A stretch of 64,000 nt of DNA from Trypanosoma brucei (lineage: Eukaryota). This document shows, piece after piece, positions 1 through 64,000 of this stretch. The notes beneath the pieces were generated by a model, which saw only the letters and a list, made by a program, of their open reading frames with translations, made no database searches and had not been told where the DNA came from. The DNA is taken from positions 2,272,001 through 2,336,000 of the forward strand of contig CM000207.1 of NCBI GenBank assembly GCA_000002445.1, written 5' to 3'. Numbering within the stretch: position 1 is the stretch's first letter; each line of letters starts with the position of its first letter. Both the position numbers and the translations under genes were made by a program.

Positions 1-988
1 CTATATCTATATCTATATCTATATATATCTATATATGCAAATATAATTATACTATAGCTTATGGTTTTCTTGCATATCTGTATAAGCGCGTTGGGGTTCT
101 TGATGGGTGCTTTCATGGCTTATACGTGCTCGTTTCTCCCGTTCATTTTTACGCAGTCGGACAATTTCATGTCGCTCTTTCCATTGCAATTACTCATTTT
201 CATTTTACACATCACTTTCTTACACATATAGGCGCTTTAAAGTCTGCTGCCCGCCGTTTTCAATGGCGGTCGGCATGCCCCTCTACATGCCTACTGAGCA
301 GGCGGACGGGCCCCGGCATGGCAACACCAAATATCCCCTTTCAGGGTTTCGCCTCATTTTGCCGATGTTCTTAACCTGGTTATACCCGCAATATGCCAGC
401 TGCACGTTCAGTTCGTGATGTTATATACTTTTCCAATTTTGGGGCCGGCCCCCGCCCAATCATCACCCGCCGCTAATAAACGGCGGCAGCAATAACAGCG
501 AGCATACCGCCGGCCAGCCACAGAGCCGAAAGAAGCCGGCCTGCGCGCCCCTATTCATGTTATTAGCCGCCATTAAGCATTATATTACACTCAGCTCAAC
601 CGTCCTTCTTCTTTGCGTTGTTGTTGTCGCCGTTGTGTTCTATATAAAGTTTATCGGCGGAGGCGCCCCTGGCTCCTCCCCATCACCCCCTGCCCACCCT
701 CCAAAATCTGGCCGCCGCCGGCTGGTCCTGGCGCGCCCCAGAAACGCGTTTCTTTTATTGTTGGTTGATTGCCTTAATGTTCTGTTGCAGATGGCGATTC
801 ACCATTAAGCATTTAATATTTTAGAAATAAGAGAGCGCTGGTAAAAGACGGCGGGTCGCCGCCCACATGGTGGTTGCCGTTATGCACTATACCCCATGTA
901 GTATATATGCGGCCCCGCTTATTCCGCCCCCCTCCCCCATAACGCCTTAAGCACAAGACCCCTTTGTTTCCCATAAGTCTACCGACAC

Positions 989-1068
989 GTTTCTGGCACG
1001 ACAGTAAAATATGGCAAGTGTCTCAAAACTGCCTGTACAGCTTATTTTTGGGACACACCCATGCTTTC
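989..1068 (+). promoter_or_regulatory. SL RNA gene upstream promoter region (RNA pol II; position expected for the bipartite upstream element plus initiator). Equivalent regions lie at 2351-2430, 3747-3826, 5129-5208 and 6513-6592.
   Basis: This block sits at -80 to -1 relative to each SL gene and is conserved in all five copies. In T. brucei the SL promoter elements lie within about 70 bp upstream. The motifs themselves were not verified. Confidence 0.5.
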
Positions 1069-1213
1069 AACTAACGCTATTATTAGAACAGTTTCTGTAC
1101 TATATTGGTATGAGAAGCTCCCAGTAGCAGCTGGGCCAACACACGCATTTGTGCTGTTGGTTCCCGCCGCATACTGCGGGAATCTGGAAGGTGGGGTCGG
1201 ATGACCTCCACTC
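1069..1213 (+). ncRNA. SLRNA: SL RNA gene, copy 1. Mini-exon 1069-1107, splice-donor GT at 1108, and about 105 nt of intron up to the T-tract.
   Basis: AACTAACGCTATTATTAGAACAGTTTCTGTACTATATTG/GTATGAGAAGCTCCCAGTAGCAGCTGGGCCAACACACGCATTTGTGCTGTTGGTTCCCGCCGCATACTGCGGGAATCTGGAAGGTGGGGTCGGATGACCTCCACTC is followed by T5AT8. This matches the known T. brucei SL RNA of about 140 nt. Confidence 0.93.
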
Positions 1214-1262
1214 TTTTTATTTTTTTTATTTTTTTTATTTATTTTTTTTGATTTTTTTTATT
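1214..1262 (+). terminator. T-tract immediately 3' of the SL RNA gene (T5AT8AT8AT3AT8GAT8A). It is the presumptive SL RNA termination signal. Equivalents follow every full copy, at about 2576, 3972 and 5354.
   Basis: Long oligo(T) runs begin exactly where SL RNA homology ends. Kinetoplastid SL RNA transcription is known to terminate in a downstream T-tract. Confidence 0.55.
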
Positions 1263-1270
1263 TGCTATGC

Positions 1271-1364
1271 TGACACACACACTCACACACACTCACTCAC
1301 TCATATATATATATATATATATTTCTTTATTTATTTATTTGTTTATTTATTTATTTGTTTGTTT

Positions 1365-1395
<31 letters not shown>

Positions 1396-1400
1396 TATGC
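1271..1400. repeat. Compound microsatellite block inside each SL spacer: (CACT/CA)n, (TA)n, (TTTA/TTTG)n, (TATC)n, (TA)n. The tract lengths differ between units and account for the 1362-1396 bp unit-length variation. Equivalent blocks lie at about 2633-2800, 4027-4180, 5407-5565 and 1-40.
   Basis: This can be read directly from the sequence. For example, the (TATC)n tract is 5 units long in unit 1 and 8 or more in unit 2. Confidence 0.9.
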
Positions 1401-2430
1401 AAATATAATTATACTATAGCTTATGGTTTTCTTGCATATCTGTATAAGCGCGTTGGGGTTCTTGATGGGCGCTTTCATGGCTTATACGTGCTCGTTTCTC
1501 CCGTTCATTTTTACGCAGTCGGACAATTTCATGTCGCTCTTTCCATTGCAATTACTCATTTTCATTTTACACATCACTTTCTTACACATATAGGCGCTTT
1601 AAAGTCTGCTGCCCGCCGTTTTCAATGGCGGTCGGCATGCCCCTCTACATGCCTACTGAGCAGGCGGACGGGCCCCGGCATGGCAACACCAAATATCCCC
1701 TTTCAGGGTTTCGCCTCATTTTGCCGATGTTCTTAACCTGGTTATACCCGCAATATGCCAGCTGCACGTTCAGTTCGTGATGTTATATACTTTTCCAATT
1801 TTGGGGCCGGCCCCCGCCCAATCATCACCCGCCGCTAATAAACGGCGGCAGCAATAACAGCGAGCATACCGCCGGCCAGCCACAGAGCCGAAAGAAGCCG
1901 GCCTGCGCGCCCCTATTCATGTTATTAGCCGCCATTAAGCATTATATTACACTCAGCTCAACCGTCCTTCTCCTTTGCGTTGTTGTTGTCGCCGTTGTGT
2001 TCTATATAAAGTTTATCGGCAGAGGCGCCCCTGGCTCCTCCCCATCACCCCCTGCCCACCCTCCAAAATCTGGCCGCCGCCGGCTGGTCCTGGCGCGCCC
2101 CAGAAACGCGTTTCTTTTATTGTTGGTTGATTGCCTTAATGTTCTGTTGCAGATGGCGATTCACCATTAAGCATTTAATATTTTAGAAATAAGAGAGCGC
2201 TGGTAAAAGACGGCGGGTCGCCGCCCACATGGTGGTTGCCGTTATGCACTATACCCCATGTAGTATATATGCGGCCCCGCTTATTCCGCCCCCCTCCCCC
2301 ATAACGCCTTAAGCACAAGACCCCTTTGTTTCCCATAAGTCTACCGACACGTTTCTGGCACGACAGTAAAATATGGCAAGTGTCTCAAAACTGCCTGTAC
2401 AGCTTATTTTTGGGACACACCCATGCTTTC

Positions 2431-2575
2431 AACTAACGCTATTATTAGAACAGTTTCTGTACTATATTGGTATGAGAAGCTCCCAGTAGCAGCTGGGCCA
2501 ACACACGCATTTGTGCTGTTGGTTCCCGCCGCATACTGCGGGAATCTGGAAGGTGGGGTCGGATGACCTCCACTC
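2431..2575 (+). ncRNA. SLRNA: SL RNA gene, copy 2
   Basis: Identical to copy 1 and offset from it by +1362 bp. Confidence 0.93.
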
Positions 2576-3826
2576 TTTTTATTTTTTTTATTTTTTTTAT
2601 TTATTTTTTTTGATTTTTTTTATTTGCTATGCTGACACACACACTCACACACACTCACACACACTCACTCACTCATATATATATATATATATATATATAT
2701 TTCTTTATTTATTTATTTGTTTATTTATTTATTTGTTTGTTTATATCTATATCTATATCTATATCTATATCTATATCTATATATATCTATATATGCAAAT
2801 ATAATTATACTATAGCTTATGGTTTTCTTGCATATCTGTATAAGCGCGTTGGGGTTCTTGATGGGCGCTTTCATGGCTTATACGTGCTCGTTTCTCCCGT
2901 TCATTTTTACGCAGTCGGACAATTTCATGTCGCTCTTTCCATTGCAATTACTCATTTTCATTTTACACATCACTTTCTTACACATATAGGCGCTTTAAAG
3001 TCTGCTGCCCGCCGTTTTCAATGGCGGTCGGCATGCCCCTCTACATGCCTACTGAGCAGGCGGACGGGCCCCGGCATGGCAACACCAAATATCCCCTTTC
3101 AGGGTTTCGCCTCATTTTGCCGATGTTCTTAACCTGGTTATACCCGCAATATGCCAGCTGCACGTTCAGTTCGTGATGTTATATACTTTTCCAATTTTGG
3201 GGCCGGCCCCCGCCCAATCATCACCCGCCGCTAATAAACGGCGGCAGCAATAACAGCGAGCATACCGCCGGCCAGCCACAGAGCCGAAAGAAGCCGGCTT
3301 GCGCGCCCTTATTCATGTTATTAGCCGCCATTAAGCATTATATTACACTCAGCTCAACCGTCTTTATTCTTTGCGTTGTTGTTGTCGCCGTTGTGTTCTA
3401 TATAAAGTTTATCGGCGGAGGCGCCCCTGGCTCCTCCCCATCACCCCCTGCCCACCCTCCAAAATCTGGCCGCCGCCGGCTGGTCCTGGCGCGCCCCAGA
3501 AACGCGTTTCTTTTATTGTTGGTTGATTGCCTTAATGTTCTGTTGCAGATGGCGATTCACCATTAAGCATTTAATATTTTAGAAATAAGAGAGCGCTGGT
3601 AAAAGACGGCGGGTCGCCGCCCACATGGTGGTTGCCGTTATGCACTATACCCCATGTAGTATATATGCGGCCCCGCTTATTCCGCCCCCCTCCCCCATAA
3701 CGCCTTAAGCACAAGACCCCTTTGTTTCCCATAAGTCTACCGACACGTTTCTGGCACGACAGTAAAATATGGCAAGTGTCTCAAAACTGCCTGTACAGCT
3801 TATTTTTGGGACACACCCACGCTTTC

Positions 3827-3971
3827 AACTAACGCTATTATTAGAACAGTTTCTGTACTATATTGGTATGAGAAGCTCCCAGTAGCAGCTGGGCCAACAC
3901 ACGCATTTGTGCTGTTGGTTCCCGCCGCATACTGCGGGAATCTGGAAGGTGGGGTCGGATGACCTCCACTC
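3827..3971 (+). ncRNA. SLRNA: SL RNA gene, copy 3
   Basis: Identical SL exon and intron. The upstream flank has one substitution (CCCACGCTTTC versus CCCATGCTTTC). Confidence 0.92.
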
Positions 3972-4057
3972 TTTTTATTTTTTTTATTTTTTTTATTTAT
4001 TTTTTTTGATTTTTTTTATTTGCTATGCTGACACACACACTCACACACACTCACTCA

Positions 4058-4092
<35 letters not shown>

Positions 4093-5208
4093 TTATTTAT
4101 TTATTTGTTTATTTATTTATTTGTTTGTTTATATCTATATCTATATCTATATCTATATCTATATATATCTATATATGCAAATATAATTATACTATAGCTT
4201 ATGGTTTTCTTGCATATCTGTATAAGCGCGTTGGGGTTCTTGATGGGCGCTTTCATGGCTTATACGTGCTCGTTTCTCCCGTTCATTTTTACGCAGTCGG
4301 ACAATTTCATGTCGCTCTTTCCATTGCAATTACTCATTTTCATTTTACACATCACTTTCTTACACATATAGGCGCTTTAAAGTCTGCTGCCCGCCGTTTT
4401 CAATGGCGGTCGGCATGCCCCTCTACATGCCTACTGAGCAGGCGGACGGGCCCCGGCATGGCAACACCAAATATCCCCTTTCAGGGTTTCGCCTCATTTT
4501 GCCGATGTTCTTAACCTGGTTATACCCGCAATATGCCAGCTGCACGTTCAGTTCGTGATGTTATATACTTTTCCAATTTTGGGGCCGGCCCCCGCCCAAT
4601 CATCACCCGCCGCTAATAAACGGCGGCAGCAATAACAGCGAGCATACCGCCGGCCAGCCACAGAGCCGAAAGAAGCCGGCCTGCGCGCCCCTATTCATGT
4701 TATTAGCCGCCATTAAGCATTATATTACACTCAGCTCAACCGTCCTTCTTCTTTGCGTTGTTGTTGTCGCCGTTGTGTTCTATATAAAGTTTATCGGCAG
4801 AGGCGCCCCTGGCTCCTCCCCATCACCCCCTGCCCACCCTCCAAAATCTGGCCGCCGCCGGCTGGTCCTGGCGCGCCCCAGAAACGCGTTTCTTTTATTG
4901 TTGGTTGATTGCCTTAATGTTCTGTTGCAGATGGCGATTCACCATTAAGCATTTAATATTTTAGAAATAAGAGAGCGCTGGTAAAAGACGGCGGGTCGCC
5001 GCCCACATGGTGGTTGCCGTTATGCACTATACCCCATGTAGTATATATGCGGCCCCGCTTATTCCGCCCCCCTCCCCCATAACGCCTTAAGCACAAGACC
5101 CCTTTGTTTCCCATAAGTCTACCGACACGTTTCTGGCACGACAGTAAAATATGGCAAGTGTCTCAAAACTGCCTGTACAGCTTACTTTTGGGACACACCC
5201 ATGCTTTC

Positions 5209-5353
5209 AACTAACGCTATTATTAGAACAGTTTCTGTACTATATTGGTATGAGAAGCTCCCAGTAGCAGCTGGGCCAACACACGCATTTGTGCTGTTGG
5301 TTCCCGCCGCATACTGCGGGAATCTGGAAGGTGGGGTCGGATGACCTCCACTC
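5209..5353 (+). ncRNA. SLRNA: SL RNA gene, copy 4
   Basis: Identical SL exon and intron. The upstream flank has CTTACTTTTG where copies 1 and 2 have CTTATTTTTG. Confidence 0.92.
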
Positions 5354-5443
5354 TTTTTATTTTTTTTATTTTTTTTATTTTATTTTTTTTGATTTTTTTT
5401 ATTTGCTATGCTGACACACACACTCACACACACTCACTCACTC

Positions 5444-5474
<31 letters not shown>

Positions 5475-5526
5475 ATATATATATTTCTTTATTTATTTAT
5501 TTGTTTATTTATTTATTTGTTTGTTT

Positions 5527-5557
<31 letters not shown>

Positions 5558-6592
5558 TATGCAAATATAATTATACTATAGCTTATGGTTTTCTTGCATA
5601 TCTGTATAAGCGCGTTGGGGTTCTTGATGGGCGCTTTCATGGCTTATACGTGCTCGTTTCTCCCGTTCATTTTTACGCAGTCGGACAATTTCATGTCGCT
5701 CTTTCCATTGCAATTACTCATTTTCATTTTACACATCACTTTCTTACACATATAGGCGCTTTAAAGTCTGCTGCCCGCCGTTTTCAATGGCGGTCGGCAT
5801 GCCCCTCTACATGCCTACTGAGCAGGCGGACGGGCCCCGGCATGGCAACACCAAATATCCCCTTTCAGGGTTTCGCCTCATTTTGCCGATGTTCTTAACC
5901 TGGTTATACCCGCAATATGCCAGCTGCACGTTCAGTTCGTGATGTTATATACTTTTCCAATTTTGGGGCCGGCCCCCGCCCAATCATCACCCGCCGCTAA
6001 TAAACGGCGGCAGCAATAACAGCGAGCATACCGCCGGCCAGCCACAGAGCCGAAAGAAGCCGGCCTGCGCGCCCCTATTCATGTTATTAGCCGCCATTAA
6101 GCATTATATTACACTCAGCTCAACCGTCCTTCTCCTTTGCGTTGTTGTTGTCGCCGTTGTGTTCTATATAAAGTTTATCGGCAGAGGCGCCCCTGGCTCC
6201 TCCCCATCACCCCCTGCCCACCCTCCAAAATCTGGCCGCCGCCGGCTGGTCCTGGCGCGCCCCAGAAACGCGTTTCTTTTATTGTTGGTTGATTGCCTTA
6301 ATGTTCTGTTGAAGATGGCGATTCACCATTAAGCATTTAATATTTTAGAAATAAGAGAGCGCTGGTAAAAGACGGCGGGTCGCCGCCCACATGGTGGTTG
6401 CCGTTATGCACTATACCCCATGTAGTATATATGCGGCCCCGCTTATTCCGCCCCCCTCCCCCATAACGCCTTAAGCACAAGACCCCTTTGTTTCCCATAA
6501 GTCTACCGACACGTTTCTGGCACGACAGTAAAATATGGCAAGTGTCTCAAAACTGCCTGTACAGCTTACTTTTGGGACACACCCATGCTTTC

Positions 6593-6651
6593 AACTAACG
6601 CTATTATTAGAACAGTTTCTGTACTATATTGGTATGAGAAGCTCCCAGTAG
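6593..6651 (+). pseudogene. Truncated terminal SL RNA gene. It keeps the 39-nt exon plus 20 nt of intron, then diverges (GAATTATCCG where intact copies have CAGCTGGGCC). This is the 3' boundary of the SL array.
   Basis: The upstream promoter-like flank is intact and identical to copy 4. Homology to the intact copies stops after ...GCTCCCAGTAG at 6651. Confidence 0.85.
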
Positions 6652-7049
6652 GAATTATCCGTACTTGGGGTCAATTTTTCGGGAAGAGAAAGAAGTAAGA
6701 AATCGCTGCATTTATGATATCGATAGGAAAGGAAGGAAAACCTCAAAACCAAAAAAGTCTTGTTTTGGGGGTTCGAACCCGGACCTCCAAAACACAAACA
6801 CAATTAGGAGAGGAGTGTTGCCAGTTGGGCTCTTTCGACAAATCGGAGGAAAAATTGAAAATTTATGCTCAGATGAAATATACCAAATCGTACATATCGA
6901 AGAGAAAAAACATAGGTGTACAAACGGTGCACACGTAGAAAAAAGTAGCGGAATTGATAGAACTCAGGTAAATAAACCCATTACAGAAATCAGCGGATCA
7001 GTTTCTTTCTTGGGACAGAATATCGGGAGGTTGGATGTCAAAAAGTCAC

Positions 7050-8920
7050 CCGAAAATGAATATTTAGAAAAAATCAACTGTGGTCAAAACGACATAATGA
7101 CCACAAAAAATTGTCGCTACGCAGACTTTCGTAGCGCATTTGAAAGGGCTCGACCAGCCCAATGCATGAGTAACAACGGTTACTGCGACAAAGAGGTCAC
7201 AAAAAAATTAGGTGCTGCCGAACCTAAAATTTTTTCAAAAAATGGAAATTTTGAAAAAATTAACCGTGGTCAAAACGACATGACGACCACAAAAAATTGT
7301 CGCTACGCAGACTTTCGTAGCGCATTTGAAAGGGCTCGACCAGCCCAATGCATGAGTAACAACGGTTACTGCGACAAAGAGGTCACAAAAAAATTAGGTG
7401 CTGCCGAACCTAAAATTTTTTCAAAAAATGGAAATTTTGAAAAAATTAACCGTGGTCAAAACGACATGACGACCACAAAAAATTGTCGCTACGCAGACTT
7501 TCGTAGCGCATTTGAAAGGGCTCGACCAGCCCAATGCATGAGTAACAACGGTTACTGCGACAAAGAGGTCACAAAAAAATTAGGTGCTGTCGAACCTAAT
7601 ATTTTTTCAAAAAATGGAAATTTTGAAAAAATTAACCGTGGTCAAATCGACATGACGACCACAAAAAATTGTCGCTACGCAGACTTTCGTAGCGCATTTG
7701 AAAGGGCTCGACCAGCCCAATGCATGAGTAACAACGGTTACTGCGACAAAGAGGTCACAAAAAAATTAGGTGCTGCCGAACCTAAAATTTTTTCAAAAAA
7801 TGGAAATTTTGAAAAAATTAACCGTGGTCAAATCGACATGACGACCACAAAAAATTGTCGCTACGCAGACTTCCGTAGCGCATTTGAAAGGGCTCGACCA
7901 GCCCAATGCATGAGTAACAACGGTTACTGCGACAAAGAGGTCACAAAAAAATTAGGTGCTGTCGAACCTAATATTTTTTCAAAAAATGGAAATTTTGAAA
8001 AAATTAACCGTGGTCAAAACGACATGACGACCACAAAAAATTGTCGCTACGCAGACTTTCGTAGCGCATTTGAAAGGGCTCGACCAGCCCAATGCATGAG
8101 TAACAACGGTTACTGCGACAAAGAGGTCACAAAAAAATTAGGTGCTGTCGAACCTAATATTTTTTCAAAAAATGGAAATTTTGAAAAAATTAACCGTGGT
8201 CAAATCGACATGACGACCACAAAAAATTGTCGCTACGCAGACTTTCGTAGCGCATTTGAAAGGGCTCGACCAGCCCAATGCATGAGTAACAACGGTTACT
8301 GCGACAAAGAGGTCACAAAAAAATTAGGTGCTGTCGAACCTAATATTTTTTCAAAAAATGGAAATTTTGAAAAAATTAACCGTGGTCAAATCGACATGAC
8401 GACCACAAAAAATTGTCGCTACGAAGACTTCCGTAGCGCATTTGAAAGGGCTCGACCAGCCCAATGCATGAGTAACAACGGTTACTGCGACAAAGAGGTC
8501 ACAAAAAAATTAGGTGCTGTCGAACCTAATATTTTTTCAAAAAATGGAAATTTTGAAAAAATTAACCGTGGTCAAATCGACATGACGACCACAAAAAATT
8601 GTCGCTACGCAGACTTCCGTAGCGCATTTGAAAGGGCTCGACCAGCCCAATGCATGAGTAACAACGGTTACTGCGACAAAGAGGTCACAAAAAAATTAGG
8701 TGCTGTCGAACCTAATATTTTTTCAAAAAATGGAAATTTTGAAAAAATTAACCGTGGTCAAATCGACATGACGACCACAAAAAATTGTCGCTACGCAGAC
8801 TTCCGTAGCGCATTTGAAAGGGCTCGACCAGCCCAATGCATGAGTAACAACGGTTACTGCGACAAAGAGGTCACAAAAAAATTAGGTGCTGTCGAACCTA
8901 ATATTTTTTCAAAAAATGGA
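7050..8920 (+). repeat. 186-bp tandem satellite, about 10 copies, + orientation. The unit is ...AAAATTGTCGCTACGCAGACTTTCGTAGCGCATTTGAAAGGGCTCGACCAGCCCAATGCATGAGTAACAACGGTTACTGCGACAAAGAGGTCACAAAAAAATTAGGTGCTG(C/T)CGAACCTAA(A/T)ATTTTTTCAAAAAATGGAAATTTTGAAAAAATTAACCGTGGTCAAA(A/T)CGACATGACGACCAC
   Basis: The exact period is 186 bp; for example, GGTCAAAACGACAT occurs at 7082 and again at 7268. Each unit contains a perfect 7-bp stem hairpin, CGCTACG-N8-CGTAGCG. The six-frame ORF 6665..8971 is a periodic 62-aa repeat. Confidence 0.9.
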
Positions 8921-9149
8921 AACCATTTTTTTGCGACCAATTTTTATTTGAGCATTGCAATGGTCTATTGAAATTCGTGAAAATGCACTACTCGGATCTT
9001 CGTAGTGATCACTTTTTCGACCAGCTGCAATGTTGGAAATTTGCCTTTTTTCATCAATTTTTGATGTTTTCGGCTTTTTCCCCCTCTCTATATTTCTTGT
9101 TGCTTCGTTATGACAATAACCGTTGTTATTGCCTAATTCTACTCGTCCA
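8921..9149. repeat. Degenerate junction between the two oppositely oriented satellite blocks. It holds decayed + copies and then decayed - copies, and the orientation switches near 9050-9150.
   Basis: There is diverged + orientation unit-like sequence (TTCGTAGTGATCACTTTTTCGACCAGCTGCAATG) at about 8990-9040. There is diverged - orientation unit-like sequence (GCGCTACGGAAGTCTGCGTAGAAACCATG) at about 9160-9190. Confidence 0.7.
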
Positions 9150-11762
9150 TTCCGTGTAAATGCGCTACGGAAGTCTGCGTAGAAACCATGTTTATCGTTT
9201 TTGTCGGCCTGCGAAATTTGCTCTTTTTCTTTATTTTTTGAGCATTTTTCTTTTCCAACCGCCCCTATTTTTCTTATGACCTCTTTGTCGCAGTAACCGT
9301 TGTTACTCATGCATTGGGCTGGTCGAGCCCTTTCAAATGCGCTACGAAAGTCTGCGTAGCGACAATTTTTTGTGGTCGTCATGTCGATTTGACCACGGTT
9401 AATTTTTTCAAAATTTCCATTTTTTGAAAAAATATTAGGTTCGACAGCACCTAATTTTTTTGTGACCTCTTTGTCGCAGTAACCGTTGTTACTCATGCAT
9501 TGGGCTGGTCGAGCCCTTTCAAATGCGCTACGGAAGTCTGCGTAGCGACAATTTTTTGTGGTCGTCATGTCGATTTGACCACGGTTAATTTTTTCAAAAT
9601 TTCCATTTTTTGAAAAAATATTAGGTTCGACAGCACCTAATTTTTTTGTGACCTCTTTGTCGCAGTAACCGTTGTTACTCATGCATTGGGCTGGTCGAGC
9701 CCTTTCAAATGCGCTACGGAAGTCTTCGTAGCGACAATTTTTTGTGGTCGTCATGTCGTTTTGACCACGGTTAATTTTTTCAAAATTTCCATTTTTTGAA
9801 AAAATATTAGGTTCGACTGCACCTAATTTTTTTGTGACCTCTTTGTCGCAATAACCGTTGTTACTCATGCATTGGGCTGGTCGAGCCCTTTCAAATGCGC
9901 TACGGAAGTCTTCGTAGCGACAATTTTTTGTGGTCGTCATGTCGTTTTGACCACGGTTAATTTTTTCAAAATTTCCATTTTTTGAAAAAATATTAGGTTC
10001 GACAGCACCTAATTTTTTTGTGACCTCTTTGTCGCAATAACCGTTGTTACTCATGCATTGGGCTGGTCGAGCCCTTTCAAATGCGCTACGGAAGTCTGCG
10101 TAGCGACAATTTTTTGTGGTCGTCATGTCGTTTTGACCACGGTTAATTTTTTCAAAATTTCCATTTTTTGAAAAACTTTTAGGTTCGGCAGCACCTAATT
10201 TTTTTTGTGACCTCTTTGTCGCAATAACCGTTGTTACTCATGCATTGGGCTGGTCGAGCCCTTTCAAATGCGCTACGGAAGTCTGCGTAGCGACAATTTT
10301 TTGTGGTCGTCATGTCGATTTGACCACGGTTAATTTTTTCAAAATTTCCATTTTTTGAAAAAATATTAGGTTCGACAGCACCTAATTTTTTTGTGACCTC
10401 TTTGTCGCAGTAACCGTTGTTACTCATGCATTGGGCTGGTCGAGCCCTTTCAAATGCGCTACGGAAGTCTTCGTAGCGACAATTTTTTGTGGTCGTCATG
10501 TCGTTTTGACCACGGTTAATTTTTTCAAAATTTCCATTTTTTGAAAAAATATTAGGTTCGACTGCACCTAATTTTTTTGTGACCTCTTTGTCGCAATAAC
10601 CGTTGTTACTCATGCATTGGGCTGGTCGAGCCCTTTCAAATGCGCTACGGAAGTCTTCGTAGCGACAATTTTTTGTGGTCGTCATGTCGTTTTGACCACG
10701 GTTAATTTTTTCAAAATTTCCATTTTTTGAAAAAATATTAGGTTCGACAGCACCTAATTTTTTTGTGACCTCTTTGTCGCAGTAACCGTTGTTACTCATG
10801 CATTGGGCTGGTCGAGCCCTTTCAAATGCGCTACGGAAGTCTTCGTAGCGACAATTTTTTGTGGTCGTCATGTCGTTTTGACCACGGTTAATTTTTTCAA
10901 AATTTCCATTTTTTGAAAAAATATTAGGTTCGACTGCACCTAATTTTTTGGCGACCTCTTTGTCGCAATAACCGTTGTTACTCATGCATTGGGCTGGTCG
11001 AGCCCTTTCAAATGCGCTACGGAAGTCTGCGTAGCGACAATTTTTTGTGGTCGTCATGTCGATTTGACCACGGTTAATTTTTTCAAAATTTCCATTTTTT
11101 GAAAAAATATTAGGTTCGACAGCACCTAATTTTTTTGTGACCTCTTTGTCGCAGTAACCGTTGTTACTCATGCATTGGGCTGGTCGAGCCCTTTCAAATG
11201 CGCTACGAAAGTCTGCGTAGCGACAATTTTTTGTGGTCGTCATGTCGATTTGACCACGGTTAATTTTTTCAAAATTTCCATTTTTTGAAAAAATATTAGG
11301 TTCGACAGCACCTAATTTTTTTGTGACCTCTTTGTCGCAGTAACCGTTGTTACTCATGCATTGGGCTGGTCGAGCCCTTTCAAATGCGCTACGGAAGTCT
11401 GCGTAGCGACAATTTTTTGTGGTCGTCATGTCGATTTGACCACGGTTAATTTTTTCAAAATTTCCATTTTTTGAAAAAATATTAGGTTCGACAGCACCTA
11501 ATTTTTTTGTGACCTCTTTGTCGCAGTAACCGTTGTTACTCATGCATTGGGCTGGTCGAGCCCTTTCAAATGCGCTACGGAAGTCTTCGTAGCGACAATT
11601 TTTTGTGGTCGTCATGTCGTTTTGACCACGGTTAATTTTTTCAAAATTTCCATTTTTTGAAAAAATATTAGGTTCGACTGCACCTAATTTTTTGGCGACC
11701 TCTTTGTCGCAATAACCGTTGTTACTCATGCATTGGGCTGGTCGAGCCCTTTCAAATGCACT
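9150..11762 (-). repeat. The same 186-bp satellite, about 14 copies, inverted (- orientation). Together with the + block it forms a head-to-head, palindrome-like arrangement.
   Basis: The reverse complement of the unit is repeated with period 186. The minus-strand ORFs 8909..10126 and 10179..11729 translate to the same 62-aa periodic peptide as the + strand ORF. Confidence 0.9.
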
Positions 11763-12796
11763 ACTTGAATGTTTGTGACGAGTTTTTGCTTTCTACTTCA
11801 TTGATAAGGGGAAATTCTTCATTTTACCTTTTCTTGACATTTTTTTTTTTGCCTCTCAGCCCTTTTACCTCTTTACCCTTATTTTCTTGTAAATAACTGT
11901 TGGTACTATCGGAAATATTTGGCCGATTTTTTGCAAGAGCTATCACTAAATGTTTATGAAGGTATATGGGTACAAAGGCAAAAATACCAGAGTGTGGAAA
12001 ATATCATCATAGCAATACTAGGGGCAAGTATTCAAAATTCGATCACATCGGAAGCTTCAACCATTTCGGATGATCAGAGCACGTATTTCAACTTATTCAA
12101 CGAGATCTTTCCACTGTATATAACACCGATTCTTCAAAGAAAGTGTTTTTAAAGGCCACAGCGGGGGAAGGGCAAAAACAGGAAAATTATATGAAAAAAT
12201 GAAGGATCAAAAATGAGTTCAACGATATTCAAAAACCTAACCATTTCGACTGGTCAGATAGTGCTTTTCAAAGATCTCAATTGAATTATTTTTAAACACA
12301 ATATCTGACCGGTCGTAATGGTTAGGTTTTTGAATATCGTCGAACTCATTTTAATTTATACTTTGTGCCTTCCCCCCATTTTGTGGGTGACTTTCTTTTT
12401 CAGGTCCCCTCATCTTTTCTTCCACATGTTGAAAAGGATAACCATAGCGCAATATAGATATACATATCCAAGGCCAGTGAAATCCCCTTTCTTTGAATAC
12501 ACCATCATTTATTTCTTTAAAGGCTAACGTTTAATTTATTTTCTTCTGGCGCTGAATATAATTTTTTTCTTCTCCATTTTTTAGTCTCTTTTTTCTGAGG
12601 TGGCCAGCCTTACCTTTTTTAGCTTCGACCAGTGGAGAATGGTTCGAACCGCCAGATGTGTTTCTCCTAATTCAAAATTATCTCGTTTCCGTAAAGTCGT
12701 TACACGCAATATCAATCGTCAAGGCAGATTAAAAAAACTGTTCTAATAGTATCTTATCACTTATTTTCATTGGTTTTTCTGTTTCCATATATTATT

Positions 12797-14176
12797 TTAG
12801 AGCCTTCTGGCTTTCTCCATTGCCTCTGCCGCACTGTAAACGTGAACATTCCCGCGGAGGACGGCTGCCACCACATCCGCAGTTATCCCGTCGAATGCGG
12901 TGGTTACCGTAAGTCGGTGGTCCTGGCCCCGGAGGACGCGGCGAAGCCAGTCACGACTTTTGCCGAAAATAGCACCGTTTGTAAGCATAACAAATGGTGC
13001 GAAGGCCAGTCCATTTTGTATCGCCCAGTAGCTGTACTTGCGCTCCTTTTCCTGGAAGCGCACCAATGCGGCTTTCATTGGATCTGCCGCAGCTACTGAG
13101 CGCTGACCTTGGGCGGTGTTTCCGACGGTCACGCGCCCTGGATACGTCACCGTGATGTCCGTCACCGCGTACGTATCCAACCCCGCAATGAGGATGTCCG
13201 GCCTCCTCTTGCTCACCTCATTTAGGCGTGGTTCCGTCGCGCACTGGAACCCACAGAGGCGAAGGCCGTTTGCGAACACGCTGTTAATGATGTCGTGTCG
13301 CATCTGCCTGGGTTTATTGTGCACTTTGGTGCACGTGTGGATGTGGTGATTGCTCGCGTCTTCACCACATAGGCATTTGACCCCCTCCGGTAGTACCCTC
13401 ACAAGTAAACGTTCCCGCAGGTACACTCCGAAAGTGGCGTCGTCCAGCCTCACCTGAGCATCCGTGAGGGGCCTGCCAGCTCCGGCGGCGGTATTGGCTG
13501 TAAAGACTTGACGATCAGCACCCCCAAGGGTGGCGTAGAGGTCGTCTTGCTGTCTTTGGTCAGCCTCCTCCGTCTTCCTCTGCTGGAGACCTTTCTCTCC
13601 GGCGCACTGGTGGGCGTACTCTGCCACTTGGGCCATCCGCCTAATTCCACAGCCACCCATGCTCACGGGCAGCGCCGCTATATTCCGGGCCCTTTCGGTC
13701 ATGGGTTGCCCGAGAATATGCTCCATTACCTGGGTGGTCCTCTCATCGAACCAGGAAGCCACCCGGTGTGTGTGTTGCATATCGTGGTTCCGCAACAGGA
13801 ATGTGATCCTTGGCATTGCCGACATCGCCAGAATCCTCCATCGTGTCCTGTTGTAGAGGGGTAGCTCCACGATTGCCTTGAAGAGGCGGTCTGTTTCCAT
13901 CACCTTCTTCACCCCCTCCCGAATCTCCTCGCTCATTGGATCCGGGGCCACGTACGCTCCAAGAACTCGCGCACACGCCTTCACCGCTGTCCCAAAGCCT
14001 GTGTCCCCAGTCAGTTCGAGGACCTCGGTTTTGTCCGCATTGTTGACGATTCCGAGTTTCTCTATCTGTTGGGCTATCGTCTTGTAAGCATGTTGTAGCT
14101 TATCTGGTGTTGCTGGTACCATGATATCGAGTAGATACGCCGTAAAGTGCTTGTTGGATTCTTTGCTGCGAGTCAT
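12797..14176 (-). pseudogene. Reverse-transcriptase C-terminal fragment (motif C onward plus Cys/His domain) of the degenerate retroelement.
   Basis: It is a 459-aa ORF. The catalytic YADD is mutated to YLLD, and the ORF starts just upstream of motif C with no RT N-terminal half in frame. Confidence 0.5.
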
Positions 14177-16316
14177 GAAGCGTTTTTAGAGTGATCGAAA
14201 AAACCAAGGACTCTGGTGCCATCCCCTGTCTTACTCTCTTCCCGTATATTGCCATTTTTGGCGGAGTCGCCCGTTTTCGTAAAAGCTCACTGCTCCTGCT
14301 GATCCATGGAAGGGGTGGACGAGGCGCTCTGGCGGGGACCACGCAGCGTCTTCATACACTGCTGTCAGTAATGTGCGTCTGTGGATGGCATTGTACGCGG
14401 TCCGACCATCCAGCATGGCCACACTGTCCTGTAGCCACGTTATCTAATCTTTCGCAGCCGTTCGCCCTGAGTTGCATTGATCGGTCCAACACGCCTTTTC
14501 ATATGGGGGCGGTGTTCGACTATATTGATGGTGAAATAGTGGCGAGTGGCGCCGGCTTTGCGTATACTCTATCCACCTCTGTTGTTCTGTCTTTTTTTGC
14601 TTGTTTTTTTGCTCTCTGCTATCATTAGGAGATGTAGAGAATCTTGTCAAGAAGTAGTTCTGCTTGGAGCGATGTTGCTATGCATTCTTCGTGGTTAGAG
14701 GGAATTCCCAATGGGCGAAGCAAATTAAAAGTGTCACAGATTTGCGTAACATGTCTACGTCGTGGGCACAGACGCATGAACTGTGTGGGCTTCTGAAACC
14801 GCAATCTGGTATATTCCCGAAAAAAGCGCATGGTCGGTGGCGCCAAACCCACCGCCAAATGAGTGAATTCTGTGAACGGATGTCTTGTGAGCTGAGTTCG
14901 CAAGTGGATGACAGTAACAACGATAAAAAACATTGCACTGTAATGCGTGAAACAGTGAGGGTCAACGTCGTTTTTTTCCTGTTTTAACAAACCTCCAACC
15001 TTTATGCCCTCAGTATTGAAAGAAATAACGTTGCATTTACCGTGAAGGGGTGCATTCACACCGTTTGGAAGTTCAGATCACCGGAGTGGCAGTGAACAGT
15101 ACGCCAAAAGCCTCCCCTCCCGTAGCGGTGCCGTGGCTGGTTGGAGAGGCATTGGTGAAGCGATCCTGAGCGTCCCTAAAAAGGAAGTGAAGGACAGGTG
15201 CTGAGCCGGTTTTGGACGCTCCATGTAATTTTCTGAGGAACTGTTGTTGTGCTTTACAACCGCTGCTACCACATGCAAATTGCTTTGCATAAGGGGAAGT
15301 TACACAATTTTGACTCGTTTGCGGATCGATCAAAAGTGGTGCAGCCCTCGGCACCCCGCTCTCTGTATCACAGCAACACGAATAACGGCAACACCCAGCA
15401 TAAAAGGGAATCCCAGTGACCAAGTCCAATCCCTCTCCTTACACAGCTTCAGCACTTGTTGCCGCGGTGGGCTCAAATGTATTGCCCTCTCGTAGCCAAG
15501 AGCGGGGCGTCCGAAGAAGTAAGTTGATGAAGAAGGTTCTCCGAAAGGCACCGCTGAAGTGAGTCAAAAACGAGAGGGCGAGGAAATGCCAGTAAGGGGT
15601 AGAAAGGGATCTATAGGGTAAATTGGAGCTGAAGCTCAGTGTACCGGATGGTCTCATGAAGCAGGCAAAGTGTGGAAATCTACCAGAGCTCGGGTGTATG
15701 GTCTTAACGCATGTGACGCGAATGCATTCCGAGGCCACCGTGCGGGCTCTAGGATCTGTTTTGTGGCTGCGCAGCAAAACTGAAGGTGAAAATAGGAAAC
15801 CACCGGCGTCCTCGCTGCGGCAGGACACCGGCAAGGTGAGTTTAGCTGCCGTTTTACCATGGGGGATGTGTACCGTTACGCAGAAAACAGCACTTGCACA
15901 GAGTTAGAGCGTGTAGGTCGGCAACCATTGAGCCATACAATCGAGTGCAGCGCTAGGGGAACGAGGAGGAAGCATTGGGTAGCAAATTTGAGTGAGCGCG
16001 CGCTGAATATCTGGGTGGGATTAGTGAAGTTCCTTACAGCATTGTCGCACCCCGATGATTCGGTTTCCCTGTAATTCATAGTCACAGCCTTTTTTGTGGG
16101 CGTATCATCCAGTGTGTCTTTGTGGAGGAAGTACGAGACGGATACGAGTGCTGTTGCGGTCATTGTTATTTTCTGCTGTGTTGCTGTTATTGTTGTTTCC
16201 TCGGTTAGATTAAGTGGTTTATCTCGTTGTTCTCGTCTCCTGCTAGAAGTGCGTTCCTGCAGTGTTTTTTTTTCATTGTTTGCTGTGTTCCTTTCGGTAT
16301 AGTACCGTGTGCGCAT
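12797..16316 (-). mobile_element. Degenerate non-LTR (ingi/DIRE-like) retrotransposon remnant. The 3' portion is still a 459-aa ORF. The 5' portion has decayed into a tiled series of short minus-strand ORFs broken by stops and frameshifts.
   Basis: The N-terminus of the 459-aa ORF reads FTAYLLDIMV...(28 aa)...LGIVNNADKTEVLEL. This matches the reverse-transcriptase motif C (F-x-A-Y-A-D-D-I, here decayed to YLLD) followed by the conserved G-h-x-h-N-x-x-K-T-x-h-h block of non-LTR RTs. A C-terminal Cys/His cluster (CLCGEDASNHHIHTC) is present. Contiguous minus-strand ORFs (14100-14342, 14231-14422, 14444-14650, 14625-15059, 15073-15429, 15439-15834, 15876-16316) tile the upstream region. Confidence 0.55.
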
Positions 16317-17393
16317 GCCAAGGTCTTCATGTCAATCTTTTCTCCATTTGCTGTATCGTTTTTTTACCGTTATGCAAAGGGTGTTTCCCTTATGTTCTTT
16401 TGTACAGCGGGTGCCTTCTCTACCCACGTCACTCCTCCTCACTAACACTGACTCGTAGAAAGTCTGCACAGTTTATATGTGCTACGAGTAATAGGATTCA
16501 TTCCCAACATTGCTTCTGACTTGTACTCATTTTTCATCACTATCATGTTTTACGTCTGCGTATAACCAGAGATAGGTGTCGCACGCAGGTACCATTAGGA
16601 AAAGAGACTTATGTGGGCTTCTGGCTCTCGTTTGGCGCCAGCCTTATCGAAGGCTACTAGGCTTCAGTTAGGTAATATTAAAACGGAATATGGCTACGTA
16701 TCAACGGCAGCAGGTTCCCAAGAAAAATGGGGCTTCTTATTCAAGGGAAGAAGGTACCCGTTGATTAGCTGCGGATATTCCATATGCCTTGTTTGCATCG
16801 CCATAACGGTGGTGGGCACGTATCAGCAATACCGCGATATGATTATCATGACGGAGCACATATCTTACGAAGATGTAAAGGACCGATGTCTGACACCGAT
16901 GCCTGGGTGGGCGCGCCTTCGAAGCCTGCAGATCGCTAGTCCACTTGGTCCGATGACATATCGAGACCCAACACCGCTGGATTGGCTGCCATTTGAGCTG
17001 AAACTTGGTTGTGTTAAGCAAGCATCGTACTAGGGAACGCATTATGCTACATTTGGTGTTTTAGGTGATCAAAATTTTGATGGGTGCTTTGGCGGAAAAA
17101 AGGAAAGGATATCGCGGAGAATAGAAGAACCGATAGCATGAGGTTGATACTTGATAGGGGTTAAGGTGGCGTATGACTTTATCGTAGTGAAACGGCGTCA
17201 GGGGTATTGGGTACATTATTTCTTGTTTTTTTTCGACGGATTTTTGCGATTGTATCTGCTCCGTTTCTGACACTGTTTCCGGCGTTGTCCCTCCCACACC
17301 CAAAGAGTTCTTCTTTCGTTGCTACTGTTAGTTTTCATCGCAGCTCATTGTTCCTGGTATTTTGAAATAGCTGTAGTTTTTTTAAAAAAAGGG

Positions 17394-18149
17394 ATGAAGG
17401 GCGTTGGCAGTAATAATTGTTTCATACAATTCCGTGCTGGGAAAATGCTTCTTACGGATGGCAAAGTTGTTGCGGATACGCGGAGGGGCACGTTATCTTT
17501 TTCAAAGGAATCAAATGGTGTTGTAAAGATGACTTGGGTATCGGGTTCTCATGCGGAACATTACGATCTTCCCTTGGGCCAAGTGAAGTTCAGCAGAGTC
17601 GATACGTGCACTACTGGTAGAGTGCTACTGTTCGACTTTGGCAAGGCCCAACCGCCGCTTTTTTTCTGGATGCAGGAAAAGTCAACAGACAATGACAACA
17701 CCTATTTTTCTGCAGTGGAGAATTCACTTGTCCAGAATCCCTCAGCTATTGGGAGTTTGCATACACACACCTCACCACTCACTGATCAAGCCCGTGCGAG
17801 ACTTGAGGGCTATTTCGCGTCGGCTCTGAACAACGTTCGTGGAGGTAGGGAACAAGACGTTGACTTGGTAAGCATTGTGGGTTCGGCGAAAGTGGTGGAC
17901 GCCTTACGAGCAGATCCCGATTACTTCATGTGTAGGTTGCATCCATTCTTACCCGAGGGAACCGATTCGACATCAGGTATTGTGGAGCACGTTATAAACC
18001 CTCAAGTATCCGCTGCTGCTGCTTCGTTGGGGTTGGTTCTGCAGACTCCCGACGGATTCCGCGAATTATGCGCGGCCTTTCACGTTGATGGGAAAAAGAC
18101 AGGGGTCGTGGGTTTCATAAGCGGATTACTGAAGCAAGTGAAGAAATGA
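17394..18149 (+). CDS. RPN13: Proteasomal ubiquitin receptor Rpn13/ADRM1 homolog (Pru domain). The six-frame ORF starts at 17319, but the likely start is the ATG at 17394 (MKGVGSNN...).
   Basis: CFIQFRAGKMLLTDGKVVADTRRGTLSF...GRVLLFDFGKAQPPLFFWMQE matches the Rpn13 Pru-domain signature (EFRAGKM...KRKG...RVYVLKF...RLFFWMQE). Confidence 0.85.
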   Translation: MKGVGSNNCFIQFRAGKMLLTDGKVVADTRRGTLSFSKESNGVVKMTWVSGSHAEHYDLPLGQVKFSRVDTCTTGRVLLFDFGKAQPPLFFWMQEKSTDNDNTYFSAVENSLVQNPSAIGSLHTHTSPLTDQARARLEGYFASALNNVRGGREQDVDLVSIVGSAKVVDALRADPDYFMCRLHPFLPEGTDSTSGIVEHVINPQVSAAAASLGLVLQTPDGFRELCAAFHVDGKKTGVVGFISGLLKQVKK

Positions 18150-18361
18150 GATGATTAAGACTCACGCAACCGCAAACGACTTCAAATTTCTATTCTCGCA
18201 ATGTGGTGTTTTGTTACCCGCACCGTTTCGTACAAATCGATGGGGATGGAAAGGGGGAAAAGTGTATGTCACCGCTATGACGATAGCTGTTGTTGTACTT
18301 TCAGACACGTCCCCCCTCTTAACTTCTTTTGAAAGAGTAGTACTGTTATTTTCTCTTACTT

Positions 18362-19030
18362 TTGCCCTCGCTTATCGAAACTCAAAAGCCATTGCACGAT
18401 TTTAATGAGAATAAGATGCGCCGTACTGCCTTCTCTCTTATGATTGTTCCACCAGAATCTCATCGGTACGCTAAGGCGACATTTCATGAGGGAGTGCACC
18501 GGCAGGCCCCTGGTGATTCCACGCCATGGCGCGACGTTGCTTCCCCTTTAAACAGGTTTAAAATGTGGTGGTTGGCACCCGCTGCGAAGGGAACCATGAC
18601 GGCGGCGTGGTGCATGACGATTGTTATGGGTGCATATTGCTTCTCTATTCAGCAAGATGCAAAAGGAACGTACCTGCTCAACAATGTCCTGTTACGAACT
18701 CTGCACGAGGAGGCAATGCGTGCCGATGCTAACCAGGAGCGAGCGAATGAACTCCAAGAGTATCTGAAGCAAAGATTGGAAAAGTTGGAGGCTGGTGGGA
18801 AGGCAGCGTCTCGTAACATGGGCGGCGATGCAGTCAAAGAGGGACTTATCAATCATGAATTGGAAATTTCTCGTGAACGTGTTAGGAGCGACAGCATTCA
18901 CCAACGCAACCAACAACTAGTGGACGAGCTGCTCAAAGTGCGTCAAGAGCTTGCCGTGACAAGGAAAAAACATTCGGCAGCCCTCTCGGAGATCGATAAA
19001 TTACAGAAGTTGCTGAAGGCGTGTACGTAG
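18362..19030 (+). CDS. Hypothetical protein with one predicted TM segment and a C-terminal coiled coil.
   Basis: It is a 222-aa ORF on the same strand as the cluster, with heptad-like LKQRLEKLEAGG...LQKLLKA. I recognise no family. Confidence 0.4.
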   Translation: MPSLIETQKPLHDFNENKMRRTAFSLMIVPPESHRYAKATFHEGVHRQAPGDSTPWRDVASPLNRFKMWWLAPAAKGTMTAAWCMTIVMGAYCFSIQQDAKGTYLLNNVLLRTLHEEAMRADANQERANELQEYLKQRLEKLEAGGKAASRNMGGDAVKEGLINHELEISRERVRSDSIHQRNQQLVDELLKVRQELAVTRKKHSAALSEIDKLQKLLKACT

Positions 19031-19539
19031 GGTGACATTTTTTCTGCTGGGCTGGCAAATAACTTCAATTTTTTTCGCGCTAGCACGTCTAACCTGCCTT
19101 TTTAGGACCCTATGATTTGATATTGCCTTAGTGTCCATGTTACCTTTTTTTTTTGTTGACCAGGCACATTCTGGGTACTTCTGCTTTCTTCACGCTGAAT
19201 AGTAAATTCGAGGAGGGCGTCAGCATGTAGCAGGTGCTGCATAAACGTCTACATTCACTACCTACAGAAGGTGCATGCTGTTTTTGATGCCAGGTAACGG
19301 GAATCCGTCGGCAGGTCCGCTACGGAAAACTTTGAACGCTGCCCTACCGGTTGCGCGTCACACACCGATAAAAAAAATGTATTACGAAGGTACCTCCGCC
19401 CGCAAACACCTTGCGGACACATCTTTTCCAAGGAAGGGGGTATTTGGCAAACACCTTAGTTACCGTCGGGCATTTCCGCTGATCGCAATGTTTTGGATGC
19501 GCCGCTGAGAGCGACTCTATTATTGTGGGGTAACATAGA

Positions 19540-19550
19540 GGGGGGGGGGG
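19540..19550 (+). repeat. G11 homopolymer tract.
   Basis: Read directly from the sequence. Confidence 0.9.
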
Positions 19551-20100
19551 TCGTGCCCGTGTTGGATTCGCTTGACGTAGCCTTGGCAAGTCGATTATGG
19601 GGCGTCCGTGCTGTTGGAATATGAACAGTTGAAGTGTCACGACATGTTCTCTCCTCCATATATATAATTAAGCTCTTTCATCCATCCTGTATAACGCTCA
19701 GCCGGTTTGTTTTGGCTGCTTCCCGAGTCTCTTTGCTTTTCTTTTAGTGATTGCGCTTGAGCAGCCACTCTTAGCGCGTGTACGTTTGCTTCCAAGGAGA
19801 ATCCAGCAGCGTAACTATGCGGGACTAGGCAGTGTAGTGCGCTGGATGAGTGATTAGAGCCTATCCAGTTACTAATTTTGTATTTTGTGAATATACCGTT
19901 GAACTGACTGGGGCAACATGTTGCCTGCGGTTTCTGTCTTTACACTTACATATATTTTCTCCGGAGTGATAAGTGCCCCTAAATGAACCGTTTCTACCGC
20001 CCGAGCTCTTGTGACAAGAATGTCCCTTCTCCCCATGCACGCTTTGTTTTTTTTTTTGCTACGGTATGGAAAACACGTTGGTGACATCGAGGGAGGGTGA

Positions 20101-21183
20101 ATGCTAGGTAAATTGTATTGCGGAGCACGTGCTCACGAAATAATGCAACGGAGAGACATATTGAGGACATATAAGCATTTTTTGTTGTTACTGCTGTCGG
20201 GTGGGTGCACACCAGTTGTGCGCGAGGAGTCATGCACTAATCTTTGCTTTAATGTGTTGCTGATTCACTTTTATTTATATTTTCATGAAGTAGTAGTCAT
20301 GTTCGCTACGTTGGGGTCGTGGCCGCGGGGCATTCACGTCTTTTTGAATGAGACGACCAAAAGGAGCGTCGAACCGTGGTATTTGGGCTATGAAGAGCGG
20401 CGCCGTCTAACCCGGGATCCGCGAGTAGTTCGACAATTAGAATTGGAGGATGAGTGGAAGGACACCTGCCTGGAAGGTGTATGGATGGGATTTCGTCGAT
20501 TTGCTCGGCCTCTCAATGATTTCAAGATTACAGAAGCCTGTTTTCACGAGTATCTTTCTTTTGTGGGTATTTCCAATGAATATCTTAGAAACCGAATTAC
20601 CAGTCTTTTTAGGCTTGAAAATTCTGCGGAGATTGACTGCCTGCGGGTCTGCAAGGTTCTTTTTACGGGGCTAACGGAGGAGAGCACGTCTTCTAAATTT
20701 TTGGACCACTGCTTCCGGTGTATCCCATCGAACCCGGTTTCCGGTGACGTGGAGGTCGACATTGTGAAAAAGGCATGTGAGGCGCAACACGCTATTACTG
20801 ACAAAAAGTTCCCAACGGAACTACGGATACAGCAATTGGAAGGTGTTTTGAGGTATTTCAATGAGGCGGAAGAACCTAACTTTAATCTGGAGACGTTCAA
20901 GGATTTATTCTTCCATCCAGATTGGTGTTTATGGGCAAGCAGCTTCATCAAGTGCATATATGAGGCTGCAGCTAAGTACTTCAGTGCCCCTAATGGTATC
21001 TTACCACCTGTCCCGCTGCGGTGGATCAAAGCCGCCGAGCCACTGCCATTTGACCGCAATGACATTTACGATGCGGATGCCTTGCTCCTTAGGAATGTTG
21101 AAATATTAGGCAGGGAAAATGGTGATGTCAAGAAAAGACGCAAAAGCCCTGGAAAAGCACGGAGTTCGAAGAGGCGATCATGA
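20101..21183 (+). CDS. Hypothetical conserved protein. The likely true start is the internal ATG at 20299 (MFATLGSW...).
   Basis: It is a 360-aa ORF with a basic KKRRKSPGKARSSKRRS C-terminal tail. I recognise no family. Confidence 0.45.
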   Translation: MLGKLYCGARAHEIMQRRDILRTYKHFLLLLLSGGCTPVVREESCTNLCFNVLLIHFYLYFHEVVVMFATLGSWPRGIHVFLNETTKRSVEPWYLGYEERRRLTRDPRVVRQLELEDEWKDTCLEGVWMGFRRFARPLNDFKITEACFHEYLSFVGISNEYLRNRITSLFRLENSAEIDCLRVCKVLFTGLTEESTSSKFLDHCFRCIPSNPVSGDVEVDIVKKACEAQHAITDKKFPTELRIQQLEGVLRYFNEAEEPNFNLETFKDLFFHPDWCLWASSFIKCIYEAAAKYFSAPNGILPPVPLRWIKAAEPLPFDRNDIYDADALLLRNVEILGRENGDVKKRRKSPGKARSSKRRS

Positions 21184-21380
21184 GGTGGACGATATGCTCC
21201 CCCCCTGTGGCAAGCACCTGGTTAACTCCCTGTGGACTTATGTACACCAAATAATTTCACTGTGGCCCTTGACTTGTACATGTGCGCACGGGAAACCTAT
21301 TATCCAGTGTCCGTTTTATGTCCTCCCATCCTTACATTCTCTTGTACTATTTTTTTTTTCAAAACTGCAGTTGAACTACA

Positions 21381-22988
21381 ATGGATTACCGTAATGATAT
21401 CCAACAGTTAGCTCGGGCGCATCAGTTTCGCCTTCACCCCCTCGCTCTAAAGGGACTGTCTGACTACCTCGCCACTCTCAACGGCAATATCGACGCGCAA
21501 CGTAACGCGCTTCGTGACATTTTTGCGCTTCTTCATAGGGCTTGCGGCTTGGAAAGATTTGTGGACGGTGAAAAAGTGAAATCTGTTGTATCTTTGCATT
21601 CATCTAAGGTACAGGGGGCGATCGACGGTGTTGTGCCGACTGTTGATGTGCTATCGCTGGATGACACGCCCTATGCGTATATTGATGAGTGGAGCGGCGA
21701 GGTAAGAGTACAGTCAACGCGACAACACGGTGATCGGTTCACAGTACTTAACCAACGCTACCTTTTTGCCAGAAAAAGGTGCTTAAGGAGTGGCTTGTTC
21801 TCCCGGGATTCTAGCAAGCAACCAATAGACCAAGGGCTCCCCTCCCTCGTCCCCTCAATTGCCCTCGAAGGGATCGACCCCTCTGACACCGTAGCCGTTC
21901 TGGGAATGCTCGTCAAACATTCCAGCGCAACATATTTGGAAGACATCTACGGTCGCGTCAAGCTTATCATGCGTGGGTGTGTGCACCCTCCTGTTGGCGT
22001 CGTGGGAGAAGGATTTTTCGTTGTGGTGAAGGGGCAGTGGGTTGGTGGATTGTTTGTTGTGGCTAGCGTAGACCTCCCGCCCGCAGAGAGGCGCGAAGAC
22101 ACACTGAGGGTCGTTGGCTCTGATTTTGATCTTTTCGGTCGACGCCCCGATGACGTTGTGGCGGCATTTAGGCGGGAGAAAACTTCGTTGGGCTCTGTGG
22201 TAATCGTGATGTCGCAGATTCACCTTGACCAGCGCTCAACCGTCGATAGTCTCATAAGTTTCTTCAGAGAAATGCAAAACCGGTCGGAAGCTGAGCTGAC
22301 AGATACTACACTGGTTATGGTCGGCGAGTTTTGCTCCAGCCCGATTCACTACGATGACGTTTCACATCTTCCCGAACCCTTCGAAGGCTGTGATCGCTAC
22401 AGATCACTTATGAACATTCTCGCGACTGTAATTACTGTTCATGCGCCGAGCGTTGCGCAACTCACACAGGTGGTTATTGTTCCTGGGTGTGGCGACATTA
22501 CGGGTCTTCTTGGCGTTTTACCACAGCCACCTATTGTCAGCACATTTGGCAAAGTTTTGCAGGCGCGTTTGAAGAAGGTTGTCTTAGCCCCTAACCCTTG
22601 CCGGCTGCGCTTCTTCACGCACGAAATGATAGTAGTTCGTCGGGATTTCTCTCGGTCGCTGCGGGAGAAGGAGCGCACATTCGAGTGGTCCCGGCATGAG
22701 GCATCCACGCCTGTTATTTCCTTTGAAAGTATTGCAAAGACTATCCTGGACGAGGCGCACTTGGCGCCGGGGGTGACGGAGGGGATTTTGTGGAAAGCAG
22801 ATAAGGCACTCTGCCTACCAGTGCTTCCACATCTTCTCGTTATGTGCGACAGCACAGAACAGTGGGAGTGTTCCTACAAGGGGGTTCGTATCGTCAACCC
22901 AGGGCCATTCTCGCTCGGGAAGACATTTCTGTGGTATACGCCAGCTGATGGGGAGTGTAGCCTGAGCAGTGTCGACGACCAAGTATGA
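21381..22988 (+). CDS. DNA polymerase epsilon (alpha/epsilon family) subunit B-like protein.
   Basis: VLGMLVKHSSATYLEDIYGRVKLIMRGCVHPPVGVVGEGFFVVVKGQWVGGLFVVASVDLPPAERRE resembles the OB-fold/phosphoesterase-like core of B-subunits (LED..G.V.L...G.F.EG..V...G.Y.DG.F.V.....PP.E.R). VIVMSQIHLD and LVMVGEFCSSP follow downstream. Confidence 0.55.
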   Translation: MDYRNDIQQLARAHQFRLHPLALKGLSDYLATLNGNIDAQRNALRDIFALLHRACGLERFVDGEKVKSVVSLHSSKVQGAIDGVVPTVDVLSLDDTPYAYIDEWSGEVRVQSTRQHGDRFTVLNQRYLFARKRCLRSGLFSRDSSKQPIDQGLPSLVPSIALEGIDPSDTVAVLGMLVKHSSATYLEDIYGRVKLIMRGCVHPPVGVVGEGFFVVVKGQWVGGLFVVASVDLPPAERREDTLRVVGSDFDLFGRRPDDVVAAFRREKTSLGSVVIVMSQIHLDQRSTVDSLISFFREMQNRSEAELTDTTLVMVGEFCSSPIHYDDVSHLPEPFEGCDRYRSLMNILATVITVHAPSVAQLTQVVIVPGCGDITGLLGVLPQPPIVSTFGKVLQARLKKVVLAPNPCRLRFFTHEMIVVRRDFSRSLREKERTFEWSRHEASTPVISFESIAKTILDEAHLAPGVTEGILWKADKALCLPVLPHLLVMCDSTEQWECSYKGVRIVNPGPFSLGKTFLWYTPADGECSLSSVDDQV

Positions 22989-23214
22989 CATTTCATACTG
23001 TTCACCAACCCATAGACAACGTCATTTATTGACTTCCCCTCCCCCTTTCTCATTGGTTTAAACCCCATTAACCACCGCAGGGGCATACTCACTGAGTGGC
23101 CGTCGAATTCTGCCTCTTTGCCGTTACCTCTCATCTCCCCATACCGCCGATACTGTGCTATCTCTATTTGACGCTTCCTACACCCTTCTTACCTCGTTTA
23201 ACAAGGGTTGACTG

Positions 23215-24072
23215 TTGGCTCGCCGTGTGATGAAGCGCGCGCGCAAAGTGTACAGTGATGACGATGAGGAGCGGTGCAAGAAAGTGGTAGACTTCATACG
23301 GTCCCTACGGTTTTCCATCCCACTCTACCGCCTGCGGGAGCAGAATGACCGCAGACTCTGCCCAAAGTGCGGCAGGCGCCGTCAGTATTACTGCTACGAT
23401 TGTCTGATAGTGGTGCATCCGGAGAGCCAACCCCCACCCTTGAAGCTTCCACTTAATGTGTATGTCATCCTCCACCCTGGCGAAACGCGGGGTAAGAGCA
23501 CAAGCCTGGCCGCATCAACTATTTCACCGGACTTGCACATCATCGATTACCCTCACGTGCCTACTGATCTTGAACCGAAAGCGACGCTGTTGCTCTATCC
23601 CAGCACCGATAGCACGGAGCTGGAAAGCTTAGAGAACTTGGATTCTTGTAAGAACGTTGTATTCATTGACGGAACGTGGCAGCAAAGCAAGGCGATGGCT
23701 CGTGACGAACGGCTCTCTAAATTTAGGCATGTACGGATAAAGGCACAGACTTCGCTCTTCTGGCGCTTCCAGAATAATGATCCCACTTATTTGGCAACAG
23801 TGGAGGCCATTTACTACTTTCTGCGCGAGTTCATATCACAGAACAATAAACGGCGTGCTGGATGCCAGCCACCGTATTATAATGGAGATGTCGATGACAT
23901 ACTTTATTACTACATCAACCAATATATCGCTGTGCAGCAGCGCTACTGCAAGAGCGAATTGGAATACACAACAAGACACTTCGACAGCTATATTATTCGC
24001 TGCTTTTCATGGGATCAGCTAGTTGCCAAACCTTCGGAAAGCGCTCCCGTGGTCAACCACAGAACTTCGTGA
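23215..24072 (+). CDS. DTW-domain protein (DTWD1/TDD-superfamily tRNA-uridine aminocarboxypropyltransferase-like).
   Basis: It has an N-terminal CPKCGRRRQYYCYDC zinc-ribbon-like motif and a VVFIDGTWQQSKAM D-T-W motif. Confidence 0.7.
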   Translation: MARRVMKRARKVYSDDDEERCKKVVDFIRSLRFSIPLYRLREQNDRRLCPKCGRRRQYYCYDCLIVVHPESQPPPLKLPLNVYVILHPGETRGKSTSLAASTISPDLHIIDYPHVPTDLEPKATLLLYPSTDSTELESLENLDSCKNVVFIDGTWQQSKAMARDERLSKFRHVRIKAQTSLFWRFQNNDPTYLATVEAIYYFLREFISQNNKRRAGCQPPYYNGDVDDILYYYINQYIAVQQRYCKSELEYTTRHFDSYIIRCFSWDQLVAKPSESAPVVNHRTS

Positions 24073-24293
24073 ATCCGCGCTGATATGCTGCGGAAAATTG
24101 TGCTGTGTTGAATGGGAGTATCCAGCGTTTAAGCCGCAGTACGGCTACTCAGATGCCGCCTGGCCACCTGGGGTTAAAACTTTGTTCTGCGTGGGTAGGC
24201 TGTTGAGTACTCACTTGGCCATCCTCTCCATTCCCTTCTCCCCCTTTCTTTCACTTAGTTTAGTCGTTTCCTTTCTTTGGAAGCCACCATTGG

Positions 24294-25682
24294 TTGATGC
24301 CACCAAAGAAGGAAGCAGCGGCAGCGAAGGCCAAGGGATCAGGAAAGGGTGGGAAGGGGAAGAAGCAGGCACCTGAACCTCCATTGGTGGACGGGAAGCC
24401 GCCGCCAGATGGACGTCAACTGTGGCTTGCCACCGATGCCCTCCAAAAGGCAAAGGCGATGCGGAACTATTTTCAACTTGAACGGGACCGCATTATATCC
24501 TTCTGGGAGATTTCAAAAAAGCAGTTGGGGGAGTTGAAGGCATCCTGTCGTCAACGTGACCGGGACAAGGCGGAGGCCGAGGAGCGACACGAGGTAGAAA
24601 AGAAGGTTTTTAAGCAGAAAATTCGGCATCTGCTGTACGAGCACCAGCTGCAACTGGCTGAAATGACAAGTGAGGCCGAACGGACCCTTGCAATTCGTGA
24701 GGAGGAATATCGGCAGAAGGAAAGGAATGCAGCTAGAGAAATCCATGACGGTAAGTTACTGCTGCGTGAACAAGAAAACGAGCACCGAGAAATGACTTCA
24801 GCCCTCATCGCCGCACACGACAAGGCAATTGCAGAGCAGCAGCTTTCGTTTGAGCGCAAAATGAAAGAAATTCATCTTATGTTCGAGAAAAAGACGAGAG
24901 ATTTGCGCGAGGAGATGGATCAACAGTGCCGGGAGGAAGTTGGTCTGGTTGAGAAGCGGAAGGCGGATCACATCGCTGAACTTCGTGAGATGCACGAACG
25001 TACATTTAAGGAGATGAAGGACTACTACAGTGAGATCACGTCGAACAACATGGAAATGATTCGCACGTTGAAGGATGAGGTGTATGCCCGAAAGCGAACG
25101 GAGGCACACAATGAGCGGGCAATGATGGATGTGGCGCAGCGTAACCGGAAGTTAACAGAACCCCTAGCGAAGTTACAACGGCAGAAGCGGGAACTTGAGC
25201 AGGAACTTGTTAATTATGCAAGTGACAAGGAAAAGTTGAAGGCAATGAAGGCCGAGGTGCAGCAGTGTGAGCAGGAGTTGCGGTCGCTTTCGTGGGAACA
25301 TGAAGTACTGTTTCAGCGCTTTGGCAAGTTAGAAGAGGACCGCGACATCATCCTCAAAAAGTATAATGACATGTTGCAGGAGATCCAGCAAAAAGCAACG
25401 TTTAGGCGTGTTCTTATTCAAAGCAAGCTGGAACTTGTGCAAACACAACTAGAGGGGCGTGACGCTCGGCTGACGGAACTGTTGAGAAGGGCCAACATTG
25501 ATCCTGACGGTATCAGTGAGATTGAGCGCCGTGTTCGTGATTTGTCGATAGAAAAAGATGCGATAATTGGAAATCTTCAGCATCTCATTGGGCATCTAGC
25601 CGACAAGCAGCAGGCACTTGTGTCAGCGTACGAGAAGTATTTGAAGGGCTACGGCATCACGGGATCAAGCAGCACCCTGTAG
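24294..25682 (+). CDS. GAS8: Trypanin / GAS8 (dynein regulatory complex subunit 4, DRC4) homolog.
   Basis: The start is MMPPKKEAAAAKAKG. AMRNYFQLERDRIISFWEISKKQL...EAEERHEVEKKVFKQKIRHLLYEHQ and SWEHEVLFQRFGKLEEDRD closely match human GAS8 (RNYFQLERDKIHTFWEI...[36 protein letters not shown]). Confidence 0.9.
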   Translation: MMPPKKEAAAAKAKGSGKGGKGKKQAPEPPLVDGKPPPDGRQLWLATDALQKAKAMRNYFQLERDRIISFWEISKKQLGELKASCRQRDRDKAEAEERHEVEKKVFKQKIRHLLYEHQLQLAEMTSEAERTLAIREEEYRQKERNAAREIHDGKLLLREQENEHREMTSALIAAHDKAIAEQQLSFERKMKEIHLMFEKKTRDLREEMDQQCREEVGLVEKRKADHIAELREMHERTFKEMKDYYSEITSNNMEMIRTLKDEVYARKRTEAHNERAMMDVAQRNRKLTEPLAKLQRQKRELEQELVNYASDKEKLKAMKAEVQQCEQELRSLSWEHEVLFQRFGKLEEDRDIILKKYNDMLQEIQQKATFRRVLIQSKLELVQTQLEGRDARLTELLRRANIDPDGISEIERRVRDLSIEKDAIIGNLQHLIGHLADKQQALVSAYEKYLKGYGITGSSSTL

Positions 25683-25715
25683 GTTGAATTACGGAATAGG
25701 TACGCTTAGAAGTTG

Positions 25716-25740
25716 TATATATATATATATATATATATAT
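25716..25740. repeat. (TA)12 microsatellite in the trypanin 3' flank.
   Basis: Read directly from the sequence. Confidence 0.9.
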
Positions 25741-25960
25741 GCCCATGTATTCTCACATCACCATGTACTCCCTTCACTCCTCGGCCACCGCCACTCACGA
25801 TGGTACTGCTCAAGAATGGGTGAAATCAACTTCTTTGAACTGGACGCTGAATTGGCTACGTAGTTTTTTTTCCCCTTCTAATGTCCTGGTCGCCGCGACC
25901 ACTTTTTTTTTCAGATCAAGTCTTCCCTCTGTTCGTTGACACACTCGAAGGTTAGAAGAA

Positions 25961-26719
25961 GTGATGCCAGTGTACGATGTGGCCGTCAGTAAGAGCAAGA
26001 AAAGGAAGCTCAGCACTGATGGGGTTGACCCTCCTCCAGTGCGGGGGGAAGAGCGGCGCCGAGTGGAAAAACAGGTTGAGACGGCACCCGCCGACAATAG
26101 GGAAGGAAATGGGAATGCTGAACGACTCACCACTGTTGAGTTCAGTGAGCCGGCACAATGGGTAGAGAGAATGGCTCTTACGTCGACAAAGCCGTTGCCT
26201 TCTGACCTGAACGCCGACGATGACCCGAAACGTGAGGAAGCCTTCATTCAACAGGCATTGCTCTCGGTTGTGCGTGGTATATCGCTACTCGAGGCGGGAG
26301 ACGTTCCTTGGAAGCGCCCCGACGACTACTATGCCGAAATGTTCAAAGATGACGTGCAGATGAGTCGCATCGCATCTGCAATGGAGAAGTCGAAGGCCCG
26401 AATTGAGGAGCGCGCCCACCGGCGTGCTATGAAGGACCAGAAGAAGTATGGCAAAGAGGTCCAGGCGGAGGTTCTTCGCCAACGCGCCAAGTACAAGCGC
26501 GACATGGGGGCTCGCATAAGCGAGTGGCGCCGTAAAAGGAAAGGAAATGAGGACTTGGACGACATTCTCAATGCTGATGAGACGACTAGCGGCTCAAAGG
26601 GGAGAGGAGCTGCGAGAGGGGTACGTGGCGGGGGCACAACTCGGGCCCCTCGGCAGAAGAATCTACGACCAGGAGGTGTGAAGCGTCGTCCTGGTAAGAA
26701 CGCACGACGGAGGCGCTAA
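25961..26719 (+). CDS. EBP2: Nucleolar rRNA-processing protein EBP2-like.
   Basis: WKRPDDYYAEMFKDDVQMSRIASAM matches the Ebp2 signature (RP.DYFAEM.KSD.HM.K). Lys/Arg-rich tails are also present. Confidence 0.7.
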   Translation: MMPVYDVAVSKSKKRKLSTDGVDPPPVRGEERRRVEKQVETAPADNREGNGNAERLTTVEFSEPAQWVERMALTSTKPLPSDLNADDDPKREEAFIQQALLSVVRGISLLEAGDVPWKRPDDYYAEMFKDDVQMSRIASAMEKSKARIEERAHRRAMKDQKKYGKEVQAEVLRQRAKYKRDMGARISEWRRKRKGNEDLDDILNADETTSGSKGRGAARGVRGGGTTRAPRQKNLRPGGVKRRPGKNARRRR

Positions 26720-27295
26720 TACATGCGATAGGGCCTGGGTCGAGTAGGAAAGAGGAGGAAAGGAAGCTCCCTCACCACTTTTCTTTTCCTCAATTAAGTG
26801 CTTTGTGACGTTATTTGTTCTCGATTAACAAGTGTGCGGCTGTAAGTAGGGTGGGGGGGGGAGGAGGAAAGGCTACAAAGGTCGTTTCGGCGCGGGGCTC
26901 CTTGTTCACCCCCATTGTTTCTTTATATAATATAATATATATATATATTATATGTAACGTCTCCCACTGTACGCGTTGAGGATCGTTCAGTGAGGACCCC
27001 GTGCTGCGTAAGGGAAGAGGTGAAGTGCTCTAATAATCTTTCCTTTCACCACACCTGTAGAGCGCTAGTTGCCCTAACTGTCTCCGAACTCATCTTAATT
27101 CCCCCCTTTCATTCGTTTTCCCCTCCTTTCTTTGTATTGCCTATTTTGTTTTGTTTTTCTCTCCCGTCTTCAAGTCCATTGGCGTTAAATAGGGGAGACG
27201 AAACCCATATACATATTGTTGTTACTCTTATTTTTTTTTCTGAAGGGTGACGGGAAAAAGTAGGAGGTAAAAAAGAGGATACTAATAAAATTTAA

Positions 27296-29548
27296 TTGCA
27301 CATCCCTTATTTCTTTTCGTCACGCAGATTTTGCATGCCGTGGCAGTGGCTCCCAGAATTTGTCATTCAGCGTGGTGATGGCAATACAAGTTATACCTCC
27401 ACGAGAGGCAAACTTTCTGACCCGTATGACCTTATCACAGAACATGGGCGGGTTATGTCGCTAACCTCCGCAGATAAACATCTTCTGGAAGTGACTGTTG
27501 TCTGCAAAGGTATACCAAAAAAGTTCCGAGGATTCCGAGACGGTGTGCCGCTACATTTCGTTCTCAAGTCTACTCTATCACAGCTTGGTATTAAACCTGA
27601 GGACGAGAAAATCAAGTTAAACTGCAGCTTGCAAGAGGTAGAGGTCCACGTGAAGCTGAGAGCACTTTCGCCGCTTGCTGTCGTGGCACTGAGCAACATT
27701 AGGGTGGGCGCACATATTGGCAAACTCTTCGCTGCGGAGGGAGTCCGGCGGGTGCGAGAGACTGCCTACGTTGATCGGTTGCTTAACATGATGAACTGTG
27801 GTGGCGAGTTGCTTCTCAAGTACAACGGCAGTTCGGGATCATCTTTTGATGTGAGGCTTGTGGGGGGCCGCGCCGTTGTTTTCCTTCCTCTTCGTAACGG
27901 TGCTTCAGTGTACGGTGACGATGTGCACGGTTTTATCCCAACCATCGGCATGGCGTTGAAGGAGGGCGTGAAGTGCAAGTATCTCCTTCGCCTGCATCAA
28001 CGACACTGCGAAGGTATGCCCCGTGTGGCGCGTCCAGGTGAAATGCTTATTGTTTGTGGTTACTCGCTGTGTATGCGCACGATGTTCGCCCGTGTGGTAG
28101 AGGAGCTGCTTCCTAAGGGTCTAAAGTTGATTGGACCCGGAATCCTAGAGCCCAGCCCGTGTGGAGTAACTGAGCCTCAAGACATCGCTTTTGCGTTTTA
28201 TGGGGACTCCACGGAGGAGCTTACACATATCCCAATGGAGTTCTTCACGTTGGAGTCGTACCGTGAACATGTGCCTTATGCCCTACGTAAGACTCTCAAG
28301 CAACGCTGTGAGTCCAAAAAGGACGTTCTCCGTGCCTTCAAGACAATGCCAAGGGCGAAAATGTGCTGCTGCACTTTCATCACCAAGGGCGGGCAGTTTA
28401 ACGAGCTGGAGCAGAATGACTGGGTGACAGCAGAGCCTACGGACATTTCATATCGCGATCACGATACGCCGGAGCAGCGTCACGAACTCGCCCAGCAGAA
28501 CATTTATCAACAATGTGAATATGGCATTCTCTCAGCAATTGCCGCCGGTGATATAACCAGTGAGGGTGTTCTTCTAACAAGAAACCTTCCGTCTCCCTCT
28601 TTAAAGTCACTGGTTCTCTCCTGCAGCGTTGCACAGAGGGTTCGGGCCATATACTTCTCCAGGGCTTCCGGACGGCATGGCAATTTCTTCAGTCAGGATG
28701 ATCATGCCTTCCTGACCGATTTGGATACGTTCGGGATCGATGTGTTTTTCGTTGATATGAAGCGGGAGACCATCCTTCAATATGTCCGCCGACCGGACCG
28801 TGACGTTGGGGTGTTTGCCCCGACCGAGAAGCGTAGGGAATATCTGCTTGCAACTTTCTTTGGCGTGTACGGCTCAAACCTTGTGGAGGGTACCTTTGAA
28901 GACGAACTCCATTACCTTTTTAAGGGATTACTGACACTGAAGGAAGAATGTAAACATCCTCAGCTAAACCCTAAGACATCGCTCGCACTTGTTACGGGGG
29001 GCGGCCCAGGAGCTATGGAAGTCGGAAACCGGGTTGCGAAGAATCTGGGCATCCTGTCCTGTGGTATGTTGGTTGATTTTGCCTCACTCTCGGGCAAACC
29101 TGGAGCAACCATCAACGAGCAGGTTCAAAACCCGTACGTGGAGGCATTTATGACATACCGTTGGAACAAACTCGTGGAACGCCAGTCGGACTTCAACCTG
29201 GACTTTCCCATTTTCTTGATGGGAGGCATCGGCACAGACTTCGAATATGCACTGGAAGAGGTGCGGCGTAAGGTGGGTGCTGTTGCTCCGACACCAATTA
29301 TTCTTTTCGGATCACGCGAGCACTTCGAAAGCAAGATAACAGGTCGCTACCAAGCGAATTTGCAAAACGGCACCATCAGGGGCTCCGAGTGGATCTCAAA
29401 CGTGCCGTGGGTCGTAGGCACGGGACGGGAGGCGCTGGAAATTTACGTCCGGTACTTTAGCGGGAGGCTGCCGGTAGGTCCCGGTAATCCGTCCAACGAG
29501 CTCGGCTTCGTGATTGCCGCGGAGTATTTAGCCAATAACCCTAGTTAA
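27296..29548 (+). CDS. Hypothetical 750-aa protein with a C-terminal LOG-family (lysine-decarboxylase-like, PpnN/YgdH-type Rossmann) domain. The start may instead be the ATG at 27335.
   Basis: LALVTGGGPGAMEVGNRVAKNLG and IFLMGGIGTDFEYALEEV match the LOG motifs GGGxGxMxA and PGGxGTxxE. Confidence 0.6.
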   Translation: MHIPYFFSSRRFCMPWQWLPEFVIQRGDGNTSYTSTRGKLSDPYDLITEHGRVMSLTSADKHLLEVTVVCKGIPKKFRGFRDGVPLHFVLKSTLSQLGIKPEDEKIKLNCSLQEVEVHVKLRALSPLAVVALSNIRVGAHIGKLFAAEGVRRVRETAYVDRLLNMMNCGGELLLKYNGSSGSSFDVRLVGGRAVVFLPLRNGASVYGDDVHGFIPTIGMALKEGVKCKYLLRLHQRHCEGMPRVARPGEMLIVCGYSLCMRTMFARVVEELLPKGLKLIGPGILEPSPCGVTEPQDIAFAFYGDSTEELTHIPMEFFTLESYREHVPYALRKTLKQRCESKKDVLRAFKTMPRAKMCCCTFITKGGQFNELEQNDWVTAEPTDISYRDHDTPEQRHELAQQNIYQQCEYGILSAIAAGDITSEGVLLTRNLPSPSLKSLVLSCSVAQRVRAIYFSRASGRHGNFFSQDDHAFLTDLDTFGIDVFFVDMKRETILQYVRRPDRDVGVFAPTEKRREYLLATFFGVYGSNLVEGTFEDELHYLFKGLLTLKEECKHPQLNPKTSLALVTGGGPGAMEVGNRVAKNLGILSCGMLVDFASLSGKPGATINEQVQNPYVEAFMTYRWNKLVERQSDFNLDFPIFLMGGIGTDFEYALEEVRRKVGAVAPTPIILFGSREHFESKITGRYQANLQNGTIRGSEWISNVPWVVGTGREALEIYVRYFSGRLPVGPGNPSNELGFVIAAEYLANNPS

Positions 29549-30463
29549 GAGCCGAAAATATGGGAAGCATTGGAGAAAATTGGGGGGAGGGGGAAGGATG
29601 TGTAAAATAAAGTAGCTAAATGAAGGGGATGGGAGTATACAAATCAAAATTAAGAACGGTGATACGTGTTGTAACGCGCCATATATACGTATATGTGTGT
29701 ATGTATATATGTATTTGTTTCTGTGTTTATGTGTGTATATACGTGCTTGTACAATCACTGTCCGTGCTGTGGGAACTGCTTTTTCTCCTTTGGGTTTGCC
29801 TTCTGCCGTTTTTTTTTGCGTAAAGTGTAGCAACAGGGGTGGCAATTCTCCTTCGTTGCTGTCGTCCTCCTCGTCTCTGTATGTAGACTTGGGTGAAAGC
29901 GGGATCGAATGAACGGGTGAGCAGAACGTGGGGGAGAGTAAAATGGCCCTCCAAGCTGCGGCATGCTCATGTTTTATGTTTGTAACTCACCCATACTGTG
30001 TGTTTCCCTCCATTCTTCCCTCTGTCTATTTTCTTCGGTCTTTCTTTTGTTGTTCTTGTTGTGATCCGGCTGAGGTATCACCACGACTATTTTTACTTTA
30101 TTGGTTGCTTCTGGTGTTTTCGTTACTTCCCTCGCCGCCATGTGTTTACCATATACCCAATCATATATAGCAGCCTGGAGGACCTGGTCTCTCAGGGAAT
30201 GAAACCCTTTTTTTTCTCTTCACTCTTTCGCTCTCCCCACATCTTTTCCAACAACAGCACTGTGGTAGCTTCCATCACGAGGCCTTGGGTCTTCCCTACT
30301 TCATACAGTTGCCTGCTGTCCCCCTTCTCTTTCTTAACTTCTTTTACGCACATTAGTTTGTGGTTAGGGCGCACAGTAGTACGTGTGAAGGCAGCCGTTG
30401 CCGAATTTTTAGCGTCTTTTTTTTTCGTTTGTCCTTTGCTGATATCCGCTCCATATCGCTCCC

Positions 30464-30811
30464 ATGAGGCCCCTCCGCGCGTGGTTTGCCATGTGCCTCG
30501 TAGCGATTTTGTTGTTTACCGTCGTTGATGTGTCGGCGCTCTATGTGCGCGGGAAAGCAACTCGCGCCATTTTTATCGCTGTTATGGCGTCATCAGTATG
30601 GATATGCTATGTCCTGCTTCTCTTCATCTTCCTCTACCGGCCTTTGCGTCGTTGTACTGCTTTGTACCGAACGGGTTGCTGTTGCCGCAATGGCAGTAGT
30701 GCAGCGAATAATGGTGTTCGATTGTGGTTCAAGGAGCAACACAGTCTCGACGTGTGCGTTGAAGAGCTGCGGAATGGTATGGTGGACATTGAAGGATTAA
30801 AAAGAACATGA
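30464..30811 (+). CDS. Possible small membrane protein (115 aa, two hydrophobic segments). It sits in an intergenic gap of about 1.7 kb and is speculative.
   Basis: It is the only same-strand ORF longer than 100 aa in the gap, and it has hydrophobic stretches (FAMCLVAILLFTVV; VWICYVLLLFIFLY). No homology was recognised. Confidence 0.2.
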   Translation: MRPLRAWFAMCLVAILLFTVVDVSALYVRGKATRAIFIAVMASSVWICYVLLLFIFLYRPLRRCTALYRTGCCCRNGSSAANNGVRLWFKEQHSLDVCVEELRNGMVDIEGLKRT

Positions 30812-31273
30812 TGCCTGTGAATACATTTGTATGAGCATGGAAGCGACATACCAGTGATCCTGGTGGCGGCCATTATCGATATCGTTTCGATTATTCATCG
30901 TTGGTGTTTTGGTTTCCCCCTTCTTTCTTGTCAGGATTTATGTGCCATGCGGCTCGATAGTGTTTGCGAGCCACAGTTCCGCACGTTTCACCATCCTCGT
31001 TGTTGACTCGTGAGACCTCACCAGTTAAGTTAGTGCTAGAGTGCGCGCACGCAGACGAAGCCTCGGTATGTGCCTTCAAAAGAAAATAAATTTGCAACCT
31101 ACCTGTAAGCAAACACACACACACACACACACTTTGGGTTGTATTTTTCTCAGAGCTTAGTGAGTATGCACACACTGCGATTGTCTCCTCCTGTTTTCAT
31201 AAATTTAACGCACCGTTCTTCGACTCGCTAACAAAAGTAGGTAATTGATCGCGTACACACACGGACAGTAATA

Positions 31274-31936
31274 TTGATGGAACGGATAGCCTCCGGCCAC
31301 AGAATGTCGATGCTGTTGTTAGGGGTCGGGCTACTCTGTTTGTATGGCTCCCTTCTGGTGAATGGGTTTGCCTTTGATCTGCCAGCCAATCAAAAACGGT
31401 GCTTCTCCGAGGAGGTTCCAAGTGGCACGGAGCTCCGCATCTCCTACGCGGCTTTGCCAGGGTACGCTCAGTTTGTGGATGCGTACGTCGTGGGGCCTGC
31501 GGGGAAGATGTACATGACAACCGTCGGCCAGGATCGCGGAAGCATGGTGGAGTACATCACAAAGGGTGGCGAGTTCACTCTTTGCTTGCTCTCTCGCGTA
31601 GCCACCGGCGTCAAGCAGTCGGAGGGAATGGCAAGGAGTGTGAGTGTCGACTTTCGACTCGGAAGCGGAAAGAACGATTACGCAAATCTCACCGGCAAGG
31701 AGAAGCTACGGCCCATAGAAGTGGAGTTGCGGGTGTTAGAAGATGCAGTGCGCTCCCTCCACACAGAGTGCCTGTACTATCGGGAAAAAGAAGCAGAGAT
31801 GCGCAATGCAAATGAGTCTGTGATTGCGAAGGTGGCCTTCTGTGCCGCGGCTATCATTACTTTCTTCATCATCTTTTCCTTGTGGGAAATGTGGCACCTT
31901 AAGCGATACTTCCGAAAGAAGCGACTTATTGACTAA
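31274..31936 (+). CDS. p24/emp24/gp25L (TMED) family cargo receptor.
   Basis: It has a signal peptide (MSMLLLGVGLLCLYGSLL), a GOLD domain (FAFDLPANQKRCFSEEVPSGTELRISY), a coiled-coil, one TM segment near the C-terminus, and a short basic cytosolic tail (KRYFRKKRLID). Confidence 0.8.
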   Translation: MMERIASGHRMSMLLLGVGLLCLYGSLLVNGFAFDLPANQKRCFSEEVPSGTELRISYAALPGYAQFVDAYVVGPAGKMYMTTVGQDRGSMVEYITKGGEFTLCLLSRVATGVKQSEGMARSVSVDFRLGSGKNDYANLTGKEKLRPIEVELRVLEDAVRSLHTECLYYREKEAEMRNANESVIAKVAFCAAAIITFFIIFSLWEMWHLKRYFRKKRLID

Positions 31937-32543
31937 TTGGCCACGCCGATTGTTTCTGTGGTTACCTGACTGCGCAATCTTGTGCCTGCACGCGTTGAGC
32001 GGAGAAGGGAGGAAATAAGGGTGGTCTTTCCCAGTGGGATGGTCCTGTGTATGAATGGGCACGCGTGAGGAAACTTACCAGTACCGACGTGAGCGTTGCG
32101 GTTTGGACAGGTTCCCCCGTGCACAAAACGCAAATATTAATATATATGTTTATTTACATGTATACTCCCTCCTTCGCAGTATGAGCGGGAAACAAGTGAA
32201 CAACCGTGAGCCTGAAAAAGAACGCGGAAGAGGGAAGTGTACGTTGAGAAACATACGACGAACCATTGACGAGAAGGAAAATGTGTAGGGGAAAGGGGAC
32301 GGAGGTAAAGCCAGTGTGACCCGGTGTTACGAGCGAGTTCAACTGCGTGATTTTTGTTAATTGTGTGGGGCGCTGTAATTCCCTTTGCTACTTTCATGCG
32401 TGATCTTACTTTATGTTTTAATTCATGTTCGCTGTGTCATGTGTGCGTGTGTGTTTGATCCTTCTTGCTTTTTCTTCTTTTCCTCCTTCACACCGACATA
32501 TGTTTGCGCACTGTGGAACTGCAGCCGTAAGCACGCCGCATGA

Positions 32544-33896
32544 ATGCAGGGCGAAGTGCCAACAATATTATGTGAAAGGGCGGAAACGCAGCTCACGCAA
32601 CTGAACCATCTTTCACACGCCCTGCGTTCTGTGACCTTCGGCGACGTGGTCTCATTCGACCCGGCATGCGGAAAAATTTGTTTGGGTGAGAACTGTGTGA
32701 AGAATGCCGAGACCCTGAAAGCGGTGGGATGTTCAATTGCGGACGCGGTAGCGGAGCTTGCGAGAGCGGTAGAGGGCCAGCTGACCGAGTTCTTTGCTTA
32801 TATGAAGCAGAAAGAGAAAGAGTCGATATCGGCCGTTCTTTCGGGTGGTGCGAAGGTGTCTGGGGAAATACGGAAGGCAAATCAAGAGGTCCGCGAGGGG
32901 AGTGAAGATACACCTCGGCCCAACCCAGCATTGTGTCGGGGCCCACTTTCCCTTTATCATGCTGAGCTGAAGGCGGGAGCCACATCGTTGAAAACATGTC
33001 TCTTCCTCATGATGGAGTCGCTCCTCACACGGGTGATGGGATGCCGGGCCGCGCTTTATCTCCGCTGTCGCAGCGAAGGGACCGCCACTCTTCGCCGCGT
33101 CCTTCACATCAACGCGCATCGTTTTCCGCAGGAAGTTCGCGACAGTGACGCTCGGCCACTCATAGACGCGATGGAGGGATGTCTAGCGCTCAATATAAGG
33201 GTCCGCACGGTTAGCTTGGATACTGCTGCAGAGGAACAGGGTCATAACTTTCATCCTTTTAGGGGAAAGGAAGGTAATTCCATAGCTATCAACCGCGGTA
33301 TGGTATTTCCCATTTCCAACTACGGCTGTATTATCATCGCTGACAAATACCCTACTGCGTCACATCACTTCTCCACCTCCGACGAATATCAGGCTTGGGC
33401 ATTTGCCTCGGTTTCCGAAGGCATGATGTGCCGGTATCACCCTCGCGTGCTTCTTGACTCCTTCAGCGTGAGGCCCACGAAGGTGCCTGAAAACTGCTCA
33501 AACTTACCGCCAATATCGACACGCCTTCACGTCCGCCACGAGGAGGAAAGAAAAGGCGCCGACCTGGGAGCAATCTGGGAAGCGGTGCCACCAGCAGCAA
33601 TGGCGCTCAAGGTCATGCGCGTCACGCGTATAGGCACGAGCGCCTCACCAACTCTGAACGAAGGCTACAACGAACTAAACTACAGCGGCATGCTCCGGGA
33701 TGTGGGAGCACACATACGGGATCTGGAAGAGGCGTATGGGAAACTATCCGCCCAGTTATTTGAAGCAAAAGAAACAATGGATAAGGCACACTGCGAGTTG
33801 AACAGGAAGAGGAAACAACAGAGTAAGCTGGAGTCAGATATTCACTTCATGCGGTCATTGCTTCACGCAGAGGGCATTAAGACCCCAAAACGCTAA
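32544..33896 (+). CDS. Hypothetical protein (450 aa) with a C-terminal coiled-coil.
   Basis: It is a long ORF on the cluster strand with no recognised family. Confidence 0.45.
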   Translation: MQGEVPTILCERAETQLTQLNHLSHALRSVTFGDVVSFDPACGKICLGENCVKNAETLKAVGCSIADAVAELARAVEGQLTEFFAYMKQKEKESISAVLSGGAKVSGEIRKANQEVREGSEDTPRPNPALCRGPLSLYHAELKAGATSLKTCLFLMMESLLTRVMGCRAALYLRCRSEGTATLRRVLHINAHRFPQEVRDSDARPLIDAMEGCLALNIRVRTVSLDTAAEEQGHNFHPFRGKEGNSIAINRGMVFPISNYGCIIIADKYPTASHHFSTSDEYQAWAFASVSEGMMCRYHPRVLLDSFSVRPTKVPENCSNLPPISTRLHVRHEEERKGADLGAIWEAVPPAAMALKVMRVTRIGTSASPTLNEGYNELNYSGMLRDVGAHIRDLEEAYGKLSAQLFEAKETMDKAHCELNRKRKQQSKLESDIHFMRSLLHAEGIKTPKR

Positions 33897-34245
33897 CATA
33901 GCATGGGGGGGAGTGGATGTATAAATTAATAATCAAGTGGAAAAGTAAGAATATGGGAACATGTGTAGACAAAAGGATATTGCTTTATTGAAAACATCAA
34001 ATGTGTTGTAGTGAATCAATATACGTGCATACGAATAAACAGGACAGGAAGTATATGCTTGGAATGCTAAATCAAAAGTGAGACGGGTTAATCACTTAAG
34101 GATAGTAGTACACGTAGAATTAAAATAGGTATCGTACTTTTCCATCGGCAACAAAAATGCTCTCTTCTACACAATTCCTTCTTCCACAATAAACGCGCAC
34201 GCACAAAAAAAGGTGGGACCACAAAACCAGAACTTTCACGCAAAG

Positions 34246-35172
34246 ATGACATTCGTTAAGGTTGTGAAGAACAAGGCGTACTACAAGCGGTTCCAGGTGA
34301 AGTACCGCCGCCGCCGCGAGGGGAAGACGGATTACCACGCACGCCGCCGCATGGTGCTGCAGGACAAGACAAAGTTCGGGACCCCGAAGTACCGTTTGGT
34401 GGTGCGCATCACGAACCGCGACGTGATTGCCCAGATCGTCCACGCGAAGGTTGTTGGCGACGAGGTTGTAATGGCGGCTTACTCGCACGAACTGCCACTG
34501 TTCGGCATCGAGCACGGACTGACAAACTACGCTGCTGCCTATGCCACTGGATTGTTGGTTGCCCGCCGCATGCTGGCGAAACTCGGACTCGCGGAAAAGT
34601 TTGTCGGCGTGAAGGAAGTGGATGGTTCATACGCCGCTGTGCGCACGAAGGACGACGACCAGGGCGATGACGAGTCACGCTTCCCCTTCAAGGCGATCCT
34701 TGACGTGGGTCTGGCCCGCACAACAACTGGCGCTCGCGTGTTCGGTGTGTTGAAGGGTGCTGTGGATGGTGGCCTCGCCGTACCTCACCGCCCCAATCGG
34801 TTCCCCGGTTACAACAAGGAGAGTGATGCGCTCAACGCAAAGGTACACCGCGATCGTATCTTCGGCCGCCACGTTGCGGATTATCTGAAGCAGGTGCGTG
34901 AGGAGGCAAGCTCAAACCCCGACGAAAAGACTTGCCAGTTCTCCAAGTTTATCGCGGCAAAGGTTTCGCCCGACGACATGGAGGGCATGTACAAACGTGC
35001 GCACGCTGCCATCCGTGCTGACCCAACGAAGCGACGTGCCAAGAAGGAGCGCCCCGCTGAGGCGAAACCGAAGAAGTACAACACGGTGAAGCTAACTGGT
35101 GCCGAGAAGAAGGCCGCAGCGAAAGCAAAGGTTGCCGCTGTGATTGAGCGCATCCGTGACCGTGCGAAGTAA
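34246..35172 (+). CDS. RPL5: 60S ribosomal protein L5 (uL18), copy 1. The ORF track starts at 34213; the likely ATG is 34246 (MTFVKVVKNKAYYKRFQVKYRRRREGKTDYHARRR...).
   Basis: It has the canonical RPL5 N-terminus and a length of about 308 aa. Confidence 0.9.
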   Translation: MTFVKVVKNKAYYKRFQVKYRRRREGKTDYHARRRMVLQDKTKFGTPKYRLVVRITNRDVIAQIVHAKVVGDEVVMAAYSHELPLFGIEHGLTNYAAAYATGLLVARRMLAKLGLAEKFVGVKEVDGSYAAVRTKDDDQGDDESRFPFKAILDVGLARTTTGARVFGVLKGAVDGGLAVPHRPNRFPGYNKESDALNAKVHRDRIFGRHVADYLKQVREEASSNPDEKTCQFSKFIAAKVSPDDMEGMYKRAHAAIRADPTKRRAKKERPAEAKPKKYNTVKLTGAEKKAAAKAKVAAVIERIRDRAK

Positions 35173-35523
35173 GGTACTTGGCGCAACTTCCTGTCATGTG
35201 TTGCTCCAGGTGGAAGACACGCTCTGTAGTGAGCTAACCCGGGGCGGATCAGACGCGGTGCCGGCGTGACAATCCCACCTACTTTTTATTTTGATGGATA
35301 ATATTTTTTTCACCTTATTTGTCGGCTCTAACCCACACGGCTGCTGTAGTTTGTTTATGACAACGTGCCTTAGGATCCTTCCGGTACCTTGTACCTTTCC
35401 CTCGTACCTGAAATTGTTTCTCCGTCTTTCCCCCTGTTTTGGATCCATCTTCCTTTCACCTCGTTGACGTACTCACTCGTTAACGCACACATATATGAAT
35501 TCAGAAAGAGTCCCGAAACGAGG

Positions 35524-36450
35524 ATGACATTCGTTAAGGTTGTGAAGAACAAGGCGTACTACAAGCGGTTCCAGGTGAAGTACCGCCGCCGCCGCGAGGG
35601 GAAGACGGATTACCACGCACGCCGCCGCATGGTGCTGCAGGACAAGACAAAGTTCGGGACCCCGAAGTACCGTTTGGTGGTGCGCATCACGAACCGCGAC
35701 GTGATTGCCCAGATCGTCCACGCGAAGGTTGTTGGCGACGAGGTTGTAATGGCGGCTTACTCGCACGAACTGCCACTGTTCGGCATCGAGCACGGACTGA
35801 CAAACTACGCTGCTGCCTATGCCACTGGATTGTTGGTTGCCCGCCGCATGCTGGCGAAACTCGGACTCGCGGAAAAGTTTGTCGGCGTGAAGGAAGTGGA
35901 TGGTTCATACGCCGCTGTGCGCACGAAGGACGACGACCAGGGCGATGACGAGTCACGCTTCCCCTTCAAGGCGATCCTTGACGTGGGTCTGGCCCGCACA
36001 ACAACTGGCGCTCGCGTGTTCGGTGTGTTGAAGGGTGCTGTGGATGGTGGCCTCGCCGTACCTCACCGCCCCAATCGGTTCCCCGGTTACAACAAGGAGA
36101 GTGATGCGCTCAACGCAAAGGTACACCGCGATCGTATCTTCGGCCGCCACGTTGCGGATTATCTGAAGCAGGTGCGTGAGGAGGCAAGCTCAAACCCCGA
36201 CGAAAAGACTTGCCAGTTCTCCAAGTTTATCGCGGCAAAGGTTTCGCCCGACGACATGGAGGGCATGTACAAACGTGCGCATGCTGCCATCCGTGCTGAC
36301 CCAACGAAGCGACGTGCCAAGAAGGAGCGCCCCGCTGAGGCGAAACCGAAGAAGTACAACACGGTGAAGCTAACTGGTGCCGAGAAGAAGGCCGCAGCGA
36401 AAGCAAAGGTTGCCGCTGTGATTGAGCGCATCCGTGACCGTGCGAAGTAA
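35524..36450 (+). CDS. RPL5: 60S ribosomal protein L5 (uL18), copy 2, a tandem duplicate. The ORF track starts at 35389; the likely ATG is 35524.
   Basis: The protein is identical to copy 1. The coding sequence is near-identical: the only difference I confirmed is in codon 265, CAC versus CAT, and it is silent. The first 23 nt of the 3' flank are identical, then the flanks diverge. The 5' UTRs differ. Confidence 0.9.
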   Translation: MTFVKVVKNKAYYKRFQVKYRRRREGKTDYHARRRMVLQDKTKFGTPKYRLVVRITNRDVIAQIVHAKVVGDEVVMAAYSHELPLFGIEHGLTNYAAAYATGLLVARRMLAKLGLAEKFVGVKEVDGSYAAVRTKDDDQGDDESRFPFKAILDVGLARTTTGARVFGVLKGAVDGGLAVPHRPNRFPGYNKESDALNAKVHRDRIFGRHVADYLKQVREEASSNPDEKTCQFSKFIAAKVSPDDMEGMYKRAHAAIRADPTKRRAKKERPAEAKPKKYNTVKLTGAEKKAAAKAKVAAVIERIRDRAK

Positions 36451-36691
36451 GGTACTTGGCGCAACTTCCTCTCGTTTTCCTTTACACTCTTTCATTTTAT
36501 TTACTATTTTCTGTCTTATTGTGTTAAATACATAATGGTGTGTCTTCGTGCTAGCAGTGCCGTGCGCGTGATTGTCGCCGTGAGACGTTCAGCTTTTTGT
36601 TGTTTTCGTGCCTTTTCTTAACGATTTTGCTTGCTTTTTCATGTCACACTCTGTTTACTATTACTTTACTTTTGAAAGTAGTCCAGCGCCA

Positions 36692-37306
36692 ATGGGATCG
36701 TTTATGTATTTGAACGAGCTATGGAAGAAGAAGTCTTCCGACGTAATGCGGTTCATCCAGCGTGTTCGTGCGTGGGAGTTCCGTCACCAGCACACGATTG
36801 TGCGGCTGCGTCGCCCCACACGCCCTGAGAAGGCCCGTATGGTTGGCTACAAGACCAAACAGGGTTATGTTGTGTTCCGCGTCCGTGTGCGACGTGGTGG
36901 ACGCAAGCGCCCCGTACACAAGGGTATCACGTACGGTAAACCCAACACTGCTGGTGTGCTCGGCAGGAAGCTGAACAAGAACAACCGCGTTGTCGCCGAA
37001 CAGCGTCTTGGAAAGAAGTACGGAAACCTGCGCGTGCTCAACTCCTATTGGGTAAATGCAGACTCGACATTCCTGTGGTATGAAGTGGTGGCGGTGGACC
37101 CGATGCACCGCGCCATTCGCCGTGACCCGCGCATCAATTGGATCGTCAATGCTGTGCACAAGCACCGTGAGCAACGTGGTCTTACATCTGCGGGTCGCAA
37201 GCACCGCGGACTACGGCAGAAGGGCCACAAGGCCTCCAAGCTCCGCCCGTCTCGCCGTGCAGCGTGGCGCCGCAACAACCGCATGGTGTTCCTCCGCAAG
37301 CGTTAA
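36692..37306 (+). CDS. RPL15: 60S ribosomal protein L15 (eL15). The likely ATG is 36692; the ORF track starts at 36608.
   Basis: [75 protein letters not shown] is the hallmark eL15 N-terminus. The protein is 204 aa. Confidence 0.9.
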
Positions 37307-37642
37307 GGATGCATCATCAGCACGTGACTGGATGTATTCTGTCCATTTCGCTGTCCGCGTTCTACATTCATTTCTTACGGTTCTTTTCCTACGTTTCATT
37401 TGACTAACAAAAAGGAAAAAAAGATAAGCTTTCGCTCCTTTGTGTCCCCTCCTATGCGGCGTGCGAGGGTTTCCGTGCTTGCGGCTGTTGTATTTGAACT
37501 TCCTGCCTTGTCTTTAATGTCTCTTGCTTTCCTTCCCTGTTCTCTTCCCCTCGCACTCCCTCATACAAATACATTTATTTGTATGTTGTATACATGTGCA
37601 ACGTGCAAACGACTTCCATCGTGAAAGAAACCACAAGTTGAA

Positions 37643-37972
37643 ATGGCAGCTACCAAGAGAGAGGCCCCCGTCCCGCGCACGGGTATTATTGCCGGCTTCA
37701 ACAAGGGCTACAAAACAACCCGTCGCGCCCGCCGCCCGTCATCCAACGATCGCTACGCCCTCCCCCACAAAAAGTTGCGTGCCGTGAAGGCCATCATCAG
37801 CGACCTCGTCGGCTTCTCGCCCATGGAGAGGCGCGTACAGGAGTTGCTTCGAGTGGGAAAGGATAAGCGCGCACTAAAGTTCTGCAAGAAGCGCCTCGGC
37901 AGCATCAAAGCAGCGAAGAAGCGCCGCGCGAAGGTGGAGGAGGCTCTCCGCCAGCAGACCAAAAAGAAGTAG
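37643..37972 (+). CDS. RPL36: 60S ribosomal protein L36 (eL36).
   Basis: The protein is 109 aa. [12 protein letters not shown]...[43 protein letters not shown] matches the eL36 family (GLNKGHKVT...[41 protein letters not shown]). Confidence 0.88.
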   Translation: [109 protein letters not shown]

Positions 37973-39034
37973 TAAGCGTCACCGTGGTTTGTTGTTTTTA
38001 ACACTTTTTGTGGTTTCACTGTCTAGTTTTTATACGTTTCTGAATCTGTTTTGAAGGTGTTTACACTTCTTCCACACTGTCGCGTCTCAGTGATGGACGT
38101 TTGGTCAGTGAAACGCGGCAGGCGGAATGAGTCAACGTACCGTTTGTTCACCCTAGCAATACACAATTTGTGATCATCAACATTTTTCTTCCCTTCGATT
38201 CTTTTTGTCTCCCCTTGTCCGCAAGGGCCTACTAGTTTCTGTTAACATTTCACTAGTACTAGCTTATGCTCCAAGTATTTGCTTGTGATGGGGAATAATG
38301 CCCATTTGCGGCGTTCTAAGTTCCGCTGTCTACCCTTTTGTATGTGATAGCTGCACGCCACGGCTCTGCTGAGGGGTGGGGTTTCTCTCGTTTCCTGATA
38401 GCGACGTTTCACGCTCACGCATGTGCTCACTAGTGCTGATTGTGCGGTAACAGTTTGTTTCTTTTTTTCATATGAGTTTGTGTGCGTTTCAGCTCAGTAG
38501 ACGAACGCAGCGATGCTGGCAGGTAAGATAGAACAACGGCATTGTAGGACAGTTACCATCGCGGATTCTGTAGATGCTTCGCATCACGTGAAACATAGGC
38601 ATATTTTAGAGCGACTGCTCTCCACGGTTGGAAGAGAAACTACCTTTTGCGCTGCACCCACTTTTTTTCTTTACTGATGTTGGTTGTTTTCGTCAGAATA
38701 TTTGTCTTTTAGCTTTATCTCAATGTCCCCGCGCACATTTGAAGAGGAAAGTGGTGTCCTTTTTACTCGCCGTGCGCTAACGGCGGTCCGTCACCTTTCA
38801 ATGGCCCCTATTTGGGGAATGAGTCCCATTAGTACGTTATTGAAAAAAATTTGATTACCCCTTTACTTCCCTCCATCGCATCCACCACCTTACGGAGCAT
38901 TCCATCGGCCAGCTTTATTATTATTTTGTCCGTTGTGGCATTCTGCTGCACTGTTATCGCCTCCCTCTTTTCCCACCTTGAATCTGTTTACTTAGACTGA
39001 GGGTTTACCAAGGGCGCTACAGGTAGCGCAACGA

Positions 39035-40291
39035 ATGGAGTGCTCTGTGCACTCGCCATGCGGTCGGTATGTCGTAAGCTACAGGAATGCTGGCGACACG
39101 TTGCACATAAATGCTGTTCCCAAACCCGTGGCGGTGGAACCCGGAGCGGAAACTATCCACTACATTGCCGTCCTGGGCGAAAGTCACATTGCTGAAATAT
39201 CAGCGGCGGCAGGAGTACGCAAGGACTTCACCGCGTTCTCCGATATGATTTATAACGCAATGATCGGTCGGTCGCCATGTGTGCGTTTTTTTATTGAGAC
39301 ATGCAGTGAAATGCGGACTCGCATCGCTACGGAAGTGGCACAACGACAGCACGCCTCAAAAGGGCCTGGTGTCGATGAGGAACAACCAGCAAACACCAGT
39401 ATGGATGATAGCGGTAGTGGAAACAACAGTCTACTGTCCGAATCAGCTCGCAGTCAGCGGTTTTTCACTCTGGACTATGATGTGGACTTCACCCGTGCCA
39501 TGTTCCCCGTTCCGCTCGTTGCAACGGAAGGTGGAGCCAACTCTAACAATGGAGAGCGGCAAACCGGACTTGTGAGAGCCGCTGGCCAGCAACAGCAACA
39601 GCACGGGGTCGCGGCAATACCAAACTGCGCTCCAGCGGCTGTTAAAAGCGATGACAACGAAGTGGCAAAGTGGCGGACGGAGAATGAGAAACTGAGGCGG
39701 GAGAACGACGCCCTCACACGGTTGTGCAAGGAGAAGATGCTTGAGATGCAGCGGCTGTGCGAAGATTTTCAGTTGCGCGTGGAGACTGTGAAGGAGGTGG
39801 AACGGCTAAAGAAAAAACTGGTGGAATTGCGCACGCGGGCTACCCGTGCAGAGGAAGAGAGAGATGAGGCACAGGCAGCTTTAGCTCGCATTCGACGTGA
39901 GCATCAGCGTCTGCAGCGCAGTAGGACACCGCAAGGCCGAATTGAGCACCAAAGCGAGAAATCCACTCGGCAGCGCTCTCGGTTTGACACCCCTCCTGTT
40001 GTGCGTGGCCGCCCCACCTCACGCGGTGGCGCGCGGGATTCGCCGCTGCTGAGGAGACTAAGCAGTGGACGCAAACAGACGCACTGCATGCCACGCAACC
40101 GGTCAGCGAGTAGTGAAGGCCTAACAGTAACGAAGCGACGCCTTTGGAATGGAAGTGGCAGCAGTGGACCGCCGTCGCGTTCGAGTTCGTGTGGCAGCTG
40201 CGAGCGACTGTATCGCAGTCCCACCGCGAGCAGTAGCCAACGTGAGCGCTGCACAGCAAAATATTTTGCGTCCCGTGCGGTGTTCTTCTGA
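39035..40291 (+). CDS. Hypothetical protein (418 aa) with a central coiled coil and an Arg/Ser-rich C-terminus.
   Basis: The ORF is on the cluster strand. ENEKLRRENDALTRLCKEKMLEMQRL is a coiled coil. I recognise no family. Confidence 0.45.
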   Translation: MECSVHSPCGRYVVSYRNAGDTLHINAVPKPVAVEPGAETIHYIAVLGESHIAEISAAAGVRKDFTAFSDMIYNAMIGRSPCVRFFIETCSEMRTRIATEVAQRQHASKGPGVDEEQPANTSMDDSGSGNNSLLSESARSQRFFTLDYDVDFTRAMFPVPLVATEGGANSNNGERQTGLVRAAGQQQQQHGVAAIPNCAPAAVKSDDNEVAKWRTENEKLRRENDALTRLCKEKMLEMQRLCEDFQLRVETVKEVERLKKKLVELRTRATRAEEERDEAQAALARIRREHQRLQRSRTPQGRIEHQSEKSTRQRSRFDTPPVVRGRPTSRGGARDSPLLRRLSSGRKQTHCMPRNRSASSEGLTVTKRRLWNGSGSSGPPSRSSSCGSCERLYRSPTASSSQRERCTAKYFASRAVFF

Positions 40292-40720
40292 GTGGAAGAA
40301 AGGCGAATTCAGCGAAGGATAGAAAAGTATAAGCGTACGTGTATACGATAGAACCTGCGTGTGAAAAAAGAAAGTACGTTAGACGACAGTGCTTAAGGGG
40401 GGAGGGGAGGAAGGAACCAAAACATAGATACATAGAAACACAATATTGCCTTCGATTGTAAGATGACTGCCACATGAATACGCATACTTCGATGCATTGG
40501 CGTCTCCTCACCACAAGTAACTTCCCAAATGCATCCCTCCTGCGCTGCAGGCACATATATATAATATATATGCTTCGCTATACTCTTCCTCCCTACGATG
40601 CACTTTGTCTTGTCACCATTGTTTTTTTTTGTGTGTGTGTGCTACGACTGCCGTGTTGATTTCTTCCCCTCTAATCTTTTTAGGCGTCACCGCAACTATT
40701 AGTGACTAGCTCGTCGGGCG

Positions 40721-41467
40721 ATGCTTGCTGCTACCCGAAGTTTGGGCGGGCTCTACAAGGTGCCTGGACGCAAATCCCTCGGTGAGATTTGCAAGCTCAG
40801 CCTGCTTGAGGCAACGCCAGAACCTCAGTTAGCCACAATATGGAATGAACACCACAAGCAGTTCGTCCAATACTGGGGCCGAACCATCTCGGCTGATGCG
40901 TACTACGCTCTGCAGCCGCGTCTTAAGCAGTCACCGTACTTTGTCATTCCGGTGTTCCGAACGAAGGGACTATTTAACGTGGTGACAAACTGGGACCGCG
41001 ATCTTGTTGGTGTCGCGCCACTTGCGGAGTGGCAAGAGAAGCAAGACAGCGCGCAGGTACACATGACAATTCAGTTCTTTACGGAACTGGCACGCACAAA
41101 ACGGATGGTGATGGTGCGGTGTGAGATTAAAGACAAGGTGTTTGTCCGCCAGGACTGCGTGTTTGTAACGCAGATGCTGCTGAAGTATTACTCCGATCCT
41201 CAACTATACGAGATGTGGGTGGAGGTGTTTAATAAGCGTCCAACCCAGTTTGATTATCACATGTACCTGCGGAACATGAAAGATGAAGCGAAGCGGGATG
41301 ATATACGCATCGAGGACAAGAAGGCGCAGGTGAGGATGGACGCCTACGGGCCGGTGATTGACACGCCGCCGGATGCCATCGCGCAGCAGATATTAAAAAG
41401 TGTTGATTCTGGCGCGCCACCACCAGGAGAGAGTCTTAACGGCTGCAATGGATATAGGAAAGAGTAG
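40721..41467 (+). CDS. ATP11: Mitochondrial ATP synthase F1 assembly factor ATP11-like.
   Basis: LATIWNEHHKQFVQYWGRTISADAYYALQPRLKQSPYFVIPVFRTKGLFNV fits the ATP11 family core (IW..YH.......a.ip...y..l..ra...P.FvlPlpR..Gyef). It also has an N-terminal presequence-like region. Confidence 0.6.
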   Translation: MLAATRSLGGLYKVPGRKSLGEICKLSLLEATPEPQLATIWNEHHKQFVQYWGRTISADAYYALQPRLKQSPYFVIPVFRTKGLFNVVTNWDRDLVGVAPLAEWQEKQDSAQVHMTIQFFTELARTKRMVMVRCEIKDKVFVRQDCVFVTQMLLKYYSDPQLYEMWVEVFNKRPTQFDYHMYLRNMKDEAKRDDIRIEDKKAQVRMDAYGPVIDTPPDAIAQQILKSVDSGAPPPGESLNGCNGYRKE

Positions 41468-42426
41468 TGTTGCTGTCGAATATGACAGTTACAAAGCCCA
41501 TTGGATCGTTCCTTAAGGGATATTTGTGTGTCTGCTTTTGTGCCTGTGAGTGTAATTTACTGTGAAGAGTTTGTGAGGGCCCACCGCCTTCCTTGTGGCC
41601 GTTATCGTTACTATCATCGCTACCATCGCTGTTGTCGCTTCTACTCTTCCCTTTGTGTTGTTGACACCCTCCCCTCCCCTGCCGTTCCTCTTGCATGTCC
41701 CGTCTGTTACTACTATTCGTTATTTCAATACATTTAGGTTTTTATAAATTTGTTTGTTCTCTCTCTGTATAAGGGCGTGTGAAGTCCACACAGAAATGGG
41801 TGCGACGGTGATGATGAAAGTGGATGAACTGGGGACGATGGATGTAACACTGAAGTAACTGGTGACATGTCTACCGCAACATATGATCGAGCGAGGATGT
41901 GTGTGTGTGTTTCTCGTTGCACCATTTTCGTTGTGTGTTGCAGCCAAGATGAGGACTGTTGAGCCGGTTTCCCGTAACGCTTGTGGGGTATATGATAAAG
42001 AGGGCCATACATGATGAGCTGAAACAGTCTGTGGGAAGGATGGAAAGGTGGTTCACTGCACGTTTGCTTGTCACTGCACATTGGAGCTATATGCATATGC
42101 ATGCATGTTAACAAACAAGTGAACAATACCTGTTATTCGAAGTTAATGTCTGATATTAGGCGTTGGCGCGTCGCACCTTGCAATACTCGCTTTGCATATT
42201 ATTATTAGTTTTTGCAGCTGACACCTTTCCCTTCCCTTTCGCTGTACTTTTGGTCACCATTACTTTTTGTTCCGTTACGTGAATTCCAAATATTTCTTTT
42301 TTTTTTTTTTAAAACCCTCGGACTCGCAACCACGCCAATGCACTTGCATACACGAGCGCATCACATGATTATTTGAAAGAGCGATAAAACGAGGGTTGAA
42401 AAAAACAAAAAAAAAGGGAAACATCC

Positions 42427-43374
42427 ATGCCGGACGTTGCCGAACACATAAAACGCCAGTGTGGCTTGCAGTCGACTGTGGTAAGTGGTAGGTTTAAAGA
42501 TGCATTAGACGAAGCGCAGTGTCGACCGGCGTATCTCCTGATCTACTTGCATTGCCCAACGCATGAGGACACACCGGCTTTCCTCAGTGAAGTCCTCCCC
42601 AACCCGCCGTTACGTGAACTGATTGAGTCCCGCTTTGTTTTGTACGCGGCCTCTGTGATGGAGCCTGAGGGATATCGTCTCTCACTGGAGTTCGAAGCAA
42701 CAACATTTCCCTTCCTTGCTGTGACTCTGCGGCGCGAAACGGTGCTGACAGTGAAGGGGCTGTGCTGCGCGCGGGACCTAGTGAAATACTTTCAAGCGAT
42801 GTTTGATCGATTTGATGGTGTGCTTGCTGAGGAAATTCATCTGAGACATGAACGGGAGGAGAGAATGCGGGCCCGCACGGACGATGAGCGCCACATTGCC
42901 GAGATGCAGGCAGTTGATCGCAAACGGATTGAGGAATTCGAAAAAAAGAAGAGGGACAAGGTCATGAGGTTGCTCCTGGAGAGTGAGGAAATGAGGCGGA
43001 AGTTGGAAGAGGAAGAAGAGGAATGTGACCGACGACAGCATGAGGAAATGTTTATTCAGACACGATCTGACATTGCCCGCACCGAGGCAGAGATGCGACT
43101 CGCGCCTGAGCCACCCGCTGATGCCGATGTGTCGACAACAACATTTATTAGTTTTAGGTCGTTGAGTGGGAAGCAGAGCAAGCGCCGCTTCTACCTTAGT
43201 GACAGACTCAGTAACCTTAGGGAATACGGCAAAACGCTTGAGGATTACGACGGTTGCAACTTTCAGCTTGTCGTCGGTCACCCACCGCGGGCGCTGGAAA
43301 CGGAGAGTGACAAAACCATTGGCGATGAGCCAACTCTTTTTCCACGAGCAGTAGTAATGATGCGTCGCCTGTGA
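42427..43374 (+). CDS. UBX-domain protein (FAF/UBXD-like): a thioredoxin-like N-terminus, a Glu/Arg-rich coiled-coil, and a C-terminal UBX domain.
   Basis: The C-terminus TFISFRSLSGKQSKRRFYLSDRLSNLREYGKTLEDYDGCNFQLVVGHPPRAL...LFPRAVVMM fits a UBX beta-grasp with the conserved F-P-R loop. An EEEEEE acidic run is present. Confidence 0.65.
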   Translation: MPDVAEHIKRQCGLQSTVVSGRFKDALDEAQCRPAYLLIYLHCPTHEDTPAFLSEVLPNPPLRELIESRFVLYAASVMEPEGYRLSLEFEATTFPFLAVTLRRETVLTVKGLCCARDLVKYFQAMFDRFDGVLAEEIHLRHEREERMRARTDDERHIAEMQAVDRKRIEEFEKKKRDKVMRLLLESEEMRRKLEEEEEECDRRQHEEMFIQTRSDIARTEAEMRLAPEPPADADVSTTTFISFRSLSGKQSKRRFYLSDRLSNLREYGKTLEDYDGCNFQLVVGHPPRALETESDKTIGDEPTLFPRAVVMMRRL

Positions 43375-43822
43375 AATAGTTGAGGGTCAACAAAAAAGGA
43401 AAAAGGGAAATGAAGGGATTCCCCCACCCTTTTCATCGGACTGCACGCTGCCGTGTCCGCGCCTCCGTATCTCCAAGCGGTTACTGCTTCCAGCGGCCAG
43501 AGGAGGCACACCGGAAGTTGATATTTGGGGAACCGGCCCCTTCGGGGTTAACAAACCACAATTTGTTTGTGGGCTGTAGGCCGCATGCTGCGATATTTGT
43601 GTTGGCGTTTTTCCGCTCTTGTGGAAAAGAGGGTCGATGGGATAAATGAAAGGAATTGCGCTGGAGGGTCATATATACAATTTTATTCTTTACTTTTGCC
43701 TTCGTCACCATTATCGGTTGCACTGGTTCCGCCCTCTGCCTTTTGCAGGATCTTCATGCCTTTCTTTTGTTCCTTCGTTCACTGGTCCCCACATGCGGGG
43801 GCGTCGCTGAATCTACCCTTGG

Positions 43823-45538
43823 ATGTTGCTCACCTACTTTTTGTTTTGTTTGTTTGTTTGTTCGTGTCAACCGTTGTTTCCTCGTATCAGCACGGCAACA
43901 GAGAGAATGGTTCGGTTTCAGCCATGGAGCATGGCCGTGCAAACTCGCTTTAAGTGGCGGCACAAGGAGACGGACCGCTGGCGGCGACTAATGGACGCGA
44001 CTTGTGTTCCCCTAGACTGGATCGGACAGACTCGGGGCCCATCCTTCACACAATACAGCGGGCACTGGACACATCTACTCACCTGCGCGCATGTCATCAC
44101 GCCATGGGACTATCCAAATTTTTATCCCCCGAAAGGCCCGACGCGGTTTGTGTCCCGCATAACCCTCGCTGACACCATGACACAGGTTCGCCTTGTTTCA
44201 CTGCAAGGTAACGCGGTTTACAAGCACTTCACTTCAAATCAACACGTGTTTGTGCACTCCAACCCACGACTTGATCTCTGCGTCTTACACCCCGAGCAGA
44301 ATCTGCGGCGCAGTGGAGAGATGAAGATGTTGTGGATGCAAAATGAAGGGCATGTTACGCGACCCCGCCTGGAGCTTGTAAAACCGCTGGAGGTGGGGGA
44401 TCATGTTTGGGTATATGGCATGACGGCCCATGAATCCCTTTTTGATGAGGAAGGAGGACCGGAACCCCTCATGATCCCAACGGGAATCCGAGCTCGCGTG
44501 CATGCCTTGACACGGGAACATTTCTTTATCGACACAAAGTCTATTGAAGGTGCTGAACGAGGGTGTGTGGGTATGGGAATGTGCGGCTCTGCTGTGATGC
44601 GTAATGGACGTTGTGTTGGGATGTTAACGGCAACTGTACATGAGGAAAGTGACTGTAAGGAGCTTGCTGGCACTGCCATGTGTACCTACGCCTCAGACAT
44701 CTTTGAGTTTCTACTGGAGGTAGAGCGACAGATGAAGGCATTACCCCCAAGTCTAAACCGCCAGGAGACCATGTTTCAGCAGCGTCGCCGCGGCGAGGGA
44801 TCGGAGGAATATGAGAAACAGCGTGAGACAGAAGGCAAGGAATGGGATTTGGACCATACGAGGCTGGCACGCCACATACCCGTACCCGTATCGCTGTGGC
44901 ATATGGAAGAGAAATGGATAACAGAGGAAGATTACATGACAAACAAAGTGTTCGGTCGTGGAGGGCCATTTAACCAGGAAACTCAGGAAAATATTCTTGG
45001 ATACGACATGAACTCGTCTAAATCATACGGGGAGCGGCCCGGGGATATCGCCTCCGTGTCTACTGCAACGCAAGACGGTAAACCAACAATGCAAGGCGAG
45101 CGGAAGGATTACAGCCCAACTGGAATCTACGCCGATCACGAAGACTTCAAGACAAGTGATGTGTGGGACTACAACGTCAGCTCGGAATTGCGGTCGCTCT
45201 TTGACAAGGGCGTTGACGCCAAAGATGCCCACAGTCTCAATATGATGCGCAAGTCACTCGAGAATATCCGTGCACAGCGTGCAATGGAAAAAATGAAAGA
45301 AACAGTAATGAAAGCCCCAGGTCACAGTGAAGACCCCCTCAATGTGGGAAGCATGGGTCGGTACGACGTCAATATGGAAGAAAGCAGTGCCCAGGCGTTC
45401 ACTCCAGACATGGATGATGAGGTACGGGCCGCAGCGCGAAAGGAAGAAAAGTACCATGAGGAGCTGCGGCGGCGGCATGGCAACAAAGCGCGGCCATTTG
45501 GTGACGAAGATCTGAGAGGATTGTGGGAACCTCATTAA
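43823..45538 (+). CDS. Trypsin-fold (clan PA) peptidase-like protein. The likely ATG is 43907 (MVRFQPW...).
   Basis: Triad-like motifs appear in the canonical order: LLTCAHVITPW (His), RLDLCVLHP (Asp), GMGMCGSAVMRNGRCVGMLTA (the GDSGG-like nucleophile box, with Cys or Ser as nucleophile). Confidence 0.5.
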   Translation: MLLTYFLFCLFVCSCQPLFPRISTATERMVRFQPWSMAVQTRFKWRHKETDRWRRLMDATCVPLDWIGQTRGPSFTQYSGHWTHLLTCAHVITPWDYPNFYPPKGPTRFVSRITLADTMTQVRLVSLQGNAVYKHFTSNQHVFVHSNPRLDLCVLHPEQNLRRSGEMKMLWMQNEGHVTRPRLELVKPLEVGDHVWVYGMTAHESLFDEEGGPEPLMIPTGIRARVHALTREHFFIDTKSIEGAERGCVGMGMCGSAVMRNGRCVGMLTATVHEESDCKELAGTAMCTYASDIFEFLLEVERQMKALPPSLNRQETMFQQRRRGEGSEEYEKQRETEGKEWDLDHTRLARHIPVPVSLWHMEEKWITEEDYMTNKVFGRGGPFNQETQENILGYDMNSSKSYGERPGDIASVSTATQDGKPTMQGERKDYSPTGIYADHEDFKTSDVWDYNVSSELRSLFDKGVDAKDAHSLNMMRKSLENIRAQRAMEKMKETVMKAPGHSEDPLNVGSMGRYDVNMEESSAQAFTPDMDDEVRAAARKEEKYHEELRRRHGNKARPFGDEDLRGLWEPH

Positions 45539-46111
45539 GGGATGATATTTCTGCGAGTGAGTAAGCAGAGGTATGGAAAAAGGAAAGGATTTGGCAGCCA
45601 CGGGGAAGAAAGCAAAAAAAAAAAACGGGTTACCGTTTAGGAAGTGGAGAACTCACTCGTGCGTGCCCTTATGCGAAGGGGACGGGGTGCCTCGTTTTTC
45701 ATGGGTCGCGCTGACGGCGTCCGCAAACATCGGGTGAAGCATCATCACTTCTCGCCCCCTCCTTTCCTTTTTCTTTTTCACTTAGTTGGCATTCCATTAT
45801 ACTACACGCTGTTGGGGGTTTGTCATCATTACACCACCATTCTTTGTGTACATTCTCGTTTAATATCGTTATTTGCCACTGAAGCGCACTCTTCCAAGTT
45901 CAGAGACACAGTTGGTAGTCATTTATACATCATACGTATATGTTATACATATTGCCCCTTACTGCGGGTTCGAAATGCCCCTGGTGTTGACCCTCTCCTT
46001 GACTCACTCTGTCCCGCGCATCTAAACATATGTGCATACAATATTAGGGTTGTGACACAGTAAGTTTGTTTTCTCTTTTAGTGAGAAGAAATTACCGCTC
46101 TTTCGCCGCTG

Positions 46112-49100
46112 GTGATGAATCCAAGTGCCCAGCCGTGGTATCCCCCGGCGGAGTTGGTGCTTGGCGCACCGACGGCTGGCTTAACGGCGGTGCGTTGGCA
46201 AAACGATCCGTACCGTTCACGAATAGCCAGGTGTCCGCCTCCGCCGCTTTGCGGTGACGATGATTTCATTTCGTTGCGAATCGAGTCCCTTGTGCCGGTG
46301 GCAGGGACCAAAACGGATTCACCGATTCCAGCTGCTTTGACAGCAGCAGCAGCGGCCGCAGTGTTGCCGACAGCGGTGCAGGTGCCCGTGACTAAAGGTC
46401 AACCATACCGCAGCAGCGGAGTCACTTTCGCAAGTGTACCCACGCAGGCGGAGGCACGCCTTCAGAAGCGATCACAACCAGTAAGTCGTTGCCAGGCAGA
46501 TCTAAAACCCTTGTGGCGCAGCTTCGCCACCGTGTCGTCTCTGGACTCTCAAGGCGATTCTCAAGAAATCGAAGGCGCCACAACAGAGGAAAAATGCTGC
46601 GCTGCACGTGTTCGGCCTGCAAGGCCCAAGGTGCCAATCCCGCGTCCTCGATCGCAGCTTAATGCGGACAACGCTTTTGCAGCCGCCCGCAACCTCAACA
46701 AAACGGTGTTGGCGGGTAGTTTAGATATCAACCCGCACACGCCAGCATCGACACCTAATGACTCGAGCCCCGACCAAACCTCCGAAACCCCTGCCGTCTC
46801 TGCGAGTGGGACAGACACCACAACTACCGACGGTGAAAATAATACATGCACGACCTCTTCTCCCACAGACGTTGGTGCATCAACAGGCCGCAACAACACT
46901 TGCTCGGAGGATGCCGAAGAGCCCAGCTGCGAAGTCATCAGCGTGAAGAGCACGGCCCAGGAAGCAGATGTTGACGAGAAGCCGCAATGTCTGGCGAACC
47001 GCGCGCCACCGGGCCCAACCGCATCCAAAAAGACACGATTGAAGCCAAAGTCTGAGAAGTGGACAATCGTCGGGGGTAAGGCAGGAGTGGCACTCGCTTC
47101 CGTGCAGGCGGCAGTAGTGCCAGCGAAGAGGCCAACTGCGTCGATTGCCAGCACGAAGGCACGTGAGAGCGTGTCGCGTCACCGTACTCCGGATCCAAAA
47201 GCAAAAGAGCGCGTTAGGTCCAAGCAGCGGCAGTCGCAAGCCCAGCATAGGGAGGAAGTCAACAAATGTAGCAGCAAAGATGATGTCATCATCGAGCAAA
47301 AGTCGAAACGACAGCGGGATTCGCGGCGCCCGCGTGAGTGCTGGACTGATGAGGAACTTCTTGAAACCCTAATGAGTAGCACCACAATCTCTGCTCAGAC
47401 GGGTGCATCCTCCAGTGGTAACAGTGGTGATGGTGCCGCGTCATTTGCCATTATGGGTGTCCCACTCGTTTGCGTTACACGAGGTGAGGAACTTCTCACG
47501 TCGCAGTCCTCGTCGCGGAGCGACGCGCGGCAGCGAAATGCACTTCGTTTGTTCATTCGTTCCCTCGCTATGTTTGAAACGTCCAACGCCAAGACACTGC
47601 TGCTGCAGCGTGCGCTAAATGGGCTGCCAGAGTCCTGCCATCACCAGTGCCCATCACTCGTTTGCGCTATCATGTTGGAAATGAGTGCAAGCTGTGTGGA
47701 TGTGGAAAAAAGCCTCCAAACGTGCTATAAGGCATTGAGGCTGTCGGAGAGGCACAATTTAGACACGTTTGAAATGTTGTCGCGACTCGGCATTACGCGC
47801 ACCCTTGCTCGGGTCGTTGACACAATGGATGCGCGGGAGAATTTAACACGAGCGGCACTGATTGCGATTGACCGCCTCGAAAAAGAGGCGCTCGGATGGA
47901 TTGTGATGCAAATGGGTGTCACGCTGGAGATATCAGGACTTTTCCCTGACTCACTTGCTTGGTATGAGGTTGCTGAGCGCCTTGCTCGGTCTACTGGGCA
48001 GCAGAGACTTCTTTGTGAAGTACACTGCTGTCAGAGCATCGCCTACTCGGCAGTAGGAGAGCTGGAGCGCGCACAGCAGGCTTACGAGGCTTCACGGTTA
48101 TTACTTTCCAACATTCATCGGCACTGCCATCAACGACCATTGCAGAACTATGCTCAACTGAAGTGTCAGCTCGGTGATATGGCGGGCGCGCTGCAGTTGC
48201 AGGAGGAGGAACTAGCTATCGCCAAGGAGCTGGGTGATACGCATGCCGCGTCGCGTTGTGTCGGCGCTATTGCATTAACAAAGCGGTTTCTTGGTCGCTA
48301 TGACGAAGCGGCAGAGAATTACATGGAGGAGTTTAGCGTGCATTGTTCCCGCGACCCGCGGCAGGCGGTGGAATCGCTTACCGGCGCGGCATCCTGCTGG
48401 CGATTTGGCGGTCACGCGCAGAAAGCGTATGATTACTGTATCCGAGCCCTCACTCAAGCCCGTGACTGTCATGACCTCACTACCATCGCCAAAGCGCTCG
48501 CAGAGTTGGCAGAGACGGAGCTAAGCATGGACAGACTAGATGAAGCACAAGAACATCTGCGCGAGGCTCTCACCGCAGTATTCCGCGTGGACGATGCAGA
48601 GCAGAAGCAGTATCTTGTGAAGGCCGCGCTTTGTGAAGTGGAGTGGCGTTGTTGCAGTGCATTGGGCCAAGTGTACGCGCGCCGTGGTCAAGCATTTGAG
48701 GCCATGCAGTGTGCTGACCGCTGTCACGTGCCGAACACGGTACACATGGGGCGATTGCTGTTGCGGCGTCAGCGGTGCGCTGGAGCCATACATGACGCCA
48801 CCAACCCTGAACTAGTCAGCAGGCAAAGTGTCGAACGGGTGCTCAAACATCCCACATTGAAAGGTTGGAATGTAGTCTGCTATTCACTTCCGTGGGCTGA
48901 GAAACTCGATTTTATGGTGTATGTGGTCATGCTGGACGCCGACAGCGGTGAGCTGAAGTGCGTGGCTCATCCGCTTGTCATGAGTGACGAGTTGGTGGCC
49001 TTTTTCTCTGGTCCTAATGCCTTGTGGGACTTATTGGATGCTCCCATGTTCACTGACACCGGGGACCGCATGTATGGCGATACACCGCTATGGCCGCAGC

Positions 49101-50251
49101 TGTACTCAAAGGTGGCATTTGACTTCCAGCAGAACCCAAGCAATGCGGAATGTCTTGTGTCGCTTCGTACGGATCCGCACTATTGCCTTCGTTTACTTTA
49201 TGACAATTTTGTGCGGCCACTGGAAGCGGACGTTGCCGGAGCAGAAGGGCTGATGTTTGTCGCTGACGGCGTCTTCAGCCGAATTCCGTTTCATGCCCTT
49301 CACGATGGGAAGAAGTACCTCGCAGAGCGCTTTTGCACGAGCACTTGCTGCTCCATGGCGCTACTCTGCACGCACGCCGTGGAGGATGAAAGCATAAAAG
49401 CCGCAGTGACTCCACCTGCAAAAGCAACAGATGGTGGCAGCGAGGAATCCATGGGGGGGATGATTCCCAAACGTTACACCATAGTTGATGATGCCTCTCA
49501 TAAGGTGGTGTTAATGGATTCCTTTGTTGAGGAGATGGTGGCTAAAAGCAATGACAGTTCTAATCCTGTTGGAGTGTGCGTCCGTCACTGGGTGGTTGAT
49601 GAAAAGCAACCTGTGATTTCTTGCGTGGCGAACGAGCAGCAACTCATCGATGCGGCGTCATCAAGTGACAACTCCAAAGATGGAAACGGCGATATCAGTG
49701 CGGAGGCGGCGGGAAATGATGATCCCGACGTGTCTGCCACAAAGCACCTGCTGTCGTGCTTGCGGCGCCGTGGCAATGTCACTTCAGTACGTAACTCCCT
49801 CTACCGAGCCGTGCATGAGAACCCCGAGGGCGTGTTGGAGTTGCGCCTTCGTGTCGTGCCGGAGGTTAAGGAGGATTATTGCGGAACTTTTGTTGGTGCC
49901 TCATGCGATGTCTCCGCCAGCCACGCCAGTGAAGTGGCCAGCTCATGGGAGTTGCGAGGTTACGCACTTGTTTTATGTAGTGGCATCGGGACCTACGGAG
50001 GATTATCCATGCATGAGACGGGAGTGCCGGTGTATCGAGCACTTCAGTATGCGGGAGCTCGCTGCATGTTGTTGGCAGCTGGCAGTCGAGTGCCGCCATA
50101 TGTTAAAGTTCCCGCTGCTGCTGCAGATGCGGCGCTGAATGGGCGGAGTGTTGCCGCAGCGCTGCGTGAGGCATATGTTCGAGCGATTGCGGCGGATGTA
50201 CCGTTGGAGGATTGGTGCGGGTTTGCGCTGGTGGGCCTGCCGATCTCGTGA
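46112..50251 (+). CDS. Large (about 1379 aa) TPR-repeat protein with a C-terminal CHAT (caspase-fold, HetF-associated with TPRs) domain.
   Basis: The central region contains TPR-like helical repeats (AYDYCIRALTQARDCHDLTTIAKALAELAE...LDEAQEHLREAL). The C-terminus reads LMFVADGVFSRIPFHALHDGKKYLAERF...SASHASEVASSWELRGYALVLCSGIGTYGGLSMHETGVPVYRALQYAGARCMLLAAGSRVPP...ALREAYV. This matches the CHAT pattern (L.h.PdG.L..lPFeAL....yL...........HfatHg......L........LVvLSAC.T........G..gL.rAfl.AGa..v.asLW.v.D). Confidence 0.55.
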   Translation: MMNPSAQPWYPPAELVLGAPTAGLTAVRWQNDPYRSRIARCPPPPLCGDDDFISLRIESLVPVAGTKTDSPIPAALTAAAAAAVLPTAVQVPVTKGQPYRSSGVTFASVPTQAEARLQKRSQPVSRCQADLKPLWRSFATVSSLDSQGDSQEIEGATTEEKCCAARVRPARPKVPIPRPRSQLNADNAFAAARNLNKTVLAGSLDINPHTPASTPNDSSPDQTSETPAVSASGTDTTTTDGENNTCTTSSPTDVGASTGRNNTCSEDAEEPSCEVISVKSTAQEADVDEKPQCLANRAPPGPTASKKTRLKPKSEKWTIVGGKAGVALASVQAAVVPAKRPTASIASTKARESVSRHRTPDPKAKERVRSKQRQSQAQHREEVNKCSSKDDVIIEQKSKRQRDSRRPRECWTDEELLETLMSSTTISAQTGASSSGNSGDGAASFAIMGVPLVCVTRGEELLTSQSSSRSDARQRNALRLFIRSLAMFETSNAKTLLLQRALNGLPESCHHQCPSLVCAIMLEMSASCVDVEKSLQTCYKALRLSERHNLDTFEMLSRLGITRTLARVVDTMDARENLTRAALIAIDRLEKEALGWIVMQMGVTLEISGLFPDSLAWYEVAERLARSTGQQRLLCEVHCCQSIAYSAVGELERAQQAYEASRLLLSNIHRHCHQRPLQNYAQLKCQLGDMAGALQLQEEELAIAKELGDTHAASRCVGAIALTKRFLGRYDEAAENYMEEFSVHCSRDPRQAVESLTGAASCWRFGGHAQKAYDYCIRALTQARDCHDLTTIAKALAELAETELSMDRLDEAQEHLREALTAVFRVDDAEQKQYLVKAALCEVEWRCCSALGQVYARRGQAFEAMQCADRCHVPNTVHMGRLLLRRQRCAGAIHDATNPELVSRQSVERVLKHPTLKGWNVVCYSLPWAEKLDFMVYVVMLDADSGELKCVAHPLVMSDELVAFFSGPNALWDLLDAPMFTDTGDRMYGDTPLWPQLYSKVAFDFQQNPSNAECLVSLRTDPHYCLRLLYDNFVRPLEADVAGAEGLMFVADGVFSRIPFHALHDGKKYLAERFCTSTCCSMALLCTHAVEDESIKAAVTPPAKATDGGSEESMGGMIPKRYTIVDDASHKVVLMDSFVEEMVAKSNDSSNPVGVCVRHWVVDEKQPVISCVANEQQLIDAASSSDNSKDGNGDISAEAAGNDDPDVSATKHLLSCLRRRGNVTSVRNSLYRAVHENPEGVLELRLRVVPEVKEDYCGTFVGASCDVSASHASEVASSWELRGYALVLCSGIGTYGGLSMHETGVPVYRALQYAGARCMLLAAGSRVPPYVKVPAAAADAALNGRSVAAALREAYVRAIAADVPLEDWCGFALVGLPIS

Positions 50252-50299
50252 TATTGCGGGAAATGTGTGATCGATCATATAAGGCGCCGAGTATTCACA

Positions 50300-53200
50300 A
50301 AATTATGCCGATTGTCTTCCATGTGGTGAACCAATCCCTGAAAGGAAGATGTAGAAGGAAAGAAAAAGAAAAAATAAAATAAAAGGAATGCGCACGGTGT
50401 ATATATGAGTATGTGTATGAATATGCTTTTATTCTTATTTATTTATCATCATCTTTTTTTTTACTGTTATTATTTTATATTTCTCTGCTACGTTCTTTTT
50501 TTTTTGTTATTGTTATCATTCCTACCATTATTATTATTATTATTACCATTATCACTATTACGATTAATACGTTTTTTTTTGTTTTCTTTAGGAAATTTGT
50601 TACGTCAGTCCATTTGTTTACTTAATTTTTTCCTTATTTTTTTTCTTTCCTTCATTCTGAAAGAGAAAAAAAAGGAGAGAAACGATGATTTTTCTTTTTC
50701 GATATGCTTGTTTTTTATTTTATTTTATTTTTCCTCCGAGATTTGTGGACATCAGCGTTATTAACTCACCATGTAGTTAAGGAAAGTAAAGTTAGGTATT
50801 TAAGGGAAATGAATGAGTGATGCATGAAGAAGTTATTTTTAAAATAAAAAGATATATATATATATATATATATAAACAAAATTTAAAAAAAAAAGATGAC
50901 GGAAAAGGCATATGCGTATGTGAAAGTGTATCGGTATTGGTATTGGTGGTTTGGGAAAAAATAATGAGTGGTGAAAACAACGGCAACATTTGAAAATAAA
51001 ATGAACAAAAACTGAGGTATATATATATATATTTATTTATTTAGCCGTCTGTATGTGTGTGTGTGTGTCTGCGTGTGTTTTTATTTATTTATTTATTACC
51101 TTAAATTTTATTCATTTTTTTCTCTTTCTTTATTTCTTTCTCACCGTCTCCACCATTTTCCTCAGCATATGTTTTTCTGATGTTATTTTTGTGTATTTTT
51201 GATTGCTTTGTTTTACCATCTCTTTTTTCTTTTCTTTTCCTTTTTTCCTTTTTTTGGTTTTTTTGTTTTTTATGTTTCGTTTTTTTTTTAATATTATTTT
51301 ATATTATAAGTTTTGTTAATCAACTTTTATCGAACAGTGTCGATGAGTCGGTAAGAGTTGATTGAGGTGTGCAGGTAGTCCCTCCCCCCTCCAAAAAAAA
51401 AAATTTTTAATTCGAAACACACGCCACCGCACGGAACGGAAAAGTGAATAATAAAAAAAAAAGGAAAAAAGGAAAAGAAAAGAAAAGGAAAACATATTAA
51501 TCAATGAAACAAAAAAAAGGGGGAAATAATAATAGTAACGATGATAGTAAAATAATAAGAATAACACATATATGTTTGTAGTTGTATGAATGGATGTGTA
51601 ATGAGCGGTTACAATACGGACATCAATGAAACAAACAAACAAACAAGAAGGAAAGAGGGAGAAATTAATGTACACATGTGTGTGAGCATATGTTAATGGA
51701 AAGAACAGGAAGGCACAACTGTGAAACTCAAAGTATGAAAAGCAAAAAAAAAAAAAGAAAAAATTGCGGCTACCGAATGATTCATATAATTTCTTTTCTT
51801 TCTCTTCTTTTTATTGTTGATGACGTAAAAAGCGTACATATGTTTTCCTGTTTCTACCACTGAAAAATGCAACACACGAACACACACGCACATGTATAAA
51901 AACATATTGGATTTATTGCTTATTCACTTTATTTATTTAGTAATTTATATGGAAGGAAACATAACTTCGGGAGTTTGATAGTGAAGAGGAGAAGGAAGGA
52001 GAAACAATTCGTGATGATTTATTTATTATTTTTTTTACAAAATAAAAGCGGTTATTAATTCTTTTTTCCCCTTTTCCTTTCTTTCTTTCTTTATTTTTTT
52101 TTCCTTTCCTTTCGTCGTTGTTGCTGTTTCCTTTTTTCATTTTTCCCAAAACTTCCTCCCCGACTATTCTTACGCGAATACAAAAATGCAAACATCTTTA
52201 TTTTATTTTTAATGTTTTTTTTTCCTTTTCTTTACGTCGTCATTATTATCATTATTATTATTACACATGCACACACATGTTCATTTCCGTTGTTTTTGCC
52301 GTTTGTTTGTTTATTTATTTGTCGTTTTATTTTTATTTTTGCTCTCGCGTTTGTGATTTTGTTTTGTTTGTTTGCCTTTATTTTGATATTATTACTTTAT
52401 ATATATTTATATATTTATATATATATATATATTATCATATATGAAAATATATGTGTTTTACTTCCGTCGCTGCTGCAGAGGTCCATTTTGTTTCTCTCAC
52501 AACTGTATATTTAAATTAAATAAATATATATATATATATAAATATATGTAAATATATAAATAAATATAAATATATATATATATATTTCCAATGAAATGTA
52601 AGAAGGGAAAGGGAGGAGGAGGAGGAGGGGGGAAGGGGGAAAGGGGAGAAAAAATAGAGAGAAATTATAAAAAAGAGTTTAAAAAACCAAATAAATCAAA
52701 TCAAATCAAATTAAATCAAATCAATAAATAATTAAACGTGTGGGCACAAGTATGTATGAAATAAAATACAATGAACCGATTTGGTATGATTTTATTTGAA
52801 CTGAAGGTGCAACACAGAGGAAGAATTATAAAGTTTTCGGAGGGGAAAAAAAAAATAGAAATAAAAGGAAAGAAAGAAATGCACACATATACATGCATGC
52901 GCATATGCCCTCGAACGAAACAGGGAAAAAAAAATCGAAAGTGTAAATGAAAATTAAAATGACAGTTGTGACGAACTGATCATATGAATGAAAGCACGCG
53001 TATTTTTTTTCCCCCCTTTTCTTTTCTGATGTGCGTGTTTTTGTGTGCATAATTTTTTTGTTTGTTTATTTTTGTTTTATTTGTTGCCTTATGTTACGCA
53101 GGAAAGAATGAAAGGAAAATAATATAGTTATAAAATAAATAATGAAATGAAATGAAATGAAGTGAAGTGACACAATATGATACTATGAAATTATGTGGGA

Positions 53201-53880
53201 GAAAAATAAAAAAAAGTATATATGAAAGATGAGGGAATCGATATTTTGAATCGTGTGCACAAAAAAAAACGCAAGACAAACAGGTAATAGTAACAGTAAT
53301 AATAACTTAAGTACCTGCATGCATACATATATTTATATATAATTTGTATGAATATATATATATAATATGTATTTGTGTATGCGTGTGTTCTAACGGTGTA
53401 AGCTGTGCGGTCAAAAAGATATGACAAAGAAAACAAAAGAAGATTTTTTTTTAAAAAAAAAGAAAGCAATGCAATATAAAAGCAGAAAGAGCCACTGATA
53501 CTCTTCTGTACATGTGGGCGGCTGAAGGTACACTCCGTTCCTATTTTCCTCTTCTTAAAATGTTGTATTTTTATTATATTTGTGTTAACATTTGCTTGTG
53601 TCCACGCTGGTGTTGCTGTTGATTCTTTCCCTTTCCCTTTTTCTTATTTCTTTTTTTTTCTTTCTAATTTTGAACCTTGTGTCCGTCACTTCTTTACATC
53701 AACCCTTCGAAATATGAGAACAACGTAAGCGAAGGCAAGTGAAGAAAGGAGTAAGTGGAAGTGGAAGTGGAAGTGGGCAAAAGGGAGGAAATAAGCGCAG
53801 GCACAAAAGCACCAAAAGAAGAAAACAAATAAACAAAAAAAAAGAAAGGTGTTAAAACACTTGTCACTCACCTTCCACAA
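50300..53880. repeat. An AT-rich, low-complexity intergenic region of about 3.6 kb, packed with heterogeneous microsatellites: poly-T/poly-A, (TA)n, (TTTA)n, (GT)n, (ATTATT)n, AAATCAAATCAAATCA, (GAAGTG)n, (GGAGGA)n.
   Basis: This can be read directly from the sequence. No ORF longer than 120 aa is present. Both flanking genes are on the + strand. Confidence 0.8.
53620..53700 (+). promoter_or_regulatory. Polypyrimidine tract upstream of the Utp6-like gene. It is the presumptive trans-splicing and polyadenylation-coupling signal.
   Basis: CTTTCCCTTTCCCTTTTTCTTATTTCTTTTTTTTTCTTTCT lies about 200 nt upstream of the ATG at 53883. Kinetoplastid SL addition uses such tracts. Confidence 0.45.
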
Positions 53881-53882
53881 CA

Positions 53883-56576
53883 ATGGCGCGAGCAACTGCT
53901 ATTGAGACACGGTTGGAGAAGCTCCTCCCCGCAATGGAGGAGTACTTCACCAGTGGTTTCCTCACACGCGAAGAAACTCACGAGGTGGCGCGGCAGCGGT
54001 CGCATTGGGAATATCGCCTCGTGGCAAAACCGTTACTTCTGCTGGACGTGCGAAGTGCAGCCCGCTACGAGTTGGAGTTGGAGGAGCGGCTCCGTCAGTA
54101 TTGTGTCGCAACAAAACTTGTGCTCCGCCACCGCTGGTCCATAATTGAACGTGTGGAGTACATTTATCGAATTGGCCTGCGCCACATAAAAGATCCCGAT
54201 GAATGGGAACTCCTAAGACGAGAGTACGTGTCGGTTCTCAAAAAACACCGCAGACATGGTCAGTTGTCTGCGTTATATGGCGAATTGATGGTACGTTTCC
54301 CAACCCGTAGCGCGCTGTGGGTGGAAGCTGCCCTATACGAAGGTGTGGAGGCGGAAAACGCAAGCAACGCACGGGCTCTCGTGCAACAAGCGGTGCTGAC
54401 ATCTGGCGCACAGCCCGAAGTGTGGAATGCAGCTGTTGTGGTGGAATTATACTTTACAGACCGGCTTCTAAAGAAACTTCTCGAGGATAAAGAAGAGGAA
54501 AAGGGAAAAGAGCATCAACAGAAGCAGAAGCAGCAGGTAGGGGACGAGGGAGGAGGGCATGACATCGTGACGGAGCTCAAGTTGGAAAATGCTGCACTCG
54601 CTGAAGTTGTGGTGGATTTAGCGCTTGTCCACGCCGTTGTGGAGGAGGCACTGGACAGTCCCGCTTTTGGTCCAAAGCTTGTCCGTATGCTGGTAGATAG
54701 TGTGACACGGTTCTGTTACACTAAACCCGTGTTAGAACGCCTCATGGAACTTGCCGCCAAAAAGATGGTCGCCATATTGAGCCCCGTCATGGCTAATAGC
54801 ATCGGTAACAGTAGTAGTGCTCAACTCAATGCATCGTCGTCGGGTACGGCTCGGCAGTGGACGGAGGTGGGCATCTCTCATTTCTTGGAAGATTACTTAG
54901 CACTCGAGGCCATTATGGCCGAAAAAGGAGTTGCGGGTGATGCGGCTTCTCTGCTGCGATCCAATGGCCGCACGCCGAGTGTGGGTCGAGAAGATTGGAA
55001 GGTGTCATGCATCGCCTCTCTCGTCTCCTCGCTGACGCTTCTCTACACTGATGAAGTGAGGTTTCCCATCGTCTCGCGTTTGCATTCCGGTGCCGTTTCT
55101 GTAGTGGAAAACTTAATGGAACGTCTGCAGCAACTTGGTTGCGCTGATGCGGTTTCTGCCGCTTGTCGGTGCCTCCTCCTGTCAACTCAGCAGCGGCAGC
55201 ACAAGGGGAAGAAGTCAGAAGCCGATGCTCGCGAAGAGAGTATAGCTCTCATTAATGAGGTGTTGAGCTGCTTATGGAAGGAAGTGAAGGGCTCAAAGAA
55301 GAAGCAAAAGAATCAAACGCATGACGCGGCAGTGGAACGGGTAGTAGCGATGCTAACGGGTGGTGCAGCCAAAGATGCCGTTCCTTCGGCAAAGAAGGCC
55401 ATGAAACGACCGCGACCTGAAGACCCCGCACACGTGTGGCGGCCGCTTTCTCGCTTTTTACTTCCGGAAGATCGCGCAGCGGTCCGCAGTGCGAGTGACG
55501 GAGTAATGCAGCACTGTACTAGCGCCGAGGTCGATCTTCTCTTTAGCCTCCATGACAGGGATAACGAGACGGATGCCGAGGTCGTTGGTCACGCCGTTGT
55601 GGAGTTCCTGCAGAGGTTTGAACTTATCCCCCCCACTGCCGGAGTGAAGGATGTGCGGCAGCTGAGTTTTACTGAGGGCCGAACCCCCATCGTTCTGTGG
55701 AAGATGTTTCTTCTTCTAGAGAGGTGCTGTGCTCAAGCAATTGTGGATTCGTTGCCGCGACGGTCAAAACCGCAGTCCTCCACAACACGAGGCAGTACAG
55801 GTGATAGTGACAGTGATAGTGATAGTGACAAGAAGGACAGGCTGCAGCAGGACAAAGACAGCGCCACCATGGATGTTAGTTTCGCGGCCGCTGGTTTGAG
55901 GTTTCTCGCTGGTGTGCCGTGCGGTGTGTTGCCAAGTATTGCCGTTGAAGAAGAGCGACTGAAGGGTTGTTGGACGCTGGTCACTGCTCGCGTTCACACT
56001 TTGACCGGACTGGAGTCTACCACGCGCGACAATTTTGTTTCCCGTCTTCGTCATCCCCCAACGGATGGCGCTGTCGCTAGTGATAACCAACCTGCTTGGG
56101 TGAATGGGCTGAGATCCATTCTTAGTGTATCCCGTCTTTGTCATCCTCTTCCTCGTCAGGTCTATGCCGACATCGCTGTTCCCTTCTTCGAGGCTCTTGC
56201 CTTATGGGCCCAAAAACAACAAAAGCCCCATAGCGACGTTAACGCCGCCGTGCAGGAGGCGCGGGATGCTCACACGTGCGTATTAGCGATGTACACGCAG
56301 TCTCGTAACCTCGCAAATTACATGCCATTGGTGTACCGTCTGCATCCACCAAACCGTAACAGCAACAACAACAGTGATGAAGATGATGGGTCCCGTGGCA
56401 GTACGGTTAGCAGTCGAGTTTCGGCAACGGAGCTCAACGCAGCTGACTGGGCTCGGTGTATTGCATTTGAACGAGATGTGGCGAAGGACTTACGGCGAGC
56501 GAAGGAGGTGTCGGGACGGGCGCGAAGGGAGACACTGGCGCCACAACATCTACTTCTCATGTTGAATAAATACTAA
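53883..56576 (+). CDS. UTP6: U3 snoRNP / SSU-processome protein Utp6-like (HAT-repeat protein). The C-terminal region is unusually long.
   Basis: The N-terminus MARATAIETRLEKLLPAMEEYFTSGFLTREETHEVARQRSHWEYRL parallels Utp6 (MAE.VQQRLE..LPELE.LE.KG.F.R.EI..I.K.R..FEYRL). ALWVEAALYE is HAT-repeat-like. There is an SD-dipeptide run (DSDSDSDSD) at about 55800. Confidence 0.6.
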   Translation: MARATAIETRLEKLLPAMEEYFTSGFLTREETHEVARQRSHWEYRLVAKPLLLLDVRSAARYELELEERLRQYCVATKLVLRHRWSIIERVEYIYRIGLRHIKDPDEWELLRREYVSVLKKHRRHGQLSALYGELMVRFPTRSALWVEAALYEGVEAENASNARALVQQAVLTSGAQPEVWNAAVVVELYFTDRLLKKLLEDKEEEKGKEHQQKQKQQVGDEGGGHDIVTELKLENAALAEVVVDLALVHAVVEEALDSPAFGPKLVRMLVDSVTRFCYTKPVLERLMELAAKKMVAILSPVMANSIGNSSSAQLNASSSGTARQWTEVGISHFLEDYLALEAIMAEKGVAGDAASLLRSNGRTPSVGREDWKVSCIASLVSSLTLLYTDEVRFPIVSRLHSGAVSVVENLMERLQQLGCADAVSAACRCLLLSTQQRQHKGKKSEADAREESIALINEVLSCLWKEVKGSKKKQKNQTHDAAVERVVAMLTGGAAKDAVPSAKKAMKRPRPEDPAHVWRPLSRFLLPEDRAAVRSASDGVMQHCTSAEVDLLFSLHDRDNETDAEVVGHAVVEFLQRFELIPPTAGVKDVRQLSFTEGRTPIVLWKMFLLLERCCAQAIVDSLPRRSKPQSSTTRGSTGDSDSDSDSDKKDRLQQDKDSATMDVSFAAAGLRFLAGVPCGVLPSIAVEEERLKGCWTLVTARVHTLTGLESTTRDNFVSRLRHPPTDGAVASDNQPAWVNGLRSILSVSRLCHPLPRQVYADIAVPFFEALALWAQKQQKPHSDVNAAVQEARDAHTCVLAMYTQSRNLANYMPLVYRLHPPNRNSNNNSDEDDGSRGSTVSSRVSATELNAADWARCIAFERDVAKDLRRAKEVSGRARRETLAPQHLLLMLNKY

Positions 56577-56974
56577 TCGCGAGTAAATGACGCTAGTGTA
56601 ACCATTCAGCGCCACATCATCTCTTTTTTTAAAAAAATTAAATAAAGCGGGTCTTTAAAATCCGAGTCATTCGAAATGAATGCCCGAGGAGGGCGTGTGT
56701 TTCTTTTTTTTTTCCTTCTTTACGATTAATAGTATCTTCTTACGTACATGCCACTGTCGCTCTGTGGAACTGCAAACCCATCAATTCCTCTTGGTCACTT
56801 TTTTTGCTATTATTGTGTTCTTACTTCGCTTCTCTTGGGCCTGTTTCTTTTCTTTTTTTGCTTTGATTCACTTTTTAGCGTGCTGATTACAGCAACTGTT
56901 TCTTTTTTTTCTTTTTCGCAACGGGCTTCCTATCCTCTCTCCCTTCCTCCCACCTCCGTGTGCGGAATTGATTA

Positions 56975-59041
56975 ATGCCGGTACGACCACCCCTTCAGCG
57001 ATGCACTGTTCGACCACTCCGGGGCGTACTTGTCCATCGCCCGCGGCCGAAAATATTACCGTTGGAAGCTGCAGTGATGCTTGGAGAACCGCACGCCATC
57101 GCAGCGTCGTTTCTCCTCCACGCTCACATCTCCACAGCTCGCAATGTTTCCATCGTTCGTGCGAAAAAGGCTAGTATTCGAGCCTCAAACAACATGAGTG
57201 ACTGCCTGCAGCGTGTTCTTTCATGTGGTTTGTCGAGAGATGTTCTCCTTTGCGCGTGTGCCGCCGCAGCAACACCACCGGAACTATTGCCACCGCTTGT
57301 GCAGCGTCACGTGCGTGCGCCGCGTGATGGAAATGTTGTGGTGTTATCATCGGCTGAATGGAGGGCATTCTTCTTGTCAATGCTGCGCGCTATTCACAGC
57401 ACGGCAGCGGGGAGACTCGAATTTTCTTCTCTTGCGCTGTTGTGCGCCACCTGTCTCGCGCCGTCCGTGCGATTAGGCGACCAACTCGCTCGAGCGTACT
57501 GTGGGTTCACTGGTGAAATAGAGAGGAATGGGGCTGTTTGTGCCAACAGTTTCGGTAGTACCGGTAGTGGCAGAGCGGCTGACGGTGTTGTGGCCTTTGC
57601 TGCATGTTGCACGATGATGAATATCTCTGAAGGGATGGAAAGTCGTGACACCGCTTGGATGAGGTTGTGGGCTGACGTGCAGCCAACTTTGCAGAGCGGT
57701 TGTGGTGATGAAGCAACGACGATGATGCCCAATGAAAGTTGGATTCGATGCCAAGAGTTACATCTTGATTGTCTGCTACGTACGGGGCGACATGAGGACA
57801 TTCGGAAAGTGTTGAGTCCCGATAGCCTAGTGACTAAGCAGTTCCACCGCATGTCTGATGATACTCTTGCTCAGCTGTTTGTTCAACCCTCACTTTGCGA
57901 CACCGTGCGCTTCCGTGTTCTCCGAGCGCTGCTGGATGTTAGTCGTGCAAAAAGTGAGGCCTTAGTGGCCCTTCAGCGATCACCCTTTTCAAGGAACAGC
58001 CACCTACCTAGTGTTACGCGTAGTGCGCGTATGGTCGCCGCGCTGCTCCGCTGCCTGATTGTGGAAGCCCGCGACCAGCCGTCGTCCTCCAGAAATTCAT
58101 GTCTGTTCAGTGATGTTGAAGCACTGTGTAAAATGTGCAACTCGTATGCCCTCGCCCAATCATTACTTCCCTATGCTGATGGCAGTAACGGCAGTGGTGC
58201 TGATAGGACCGGAGTTATCGCATTGCTGATGAAAGCAACACGTGATGAGTACCGGTCACGATGCCTCGCAGAGTTTGTTGCTGCCATCAGTGATGCCGTG
58301 GCGTTTGCCCGTGACTTTGCCCGGCGAGGAGATGAACTGGCGTCGGCAATGGTGCACGCATGCGCAGCTGTTCTTACCAACTTATTTACCTTATGTTCTC
58401 CCTGCCGAGCGAAGCATGACGGACACAGAGCGAACAGTAGCGGCAAAAGGCGAGCGAAGCCCGCCTGGCGTCTACGGCTGGAGCGGGACGAAGCCGTGCG
58501 ATCGCACAAGTACGAGTTGCTTCCCGGAGAGTTGCCGCATGGAGCGCTAAGCCATTTCATCGCAATGCTTCTGGCTGATGGATTCGTCCTCGACGGGGGA
58601 AGTTTGGGAGCCAACCTGGCCGCGGCAGATTTTCTCGATTTGAACTTTTACTCACTGCAGTTACTCGGTTCTCTCTACCATGCTACGCGGGCTATCGGTG
58701 AAGGTCAGGAGTTAGCCGACGTGGTTGGCGTCGTGGAGTCTCTTTACCGCAGACGACGGCAGGTGTTTGGTGAGGATGGTGTTGCGTTACTATGTGCACG
58801 CTGTCAGATAACGACGCTGGTCAGGCAAAAAACTGGAGGTAACTTAGGTGAAGGCAGCAGTGGTGATGCGGCACCATCAGGTGTGAAAGTTATGCGAAAG
58901 AGGATGTCATACCTCAGACCGGGTGCAGCAGACCTTGATTTCTTGCGCAGTCGCTCGGTGATTGCCGCTGGGGGAGCTTTCGCTGTGGACTGTAGTGTTG
59001 GTGTGTGGCTTCGGAAAGCCACCGTGCAAGTGGAGGCCTAA
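56975..59041 (+). CDS. Hypothetical protein (688 aa).
   Basis: It is a long Ala/Leu-rich ORF on the cluster strand with no recognised family. The start is uncertain; MSDCLQRV is an alternative. Confidence 0.4.
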   Translation: MPVRPPLQRCTVRPLRGVLVHRPRPKILPLEAAVMLGEPHAIAASFLLHAHISTARNVSIVRAKKASIRASNNMSDCLQRVLSCGLSRDVLLCACAAAATPPELLPPLVQRHVRAPRDGNVVVLSSAEWRAFFLSMLRAIHSTAAGRLEFSSLALLCATCLAPSVRLGDQLARAYCGFTGEIERNGAVCANSFGSTGSGRAADGVVAFAACCTMMNISEGMESRDTAWMRLWADVQPTLQSGCGDEATTMMPNESWIRCQELHLDCLLRTGRHEDIRKVLSPDSLVTKQFHRMSDDTLAQLFVQPSLCDTVRFRVLRALLDVSRAKSEALVALQRSPFSRNSHLPSVTRSARMVAALLRCLIVEARDQPSSSRNSCLFSDVEALCKMCNSYALAQSLLPYADGSNGSGADRTGVIALLMKATRDEYRSRCLAEFVAAISDAVAFARDFARRGDELASAMVHACAAVLTNLFTLCSPCRAKHDGHRANSSGKRRAKPAWRLRLERDEAVRSHKYELLPGELPHGALSHFIAMLLADGFVLDGGSLGANLAAADFLDLNFYSLQLLGSLYHATRAIGEGQELADVVGVVESLYRRRRQVFGEDGVALLCARCQITTLVRQKTGGNLGEGSSGDAAPSGVKVMRKRMSYLRPGAADLDFLRSRSVIAAGGAFAVDCSVGVWLRKATVQVEA

Positions 59042-59468
59042 CGGGAAACGGGATGTCTTCCCCGTCGGGTTATATATATATATATGTGTGTGTGTCTGTG
59101 TGTGTGTGCTGGAATTATTCCATTTCTGGTCGACTCTTCGGTCTGCTGTTGGCTCTCCTCACACCTTCTGGCACGTGTGCGGGAGGCGCTGGAATGACAG
59201 CGGCGGCGGCGTGAAACCGCATGAAAATGAACACAAGGGGTCAAATGTCTTTGTATTTGTTGTTGTTGTTCTATTCTAGATGTCACTTCTCCTTTGTTCC
59301 TCCTACTTCATTGCGCAAACATACGTATGCATCGGCCTCATCGTATTCTCATCGTTTTCTTGAATATAACAGCCACTGCTTCTCTTTCTCTCTCTTTAAC
59401 CCGTCCTCTAATTAACACTAAAACCAAACAATCTTCGCCAACAGCGCAAAGACTCCTTTTGGGCTCAC

Positions 59469-60221
59469 ATGAAGCTTAACATCGCTTACCCACGCAACGG
59501 TACTGTGAAGCAGTTTGAGGTGGCCGATGAGGTCCTCCGCCGCGTAAATCTTGGGGACTACCGCCTTGGCAACGAGGTGGACGGCGTCATCTTTGGCGAA
59601 CCCTTCAAGGGTTATACCTTTAAACTGCAGGGCGGATCTGACAAGGAGGGTTTTCCCATGGTGCAAGGTGTTATGGCCCCAAGTCGTGTCTCTCTCCTTG
59701 TGAAGCGTGGTGCTGTTGGCTTCAACACTTTCCGTGGTTATCAGGGTGAGCGTCGCCGCAAGTCCCTTAGAGGATGCATCCTCGCCTCCGATATTGCCGT
59801 GCTGAACGTTATTGTCGTACGTGTTGGAGAGCAGCCAATCGAAGGTGTGACGGATGTGTCCGTGCCGCGTCGCCTCGGTCCGAAGCGGGCAAACAAAATC
59901 CGTAAGCTCTTTAACCTCGGTCGCACGGATGACGTACGCAAGTATGTGATTCGCCGCAAGGTGACAAAAGAGGGCAAGAAGGACCGCTTCAAGGCACCCA
60001 AGATCCAACGCCTCATCACCTCCACGATTAGGGCGCGCCGTGCTAAAAAGGTGCGTGTCGCCATTGAGAAGGTGCGCAAGTCGGCAGCTGAGCGTCGTGA
60101 GTACCTCCGTCTCGTTGGTGCTCGCCGCCGTGCCGCCCGCCAGCGTAAGGCGGCACGTCATCACTTGACGAGAGTAAATGCTCAGAAAAAGGAGGTTGCC
60201 GCCTTCAAGGCACGGAAATGA
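59469..60221 (+). CDS. RPS6: 40S ribosomal protein S6 (eS6).
   Basis: MKLNIAYPRNGTVKQFEVADEVLRRVNLGDYRLGNEVDGVIFGEPFKGYTFKLQGGSDKEGFPM is the canonical eS6 N-terminus. There is a basic C-terminal tail. Confidence 0.9.
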   Translation: MKLNIAYPRNGTVKQFEVADEVLRRVNLGDYRLGNEVDGVIFGEPFKGYTFKLQGGSDKEGFPMVQGVMAPSRVSLLVKRGAVGFNTFRGYQGERRRKSLRGCILASDIAVLNVIVVRVGEQPIEGVTDVSVPRRLGPKRANKIRKLFNLGRTDDVRKYVIRRKVTKEGKKDRFKAPKIQRLITSTIRARRAKKVRVAIEKVRKSAAERREYLRLVGARRRAARQRKAARHHLTRVNAQKKEVAAFKARK

Positions 60222-61051
60222 TTTACAAATTCAAGGCCTTAGGGAGTAGCACGCAGTAGTGTCTTGATTTGGACATTTTATTTTAATCTCTTTTTTTTTT
60301 TCCACTTCTATACAATTATCTTTTGTTTTACAAGCCGCTGTCTTGAGCGGGCTCGGTTGGGTGATTCAGAACGATGATTGGGAATGTGTCTCTAATTTTT
60401 TTTTACAAAAAAAAAAGATAGATGGATAAACAACACTACATGGGCGGAAACTGGAGTGAAGTGAGTTGAAGGAAACCGCTTGGAATACACAGGTCAATGG
60501 AGGTAACGGGTGGAAATGAGAGAGTTTGTGTAAAAAGCGGAGAAGCTAATAATAAGTGAGGGAACGGAGCACAACATTAAAACATGTGTTAGCTTCGACA
60601 TGATTACTGCCTTCGCTTTGCTCATCTCCGGCTCTTCTCTTTTTCCAACCGTATTCCACTGGCCTCTTTTCTGCGGCTCCGTTGTTCACTCCTCTACCCA
60701 TTTCCGCCTTGAAAGTACAATACGTATATATATATATATATATGTATGTATTCGTCGTCGACTTATTACGTCCCATATCTTCACTTCTTAACTTTACGTT
60801 CTTTTTTTTTTCCAAAAAAAGAAAGAAACTATTCTCTTACCACATCTCAGGTAGGAACAGTCTCCAGATTCGGGTAACATCCCGTCCAGTAACTATCCGA
60901 AGCCGAATAGTTTTTTGGGTAAGGGAATAAAAAGAAAGCACAAAAAAGTAGATTGTGCTTTGTTGTTGTTGTTGTTATTGTTGGTTAGTTAATTTGTTTG
61001 CGCGCGTGTTTCTTGCGTTTAGCATCGAGAACGAAAACAACACTTCAGTAA

Positions 61052-62173
61052 ATGTCCCGGCGGGTGTTTGCGCGAAACATGAATGGAGAAATCTCCTCCA
61101 CATGGCGTGGGGGCGGCTCGGAAGCGAACGCGATGGGAGTTAATGTCGCCACATTCGGAGCCACAGGAGTATTAGGCACGCATATTCATCATCTCTGTTG
61201 CTACCATGGCTTCACAAGTATTGTTCCTTTTCGCTTCCGAGCTGGAATGGCAAGTGGCGTGCGGCATCTCCGTATGGCCGGTGATGGAACTGTCGGGCAG
61301 AACTTCGACACGGACTACGAGATTGACAAGGAGTTTGTAGTAAAGTCCATATTAGAAAAGGTAGACAACGTCATCAACGCCGTAGGTGCATGGCAGGAAC
61401 CTGCCGTCTATGAGAACAGTCAGTCGTGGTTTTCCATGGAGGCGATTAATGTGGAATGGCCACGTATGTTGGCACGGTGGTGTCGTGAAATGGGGATTCT
61501 GCGCCTCACGCATATGTCCATGGTGGGCGCAGACCTTCATAGTCCCTCTAAACTATTGCGGCAGAAGCGTGCGGCAGAGATTGCGGTACTCGAGGAGTTT
61601 CCCACTGCCACCATCATTCGGGGCACGGATATCTTTGCTGAAAATGACTACAGCTATTCGCGCTATCTCATGGCGCAGCGCAAGTACAAGATTGTTCCCA
61701 TGCCTAATAGGGGACAACGTATTCACCAACCCGTATTTGCTGGTGATCTCGCTGAAGCCACCTGCCGTTCCATTCTTCTGGACCATACGGAAGGCCGCAT
61801 TGCGGAACTCGGCGGGCCTGTGCGCTTTACCACAGCGGATTACTTGCGATGGTGTGCGGATTGCAACGGTGTACTCAACTTGACATGGCACATGCCCAAA
61901 TGGATGTGGCGCGTGGGATGCACACTAAATGAGCGACTTCCCATCAAGCAAGGAATTCTCCTCGGAACAAAAGCACCGTCGTGGAATACGGATTGGCTCG
62001 AGCGGCAATTTATTGATAACTGCGCCACACCGGAACGGGACCCCGAGCTGTTGGATTGGGAGGACTTTGGAATCCCACGCGAGGATCTTTACAGGATGGA
62101 GGAGAAATATTTTATTACATCCGCCATGTGGTCGCAGGACTCCCCGTATTTAGACTTGGCCCCACGAATGTAA
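61052..62173 (+). CDS. NDUFA9: NADH dehydrogenase (ubiquinone) 1 alpha subcomplex subunit 9 (complex I 39-kDa NAD(P)-binding subunit) homolog. The start may be the internal ATG (MGVNVATFGATG...).
   Basis: VATFGATGVLGTHIHHL is the Rossmann GxxGxxG motif. FPTATIIRGTDIFAENDYS and HQPVFAGDLAEA parallel NDUFA9 (ATVFGATGFLGRYVV; FPEATIIRPSDIFGREDRF; KQPVYVADVSKG). Confidence 0.75.
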   Translation: MSRRVFARNMNGEISSTWRGGGSEANAMGVNVATFGATGVLGTHIHHLCCYHGFTSIVPFRFRAGMASGVRHLRMAGDGTVGQNFDTDYEIDKEFVVKSILEKVDNVINAVGAWQEPAVYENSQSWFSMEAINVEWPRMLARWCREMGILRLTHMSMVGADLHSPSKLLRQKRAAEIAVLEEFPTATIIRGTDIFAENDYSYSRYLMAQRKYKIVPMPNRGQRIHQPVFAGDLAEATCRSILLDHTEGRIAELGGPVRFTTADYLRWCADCNGVLNLTWHMPKWMWRVGCTLNERLPIKQGILLGTKAPSWNTDWLERQFIDNCATPERDPELLDWEDFGIPREDLYRMEEKYFITSAMWSQDSPYLDLAPRM

Positions 62174-64000
62174 AGAAACAAAGAGGGGAACTTGGTGCAC
62201 GAAAAGGCGGCAATATCGGGATAAAACTGGCTAGGGAAAGGAGGCAACGGTGTGCGTACGTTTATATTGCTCCCGTTGCGGTATTGGTAGGAGTATCATA
62301 GGCTTTAGCAGAAAGGCGCGAGAATTATATATATATATATATATGTAGGTGAGAAGGGGTTAGTGCGACTTCCTTCAAATAGTGGGTTTCTCAGTATTAA
62401 CAGGGGAGAGAGAGGGAGGGAAGAAAAATATTTAAAAAAAAAACAAAAAAGAAAAGAGGGGGAAGGAAATGCCGGTCACCGAGCGTATTTGGTGGTGTTG
62501 AGCGACCAACTTTGTAAACGTGTGTTGACATGTTGCTGCGTAAAATTGGAATACAGTATGTGTTAGAGCTATCTGTGTTTCTTTATTTTTTTTAATTTCT
62601 ATTTCTATTTTATTGCGCTTGTGCAAACATACACCTTATCACGTAGTGAGAACTGTAGTAAGAACAGGGCGGGAAAGATGCTGGCAATCTTTCCCCTTTC
62701 TTTTCATCTCTCTTTCCCCAACAACAGTACGCACGAGGATTGTAGTATCTTTTGGGAGTATCGTCGTTTATTCGTCTCCTTTCTTCTTTTTTTTTTTTAC
62801 TTAATTTATATTTATGGATTTGTTTAAGATCACGCTGTTTCTACTTCCGAAACCACTATCGGGGATAAACAAAAAAAAACCAACCCGGAAGTGAAGGGAG
62901 GGAAGGGTAGAAATGAGGGAGGGAAGTTTCCTTCATTTTATTTTACTTTACTTTATACAACAGCCCCACTTCCACACATTTCACACGTCCTTCTATTCAG
63001 GTTCTTTTGTTTCATCCTTTCTGCAAAAATTTCAAGCCCTCGACTATGCTGTGCACATGAAACGATTAAAACATTCCTTCAACTGTTGCGTTACCATTTC
63101 ATAACGACATGTGTAGTTGTACTCTCAGTGATGTCTCTTCTTCCTGCTCTCCTTTCACCATCGCCACTACCGATAGTTTTGAAATATATAAAAAAAAGAG
63201 AAAGAGAATGAAAGAATGATTGAATGAAAGAACAACAAATAGTCCTCAATTTTCACTTCAAAAAAAGCTTTTTTTTTTGTTCGTTCATTTGTTTACCCGT
63301 CACACAAAAACGCACGAATGTGCGAGAGAGCCACCGATGGCAAAGTGAAAATTTGTGTGGAGTTTGTTAGAGATGATGCGTACGAAGCGAAGTTGACATC
63401 AAAGCTGCAGCCGCTTGTGGTTGTTGTGGTTGTTGTTGTTGTTGTTTTAAAAATGTTAACACCTACGAGAGAAGTTGAAGTTTGAGACTGCGCTTGTGAG
63501 GGAAGTGGAAATAAAGGGACTTGACGAGCTGCGAGAAGATGTTGAAGGGGCTGTGTAATAAAACTGGAGCTGTTGCCTAACAATTTGTTAGCTGACGAAT
63601 GCCGATGTTCACATAGCCAGTGGTACAATTGAGTCTGCATTGATGAAAATGGTGTGGAGACGCAGCTGAATAGAATGTAAGAAACAAAAAAAAGCAAAAG
63701 ACAAAGACCCCCCCCAAAAAAAAACAAAAACGAAGTTGCAAATGCTTAACCGTCTCATATACACAGGGATATCAAATATATACGGATGACAAATGCGGTG
63801 GACACGACATGTAGCGTCCACGAACATTATTTGCATGACTACGGTAAATGAGAAATGGATCAAACGATGTGTGATTCAACTGACAGGTATAGTGACTCGT
63901 GCCATAAATAACTTCCGATACGATTTGAAAGTGCTGAGAAAACCTCCGCCGGGCGTTTGGTGTCGTGTTATGAATTAAGTCGTTACAGTGAGGGATCACA

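Follow-up and report, generated by a model that had tools for sequence, protein, structure and literature searches.

The apparent edge of the spliced leader RNA gene array on Trypanosoma brucei chromosome 9 is most probably the upstream junction of a SLACS retrotransposon

The analysed window, a stretch of 64,000 nt of chromosome 9 of Trypanosoma brucei TREU927 (contig CM000207.1, positions 2,272,001 to 2,336,000 of the forward strand), opens inside a tandem array of spliced leader (SL) RNA genes which repeat every 1362-1396 bp. Perfect matches to the 39-nt SL exon of T. brucei occur at five positions, 1069, 2431, 3827, 5209 and 6593, all on the plus strand, while 100 shuffled controls gave no match, and a search of the 57 kb past the fifth copy did not reveal a sixth exon. 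The window does not contain any N, and at gathering thresholds no Rfam family was matched throughout its length, the SL RNA genes included. The loci compared with it derive from T. b. gambiense DAL972 (FN554972.1, locus L002) and T. b. equiperdum IVM-t1 (QSBY01000017.1, locus L003), were obtained through members of the protein cluster of ORF2 of the non-LTR retrotransposon SLACS (spliced-leader-associated conserved sequence), and are colinear with the window from position 24000 down to ~11700 at an identity of 98.5-99%. Around the fifth SL gene copy, the following features can be delineated on the plus strand.

5268-6592, plus strand: spacer and upstream promoter region of the fifth SL RNA gene (98.6-99.9% identity to the three preceding units)
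6593-6631, plus strand: 39-nt SL exon of copy 5 (exact SL match; five in the window with 0 expected)
6604-6651, plus strand: upstream copy of the SLACS target-site duplication, SL nt 12-59 (from the 3' end of the IVM-t1 element and four 5' junctions)
6632-6651, plus strand: first 20 nt of the SL intron (SL gene nt 40-59) including the GT donor (five-copy alignment and motif scan)
6652-7052, plus strand: SLACS 5' leader of 401 bp, starting with GAATTATCCGTACTTGGGG… (contiguous matches of 96-98% after SL nt 59 in two DAL972 copies and in IVM-t1)
7053-8922, plus strand: SLACS 5' UTR tandem repeats in sense orientation, 10 units of 186 bp (TRF: period 186, 10.1 copies, 98% matches)

With the other units, the last full one (5268-6651) shares 98.6-99.9% identity, and in the five-copy alignment copy 5 equals copy 4 without a difference over 169 nt upstream of +1, the exon and the first 20 nt of the intron. 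The preliminary description, which had the promoter block, the complete 39-nt exon and the GT donor preserved in copy 5 and the homology ending at 6651, is thus accurate on these points, its coordinates included. The homology of copy 5 to the other genes stops after GTATGAGAAGCTCCCAGTAG, with position 6651 corresponding to SL gene nt 59; position 6652 is a G, where intact SL genes have a C, and beyond it the homology is lost.

The stretch 6652-7052, single-copy within the window, starts directly after SL nt 59 with GAATTATCCG…, also given as GAATTATCC…, and is followed by the array of 186-bp repeats; when compared with the 5' UTRs of the elements in DAL972 and IVM-t1, both parts show 96-98% identity. 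In those elements fewer units separate the leader from ORF1, namely 5 and 7 in DAL972 and ~7 before the full SLACS body of IVM-t1; the original description of SLACS reportedly had 3 units of 185 bp. The first unit of the plus-strand array is a distinctive variant in common with the first unit of one of the DAL972 elements. What the window holds on the plus strand is hence a 5' stump (6652-8922) composed of the leader and 10 repeat units; a search of the window found neither ORF1, ORF2 nor 3' UTR of this copy and nothing of it after the repeats, which counts against the explanation preferred here, and likewise neither a SLACS 3' end nor a junction of poly(A) with SL nt 12. Judged by its sequence, the plus-strand copy is a 5' fragment of a SLACS element and not an autonomous member.

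Open reading frames of 768, 405 and 516 aa (6665-8971, 8909-10126 and 10179-11729) run across the repeats. Since 186 bp amount to 62 stop-free codons, such frames stay open by construction, and a protein search with 6665-7420 found no homologue, so that they were treated as non-coding. A tRNA-like T-arm considered for GGTTCGAACC at ~6770 and 12641 was dismissed as well, as ARAGORN predicted no tRNA and the motif is just a 10-nt palindrome.

The junction …CCCAGTAG / GAATTATCCGTACTTGGGG…, with the break after GTATGAGAAGCTCCCAGTAG, recurs twice in DAL972 and once in IVM-t1, which gives four copies in three assemblies (window 6651/6652; L002 15873 and 20177; L003 19886), and in four of four 5' junctions the leader begins after SL nt 59. 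Both DAL972 junctions have a complete SL exon and promoter directly upstream and continue through the leader, the 186-bp repeats and a 340-bp segment into the SLACS body, of which ~1.5-1.7 kb are present before assembly gaps intervene. The IVM-t1 junction copy could be followed as far as the repeats, where the fetched locus ends; elsewhere in this assembly, such repeats and the 340-bp segment are followed by a full body which matches UniProt P15594 over aa 1-1182, with 90.7% over aa 202-1182. DAL972 was scaffolded on TREU927 and is gapped, and IVM-t1 is a low-coverage PacBio/Illumina hybrid assembled de novo; the contexts past the junction are less certain than the junction itself. As an identical break is present in both of these assemblies, the truncation at 6651, for which an assembly collapse had been named as the refuting outcome, is not due to collapse. 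On the other hand, the 'unrelated sequence' or 'adjacent satellite' said to follow it has to be given up: because junction and repeats in DAL972, and the repeats in IVM-t1, lead into the SLACS body, it is the SLACS 5' UTR.

The geometry of insertion can be read from the full IVM-t1 element, whose 3' end consists of ORF2, ~360 nt of 3' UTR, …GGGGCAGTT, A11 and then TTATTAGAACAG…, that is SL nt 12 onward (L003 19541-19600, with the junction of poly(A) and SL nt 12 at 19541-19552). With the poly(A) side at nt 11/12 and the 5' side after nt 59, the duplicated target is SL nt 12-59, which stands on both sides of the element as 48 bp; it becomes 49 bp on counting the A at nt 11, ambiguous because it cannot be told apart from the poly(A). 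A 49-bp SLACS target-site duplication is said to have been described by Aksoy et al. It is this duplication which makes the upstream SL exon look intact and the truncation at nt 59 the canonical upstream junction of every SLACS insertion. The insertion site has been placed between SL nt 11 and 12 (PMC5814959), a rule which, as far as these junction sequences go, is visible at the poly(A) side only. The earlier statement, by which the five SL exons are all free of SLACS insertions, therefore holds for the exon sequence itself, as the window is without a poly(A)-SL nt 12 junction, but not as an interpretation, since copy 5 is interrupted.

SLACS would integrate by target-primed reverse transcription at SL nt 11/12, and for the duplication two routes are conceivable: either a staggered second-strand cut at nt 59/60, or homology-assisted 5' joining of an element RNA that already starts with SL nt 1-59. 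Carry-over of SL nt 1-59 in the RNA template would explain the invariant junction across copies. With each insertion the upstream host gene would be expected to keep its promoter, the 39-nt exon and 20 nt of intron, followed by the leader GAATTATCC…, and the element after SL nt 59 would have the order leader, 186-bp repeats, 340-bp segment, ORF1 and ORF2. An additional arrangement is seen at L003 19829-19886, where SL spacer breaks after GCAAATATA and gives way to A11, then to SL nt 12-59 and to the leader of SLACS; such an order would be expected from insertion of a second SLACS into the target duplicate left by a previous element, or could stem from a chimeric contig.

In our estimation, there is little doubt that positions 6593-8922 represent the upstream end of a SLACS non-LTR retrotransposon within an SL RNA gene on TREU927 chromosome 9, and copy 5, as its sequence reads, is a SLACS-interrupted SL gene. 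A bare array edge, with the terminal SL repeat cut by an old rearrangement and abutting unrelated single-locus sequence and satellite, would agree with copy 5 being the last SL gene before non-SL sequence in the TREU927 assembly, but is very improbable: the same break with the same downstream sequence is found twice in DAL972, where the SLACS body follows, and once in IVM-t1, where the same repeats and 340-bp segment also precede full SLACS ORFs, the break point coincides with the exact end of the SLACS target-site duplication, and the 'satellite' is part of the element. A true edge would be a unique truncation next to non-mobile single-copy DNA; encountered were four occurrences in three assemblies, next to a mobile element. 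Even less credit can be given to an artefact at 6651/6652, be it a collapse of the array or a chimeric clone joining an SL unit to foreign sequence. Although the SL array has certainly been collapsed in the TREU927 assembly, with five copies in the window as compared to the ~42.8 kb reported for the array in another assembly (PMC9508842), the junction agrees in every base with that of the independent IVM-t1 assembly and with those of DAL972, is free of Ns and is expected from SLACS biology.

A SLACS 5' junction with its 5' UTR in the reference genome is an already known feature and not a newly resolved array edge, and has little weight as a discovery. Both SLACS and the geometry of its insertion were reportedly described in 1987-1990, and the use of the SL promoter in 2008. 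The result is of use as a correction for the reading of SL arrays: where an SL gene has an intact exon but breaks off after 20 nt of intron, this marks a SLACS insertion and not the end of an array. The sole residual novelty would be a head-to-head arrangement further downstream, which is a candidate only.

SLACS, whose ORF2 is P15594, belongs to the CRE clade, elements of which (SLACS, CZAR, CRE1/2) occupy the same position in the SL gene and have a poly(A) end and target-site duplications of varying size; they carry a reverse transcriptase and a restriction-like endonuclease and can contain internal repeat regions (PMC12278014). The window copy is like SLACS in residing in an SL gene with the identical nt-59 junction and the host promoter kept upstream, and in its 401-bp leader and 186-bp 5' UTR repeats, at 96-98% DNA identity. 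Unlike a full SLACS, it is a 2.3-kb stump that ends in an inverted join to another SLACS 5' UTR, and it has 10 repeat units versus 5-7 in the SLACS arrays of the other assemblies. For YTat 1.1, a SLACS copy number of 16-18 has been reported. CZAR of T. cruzi, CRE1/CRE2 of Crithidia and a SLACS-like element of T. congolense share the target position in the SL gene, with ORF2 fragments 51-74% identical, but are different, species-specific elements, and for their 5' UTR repeats and duplication lengths no agreement with SLACS is known. The T. congolense IL3000 element (locus L001, ~2020-2098) ends with …GGAGGTCGGGGCAGCTAATA and ~22 A, followed by SL nt ~12 onward, and the terminal motif …GGAGGTCGGGGCAG and the target site are kept between the 3' junctions of T. 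brucei and T. congolense. By analogy only, SLACS can be compared to R2 of the 28S rDNA, likewise a site-specific non-LTR element with a restriction-like endonuclease that inserts into a tandem multicopy RNA gene and uses the host promoter; R2 is co-transcribed by Pol I and released by a ribozyme, whereas SLACS has the Pol II SL promoter and retains SL nt 1-59 as its 5' end.

According to a passage in PMC3447711 that cites Patrick et al. (2008), SLACS transcripts have their start at +1 of the SL gene which the element interrupts. In copy 5 this promoter is intact by sequence, and from what is published on promoter use, the kept SL promoter would drive the element, whose transcripts would bear SL sequence at the 5' end. 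Compared with intact SL genes, copy 5 does not have the T-rich terminator block, which there starts from +146; instead it has only T5 at +83 and T6 at +638. The T5 run, at 6675-6679 in the TREU927 leader, is T4 in both DAL972 copies and in the IVM-t1 copy, and might be a weak Pol II stop particular to the window copy. Reading of the sequence from 6652 onward against the intact copies, together with general knowledge on SL RNA, indicates that copy 5 RNA is without stem-loops II/III and the Sm site, so that its transcripts should not act as splice donors. The proposed SL-capped read-through transcription into the neighbouring satellite agrees in essence with the published model of SLACS transcription from SL +1 (PMC3447711); its supposed satellite target is the 5' UTR of SLACS.

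Beyond the plus-strand stump the orientation changes, with a head-to-head join at 8922/8923 to a SLACS 5' UTR on the opposite strand, and the region up to the next coding remnant comprises the following features.

8923-9263, minus strand: 340-bp SLACS 5' UTR segment (341 nt in the window), in full elements the link from the repeats to ORF1 (aligned to IVM-t1 and two DAL972 copies)
9264-11764, minus strand: second SLACS 5' UTR repeat array, in sense orientation on this strand, 13.4 units (TRF)
11765-12734, no strand assigned: 970-bp segment of shared flank (colinear at 98.5-99% with the DAL972 and IVM-t1 loci)
12735-12748, minus strand: 14-nt exact match to SL nt 13-26 (exact pattern search; only match outside the five SL genes, 0 expected)
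12821-14425, minus strand: SLACS ORF2 fragment, aa 642-1176 of P15594, covering the end of the reverse transcriptase, the zinc knuckle and the restriction-like endonuclease (tblastn: 83% over 538 aa)

The 340-bp segment belongs to the minus-strand element, and its end at 8923 is the inverted breakpoint. In the TREU927 assembly, the 5' UTR of this element and the ORF2 fragment together border the SL locus on its chromosome-internal side. In the alignment, the window, IVM-t1 and the two DAL972 copies are identical through …GGTCGCAAAAAAATGGTT; past this point the full elements go on with AGAAACTTGAGG… toward ORF1, while the window has …GGTT / TCCATTTTTTG… and so enters a repeat unit in antisense. 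At the join, 2 nt of microhomology are located within an inverted repeat of 9 nt (AAAAAATGG…CCATTTTTT), and window positions 8911-8935 across it read AAAAAATGGAAACCATTTTTTTGCG. The arrays 7053-8922 and 9264-11764 form an inverted repeat, 98% complementary, with arms of up to 1565 nt and a spacer of 341 nt; for a 1086-nt sample, 8551-9636, a hairpin fold of -706.8 kcal/mol was predicted. As both unit variants and unit order differ between the plus and the minus array, the two are distinct sequences, and a single array assembled in both orientations, considered as an explanation, is ruled out.

The join at 8922/8923 may be a real inversion or a mis-join of the reference. Compatible with a SLACS insertion in copy 5 is the further claim that copy 5 is nonetheless the true terminal SL gene and the palindrome 7053-11764 a real rearrangement at a chromosome-internal edge of the array, to which we give somewhat less than an even chance. 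It is favoured by the seamless sequence without N and by the differences in unit variants and order, by which the arrays are not the same reads used twice, and the flank from 11765 on is common to two other subspecies. It is opposed by IVM-t1, in which the minus array is succeeded, without an inverted join, by a complete SLACS and this by SL fragments whose orientation is the reverse of that of the array in the window, and by DAL972, which has an assembly gap exactly at the site of the join; moreover, the join has just the 2 nt of microhomology, and both repeat arrays are longer than Sanger or Illumina reads, so that a wrong path is possible in any assembly. The path from copy 5 to unique chromosomal DNA crosses this very join, which IVM-t1 lacks and DAL972 leaves as a gap. 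That the boundary of the array has been resolved here, as initially proposed, is accordingly not supported: the break at nt 59 is a SLACS junction, and unique DNA is reached through the inverted join. If the head-to-head arrangement is not real, the reference is wrong as to how the SL array is oriented with respect to its flank, which would matter for Hi-C and ChIP studies that use the locus as a trans-splicing hub.

If, on the other hand, the arrangement is real, the promoter of copy 5 would drive 10 sense units, the 341-nt spacer and 13 antisense units, and the resulting hairpin, located where the SL locus ends, could constitutively feed SLACS 5' UTR double-stranded RNA to Dicer, a scenario that we regard as unlikely. 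It would amount to a promoter-fed hairpin directed against an element that parasitises the SL genes. The long near-identical inverted arms and the intact upstream promoter to be expected of such an siRNA locus are present, in the TREU927 assembly only. [quoted passage not shown] Like the T. brucei siRNA loci IR1-IR7 (Tschudi et al., 2012), the chromosome 9 inverted repeat has near-identical inverted arms of kb size with a short spacer and is capable of forming a hairpin, and SLACS is a major source of siRNAs, as IR1-IR7 are siRNA loci; it is, however, not among the seven loci listed there, has arms made up of tandemly repeated retrotransposon UTR sequence and is known from the TREU927 assembly alone.

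The flank past the minus array is common to the three assemblies. Its 970-bp segment, compared as 11765-12826 by BLAST and Smith-Waterman with the SL unit, the SLACS leader, the 340-bp segment and the repeat unit, gave nothing clearly above shuffles; against the SL unit it scored marginally above shuffled controls in either orientation. A near-perfect palindrome of ~143 bp, 85% self-complementary, is located within it at 12210-12352. The SLACS ORF2 relic that follows, ~6 kb from the break in copy 5, is the sole coding SLACS remnant in the window; its core, 12827-14057, is 99.3% identical at the DNA level to the full IVM-t1 element. The fragment includes a minus-strand ORF of 459 aa (12797-14176), besides which there is no long ORF close to the SL array; it is 100% identical to the TREU927 protein XP_827645 / EAN77315, annotated as 'SLACS reverse transcriptase, putative', and has its closest relatives in a 90% cluster including P15594, the 1182-aa SLACS ORF2 of T. 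b. gambiense. The 14-nt SL match at 12735-12748, 67 nt downstream of the end of ORF2 homology and without 3' UTR or poly(A), looks like the scar of an old SLACS 3' junction, although it is too short for proof.

Between the ORF2 relic and the first gene of a long plus-strand cluster, which is Rpn13-like (17394-18149), ~3 kb (14426-17300) are without a long ORF and presumably constitute the transcription start region of this cluster. Further along, at 50000-54000, an AT-rich island with TA-rich microsatellites and a GC content of 0.31-0.33, as against ~0.50 around it, lies between two plus-strand ORFs of the same downstream cluster.

Follow-up and report, generated by a model that had tools for sequence, protein, structure and literature searches.

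Two partial SLACS 5' ends, head-on, underlie the 62-aa repeat reading frames of a Trypanosoma brucei chromosome 9 locus

[quoted passage not shown] As Aksoy et al. reportedly described in 1990, it carries 185-bp repeats at its 5' end and makes a 49-bp target-site duplication. These 5' repeats are usually treated as 5' UTR, and ORF1 stands in the literature and in UniProt as a much shorter protein, of 45 kDa and without leader or repeats, than the consensus frame described below, which takes in both. The 5' monomers of mouse L1, tandem promoter units of ~200 bp, are non-coding promoters. Like the SLACS repeats, they are tandem units of ~200 bp that vary in copy number and open a LINE-like element at its 5' end, whereas SLACS uses the host SL promoter (PMC3447711) and its units are exactly 62 codons long and in frame with ORF1. 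SLACS belongs to the same clade of reverse transcriptase and REL-endonuclease elements (the CRE clade) as the fungal telomeric retrotransposons MoTeR and FoTeR; in elements of the latter type VNTRs occur preferentially towards the 5' end (PMC12857005), and internal repeat regions (RPT) have been reported in trypanosomatid CRE elements (PMC12278014), yet the repeats of MoTeR/FoTeR and of other CRE-clade elements are unrelated in sequence to the SLACS units.

The window analysed here comprises 64,000 nucleotides of chromosome 9 in the T. b. brucei TREU927 reference assembly. Three long ORFs and a 62-aa periodic peptide, MTTTKNCRYADFRSAFERARPAQCMSNNGYCDKEVTKKLGAVEPNIFSKNGNFEKINRGQID, had drawn attention in an initial annotation of it, and all of them are present as claimed (ORF scan):

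6665..8971, + strand: ORF of 768 aa
8909..10126, - strand: ORF of 405 aa
10179..11729, - strand: ORF of 516 aa

The underlying arrays lie at 7053-8922 on the + strand and, in antisense, at 9264-11764, each with a 98% match among its units, and the unit spacing is exactly 186 nt with the sole exception of one spacing of 187.

The SLACS 5' ends and their relatives

The stretch 6593-11786 consists of two partial SLACS 5' ends, placed head-on and fused at 8921 just before ORF1, and in its long ORFs the reading frame of the element itself survives as remnants. The elements of the region 6593-14452 are:

6593..6651, + strand: SL RNA gene nt 1-59 (the whole 39-nt SL exon and 20 nt of intron), from the SL start to the end of homology
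6652..7093, + strand: SLACS 5' leader, from an alignment of four leaders
7094..8922, + strand: SLACS 186-bp (62-codon) tandem units, nine full and a 156-nt partial one
8911..8931, no strand: inverted junction AAAAAATGG-AAA-CCATTTTTT, the + copy reaching 8922 and the - copy 8921
8921..9382, - strand: a unit with a diverged 3' half and ~1.5 further diverged units, from nhmmer and a four-copy alignment
9383..11786, - strand: 12.9 SLACS 186-bp units, 5'-truncated at about unit position 13
11787..12826, no strand: non-SLACS flank adjoining the 5'-truncated - copy, collinear in both sister subspecies
12797..14176, - strand: older SLACS relic, C-terminal part of ORF2 (XP_827645), from a protein match

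The + copy has a canonical 5' junction (SL nt 1-59), a leader of ~440 nt and ~10 units of 186 bp, and the SL promoter region upstream of 6593 is identical to that of other SL copies. What had been read as a truncated SL gene was not cut at random; it forms the target-site copy and the 5' junction that are normal for a SLACS insertion: the same junction, SL nt 1-59 followed by GAATTATCC, is found in both T. b. gambiense copies, and the single T. b. equiperdum copy (L003b) has it too, but with A11 replacing SL nt 1-11. The 3' junction was read in T. b. equiperdum, where polyA is followed by SL nt 12; SL nt 11/12-59 measures 48-49 nt. For the two window copies no 3' junction falls inside the window. 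The - copy has lost its 5' end within the array and retains ~13 units and ~2.5 diverged units, which diverge ever more from 9382 down to 8921 while keeping the frame (nhmmer matches at 9382-9235, 9193-9090 and 9017-8875). Such diverged units are the usual 3' edge of the SLACS repeat region, in frame and leading to ORF1 in intact copies. Next to the - copy, the flank 11787-12826 is common to T. b. equiperdum and T. b. gambiense at 98.5-99% identity, and by blast the T. b. equiperdum sequence (L003) 1-12491 corresponds to window 24159-11688 and the T. b. gambiense DAL972 sequence (L004) 2-12377 to window 24150-11780. The relic holds a 459-aa ORF 100% identical to TREU927 XP_827645, 'SLACS reverse transcriptase, putative', and at the DNA level SLACS ORF2 is matched over 12827-14452.

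The sister subspecies show what such 5' ends normally lead to. In DAL972 two copies have the order SL nt 1-59, leader, 4.9 or 6.9 units, diverged units and ORF1; in L003 7.3 units of 186 bp are followed by diverged units, 3.6 kb, the ORF2 C-terminus, 3' UTR, polyA and SL from nt 12 onwards. The leaders are 97-98% identical to that of the window, and both the L003 element (12642-19552) and the L004 copies A and B run on into a C2H2 ORF1 and an ORF2 with reverse transcriptase and restriction-like endonuclease. By blast, L003 12642-14332 matches window 10627-8921 and diverges beyond; the two window copies are themselves cut at 8921 and lack continuity with ORF1 and ORF2. The window resembles SLACS in an insertion that hit an SL RNA gene and duplicated SL nt 12-59, in 5' tandem repeats of ~185-186 bp and variable copy number (~4.9, 6.9, 7.3, 10 and 13 units in five arrays, ~16 for the last with diverged units) and in sharing its leader; unlike full SLACS, its copies are truncated ahead of ORF1 and joined head-on. 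A satellite or centromeric repeat was rejected, the arrays of related loci always sitting between SLACS leader and ORF1, and so was an anonymous satellite with an accidental frame, the units being the SLACS 5' repeat region.

That the ORFs belong to a free-standing host gene for a Cys-containing repetitive protein, as their length and the peptide's not being of low complexity might suggest, has next to no probability in our view and is effectively refuted by the collinearity with SLACS. The + ORF had been given an ATG start at 6665, ~70 nt past the SL gene; the codon there is TTG and the gap is 14 nt, SL homology stopping at 6651. Upstream, at 6635, the frame is closed by a TGA; its first true ATG (7097) lies within the first repeat, and none precedes the repeats. 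The two supposed genes are convergent halves of one transposable element, and on the - strand an extra A (A8 for A7 at 10199-10206), a +1 frameshift, divides the frame into the ORFs of 405 and 516 aa. No gene is called here in the DAL972 or the T. b. equiperdum assembly. The suggested protein database search for the 62-aa motif found nothing: no annotated trypanosomatid protein carries the peptide, in a database that includes the annotated TREU927 proteins, and searches beyond T. brucei gave no homologues. Several gambiense units have Ser in place of the third Cys, Cys is lost in diverged units, and variation among units looks neutral (6 versus 15 alleles, see below).

Both window copies are dead. 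In the leader of the + copy the A-run at 6751-6756 is A6 rather than A7, which puts the family start codon, at 6714-6716, out of frame with the repeats; the T-run at 6675-6679 is T5 rather than T4, and translation from 6714 ends after 74 codons. The - copy carries the +1 A frameshift, and neither copy reaches ORF1. The earlier view that these ORFs are not a functional gene is supported for this locus.

The repeat frame and its continuity with ORF1

The variants listed among copies (A/V, K/N, N/I, A/E and TTT/TTC) are all real; TTT/TTC is indeed synonymous, although it is joined by TAC/TAT, GCT/GCA and ACA/ACC, which the list had missed. The attribution of this variation to neutral drift is supported, in that 6 synonymous and 15 nonsynonymous variant alleles, against an expected synonymous share of 21-27%, cannot be told from neutrality, and none of the variant alleles counted in 33 units from three subspecies creates a stop. 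In the diverged units dN/dS is ~0.5, and the three codon positions show 49/49/55 differences, with no third-position bias. When the unit is shuffled by dinucleotides, the given frame is open with P = 0.045 and any of the six with P = 0.30, therefore the array ORF alone is unremarkable. The null explanation offered at the outset, that a period of 186 = 3 x 62 with one stop-free frame makes any such array an ORF, accounts for the array and fails for the continuity of the frame through leader, diverged units and linker.

This continuity is seen in the sister subspecies, where, lesions of single copies aside, the frame has no stop in the 127 codons of the non-repeat leader (shuffle P = 0.0002), the 114 codons of the diverged units (P = 0.0016) and a 262-codon linker into ORF1 (P < 0.0002); for leader and diverged units the joint shuffle probability is ~3e-7. 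In T. b. gambiense it begins in the leader with an ATG 121-122 nt past the SL start and leads through leader, repeats and diverged units into ORF1. As they stand, the DAL972 copies have ATG-initiated ORFs of 455 and 653 aa, and each is 1 nt short of an ORF of at least 1,099 codons, the correction sites differing between them: in L004A restoring one T gives 1,099 open codons from the ATG, whereas in L004B correction of A8 to A7, the state of three of the four copies, opens 1,148 codons; the stop count is 1 for this frame and 82 and 56 for the two others. All five copies of the extension that were examined have at least one frameshift or nonsense lesion, none being intact, and each frame-breaking lesion is private to one copy. 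L003 stems from a long-read assembly with many indels and cannot confirm the continuity of the frame.

These observations bear on whether the repeats are instead a VNTR of a non-coding 5' UTR, comparable to the mouse L1 promoter monomers, with a frame that is open simply because the period is divisible by three and one frame lacks stops. The shuffled units, the neutral-like variants and the lack of homologues are in keeping with this, as are the lesion found in each copy examined, the low GC3 (0.32-0.37 in leader, units and diverged units versus 0.56-0.67 in linker, ORF1, ORF2 and host genes) and the unconfident fold, AlphaFold giving none (pLDDT 35). It leaves unexplained that the non-repeat leader and the diverged units, the latter with ~60% nucleotide identity to the unit, are stop-free and in phase with the unit frame, the linker and ORF1, and that the ATG stands 5 codons past the upstream stop. 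We put its chances at about one in four, and infer that at the family level the repeat frame of SLACS is coding, now or recently; taken together with the two head-on SLACS 5' ends, we consider this reading quite likely to be right.

The units may owe more to their fold than to their frame. If they were mainly structured RNA or DNA elements, for instance a protein-binding motif in many copies, comparable to the 5' PBM RNA of R2, their open frame would be secondary. In favour of this, the unit folds with a z-score of -4.73, the diverged units with -4.85 and the leader with -2.47, each better than any shuffle, and G:C to A:T double changes preserve hairpins H1 and H4 in the diverged units. The consensus structure is nevertheless partly lost there, with 15/42 and 6/19 scorable pairs broken, Rfam gives no match, and with three independent diverged units the covariation is anecdotal. 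As the main explanation we consider structure unlikely, a little more so than the non-coding VNTR.

Under the coding reading we propose the following. SLACS is transcribed from SL +1 (PMC3447711); the SL promoter would thus start its RNA there, and the 5' end would bear the SL. After a uORF of 6 codons, the AUG at +121/122 would open a frame that begins with the leader, goes on with n x 62-aa units and then the diverged units, and reaches the C2H2 ORF1 by way of a basic linker. With a period of 186 = 3 x 62, copy number would be free to vary (4.9 to ~16 units, including diverged ones) without breaking the frame. SLACS ORF1 may start at AUG +122 and have an N-terminus of 62-aa repeats variable in copy number, and selection appears to act mainly on openness of the frame and on RNA or DNA hairpins, less on the peptide sequence.

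The inverted junction

At the border of its SL RNA array, the TREU927 reference has at 8921 a junction that probably reflects either rearrangement or mis-assembly. Intact elements read on at this point as MVRNLRSS... into ORF1. It may well be an assembly chimera, a reading to which we give slightly less than an even chance, the true locus being like that of T. b. equiperdum, with the flank-side copy running into ORF1 and ORF2. L003, which has no Ns, contains the same flank and array running into ORF1/ORF2 and has its SL genes on the opposite strand relative to the window, and the DAL972 copies run into ORF1 as well. The SL array is collapsed here to 5 copies, neither the phase nor the variant order of one arm mirrors that of the other, and a survey of long inverted repeats in TREU927 lists none on chromosome 9 (PMC3447711). 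Against a chimera, the junction sequence is well defined, with a 2-nt overlap and a 9-nt inverted microhomology between the copies, as at real template-switch or inversion junctions, and DAL972 is gapped at the critical points and provides no independent test.

Were the palindrome real, the last SL promoter of TREU927-like strains, at 6593, would read ~1.8 kb of sense repeats into their inverted complement, a hairpin 'trap' whose dsRNA would seed SLACS siRNAs, much as at hairpin endo-siRNA or piRNA-cluster loci, here in an early-branching eukaryote. The SL promoter and SL nt 1-59 upstream are intact, the arms measure 1.8 and 2.9 kb, with units 97-100% identical within both, and long inverted repeats of T. 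brucei do yield siRNAs (PMC3447711). SLACS siRNAs, moreover, are abundant: they make up 26% of AGO1-bound reads, come from the 5' half only, are antisense-biased twofold and arise from a dsRNA source left unexplained (PMC3447711). The siRNA loci IR1-IR7 (Tschudi et al. 2012) are alike in their kilobase-scale, near-identical inverted arms in the TREU927 assembly; their list lacks this locus, whose arms are tandem transposon repeats rather than unique sequence, and its junction is seen in neither of the other two assemblies, the orthologous place in L003 having no inverted arms. The T6 run in each unit may also terminate transcription from the SL promoter, and the reported siRNAs span the 5' half including ORF1 and not the repeats alone. 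On balance, a genuine head-on junction in TREU927-like strains that acts as a hairpin-RNA locus strikes us as improbable.

Related repeats and what a coding array would mean

The SLACS 186-bp array is absent from the T. cruzi and T. congolense relatives, and in the T. cruzi element that was examined no long tandem array is present. In the T. vivax element a 108-bp (36-codon) repeat of 2.9 copies lies between an ORF1-like zinc finger and the reverse transcriptase.

Our results dispose of two candidates, a repetitive Cys-protein gene and a new satellite, both of which are pieces of a long-known retrotransposon. The repeat region itself was already known, and its in-frame continuity with ORF1 may be unreported. 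If the frame is translated, SLACS ORF1 would be two to three times its annotated length and include a VNTR that codes for protein, and selection would have favoured the 186-bp (62-codon) period. A genuine inverted junction, for its part, would offer a concrete source of the dsRNA for SLACS siRNAs, whose origin the RNAi literature has left open.

The 186-bp arrays and their open reading frames

The arrays keep three long open reading frames, which the initial annotation had reported together with a 62-aa periodic peptide; all three appear in the ORF list and the peptide is common to them.

Arrays and open reading frames in the window
7053-8922, + strand: 186-bp array (Tandem Repeats Finder, 10.1 copies, 98% matches)
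9264-11764, - strand: reverse-complement 186-bp array (Tandem Repeats Finder, 13.4 copies, 98% matches)
6665..8971, + strand: 768-aa open reading frame (ORF list)
8909..10126, - strand: 405-aa open reading frame (ORF list)
10179..11729, - strand: 516-aa open reading frame (ORF list)

The distance from unit to unit is exactly 186 bp, bar one interval of 187 on the - arm that stems from a run of eight A instead of seven at 10199-10206, and it is this single extra A that breaks the - strand frame in two, the 405-aa ORF and the 516-aa ORF. The + ORF was thought to begin with an ATG at 6665, about 70 nt past a truncated spliced-leader (SL) gene; the codon at 6665 is TTG, the SL homology stops at 6651, leaving a gap of 14 nt, the upstream in-frame stop is the TGA at 6635 and the earliest true in-frame ATG is at 7097, within the first repeat. 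Predicted tryptic peptides of the unit include YADFR, SAFER, ARPAQCMSNNGYCDK, LGAVEPNIFSK, LGAAEPK and NGNFEK.

An array ORF is in itself not surprising. Upon dinucleotide-preserving shuffling of the unit, a given circular frame was without a stop in 4.5% of trials and at least one of the six frames in 30%. Among 33 complete units from three subspecies we counted 21 variant alleles; 6 are synonymous, 15 are nonsynonymous and none creates a stop, against an expected synonymous share of 21-27%. This low-power test is consistent with the neutral drift suggested previously, and the split of the variant alleles over codon positions (4/7/10) agrees with it. The null explanation, that a stop-free frame in a unit whose length is a multiple of three opens the whole array, thus holds for the window locus and for unit-level variation, but it fails as a full explanation because the frame belongs to SLACS itself, a CRE-clade non-LTR retrotransposon that inserts into SL RNA genes.

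Collinearity with SLACS copies of sister subspecies

The 459-aa ORF at 12797..14176 (- strand) matches, at 100% identity, XP_827645, which is annotated in T. b. brucei TREU927 as "SLACS reverse transcriptase, putative". The cluster members of this protein led us to two orthologous loci, one in T. b. equiperdum IVM-t1 (L003, without Ns), the other in T. b. gambiense DAL972 (L004, with three N gaps). A second TREU927 SLACS reverse transcriptase fragment, XP_827644 (636 aa), bears the accession immediately before that of this relic and lies outside the window, so that more SLACS sequence may adjoin it.

From 24159 to 11688 the window is collinear with the IVM-t1 locus through genes, SLACS relic and flank and into the - arm as far as its first half-unit. 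The IVM-t1 locus then carries 7.3 copies of the 186-bp unit and the same diverged units as the window, a stretch that matches window 10627 to 8921, followed by 3.6 kb absent from the window that hold the C2H2 ORF1 and the N-terminus of ORF2, the ORF2 C-terminus with 99% identity to window 14057-12827 and, beyond it, a 3' UTR, polyA and SL resuming at nt 12. Immediately beyond, L003 19838-20552 matches window 6603-7317, comprising SL to nt 59, the 6652-7093 segment and the array start. The DAL972 locus has two further copies, in which SL(1-59) is followed by the same leader, by 4.9 or 6.9 units, and by the diverged units and ORF1. The comparison thus identifies 6652-7093 as the 5' leader of SLACS, and the tandem 186-bp units as its 5' repeats. 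What had been labelled a truncated SL gene is really the canonical 5' junction of a SLACS insertion, as the same SL(1-59)-leader layout in DAL972 indicates. A SLACS 3' UTR in a T. equiperdum OVI contig (L002) is joined to SL and leader across an N gap only and is thus uninformative on their linkage.

SL nt 11/12-59 (48-49 nt) is duplicated at both SLACS ends. Aksoy et al. are said to have described SLACS in 1990 with a 49-bp target-site duplication and 185-bp repeats, which the 48-49-nt duplication and the 186-bp units match. CRE-clade elements may have one or two internal repeat regions (PMC12278014); a literature text search for SLACS with 185/186 bp repeats found nothing useful. What the window contains is a known feature of this transposon, in the form of two dead fragments, and neither a host gene nor a new satellite. 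A centromeric (CIR147) repeat, a minichromosomal (177-bp) repeat and a snoRNA cluster, all considered as identities, were dropped after SLACS collinearity had been shown.

The 5' region of SLACS is exceptionally rich in hairpins: the unit RNA (7094-11786) is predicted to fold far better than its shuffles, with z = -4.73 (0/200 shuffles as good), the diverged units (8921-9276) with z = -4.85 (0/100 shuffles as good) and the leader (6593-7093) more weakly, with z = -2.47. Two hairpins, CGCTACG-N8-CGTAGCG and AGTAAC-AACG-GTTACT, survive in the diverged units with double changes from G:C to A:T, and many other consensus pairs are broken there; with three independent diverged units, hairpin retention is suggestive of conserved structure and not proof of it. 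The leader includes a 15-bp stem around GGTTCGAACC at ~6760-6795. Neither Rfam, searched at both gathering and E-value thresholds, nor ARAGORN returned anything relevant; the GGTTCGAACC motifs are not tRNA.

Relatives in other trypanosomes differ in this region. The T. congolense SLACS relative, on a contig with fragmented ORFs, lacks the 186-bp array; the SL spacer on its contig has a 190-bp repeat of 1.8 copies that is unrelated, and a search that took T. congolense ORF1 as the intermediate towards ORF1 of T. brucei gave matches in T. congolense only. The T. cruzi element (L005) has neither a homologous array nor any long tandem array. A SLACS-like element of T. vivax also lacks a homologous 186-bp array; it bears a 108-bp (36-codon) x 2.9 tandem repeat between the C2H2 ORF1-like region and the reverse transcriptase (L006 6481-6795), whose period is likewise a multiple of 3 and whose sequence is unrelated to the 186-bp unit. 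T. vivax is too GC-rich for the openness of an ORF to be informative.

The head-on junction and the SL locus

The window copies are truncated and frame-damaged, and by the alignments they are two SLACS 5' ends facing each other.

SLACS copies and SL genes in the window
1-6592 region, + strand: SL starts at 1069, 2431, 3827, 5209 and 6593, repeat lengths 1362, 1396, 1382 and 1384 bp
6593-8922, + strand: + copy, with SL 1-59, leader and 9.8 units
8921-11786, - strand: - copy, with 12.9 units and ~2.5 diverged units, beginning at unit position ~13 beside non-SLACS flank

The junction of flank and - copy is common to the other two subspecies, and is therefore old and real. The two copies meet at 8921/8922 inside AAAAAATGG-AAA-CCATTTTTT (8911-8931), with the junction sequence AAAAAATGGAAACCATTTTTTT. 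The other assemblies proceed from the junction point with ATGGTTAGAAACTTGAGG... (MVRNLRSS...) into ORF1, and AGAAACTTGAGGTCATCTGAACC is the ORF1-ward continuation expected if the window junction is a mis-assembly. As the arms are not mirror images, in either phase or variant order, the junction is not a simple fold-back; a simple palindromic duplication was rejected, the left leader and the right flank being without similarity. We hold two origins to be about equally probable, a microhomology-mediated inversion and a chimera in a collapsed reference. In IVM-t1 the SL genes are on the other strand with respect to the flank; the head-on junction is seen in TREU927 only, among the three assemblies compared, and the SL array is collapsed in the reference, since just five copies are present. 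The SL repeats differ in length owing to (AT)n, (CA)n and T-rich microsatellites of their spacer.

Several other sequences of the locus may be mentioned. Between array and relic, the flank holds a 63-nt inverted repeat (12210-12272 / 12290-12352, 89% complementary, 17-nt spacer). At 12735-12751 (- strand) a 17-nt stretch matches the SL exon at 94% (window 6602-6618, ~SL nt 10-26; blast E = 0.68), ~50 nt past the ORF2 stop of the relic, which is without the usual ~370-nt 3' UTR. This stretch may be a remnant of the relic's former SL target, and if so, the locus edge once bore - strand SL genes, as in IVM-t1. The second SLACS of IVM-t1 is preceded by A11 and SL nt 12-59, not by promoter and SL nt 1-59 (L003 19780-19900), which looks like 3'-junction-type sequence fused to a 5' leader and suggests recombination between target-site duplicates or assembly collapse. 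Window 50000-54000 is a 4-kb AT-rich stretch (GC 0.27-0.36, several AT microsatellites) within a + strand gene cluster of 50-55% GC.

A proposed reading frame from the leader into ORF1

Three of four leaders have an ATG (window 6714), 5 codons past the upstream in-frame stop, that shares its frame with the repeats. The window + copy is the exception: its ATG is shifted out of frame by A6 in place of A7 at 6751-6756. It also has T5 in place of T4 at 6675-6679, and translation from 6714 meets a stop after 74 codons. In DAL972 copy B, an ATG at SL +122 opens a 653-aa ORF across leader, all units and diverged units, which ends there only because GGTCGCA(8)TGG is one A longer than in the three other copies. 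Reverting the run to A7 extends the open frame to 1,148 codons, as far as an assembly gap inside ORF1, with 1 in-frame stop, where the two remaining frames have 82 and 56. Copy A has a private lesion at another site, one T missing in the first diverged unit, and supplying this T gives an open frame of 1,099 codons that begins at the ATG at +121. The retained SL intron stub (window 6634-6651) holds a 6-codon uORF (ATG AGA AGC TCC CAG TAG; AUG at SL nt 42) ahead of the start codon at 6714.

Several observations speak against coding. At least one lesion is found in five of five copies of the extension, namely both window arms, DAL972 A and B and the second IVM-t1 copy, where it is a TAC to TAA nonsense change; GC3 is 0.32-0.37 in leader, units and diverged units versus 0.56-0.67 in linker, ORF1, ORF2 and host genes; the third Cys is replaced by Ser in several gambiense units and Cys residues are lost in the diverged units; and AlphaFold on 3 units was uninformative (pLDDT 35). 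A word-indexed search with the leader and 2 units found no protein with the unit peptide, for which a database search had been proposed, in 5.8 billion clustered sequences, which cover the annotated proteomes of TREU927, DAL972 and equiperdum. With the 405-aa ORF as query, an exhaustive phmmer search of 1.84 billion representatives gave 5 weak matches, all unrelated repeat proteins aligned repeat-on-repeat, none with the YADFRSAF or NNGYC motifs, and Pfam, searched with the leader peptide and the reconstructed leader-to-ORF1 protein, gave sub-threshold C2H2 only, in the ORF1 core, and nothing in the extension. Against a non-coding region stands the absence of stops where the repeat period does not enforce it: shuffled sequence was free of stops with a probability of 0.0002 over the 127 codons of the leader outside the repeats, 0.0016 over the 114 codons of the diverged units and <0.0002 over the 262 codons of the linker before ORF1. 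In IVM-t1, A7 of the first flank-side unit is a run of 140 A (L003 12485-12624), a poly-Lys tract in the unit frame; the homopolymer has either truly expanded or is an artefact of long-read assembly.

The diverged units have ~56-60% nucleotide identity to the unit, with differences spread evenly over codon positions (49/49/55) and a dN/dS of ~0.5, a ratio that protein-guided alignment biases downward. Their sequence has changed almost without restraint and yet kept the frame open, a pattern to be expected if the constraint is on uninterrupted translation into ORF1 and not on the peptide itself.

According to a passage of PMC3447711 that cites Patrick et al. 2008, SLACS is transcribed from +1 of the interrupted SL gene in a promoter-dependent manner. 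We propose that SLACS RNA would be made with SL already at its 5' end and that the AUG at +121/122 would begin a long ORF1, whose N-terminus would consist of the leader plus n x 62 aa, the unit peptide being probably disordered and weakly constrained. SLACS is de-repressed in AGO1-null and DCL2-null cells. Unit copy number ranges from 4.9 to ~16 (including diverged units) and the frame phase is kept across this range. Two points are possibly new: two copies joined head-on beyond an SL promoter that is intact, and a repeat frame continuous with ORF1; under the latter, the period of 186 bp, or 62 codons, would be tolerated or selected because only in-frame changes in copy number would leave ORF1 translatable.

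What the first reader, a model, noticed from the sequence alone, without database searches (positions are those of the whole stretch)
7050..11762. A 186-bp satellite laid out as two head-to-head inverted blocks directly next to the SL array
About 10 + copies and about 14 - copies of the same 186-bp unit meet at a decayed junction near 9.05-9.15 kb. That geometry is a giant imperfect palindrome of about 4.7 kb. Each unit also carries a perfect 7-bp hairpin, CGCTACG-N8-CGTAGCG, and near-palindromic A/T runs such as ATTTTTTCAAAAAAT. Inverted satellite blocks can extrude cruciforms, stall replication and drive rearrangement. This one sits between the pol II SL array and a dead retroelement, which looks like a boundary or fragile zone. 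I do not recognise the unit as the 177-bp minichromosome repeat, the 50-bp repeats, or the 147-bp centromeric repeats.
Basis: seen in the sequence. Interest (0 to 1): 0.75.

Follow-up and report, generated by a model that had tools for sequence, protein, structure and literature searches.

The report
Two facing SLACS retrotransposon 5' repeat arrays
The "186-bp satellite" is the known internal tandem repeat of the trypanosome retrotransposon SLACS, present here as two broken copies facing each other at the edge of the spliced-leader gene array, so it is not a new kind of repeat.

Summary
Two 186-bp arrays lie in opposite orientation: 7053-8922 (10.1 copies) and 9264-11764 (13.4 copies), about 98% identical.

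The interpretation as an unrecognised satellite is wrong. The window is Trypanosoma brucei TREU927 chromosome 9. The unit is the variable-number tandem repeat between the 5' leader and ORF1 of the spliced-leader-specific non-LTR retrotransposon SLACS.

The + array belongs to a SLACS copy fused to the fifth SL RNA gene after nt 59, which is the canonical insertion junction. It is cut in its 11th repeat. The - array belongs to a second SLACS copy, cut 6 nt after the ORF1 start codon. The "decayed junction" is simply the canonical degenerate repeats of the - copy. The true breakpoint is 8921/8922.

The arms carry private variants, so they are separate arrays and not a fold-back copy. An independent T. 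b. equiperdum assembly confirms the - arm's orientation but lacks the junction. The junction is therefore strain-specific or a cloning or assembly deletion.

The only novel reading is that transcription from the SL promoter across the junction yields hairpin RNA that feeds the abundant SLACS siRNAs. I could not test this. Interest is low.

The parts
1069..5350 (+). Four intact SL RNA genes of the tandem array. Transcription starts are at 1069, 2431, 3827 and 5209, and the unit is about 1.38 kb.
   Evidence: Exact matches to the 39-nt spliced leader followed by the normal SL intron sequence. The array aligns to the T. b. gambiense SL array.
6593..6651 (+). Fifth SL RNA gene, interrupted after nt 59. 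Its promoter region (-250 to +59) is 99-100% identical to the intact copies. This is the canonical 5' junction of a SLACS insertion.
   Evidence: One search shows identity for 59 nt followed by divergence at 6652. The same junction ('cccagtag|gaattatccgtacttgg') occurs in L001 and L003.
6652..7052 (+). Unique 5' leader of SLACS copy A (+).
   Evidence: Window 6606-7885 aligns to L001 9077-10330, annotated as partial SLACS, and 6603-7317 aligns to L003 at 97.8%.
7053..8922 (+). SLACS copy A tandem repeat: 10 units of 186 bp plus 10 nt, ending abruptly.
   Evidence: Private variants C166 and A176 occur only in this arm.
8910..8933 (.). Breakpoint between the two copies at 8921/8922, with 2 nt (AA) shared. 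The join creates a short palindrome, CAAAAAATGG-AAA-CCATTTTTTTG. On the minus strand the SLACS ORF1 ATG (8926-8924) plus one more codon survive.
   Evidence: UniProt 'SLACS 45 kDa protein' starts MVRNLRSS, which is exactly this position.
8923..9237 (-). Two degenerate repeat copies of SLACS copy B. This is the normal sequence between the repeat array and ORF1.
   Evidence: Window 8921-9981 matches L001 10567-9524 at 92.6%. nhmmer and the alignment support this. The same sequence leads into ORF1 in L003.
9238..11764 (-). SLACS copy B tandem repeat: 13 units (one is 187 bp, with A8 instead of A7 near 10196-10203) plus a 108-nt partial unit at the distal end.
   Evidence: Private variants T131 and A164 and the A37+A70 haplotype mark this arm. 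T. b. equiperdum shows the same orientation relative to the flank.
11765..12796 (-). Degenerate region upstream of copy B on the minus strand. It holds an SL relic (12729-12749), a few collinear islands resembling the SLACS leader, and a hairpin with 63-nt arms (12210-12352).
   Evidence: It is conserved in T. b. gambiense and T. b. equiperdum.
12797..14176 (-). C-terminal fragment of the SLACS ORF2 (reverse transcriptase/endonuclease protein), annotated 'SLACS reverse transcriptase, putative' (EAN77315.1).
   Evidence: Exact protein match. About 90% DNA identity to the 3' part of the full-length SLACS in L003.

Best explanation
The feature is two 3'-truncated 5' ends of the SL-RNA-gene-specific non-LTR retrotransposon SLACS (CRE clade). 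They lie in convergent orientation at the downstream edge of the T. brucei chromosome 9 SL RNA gene array. The 186-bp unit is the element's own variable-number tandem repeat, which sits between its roughly 400-nt leader and ORF1.

Copy A (+) is fused to the last SL RNA gene after nt 59 and is broken in its 11th repeat. Copy B (-) comes in from the gene-side flank and is broken 6 nt after the ORF1 start codon. The palindrome is therefore a rearrangement scar: a deletion or end-join with 2 nt of microhomology between two oppositely oriented elements. It is not a purpose-built satellite.

Shown here: the identity of the unit, both junctions, and the separate origin of the two arms.

Inferred: copy A keeps an intact SL RNA promoter and has lost the SL terminator. 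Published work places the SLACS transcription start at +1 of the interrupted SL gene. Pol II transcripts could therefore run through the sense repeats and, if they cross the junction, fold into a near-perfect duplex of about 1.9 kb that the Dicer-like enzymes could process. The locus would then add to the known SLACS siRNA pool. I regard this as a by-product of the arrangement and not an evolved function.
For: - Source: the window is TREU927 chromosome 9, shown by exact protein matches.
- Annotation: the repeat frame hits only a protein named 'SLACS retrotransposable element (part)'.
- Canonical order: in T. b. gambiense L001 the order is poly(A)/SL nt 12-60, leader, 186-bp repeats, degenerate repeats, ORF1.
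- Full-length element: in T. b. equiperdum L003 the same repeats continue into a full-length SLACS (97.5% identical over 4.1 kb to L001) and then to poly(A) plus the rest of an SL gene.
- ORF1 start: UniProt SLACS 45 kDa protein starts exactly where copy B is cut.
- Prior listing: a published table lists Repbase SLACS nt 462-648 (186 bp) and minus-strand partial SLACS at coordinates that correspond to window 7239-7425 and 8921 onward.
- Copy number: it varies between elements, at 3.9, 4.9, 6.9, 7.3, 10.1 and 13.4.
- Separate arms: the arms carry private variants and are not mirror images.
- Promoter: the SL promoter and +1 to +59 are intact.
- Folding: a read-through RNA folds into a near-perfect duplex, -726 kcal/mol for the inner 1.1 kb.
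- Literature (PMC3447711): SLACS transcription starts at +1 of the interrupted SL gene. SLACS gives 26% of AGO1-bound small RNAs, with a two-fold antisense excess, restricted to the 5' half. The source of the dsRNA is unknown.
Against: - The breakpoint at 8921/8922 is absent from the independent T. b. equiperdum IVM-t1 assembly, where copy B is full length.
- It is apparently absent from T. b. gambiense as well, where the + copy runs at least 1.7 kb into ORF1 before an assembly gap. The junction is therefore not conserved and may not exist in vivo.
- The antisense strand has four T runs of 6 or more per unit against one on the sense strand, and a T7 lies right at the junction. These could stop SL-type pol II before a long hairpin is made.
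- Published SLACS siRNAs cover the whole 5' half of the element, including ORF1, which this hairpin does not contain.
- I could not read the primary SLACS papers. The '185-bp repeat' of the literature is from my memory only.
Confidence: 0.85

Rival explanations
1. The junction at 8921/8922 is an artefact. One possibility is a central deletion of a much longer natural palindrome (two convergent full-length SLACS) during propagation in E. coli. The other is a chimeric clone or read carried into the Sanger assembly. Both arrays would still be real, but they would not abut in the parasite.
For: - T. b. equiperdum has a full-length SLACS where TREU927 has the cut.
- T. b. gambiense has an assembly gap at the distal end of the - arm, and its + copy extends into ORF1.
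- Long inverted repeats are known to suffer central deletions in E. coli (general knowledge).
- The two breakpoints fall at the same phase of the repeat (...AAAAATGG|), as expected when a hairpin tip is trimmed.
Against: - The join shares only 2 nt, so an assembler could not have made it from overlapping repeats. At least one physical clone must carry it.
- The arms have private variants.
- An orientation switch must exist somewhere, because the left edge of the array is + and contiguous with its flank, while the right edge is - and contiguous with its flank in two assemblies.
Confidence: 0.25
2. The inverted pair is a selected 'trap' locus. It would be a natural hairpin-RNA gene that triggers RNAi against SLACS, analogous to maize Mu killer.
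For: - It is an inverted duplication of the 5' part of the element.
- It sits behind a strong, intact host promoter.
- A read-through transcript would form a near-perfect duplex.
- SLACS siRNAs are abundant, biased to the 5' half and to the antisense strand, and their dsRNA source is unexplained.
Against: - The junction is not conserved in T. b. equiperdum.
- T-tracts at and beyond the junction could terminate transcription.
- The siRNA-producing region extends beyond what the hairpin covers.
- The published survey of large inverted repeats lists none on chromosome 9.
- The strain used for small-RNA sequencing was YTat 1.1, not TREU927.
Confidence: 0.15
3. The repeat is maintained because it is coding. 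186 bp is 62 codons, and one frame is open through the leader, all repeats and the degenerate copies into ORF1. The arrays would then encode an N-terminal repeat extension of the SLACS 45-kDa protein.
For: - There is a stop-free run of 770 codons in a two-repeat composite, against a maximum of 278 in 1000 shuffles.
- Each unit contains an in-frame ATG.
- The T. b. gambiense annotation calls a 591-aa product across it.
Against: - Variable sites show no third-position excess that could be called significant: 8 of 17, counted by hand.
- I found no homologue outside T. brucei.
- The Pfam hits have no individual significant stretch.
- One unit in the - arm is frameshifted.
- The published ORF1 starts after the repeats.
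Confidence: 0.12
4. It is an independent satellite with a chromosomal role, such as a centromere, a boundary or a programmed fragile site.
For: Its position is at the edge of the SL array, next to a probable strand-switch region. Each unit has strong local hairpins, with z = -3.9 for RNA and -4.7 for DNA.
Against: The unit occurs inside SLACS elements wherever these were retrieved. The chromosome 9 centromeric repeats are of the 147-bp type and lie elsewhere. I found no other copy of the unit outside SLACS context in the loci I retrieved.
Confidence: 0.02

Closest known systems
SLACS (spliced leader associated conserved sequence), a CRE-clade site-specific non-LTR retrotransposon of T. brucei
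   Same: The 5' junction after SL nt 59/60 is the same. So are the leader, the 186-bp tandem repeat, the degenerate repeats and the ORF1 start. A review of the clade notes that 'internal repeat regions' occur in CRE elements (PMC12278014).
   Different: Both copies here lack ORF1, ORF2 and the poly(A) end. They have 10 and 13 repeats, against 4-7 in the other copies I retrieved. They are joined tail-to-tail, which is not a product of retrotransposition.
Long inverted repeats IR1-IR7 of T. brucei that produce siRNAs (Tschudi et al. 2012, PMC3447711)
   Same: These are kilobase-scale, nearly identical inverted arms separated by a short spacer. Such loci are documented siRNA sources in this organism.
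   Different: This locus is not in that list, which has none on chromosome 9. Its arms are tandem arrays of a transposon repeat, so reads from it would have been counted as 'SLACS'. I could not test siRNA production from this locus.
Mu killer of maize, a naturally inverted partial transposon copy that silences MuDR through hairpin RNA (from my own knowledge)
   Same: It is an inverted duplication of the 5' part of an active element, placed behind a host promoter, in an organism that silences the element by RNAi.
   Different: There is no evidence that this locus is transcribed across the junction. There is also no evidence that it is needed for silencing or that it is conserved.
5' UTR monomer arrays of mouse LINE-1, and the 5' VNTRs of MoTeR/FoTeR telomeric retrotransposons
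   Same: These are variable-number tandem repeats of about 200 bp at the 5' end of a non-LTR element. FoTeR belongs to the same clade as SLACS, and its VNTRs are 5'-biased (PMC12857005).
   Different: Mouse L1 monomers are promoters, whereas SLACS is reported to use the SL RNA gene promoter. There is no sequence similarity. The function of the SLACS repeats is unknown.

Membership tests
SLACS retrotransposon (CRE clade) | Insertion in an SL RNA gene. The 5' junction follows SL nt 59/60 and the 3' junction is at nt 11/12, giving a target duplication of about 49 bp. | tested here: met
   Copy A: the SL gene at 6593 is identical to intact copies for 59 nt, then SLACS leader follows. The same junction occurs in L001 and L003, and poly(A)|TTATTAGAACAG 3' junctions are seen there. 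Copy B has only a degenerate SL relic at 12729-12749.
SLACS retrotransposon (CRE clade) | The sequence is continuous with an element that encodes SLACS ORF1 (45 kDa) and ORF2 (RT plus REL endonuclease). | tested here: met
   In L003 the same repeats and degenerate copies run into ORF1 and a 988-aa RT ORF. The 45-kDa protein P0034 starts at the end of the degenerate copies.
SLACS retrotransposon (CRE clade) | A complete, potentially autonomous element with ORF1, ORF2 and poly(A). | tested here: not met
   Copy A ends in its 11th repeat. Copy B ends 6 nt into ORF1. They are partial copies, consistent with the 'Partial SLACS CRE' label.
Centromeric or other known T. brucei satellites (CIR147, 177-bp minichromosome repeat, 50-bp repeats) | Unit length and sequence of those repeats, and a centromeric or expression-site-flanking position. 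| tested here: not met
   The period here is 186 bp. The literature places 147-bp-type repeats at the chromosome 9 centromere, which is not in the assembly. I did not align the sequence against those repeats.
T. brucei siRNA-producing long inverted repeats | Two nearly identical inverted arms of 0.4-10 kb. | tested here: met
   Arms of 1565 nt in register at 98% complementarity, with a spacer of about 340 bp.
T. brucei siRNA-producing long inverted repeats | AGO1-bound 22-25-nt RNAs map to the locus. | not testable with these tools
   No small-RNA data are available here. The published tables give no coordinates for this locus.
Hairpin-RNA transposon trap (Mu killer type) | Transcription from an outside promoter through both arms, and a requirement for silencing. 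| not testable with these tools
   The promoter is intact by sequence, but there is a T7 at the junction and 55 T runs of 6 or more beyond it. No expression or genetic data are available.

The most novel reading that the evidence does not exclude
In TREU927 the last SL RNA gene promoter would drive a transcript through 10 sense SLACS repeats into 13 antisense repeats. This would make a natural hairpin RNA of about 1.9 kb that seeds or sustains the DCL2/AGO1 siRNA response against SLACS. That would supply the unexplained dsRNA source for the 5'-biased, antisense-rich SLACS siRNAs.
Probability: 0.15. Interest if true: 0.55.

Novelty: already known. Interest (0 to 1): 0.22.

Why it matters
As a repeat it does not matter much. 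It is a known part of a known retrotransposon, and a published dataset already lists the partial copies on both strands.

It has some value as a caution for annotating the SL array edge in the reference genome, because the breakpoint may be strain-specific or a cloning deletion.

It would matter more if the inverted pair proved to be transcribed. How T. brucei generates double-stranded RNA against SLACS is an open point in the RNAi literature, and a hairpin locus driven by the SL promoter is a simple, testable candidate.

Tried and rejected
- Rfam at gathering threshold on the whole window found nothing. At E<=1 on 5-13 kb it gave only generic miRNA-precursor-like hits to the hairpin at 12210-12352.
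- ARAGORN found no tRNA, despite the GGTTCGAACC motif in the leader.
- Pfam hits to the repeat protein (scorpion toxin, ADAM10 and others) have zero individually significant stretches. They are sums over repeats, so I rejected them.
- Fold-back or mirror duplication is rejected, because the arms carry private variants and differ over the first 340 bp next to the junction.
- Simple inversion of part of one array is rejected, because the distal end of the - arm (mid-unit, 11764) is not the complement of the + arm breakpoint.
- The T. b. gambiense syntenic locus has 100-N gaps exactly at the critical points, so it is uninformative on the junction. The T. equiperdum OVI contig ends inside the RT fragment.
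- In the T. congolense SLACS-like contig, the 190-bp repeat lies in the SL spacer, and there is no homologue of the 186-bp unit. Nothing was learned from it.
- The primary SLACS papers are not held. The siRNA supplementary tables carry no usable coordinates.
- The exact look-up of the TREU927 contig through its own protein failed.
Full report

Yes. Tandem Repeats Finder reports two arrays with a 186-bp period. One is at 7053-8922 (10.1 copies, 98% matches, score 3586). The other is at 9264-11764 (13.4 copies, 98%, score 4748). Their consensus units are reverse complements of each other. The inverted-repeat search finds arms of up to 1565 nt at 98% complementarity. The motif CGCTACG-N8-CGTAGCG is present 23 times, and ATTTTTTCAAAAAAT or its complement 22 times. 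None of this is a chance pattern.

**2. Where does the window come from?**

Exact protein look-ups identify the window as Trypanosoma brucei brucei TREU927 chromosome 9. For example, 12797-14176(-) is EAN77315.1 'SLACS reverse transcriptase, putative', and 21381-22988(+) is the DNA polymerase epsilon subunit B. A published table of SLACS hits on NC_007282 matches two features of the window at the same offset. This places the window at about 2,272,001-2,336,000 and the breakpoint described below at 2,280,921/2.

Five SL RNA genes lie on the + strand, at 1069, 2431, 3827, 5209 and 6593. The fifth is identical to the others from -250 to +59 and then diverges at 6652.

**3. What is the unit?**

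One reading frame is open through every unit, because 186 bp is 62 codons. Searching that frame against 5.8 billion proteins gave a single hit, 'SLACS retrotransposable element (part)' of T. b. gambiense DAL972.

The DNA around that gene (L001) shows the canonical order:
- poly(A), then SL nt 12-60
- 'gaattatccgtacttgg...' leader of about 400 nt
- 186-bp repeats
- about 340 bp of degenerate repeats
- coding sequence

In T. b. equiperdum IVM-t1 (L003) the same repeats lead into a full-length element with ORF1 and a 988-aa reverse-transcriptase ORF. That element ends in poly(A) followed by the rest of an SL RNA gene. The UniProt entry 'Retrotransposable element SLACS 45 kDa protein' begins MVRNLRSS, immediately after the degenerate repeats.

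The published table lists a 186-bp hit to Repbase SLACS nt 462-648 at the position of the second + unit. It also lists minus-strand partial SLACS hits from the breakpoint onward. Copy number differs between elements: 3.9, 4.9, 6.9, 7.3, 10.1 and 13.4.

The unit is therefore the internal variable-number tandem repeat of SLACS. From memory, the literature calls it the '185-bp repeat' of the SLACS 5' region. I could not open those papers. A recent survey does state that CRE-clade elements carry internal repeat regions.

**4. Anatomy of the palindrome**

Copy A (+):
- SL gene nt 1-59 (6593-6651)
- leader (6652-7052)
- 10 units plus 10 nt (7053-8922)

Copy B (-), read on the minus strand:
- a 108-nt partial unit and 13 units (11764-9238)
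- two degenerate units (9237-8923)
- the ORF1 ATG plus one codon, and then the break

The real orientation switch is sharp, at 8921/8922, with two shared bases.

The arms are not mirror images. C166 and A176 occur only in the + arm. T131, A164 and the A37+A70 haplotype mark the - arm, and one - unit has an extra A. This rules out a fold-back copy. It also rules out one array having been assembled twice.

Both breaks fall at the same phase of the repeat (...AAAAATGG|), and the join forms a small palindrome, CAAAAAATGG-AAA-CCATTTTTTTG. That is suggestive of trimming at a hairpin tip, but it is not proof.

**5. Is the junction real in the parasite?**

The orientation of the - arm relative to the flanking genes, and its distal boundary, are reproduced in the independent T. 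b. equiperdum assembly. In that assembly, however, copy B is full length and is followed by further minus-oriented SL and SLACS sequence, so the TREU927 breakpoint is absent.

T. b. gambiense has 100-N gaps at the critical points, and its + copy runs at least 1.7 kb into the coding region.

An orientation switch must exist somewhere in the array. The left edge is + and contiguous with its flank, while the right edge is -.

The specific junction is therefore either TREU927-specific or a deletion that arose in cloning. I put the artefact at about 25%.

**6. How it most likely works**

The simplest account is that this is a rearrangement scar between two oppositely oriented retrotransposon copies, with no dedicated function.

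The arrangement does have a predictable consequence. Copy A retains a complete SL RNA promoter and has lost the SL terminator. [quoted passage not shown] A transcript that crosses the junction would fold into a near-perfect duplex, -726 kcal/mol for the inner 1.1 kb alone.

SLACS accounts for 26% of AGO1-bound small RNAs. [quoted passage not shown]

Three points count against a major role:
- The junction is not conserved.
- The antisense strand carries four T runs of 6 or more per unit against one on the sense strand, with a T7 exactly at the junction. These may terminate SL-type pol II.
- The siRNA-producing region includes ORF1, which the hairpin lacks.

I give the 'hairpin siRNA source' reading about 15%.

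**7. Other readings**

A centromere or satellite role is rejected. The chromosome 9 centromeric repeat is of the 147-bp type and is not in the assembly, and the unit is found only within SLACS.

A coding role for the repeats is possible but unsupported. The frame is open for 770 codons in a two-repeat composite that runs from the SL junction into ORF1, against a maximum of 278 in shuffles. However, variable sites show no clear third-position bias (hand count), and no homologue exists outside T. brucei.

**8. Verdict**

The unit is already known, so interest is low. One modestly interesting and testable idea remains, that the locus makes hairpin RNA.

Noticed in passing
window 6638-8971 (+), 8909-11729 (-); L001 10001-11776: One reading frame is free of stops from within the SL gene remnant through the SLACS leader, every 186-bp repeat and the degenerate repeats, and on into the published ORF1. 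In a two-repeat composite this is 770 codons, against a maximum of 278 in 1000 shuffles. Each repeat carries an in-frame ATG. This raises the possibility of a repeat-containing N-terminal extension of the SLACS 45-kDa protein.
   Followed up: partly
each 186-bp unit, e.g. window 8541-8726: The unit folds into five short local hairpins: GTGGTC/GACCAC, CGCTACG/CGTAGCG, GGGCT/AGCCC, AGTAAC/GTTACT and ATTAGGT/ACCTAAT. The z-score is -3.9 as RNA and -4.7 as DNA. Of 24 variable sites in 31 units, only 3 fall in stems, where about 8 are expected. The degenerate copies show two double changes that keep pairing: CGCTAC/GTAGCG to CACTAC/GTAGTG, and AGTAAC/GTTACT to AATAAC/GTTATT.
   Followed up: partly
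window 12210-12352: A long hairpin, with 63-nt arms at 89% complementarity and a 17-nt loop, lies between the - array and the SLACS RT fragment. It is conserved in T. b. gambiense. It matches no Rfam family, only sub-threshold generic miRNA-precursor hits.
   Followed up: partly
window 12729-12749 (-) and 12377-12750 (-): A relic of SL nt 10-26 lies on the minus strand just after the RT fragment. A few collinear islands follow it (GGTTCGAACC, AAAGTCACCC..AAAATG) that resemble the SLACS leader. This may be an ancient, heavily degenerate SLACS 5' end.
   Followed up: partly
window 7053-11764: T-tracts are strongly strand-asymmetric. There is one run of 6 or more T per unit on the sense strand and four per unit on the antisense strand, with 55 such runs after the junction on the + strand. 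This might favour sense and disfavour antisense transcription by T-tract-sensitive polymerases.
   Followed up: partly
L003 12485-12624 (T. b. equiperdum IVM-t1): A run of 140 A replaces the A7 tract of a repeat unit near the distal end of the array. It is probably a long-read assembly artefact, but it could be a real expansion.
   Followed up: no
window 6776-6785 and 12641-12650: The perfect 10-bp palindrome GGTTCGAACC resembles a tRNA B box. It is present in the SLACS leader and again in the degenerate minus-strand region. ARAGORN calls no tRNA.
   Followed up: partly
window 14200-16600: The T. b. gambiense annotation places small minus-strand ORFs (102, 72 and 146 aa) between the RT fragment and the first + strand gene at 16611. 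This implies a divergent strand-switch region near 16.4-16.6 kb. Its leftward transcription would enter the - array in the sense direction and converge on the junction.
   Followed up: no
window 50000-54000: A 3.6-kb AT-rich stretch (GC 0.27-0.36), with several TA-rich microsatellites, lies between two + strand ORFs (46112-50251 and 53883-56576).
   Followed up: no

Follow-up and report, generated by a model that had tools for sequence, protein, structure and literature searches.

A dead, truncated SLACS retrotransposon with a two-part divergence mosaic beside a spliced-leader RNA gene array in Trypanosoma brucei

The minus strand of a 64,000-nucleotide stretch of Trypanosoma brucei DNA (GenBank contig CM000207.1, positions 2,272,001–2,336,000; hereafter the window, in whose numbering all coordinates are given) carries a dead, truncated copy of SLACS, the retrotransposon of T. 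brucei spliced-leader (SL) RNA genes, an identification that sequence comparison has essentially settled. Assignment of the open reading frame (ORF) at this locus to SLACS is already in the GenBank annotation and is ordinary. The sole unusual feature, and the new detail, is a sharp mosaic in which a block with ~66% nucleotide identity to active SLACS abuts one with 99.6% identity. We consider it likely that the centre and 3′ part of an old SLACS fossil were overwritten by gene conversion from active copies.

SLACS belongs to the CRE clade, is site-specific for SL RNA genes, and carries a restriction-like endonuclease (RLE) C-terminal to its reverse transcriptase (RT) rather than an N-terminal APE. 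The element is 6.8 kb long and encodes ORF1 and an ORF2 of 1182 aa; its target and RLE-type architecture, like the element itself, are textbook material for trypanosomatids. It forms a near-identical repeat of 16–18 copies (PMC3447711).

The annotated ORF of 459 aa lies at 12,797–14,176 on the minus strand and, as the earlier note described, starts at RT motif C, its ATG being an internal Met codon 10 codons before FTAYLLDIMV (14,146–14,126). Its product is 100% identical to XP_827645.1/EAN77315.1 (“SLACS reverse transcriptase, putative”, T. b. brucei TREU927), and all homologs recovered in our searches were SLACS/CZAR-like. A family HMM matched the element with E = 1e-181 in three collinear pieces that together correspond to model positions 384–867 of 871. 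In a tblastn search with the reference SLACS ORF2 (P15594), the only alignment paired residues 642–1176 with 14,425–12,821. A frame-stitched translation matched Pfam RVT_1 over motifs A–C (E = 1.3e-6) at 28.7 bits, slightly below the cut-off of 29.6 bits, with an intact relative scoring 65 bits. The unstitched ORF gave no Pfam match because it begins past most of RVT_1, which made frame-stitching necessary. Searches of PDB sequences with phmmer and with a whole-ORF family profile returned nothing relevant. With RT homology this overwhelming, an RT HMM match present within 12.8–16.3 kb and motif C crippled, the earlier note’s recognition of a dead non-LTR retrotransposon on the minus strand stands. 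Nor is the ORF a conserved cellular gene: its homologs in T. congolense and T. conorhini are copies of the element at sites that are not syntenic, and synteny of the locus was found only among T. brucei subspecies.

SLACS-derived coding sequence spans only 14,452–12,827 (minus strand), equivalent to ORF2 residues ~642–1176 of 1182, and a short tail with an SL fragment extends the retroelement-derived DNA to 12,735. The surviving part amounts to ~1.6 kb, or ~24% of the element. This fossil is non-functional because ORF1, the N-terminal 54% of ORF2 (including RT motifs 0–2), the 3′UTR and the poly(A) are absent, motifs A–B are broken, and motif C has lost an Asp; the annotated ORF is a remnant that happens to be open.

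The more diverged block (14,058–14,452, minus strand; P15594 residues ~636–770) is decayed ORF2 sequence with RT motifs A, B and C. Motif C (14,126–14,146) reads FTAYLLD instead of the family consensus FTAYLDD, so that Leu has replaced the first catalytic Asp, and the copies in T. b. gambiense DAL972 and T. b. equiperdum share the change. The YLLD motif had been correctly reported, but its presumed ancestor, YADD, had not: all intact relatives have FTAYLDDVTV, and the family motif is YLDD. The resemblance noted for the segment after motif C was borne out, its LGIVNNADKTEVL block being conserved family-wide. Stops interrupt the ORF frame at 14,233–14,231 and 14,188–14,186, and indels put motif B into a different frame; the family HMM recognizes the piece at 14,443–14,234 with E = 4e-19. 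Against active SLACS the block has 135 mismatches in 392 aligned nucleotides, a divergence similar to that between T. brucei and T. congolense elements, and at the protein level it is nearest T. brucei SLACS (53.5%, versus 43–47% for other species). Mismatches at codon positions 1, 2 and 3 reach 31, 23 and 49%, compared with 25, 12 and 55% between T. brucei and T. congolense elements over the same region. This flattened profile was counted toward an old age of the block. Transitions and transversions number 72 and 63, with no sign of hypermutation.

The near-identical block (12,827–14,057, minus strand) encodes the distal RT/thumb, a linker, a CCHC knuckle and the RLE. Over its 1,231 nt it differs by five substitutions and one 3-nt indel from an active copy, that on T. 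equiperdum contig L001 (1404–2637) being the one compared at the DNA level; third positions differ at 3 of 411 sites. The junction between the blocks is sharp, in register and collinear at L001 1403/1404. Both the chimeric N-terminus and the odd C-terminal tail of the ORF recur in DAL972 (P0035, locus L002) and T. b. equiperdum (P0034 and P0036), and 12.4 kb of the DAL972 locus runs collinear with that of the window at 98.5%. One site separates the DAL972 patch from the active T. equiperdum copy, and divergence between subspecies is 0.49% in the patch versus 0.56–0.58% in the background. The ORF is open in TREU927 (459 aa) and DAL972 (460 aa) and is split into two gene models in T. b. equiperdum (P0034, 183 aa; P0036, 168 aa). 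We infer that the youth of the patch, rather than selection, accounts for the open frame. A single informative shared polymorphism (R/Q138) bears on whether conversion was recurrent or occurred once. Homolog searches recovered just two clusters in the T. brucei group, one of canonical copies and one of this locus, and no second SLACS lineage; searches of the literature for chimeric SLACS, for copies outside the array or for gene conversion in SLACS returned nothing specific.

The C-terminal part of the ORF (aa 245–459; 12,800–13,444, minus strand) is, by profile and fold matches, an R2-type RLE of the PD-(D/E)xK kind, with a PD...D...K constellation and a preceding CCHC knuckle. An alignment of relatives places the knuckle, C268-x-C270-x7-H278-x3-C282 in ORF numbering, at 13,331–13,375 (minus strand); among 67 distant relatives, at least 96% retain each of its four residues, which align with the R2 CCHC. 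The catalytic-type residues D327 (13,198–13,196), D340 and K377 (13,048–13,046) are invariant in the same 67 relatives and intact here. A deeper, domain-only profile matched the R2 proteins 9nl3, 9dou, 8gh6, 9nl2 and 8ibw with E = 7e-13 to 1e-8. The domain model reached a pLDDT of 90.9; its top seven fold matches were R2 proteins, followed by Hjc resolvases, and Foldseek comparison with R2 gave E = 8e-7 and TM 0.58–0.68. A whole-ORF AlphaFold model built from 11 sequences, with a pLDDT of 38, was excluded from the fold comparison.

The clade proposed in the earlier note was ingi/DIRE, with the RT N-terminus and the endonuclease lying upstream in a ladder of broken ORFs. A degenerate ingi/DIRE/L1Tc-type APE retroposon extending to 16,316 would account for both the dead non-LTR RT and the Cys/His cluster, and DIREs are common in T. 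brucei (PMC5814959). However, every homolog is SLACS/CZAR-like, and the endonuclease, of R2 type by profile and fold, is C-terminal to the RT and inside the ORF. The reported Cys/His cluster is present but is a C-x-C-x7-H-x3-C knuckle ahead of the RLE, not the C2H2 tail of ingi/L1Tc elements (CX2CX12HX3-5H; PMC5814959). Between 14,453 and 16,316, tblastn with 33 family proteins and the 1182-aa SLACS ORF2, the family HMM and Pfam detected no RT, APE, RNase H or SLACS similarity; Pfam, run on the ORFs one by one and on complete minus-strand frames after masking, gave no match to Exo_endo_phos, RNase H or RT in any ORF or frame of 14,453–16,600. Judged by its sequence, the stretch 14,453–16,316, which separates the fossil from the first plus-strand gene, is unique DNA of non-coding appearance and lies outside the element. 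Together, the 100% identity to a SLACS RT and the R2 profile and fold matches refute an ingi/DIRE identity, to which we attach next to no probability. The description of the ORF as the only minus-strand coding-like feature in the window is roughly right, since the long minus-strand ORFs that also occur in a 186-bp satellite are repeat artefacts. Its placement between the repeat arrays and the first plus-strand gene, at the boundary of array and transcription unit, agrees with our analysis.

The natural target of SLACS is close by. An array of SL RNA genes occupies 1–6,760 on the plus strand, with five exact SL copies (at 1083, 2445, 3841, 5223 and 6607) and a period of 1362–1396 bp, and the fossil lies just outside it in the opposite orientation. 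At the 3′ end of the fossil, similarity breaks exactly where family conservation ends (...NVHVYSAA) and gives way to a non-canonical stretch at 12,752–12,826 (minus strand) made up of the last nine codons (EAMEKARRL*) and 45 A-rich nucleotides. This tail matches no canonical SLACS ORF2 end and is the same in DAL972 and T. b. equiperdum. The SLACS 3′UTR (~340 nt) and poly(A) are absent or unrecognizable; no decayed 3′UTR was detected in 12,826–12,500, where we found just the A-rich stretch. A T. congolense SLACS-like copy has a UTR of ~410 nt, A22 and a junction between poly(A) and SL nt ~12–13.

Beyond the tail lies a spliced-leader fragment (12,735–12,751, minus strand) that matches SL nt 10–26 at 16 of 17 positions and nt 13–26 exactly. 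It has the orientation of the element, sits ~50 nt 3′ of the stop codon and is the only minus-strand copy. The chance expectation is 0.02 matches, and shuffling produced 0–1 in 300, although in a larger search space the match falls within the shuffle range. SLACS and CZAR insert between SL nt 11 and 12 (PMC5814959), and the fragment starts at this canonical junction position; SL nt 27–39 and the intron are not recognizable. The fragment is probably a remnant of the SL gene originally hit by the element. No target-site duplication was found, a feature the earlier note had proposed looking for, and SL-gene sequence is absent from the 5′ flank (14,453–15,400). A fossil that has been truncated or rearranged would be expected to lack them, which weighs against intactness, not against ancestry. 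We also considered an inverted duplication of the array edge, in which an SL gene and its flank would be mirrored, and rejected it: only the arms of the 186-bp satellite are inverted repeats, and the SL fragment is the sole sequence shared by the flanks 6,633–7,052 and 11,765–12,734. Separately, tRNA-like GGTTCGAACC strings are not tRNA genes, and no Rfam model detected the SL RNA genes.

We propose that an ancient SLACS copy entered an SL gene at the array edge by target-primed reverse transcription, the flanking SL nt 13–26 fragment being a trace of that gene. A rough estimate puts the insertion at 0.7–0.9 of the brucei/congolense divergence. The inserted copy would have been truncated and, free of constraint, would have decayed. 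One of the 16–18 active SLACS copies in the nearby array then probably served as donor for an ectopic gene conversion that replaced the central and 3′ part of the fossil, at the time when the T. brucei subspecies radiated or slightly earlier. Against such conversion, homology is normally needed on both sides, and none is detectable beyond the 3′ edge at 12,827. That edge coincides with the start of the hypervariable C-terminal tail, which is unalignable even among bona fide family members. Also weighing against the proposed history are the shortness of the SL fragment and its shuffle-range score in the larger search space, the lack of SL sequence or a target-site duplication in the 5′ flank, and the want of a recognizable 3′UTR or poly(A).

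A mosaic of this kind might instead be an assembly artefact, with active-copy reads collapsed onto a uniformly diverged TREU927 fossil, and near-identical repeats with the copy number of SLACS (PMC3447711) can confound Sanger-era assemblies. Yet the independent assemblies of T. b. gambiense DAL972 and T. b. equiperdum both contain the same chimera, its junction is perfectly in register, and TREU927 and DAL972 patches differ at the background rate; we consider an artefact extremely improbable. The chimera could also have been born whole, through an RT template switch from canonical SLACS RNA to a divergent SLACS-like RNA or as a distinct recombinant subfamily never patched in situ. Homologous template switching would give an in-register junction, and the 3rd > 1st > 2nd codon gradient of the diverged block would mean that some of its differences were gained while selection was acting. 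However, constraint confined to the branch of the active lineage is also expected to produce that gradient, and the block contains stops and indels. No second SLACS lineage was recovered to serve as a divergent source, and target-primed reverse transcription begins at the 3′ end, yet it is the 3′ tail that is non-canonical. On balance this origin appears unlikely, and gene conversion into an existing fossil remains our preferred reading.

A domesticated host gene, retaining the CCHC knuckle and RLE nuclease under selection behind a dead RT stub, would fit an ORF that is open in both TREU927 and DAL972, has all RLE catalytic-type residues intact, and lies downstream of an apparent divergent transcription start region. 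But the identity to active copies reaches synonymous sites, which points to recency and not to purifying selection. The start codon also falls inside decayed sequence, T. b. equiperdum has two separate gene models in place of the ORF, and there is no ortholog at the syntenic site outside T. brucei, making domestication very unlikely in our view. An RNAi pathway is known to restrain SLACS. The fossil might act as a trap for this pathway, resembling a piRNA cluster and feeding it antisense or sense SLACS ORF2 RNA, because it runs opposite to the SL array, adjoins a probable divergent transcription start and may have been kept partly “fresh” by recurrent conversion; we regard this function, too, as highly doubtful. 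A possible match between this locus and the chromosome 9 siRNA pseudogene Tb09.160.3400 (Tschudi 2012) was rejected, as that paper describes the pseudogene as lacking an identified parent gene.

Set against canonical SLACS, the fossil is alike in its 99.6% nucleotide identity over 1,231 nt, its collinearity with ORF2 642–1176, its CCHC knuckle and RLE, and its location beside the SL array; the putative SL fragment falls where the canonical junction would be. It is unlike in lying outside the array, inverted relative to the SL genes, with ~24% of the element left; in the ~34% divergence, stops, frameshifts and YLLD motif of its 5′ 395 nt; and in its non-canonical last nine codons and lack of a 3′UTR, poly(A) and target-site duplication. 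Domain order is the same in CZAR (T. cruzi), CRE1/CRE2 (Crithidia) and the SLACS-like elements of T. congolense, T. vivax and T. conorhini. These CRE-clade relatives share the invariant motifs FTAYLDD, LGI..N..K.EVL, CCHC and RRPD...D.TVT...K at 47–74% amino acid identity and form separate species’ lineages, with the window copy in the T. brucei SLACS lineage. R2 elements (R2Bm, R2Tg; PDB 8gh6, 9dou, 9nl3) likewise have a C-terminal CCHC and PD-(D/E)xK RLE and are site-specific for a multicopy RNA gene, but they belong to a different clade, target 28S rDNA instead of SL RNA genes, and have RLE identity of about 17–19%. R2 usually makes target deletions and CRE elements duplications (PMC3636483). 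Elements of the ingi/RIME/DIRE/L1Tc group are also trypanosome non-LTR retroposons with many degenerate copies. The ingi clade is distinguished by an N-terminal APE, a C-terminal RNase H with C2H2, the Pr77 signature and dispersed insertion (PMC12278014; PMC5814959); of these features, APE, RNase H and C2H2-type motifs were looked for here and not found.

The finding matters little for biology at large. Within T. brucei, XP_827645.1 and its DAL972 counterpart represent a non-functional chimeric fossil, and studies that map expression or siRNAs should handle it as a pseudogene. The 1.23-kb patch will draw multi-mapping SLACS reads, and the 395-nt diverged block and the tail can serve as locus-specific tags. 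If our preferred history is right, the mosaic would be a clean natural case in which an active transposon family and an old fossil close to the SL array have undergone ectopic gene conversion, and it may help to quantify, from strain to strain, how SLACS copies convert one another.

The minus-strand ORF of 459 aa described in an earlier note is present at 12797–14176, with its ATG 10 codons upstream of FTAYLLDIMV. It shares 100% identity with XP_827645.1/EAN77315.1 ('SLACS reverse transcriptase, putative', T. brucei brucei TREU927), and its remaining homologs are all SLACS/CZAR-like trypanosome proteins. The ORF alone had no Pfam match because its start falls past most of the RVT_1 model. Directly upstream, shifted frames contain motif-A-like AMLDGRTAYNAIH and motif-B-like RVRQGMAPESLVF, and a frame-stitched translation matched RVT_1 across motifs A–C (E = 1.3e-6; 28.7 bits, against a Pfam cut-off of 29.6 bits and 65.3 bits for an intact relative). 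A family HMM built from 18 sequences recovered three collinear pieces at 14443–14234 (E = 4e-19), 14351–14103 (weak; motif B past the frameshift) and 14185–12800 (E = 1e-181), covering model positions 384–867 of 871, so the reverse transcriptase (RT) assignment stands. YLLD is indeed the motif C of this fossil, which has lost the first catalytic Asp, but the YADD ancestor suggested previously does not hold, with FTAYLDDVTV found in all intact relatives (T. equiperdum, T. b. gambiense, T. congolense, T. conorhini, T. vivax, and T. cruzi).

SLACS is a well-known family with an established target and architecture, and existing annotation already names the ORF as SLACS. Full-length reference SLACS ORF2 (P15594, 1182 aa) aligns only via residues 642–1176, at 14425–12821, and residues 1–641 had no match anywhere in the window; the fossil thus contains only the 3' half of ORF2. 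P15594, a 1990 entry, itself differs from all modern copies by frameshift-like short blocks at residues ~784–794 and ~974–976 and by a Cys to Gly change in the last CCHC cysteine (residue 999), differences that most likely reflect mis-sequencing of the entry.

SLACS, CZAR, and CRE1/2 form the CRE clade, whose elements encode an RT, then a CCHC motif, then a PD-(D/E)xK restriction-like endonuclease (RLE), and insert in the spliced-leader (SL) mini-exon with target-site duplications (PMC12278014; PMC3636483). The insertion point of SLACS and CZAR lies between SL nt 11 and 12 (PMC5814959). For the last 215 residues of the ORF, 279 relatives were found at E ≤ 1e-3, many of them forming the C-terminus of 1,000–2,300-aa proteins, and in 67 of these relatives C268, C270, H278, C282, R293-H294, E315, R325, D327, D340, K377, and G401 are fully or almost fully conserved. 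A 40-sequence domain profile matched the solved R2 proteins 9nl3, 9dou, 8gh6, 9nl2, and 8ibw (E = 7e-13 to 1e-8) in their C-terminal CCHC/(K/R)PD...D-V-x-V...K region. An AlphaFold model of the domain from the 40-sequence alignment (pLDDT 90.9, pTM 0.87) returned R2 proteins as its top seven Foldseek matches in the PDB (E = 8e-7 to 1e-5, TM 0.58–0.68), followed by cap-snatching endonucleases and archaeal Hjc resolvases. The element is RLE-type rather than APE-type, and the ingi/DIRE/L1Tc assignment of the earlier note is therefore excluded by both profile and fold.

Upstream of the 14443–14234 piece the family HMM gave no signal, and neither the ORFs nor the whole masked minus-strand frames of 14453–16600, a sequence unique within the window, matched RT, APE, or RNase H. 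The interval proposed for the element (12797–16316) is therefore about twice too long, SLACS homology being confined to 14452–12827, and the ladder of stop-broken ORFs read as its N-terminal RT and endonuclease is absent. The annotation of T. b. gambiense DAL972 places three hypothetical genes of only 146, 72, and 102 aa (7858–8298, 8517–8735, and 9241–9549 of its locus L002) in the region equivalent to window ~16316–14600, minus strand. None has a Pfam match, and over-prediction in a strand-switch or transcription-start region is their probable origin.

The window begins with the SL RNA gene array, in which five exact SL sequences (1083, 2445, 3841, 5223, and 6607, plus strand) recur with a period of 1362–1396 bp. 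Rfam 15 reported none of the five genes (1083–6631) at the gathering threshold, nor the terminal copy at E ≤ 1, and apparently lacks a model able to detect kinetoplastid SL RNA. The array-terminal SL gene (6594–6756) has its own downstream flank, unlike the internal repeats, with 98.5% identity to DNA 3' of the active SLACS on T. equiperdum contig L001 (3026–3161); the T. equiperdum copy therefore appears to occupy this gene, which is intact in the window. A 186-bp satellite follows as two inverted arrays, 7053–8922 (plus) and 9233–11764 (inverted), with arms of up to 1,565 nt, 98% complementary and ~310 nt apart, which could form a large hairpin or serve as a source of dsRNA beside the SL array. 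Tschudi et al. (2012) listed seven long inverted repeats as siRNA sources, zero of them on chromosome 9. ORFs of 405–624 aa within the satellite were rejected as repeat artefacts. tRNA T-loop-like GGTTCGAACC strings occur in both satellite-region flanks (~6775 and ~12645), and ARAGORN found no tRNA gene in 6000–17000. Past the satellite lie ~1 kb of unique DNA, the ORF, ~2.2 kb of unique DNA, and a long plus-strand gene cluster starting near 16.6–17.4 kb. A 3.6-kb AT-rich gap between two plus-strand genes (~50300–53900, GC 27–36%), holding only low-complexity (TA)n and T-rich repeats, is far larger and more AT-rich than the window's other intergenic regions.

Alignment to L001 defines the fossil as a mosaic. 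Homology at 14452–12827, minus strand, is collinear with L001 1002–2637 and splits into two blocks that differ greatly in age. The young block or patch (14057–12827; 1,231 nt) is 99.6% identical to L001, from which it differs by 5 substitutions and a single in-frame 3-nt indel, while the old block (14452–14058) is only ~66% identical (135 of 392 aligned nt mismatched, with indels besides) and is interrupted twice by stops in the ORF frame. The blocks meet in register at L001 1403/1404. Homology ends at 12827, exactly past ...NVHVYSAA, beyond which the tails of bona fide family members are unalignable; the fossil ends EAMEKARRL* versus canonical QARGETLR*, followed by 45 A-rich nt and no detectable SLACS 3'UTR. 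Then, ~50 nt 3' of the ORF stop, comes the window's only SL-like sequence besides the array copies, a minus-strand fragment of SL nt 10–26 (16/17 positions; nt 13–26 exact).

By protein sequence, the old block has its nearest match in T. brucei SLACS (53.5%) and shares 43–47% with the T. cruzi, T. melophagium, and T. congolense elements, versus 72–78% between canonical SLACS and those elements over the same region. At the DNA level, canonical SLACS and the T. congolense element are 67.5% identical here (codon-position divergence 25/12/55%), and old block and canonical SLACS 66% (31/23/49%), a flatter profile explained by a long unconstrained branch. Roughly, and uncorrected, the old block would have split from canonical SLACS at 0.7–0.9 of the brucei/congolense divergence.

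The same chimeric N-terminus and odd tail occur in T. b. gambiense DAL972 (P0035, 460 aa) and T. b. equiperdum (P0034, P0036), whose independent assemblies make an assembly artefact very unlikely. The DAL972 locus (FN554972.1) is collinear with window 24150–11780 at 98.5% identity, and its fossil has the canonical state wherever the TREU927 patch differs from L001 (five substitutions and the indel). Divergence between TREU927 and DAL972 is 0.56–0.58% in flanking genes and unique DNA and 0.49% in the patch; the old block (14058–14452; 2.0%, 8/395) and the satellite-adjoining flank (11780–12699; 6%) diverge locally faster than neighbouring unique DNA (0.56%).

We propose that an ancient SLACS inserted into one of the SL genes, at the edge of the array, and was then truncated and decayed, and that ectopic gene conversion later replaced its middle and 3' part with sequence from active copies in the array, of which 16–18, each of 6.8 kb, are reported (PMC3447711). 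A mosaic might also arise by independent insertion, misassembly, or template switching. Conversion is favoured over all three because the junction is in register, the old flanks are unique on both sides, and the structure is conserved across subspecies. Conversion may have occurred once or repeatedly; only one informative polymorphism, R/Q138, is common to fossil and active copies.

The openness of the ORF needs no selection, because a difference of 0.4% separates it from an intact ORF, with synonymous sites as conserved as others, and because the T. b. equiperdum locus appears as two separate gene models. Nor is it an orthologously conserved cellular gene: its homologs are element pieces in T. 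congolense, where one contig carries several in series, one with a true poly(A)/SL junction, and in T. conorhini, where the ORF is preceded by a 1,435-aa ORF of the same element. Neither the mosaic nor the gene-conversion reading was found in the searchable literature, and we regard the fossil mosaic as a modest observation on transposon fossil dynamics.

Follow-up and report, generated by a model that had tools for sequence, protein, structure and literature searches.

A kinetoplastid TPR-CHAT protein best read as an ancient pseudoprotease, with conserved N-terminal motifs that suggest a link to mRNPs

Bacterial TPR-CHAT proteases are among the closest known systems to the protein described here. 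Separase, an active protease, retains the catalytic dyad, and T. brucei carries a separate separase gene. Conserved TPR-CHAT proteins (TTC28/TPRBK) occur across the metazoans, and corals have hundreds of copies (PMC12314368, PMC9145168), which indicated that an earlier note on the present DNA had overstated the case in calling eukaryotic CHAT proteins uncommon. The trypanosome protein itself already bears the name CHAT domain-containing protein in UniProt (Q38CX9) and in published tables derived from TriTrypDB (as Tb927.9.15290), and the T. equiperdum and T. vivax entries at NCBI carry the same label. The assignment of TPR and CHAT domains to a trypanosome protein is already known and, since it stands in public annotation, opens nothing new by itself; the present analysis adds modest new detail.

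The protein is encoded by an uninterrupted open reading frame at 46112–50251 on the + strand of the window, a stretch of 64,000 nucleotides from contig CM000207.1 (all features below are on the same strand). This reading frame, as originally proposed, is real except for its first codon, as the GTG at 46112 was a product of bacterial-code ORF calling and the true start is the ATG at 46115. The resulting coding sequence (46115..50251) specifies 1378 aa plus a stop, and its translation was 100% identical over its full length to T. brucei TREU927 XP_827671.1/Q38CX9. Based on its position between RPL5 (Tb927.9.15110/15150) and RPS6 (Tb927.9.15360), the gene is almost certainly Tb927.9.15290; its neighbors on this trypanosome chromosome are housekeeping genes, including those for a UBX protein, a UTP6-like protein, RPS6 and RPL5. 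Directly upstream, the sequence has a polypyrimidine tract (46065–46079), an AG that is likely the trans-splice acceptor (46080–46081) and an in-frame TGA that bounds the reading frame (46082–46084). Because there was no in-frame ATG between this stop and the ATG at 46115, and because protein residues 1–10 were conserved across every full-length orthologue, we consider the start codon, as read from the sequence, to be secure. The doubt that had been raised over the annotated start was therefore not upheld.

The analyses showed that this kinetoplastid-wide protein is built from a probably disordered N-terminus that carries short motifs, a TPR array in the middle and, at the C-terminus, a CHAT/separase-type fold, in agreement with the architecture originally proposed; the earlier note had also correctly named a trypanosome as the source. 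The TPR-type helical repeat region covers about aa 470–880 (47522..48754), with Pfam and PDB matches over aa 573–836 and with outer boundaries drawn around the most highly conserved block of the aligned orthologues. Pfam TPR_12 matched in three stretches (E 1.9e-11, 44.4 bits, cutoff 30.1), TPR_MalT and TPR_2 also matched in the region, and aa 650–836 matched TPRs of the LGN/GPSM2/Pins type in the PDB (E about 2e-8), which confirmed the repeats suspected in the mid-region.

The CHAT/separase-like caspase-fold region spans about aa 900–1378 (48812..50248). A CHAT domain had been placed in the last 300 residues; there was indeed a match to Pfam PF12770 (E 6.9e-10, 39.3 bits, cutoff 24), so that both families in the Pfam check proposed by the earlier note were found above cutoff, but the fold is longer than was claimed and this sole match covers only aa 1024–1092 (49184..49390; profile positions 3–74 of 289). 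In every subfamily member the Pfam match was confined to the same non-catalytic first quarter of the profile. The modeled three-dimensional fold was like that of solved CHAT domains, and A1313-G1314-A1315 and W1367...G1374 aligned with the canonical C-terminal A-G-A and W-A-x-F-x-L-x-G columns. Inside the fold lies an insert with low conservation, some 130 aa long (about aa 1094–1225) and disordered at aa 1174–1199.

The N-terminal third was S/T/A/P-rich and of low complexity, as had been noted, with a content of these residues of 42% in the first 460 aa versus 26–28% elsewhere in the protein. This probably disordered region (aa 1–460; 46115..47494) had no Pfam match and was much less conserved than the TPR region (4–29% invariant columns per 100-aa block over aa 1–400, versus 60–67%), with islands of conserved short motifs. 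The protein begins with one of these, the PAM2w-like motif MNPSAQPWYP (aa 1–10; 46115..46144), in which Met, Ala, Trp and Pro correspond to PAM2 consensus positions 3, 7, 10 and 12. The pattern [ML]N[PVIA]xAx[PE][FW]xP, whose chance expectation is 3e-5 per protein, occurred once per protein and within the first 20 residues in 6/6 full-length kinetoplastid orthologues, which share the consensus M/L-N-[PVI]-x-A-x-P-W-Y-P (6/6), and it had no other occurrence among the proteins compared. The PAM2 core pattern, in a disordered region, has a hydrophobic residue at position 3, followed by Ala (7), Phe (10) and Pro (12); here position 10 is Trp, and the Pfam PAM2 model gave no match to the N-terminus.

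A second island, WQNDPYRS (aa 28–35; 46196..46219), matches the MKT1-interaction consensus, (H/N)(D/E/N/Q)PY, often after (Y/W/T)(R/T/Q) (PMC3985637). Residues Q29-N30-D31-P32-Y33 were invariant across four Trypanosoma species, and the counterparts in relatives P0009, P0010 and P0054 are RRHDPYRS, RRNDPYRS and RRHDPYRT, respectively. Judged by sequence, the conserved W-Q-N-D-P-Y (aa 28–33) fits the consensus, with R-R-H-D-P-Y at this site in P0009 and P0054. Table 4 of PMC3985637, which gives selected MKT1 partners, does not include the protein. A further conserved motif, P97-Y98-R99-S100 (46403..46414), was invariant in Trypanosoma, and PYR[ST] was seen again in P0009, P0010 and P0054.

Published data indicate that the protein is expressed, and two studies recovered it together with UV-crosslinked poly(A)+ mRNA. 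Tb927.9.15290 is present in both mRNA-bound proteomes, and its association with mRNA was reduced in a PRMT1 knockout. The set with reduced association in that knockout also holds G5-IP, RBP35 and eIF4G5, and G5-IP and RBP35 are listed as PAM2-containing (PMC11754739). A paper that searched the T. cruzi proteome for PAM2 does not name the protein in its text, the supplements of the tethering screens do not list it, and we found no localization or knock-down results for it.

To map the catalytic columns, the subfamily was compared by hhalign with a reference set of 120 canonical CHAT domains, and the profile alignments were read together with the secondary structure of the model. The canonical sequences had His at its column in 117/120 cases and Cys at its column in 117/120, with both present in 117 of 119 canonical matches, whereas the subfamily had neither at those columns. 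The canonical His column (H-x-A-x-H-G) fell on Val1248 (49856..49858; hhalign probability 97.9–98.6%), except in two global runs that placed it at Glu1238, and no hhalign run put a His there, nor did any of the 12 relatives that include this region have one. The canonical Cys column (L-S-A-C-x-T) fell on Ile1291 (49985..49987) by hmmsearch, by MAFFT and in 12/12 hhalign runs (97–98.6% probability); the model strand of aa 1283–1292 puts Ile1291 at the strand end, where the catalytic cysteines of this fold sit, although a small chance of a shifted register remains. Neither T. brucei nor any of the 12–13 kinetoplastid relatives, the deep-branching Prokinetoplastina included, had the canonical dyad, and its loss was common to a prokinetoplastid Apiculatamorpha protein and two relatives. 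As every kinetoplastid relative compared lacks the dyad, the protein is best read, from these alignments and the model, as an ancient pseudoprotease, and with the catalytic His and Cys missing its most likely role is that of a scaffold that does not cut. Of the two options offered by the earlier note, a regulated protease or a pseudoprotease, the latter is the better reading, and the dyad named there is not supported.

That dyad paired His1270, in the string SASHAS (aa 1267–1272, nt 49913–49930), with Cys1288, in LVLCSG (aa 1285–1290, nt 49967–49984). Both strings are present, and in T. brucei His1270 (49922..49924) and Cys1288 (49976..49978) do occur in the order His then Cys within a caspase-like lobe. 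However, they are about 18 residues apart, compared to about 40–42 in canonical CHAT domains, and the conservation check that had been suggested across kinetoplastid orthologues showed that His1270 is not conserved and that Cys1288 is replaced in four relatives. At the position of His1270, T. cruzi and T. rangeli have Gln, and most other relatives have Ser or Thr. Its column is a non-catalytic one, and in the model His1270 ends a strand (1266–1270) that is directly followed by the helix (1271–1277) preceding the Cys strand. Cys1288, which every alignment method set three residues upstream of the catalytic Cys column and the model placed mid-strand, was replaced by Ala in the syntenic orthologue P0010, by Ser in P0013, by Thr in P0014 and by Leu in P0016. 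A regulated CHAT protease employing these two residues, already contradicted by conservation, is hardly credible.

A different protease would be one with a rebuilt centre, in which Cys1288 acts with His1300, possibly with help from Glu1253 or Glu1301, under TPR regulation like that of the bacterial TPR-CHAT enzymes. Cys1288 was kept in 8/12 relatives aligning without gaps and is conserved in four Trypanosoma species, P0009 and three prokinetoplastid-type proteins, and the gapless distance to it from the His column (Val1248) is 40 residues, as in a typical canonical CHAT domain, a spacing by which Cys1288 would fall on the catalytic position. The fragment P0011 has an insertion at the Cys1288 site. 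The loops following the former His and Cys strands hold the subfamily-invariant residues E1253, G1257, W1278, H1300 and E1301, and E1253, G1257 and His1300-Glu1301 border these old active-site strands. Two of them (E1253 and G1257, invariant in 10 full-length relatives) belong to KEDYCG (aa 1252–1257; 49868..49885), whose subfamily signature [RKL]E[DE][YF]xG takes the place of F-R-x-D-N-P, the canonical loop that follows the His strand; His1300-Glu1301 (50012..50017), in the corresponding loop behind the Cys strand, was invariant in 13/13 subfamily members. However, this pair was unchanged even in the members that have Ala, Ser, Thr or Leu in place of Cys1288, and thus it does not depend on the Cys. 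The mid-strand position of Cys1288 ahead of the catalytic column also argues against a rebuilt centre, and to our knowledge no clan CD peptidase relies on a His located downstream of its Cys. On balance we regard an active enzyme of this kind as improbable.

Based on the motifs and the structure model, we lean somewhat towards a scaffold linked to mRNPs, in which a disordered N-terminus with docking motifs is combined with the TPR array and a catalytically dead CHAT fold. In such a protein the TPR array and the inactive cleft of the CHAT fold would each act as a peptide-binding module, and the PAM2w-like motif would bring the protein to mRNPs via the MLLE domain of PABP or via poly(A), the candidate docking peptide being MNPSAQPWYPPA and its putative targets the MLLE domains of TbPABP1/2 or poly(A). 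The NDPY motif may also recruit the protein to mRNPs, via MKT1. Alternatively, the protein might be a counterpart of the metazoan TTC28/TPRBK or of CFAP46-type scaffolds, with a role in the cytoskeleton, cell division or the flagellum, in which case its recovery with mRNA would be incidental and its N-terminal motifs would serve other partners. Oligo(dT) capture alone is no proof of a direct or specific mRNP function; the N-terminal motifs together with the two mRNA-bound proteomes suggest an mRNP scaffold, as a lead, and we view the cytoskeletal or flagellar alternative as rather doubtful. As a tentative extension of the favored mRNP-linked scaffold, we speculate that it may be an adaptor kept since before the Prokinetoplastina/Metakinetoplastina split, docking through PAM2w on PABP/poly(A) and through (H/N)DPY on MKT1 while its cleft and TPRs hold a client. 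If this speculation is correct, the adaptor would represent a new class of post-transcriptional regulator based on a protease fold.

As kinetoplastids have lacked the dyad since their early divergence, the protein is not one to be pursued as a protease or a drug-target peptidase. Its conserved PAM2w-like and NDPY motifs, taken with its presence in the mRNA-bound proteomes, offer a more useful lead. Since trypanosome gene expression is controlled mainly after transcription (PMC4055773), an uncharacterized scaffold linked to PABP or MKT1 would be of interest to the field, and the idea is cheap to test.

Compared to Csx29 of the type III-E CRISPR 'Craspase' (PDB 7y9x, 7y85, 8d9f, 7zoq), one of the bacterial TPR-CHAT proteases, the trypanosome protein has Val and Ile at the catalytic His and Cys columns, and adds the disordered N-terminus of 460 aa with its short motifs as well as the 130-aa insert in the fold. 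There was no gRAMP/Cas7-11 effector or CRISPR/defense context beside the gene, which lies on a eukaryotic chromosome among housekeeping neighbors. Similarity to separase (PDB 5u1t, 9hma, 5fc2) was marginal (E about 0.02) and came from a broad profile only; identity as a separase was rejected, as the trypanosome protein does not have the His/Cys dyad. In architecture the protein is like TTC28/TPRBK and the coral proteins, with a TPR array followed by a single C-terminal CHAT domain (PMC12314368, PMC9145168), and its TPRs are also of the TPR_12/LGN type, as in TTC28-like proteins. TTC28 differs in having far more TPRs, and descriptions of it mention no PAM2-like N-terminus. FAP46/CFAP46 of the ciliary central apparatus (PDB 7n6g, 9ijj) is axonemal, whereas the trypanosome protein was captured with mRNA, and no sequence match between the two was detectable. 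The N-terminal motif MNPSAQPWYP resembles the validated PAM2 of Leishmania eIF4E4 (MNPNATEFMP) and the PAM2w of LARP4/LARP4B, the Trp at position 10 having been reported as unique to LARP4/4B. Unlike PAM2, the trypanosome motif does not have positions 1–2 because it begins at the initiator Met. It shares with the eIF4E4 and LARP4 motifs a hydrophobic residue at position 3, Asn-Pro/Val at 4–5, Ala at 7, an aromatic residue at 10 and Pro at 12, as well as a location within a disordered region of an mRNA-associated protein.

The CHAT gene lies within an uninterrupted plus-strand ORF of the window that had been listed as 46112-50251. The GTG at 46112 is a product of bacterial-code ORF calling, and the codon after it, an ATG at 46115, opens a protein of 1378 residues. 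Although the earlier note had left the start uncertain, ATG 46115 is secure, based on an in-frame TGA at 46082 after which 46115 is the first in-frame ATG, an AG that ends at 46081 behind a polypyrimidine tract, and the conservation of residues 1-10 in all full-length orthologues. The protein was identical (100%, full length) to T. brucei brucei TREU927 XP_827671.1 (EAN77341.1, UniProt Q38CX9), a record that sits on a 3.06-Mb contig. The placement of the gene between RPL5 (35389-36450; published as Tb927.9.15110/15150) and RPS6 (59469-60221; published as Tb927.9.15360) fits the identifier Tb927.9.15290, which published tables list as "CHAT domain-containing protein, putative". As UniRef gives Q38CX9 the name "CHAT domain-containing protein", which is also that of the T. 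equiperdum and T. vivax entries, the CHAT assignment was already public. We found no functional study of the protein in the searchable literature.

Analyses of the domain composition confirmed the TPR-CHAT architecture, already annotated as it was. The mid-region TPR repeats that had been proposed were borne out by a Pfam TPR_12 match above the cutoff (E 1.9e-11) and by matches to LGN/GPSM2/Pins-type TPRs over residues 650-836 in a PDB sequence search; an NCBIfam scan gave TPR matches below threshold only. The Pfam CHAT profile (PF12770) matched with 39.3 bits versus a cutoff of 24, over residues 1024-1092 only, corresponding to profile positions 3-74 of 289. When the C-terminal 509 residues of four Trypanosoma orthologues were used in an exhaustive HMMER search, 615 proteins scored E <= 0.001; most were typical CHAT proteins aligned in two stretches, which showed that the CHAT domain is split here by an insert. 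An AlphaFold2 model of residues 900-1378 from a 36-sequence alignment (pLDDT 84.2, pTM 0.86) replaced an earlier model from four sequences that was set aside (pLDDT 39). Together, the Pfam match and the model confirmed a CHAT fold. The earlier note was therefore right as to the fold and short as to its size: the domain spans about 480 residues, including a poorly conserved insert at about residues 1094-1225, rather than the C-terminal 300. No solved structure was matched by sequence with a Trypanosoma-only profile, nor was any such match detectable with the catalytic half of the subfamily (the kinetoplastid-type relatives) alone.

Among canonical CHAT sequences, 117 of 119 had both the His (H-x-A-x-H-G) and the Cys (L-S-A-C-x-T) in an alignment of typical hits, and a profile containing both motifs aligned them to ILCHGE and LGACET of solved Csx29 proteins, which we take to be the catalytic residues of Csx29. 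The dyad assigned from the sequence, His1270 (SASHAS) and Cys1288 (LVLCSG), proved wrong. His1270 is not the catalytic His: T. cruzi and T. rangeli have Gln at this position and most other relatives Ser or Thr, and in the model His1270 closes a short strand directly ahead of the helix preceding the Cys strand. In a profile-profile comparison of 13 relatives with 120 canonical CHAT domains (probability 97.9-98.6%), the first His corresponded to Arg1244 and the catalytic His to Val1248, with Pro1249 in the column of the Gly and Asp1254 in that of the conserved Asp. In two global runs with smaller sub-alignments Glu1238 took the catalytic His column, and no profile-profile run placed a His there. 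Arg1246, also considered as the equivalent of the catalytic His, found no support in these alignments.

The canonical Cys column fell on Ile1291 in hmmsearch, in MAFFT and in all 12 hhalign runs, with Phe in this column in two prokinetoplastid-type rows of the MAFFT alignment. In this register Ser1289, Gly1290 and Thr1293 correspond to the Ser, Ala and Thr of L-S-A-C-x-T. Within the model strand of residues 1283-1292, Ile1291 lies at the strand end, the site of the catalytic cysteines of this fold, and Cys1288 lies mid-strand. A shift in register that would put Cys1288 at the catalytic position could draw on the gapless count from Val1248 to Cys1288, which at 40 residues equals the typical canonical spacing, but the agreement of all three alignment methods on Ile1291 speaks against it, and the profile-profile alignment gave no support to Cys1288 as the catalytic Cys by spacing. 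Since residues were mapped from profile alignments and model secondary structure, we leave this shift a small residual likelihood. Cys1288 is kept in four Trypanosoma species, in the homologue P0009 and in three prokinetoplastid-type proteins; P0010 has Ala instead, P0013 Ser, P0014 Thr and P0016 Leu. With both catalytic columns devoid of His and Cys, the fallback of the earlier note, a pseudo-enzyme, became the best reading. We consider it likely that canonical catalysis has been lost, and read the protein as a pseudoprotease with a retained cleft that would serve in binding.

A homologue search with a 10-sequence full-length alignment recovered only four Trypanosoma proteins and bacterial TPR proteins; with P0009 and P0010 not among its results, it was uninformative on taxonomic spread. 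That P0010 is a true orthologue follows from its upstream neighbour on contig L001, which shares 60% identity with the gene upstream of the T. brucei CHAT gene. In every scanned subfamily member with a Pfam CHAT match, that match was limited to about the first 80-90 profile positions. Two further features are common to the subfamily: the signature [RKL]E[DE][YF]xG, which follows what was the His strand, and H1300-E1301, an invariant His-Glu pair located past the former Cys strand. P0032, P0040 and P0054 had been considered as non-kinetoplastid eukaryotes, and taxonomy and gene organization indicated that they are prokinetoplastid-type: P0054 derives from Apiculatamorpha spiralis (Prokinetoplastina), and the 743-kb contig that carries P0040 has same-strand genes packed tightly, in kinetoplastid fashion. 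With the loss reaching Prokinetoplastina and prokinetoplastid-type relatives sharing the subfamily features, loss of the dyad predates the divergence of the known kinetoplastid lineages, and loop residues flanking the old cleft have stayed invariant. P0016, a kinetoplastid-type member, is filed under the alveolate predator Colponema vietnamica (EukProt transcriptome) and may be a contaminant from bodonid prey in the culture.

The N-terminal third is rich in S/T/A/P, as had been noted (42% in residues 1-460 vs 26-28% elsewhere), and carries conserved short motifs. The pattern [ML]-N-[PVI]-x-A-x-P-W-Y-P was present within the first 20 residues of all six full-length orthologues (e.g., MNPSAQPWYP in T. 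brucei, MNVEAKPWYP in P0009, MNIDAKPWYP in P0010); its chance expectation is 3e-5 per protein, and it was absent elsewhere in the proteins fetched. In T. cruzi (P0002, residues 1-18) the annotated start precedes the conserved MLNPGARPWYP by 17 residues and is probably over-extended, as in other species the motif lies at, or at most 2 residues from, the initiator Met. The T. brucei motif parallels the crystallographically validated PAM2 of Leishmania eIF4E4, MNPNATEFMP (stated pattern hydrophobic-(P/V)-A-F-P), and its Trp at position 10 corresponds to the PAM2w variant, which binds the MLLE domain or poly(A) and was reported as unique to LARP4/4B. The Pfam PAM2 model matched none of four N-terminal peptides, so that the motif is a candidate PAM2. 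In addition, W-Q-N-D-P-Y (residues 28-33) fits the published MKT1-interaction consensus, (H/N)(D/E/N/Q)PY, and is kept as R-R-H-D-P-Y out to a prokinetoplastid protein. A second motif, PYRS (residues 97-100), is also conserved, and the true unit may therefore be PYR(S/T) with another partner. The disordered N-terminus further contains the conserved islands SSL(D/E)SQGDSQ(E/D) and IP(R/L)PRS (residues 141-150 and 175-180; CDS regions 46550-46660 and 46630-46660), the latter found in P0009 and P0010 as VAIPLPRSRR.

Published data connect the protein to mRNA. Two studies that combined UV crosslinking with oligo(dT) capture recovered Tb927.9.15290 (Lueong FDR 0.01), and PRMT1 knockout lowered its mRNA association to 0.6, along with that of eIF4G5, G5-IP and RBP35; G5-IP and RBP35 are among PAM2-containing proteins (PMC11754739). 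Proteomics has detected the protein in T. brucei and T. vivax, and benzoxaborole treatment lowers its abundance. It was absent from the supplements of the tethering screen and of the eIF4F interactome paper, and appeared in those of the VSG mRNP paper only as an RNA-seq row. An mRNP adaptor role is a reasonable lead, albeit a tentative one to which we give less than even chances. Downstream, a 3.6-kb AT-rich stretch (50252-53882, GC 31-33%) separates the CHAT gene from a UTP6-like gene (53883-56576). It contains four plus-strand UA(U)6 motifs (50635, 52027, 52092 and 53001), presumably the recognition motif of RBP10. They fit the reported status of the CHAT gene mRNA as an RBP10 target bound by that protein (bioRxiv 10.1101/2024.03.11.584402).

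The upstream neighbour, a plus-strand ORF of 571 residues (43823-45538), had no Pfam match at E <= 0.001. Its true start is probably Met29 (about nt 43907), where the L001 gene begins. Its TCAHV, DLCVL and GMCGS motifs look, from sequence, like those of a chymotrypsin-fold peptidase with a Cys nucleophile. Elsewhere in the window, triplets of TATTTTTT octamers at 1218, 2580, 3976 and 5358 (1218-5388) were spaced by 1.36-1.40 kb, indicating a tandem array with units of about 1.4 kb. The TATTTTTT octamer also recurred every 186 bp within 7600-11667, on the plus strand at 7972-8909 and then on the minus strand at 9427-11667, indicating two arrays of 186-bp (62-codon) repeats in opposite orientations, contained in ORFs at 6665-8971 (+), 8909-10126 (-) and 10179-11729 (-).

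Eukaryotic CHAT proteins had been described as uncommon; the TPR-CHAT architecture is not rare, TTC28/TPRBK being conserved across metazoans, with a large expansion in corals. The trypanosome protein works and folds like other TPR-CHAT proteins and, unlike the active enzymes, has neither of the two defining catalytic residues. It is not a Craspase component, the CRISPR context being absent, and it differs from separase in having no dyad. CFAP46, which was solved as a structural component, carries the CHAT fold as well.
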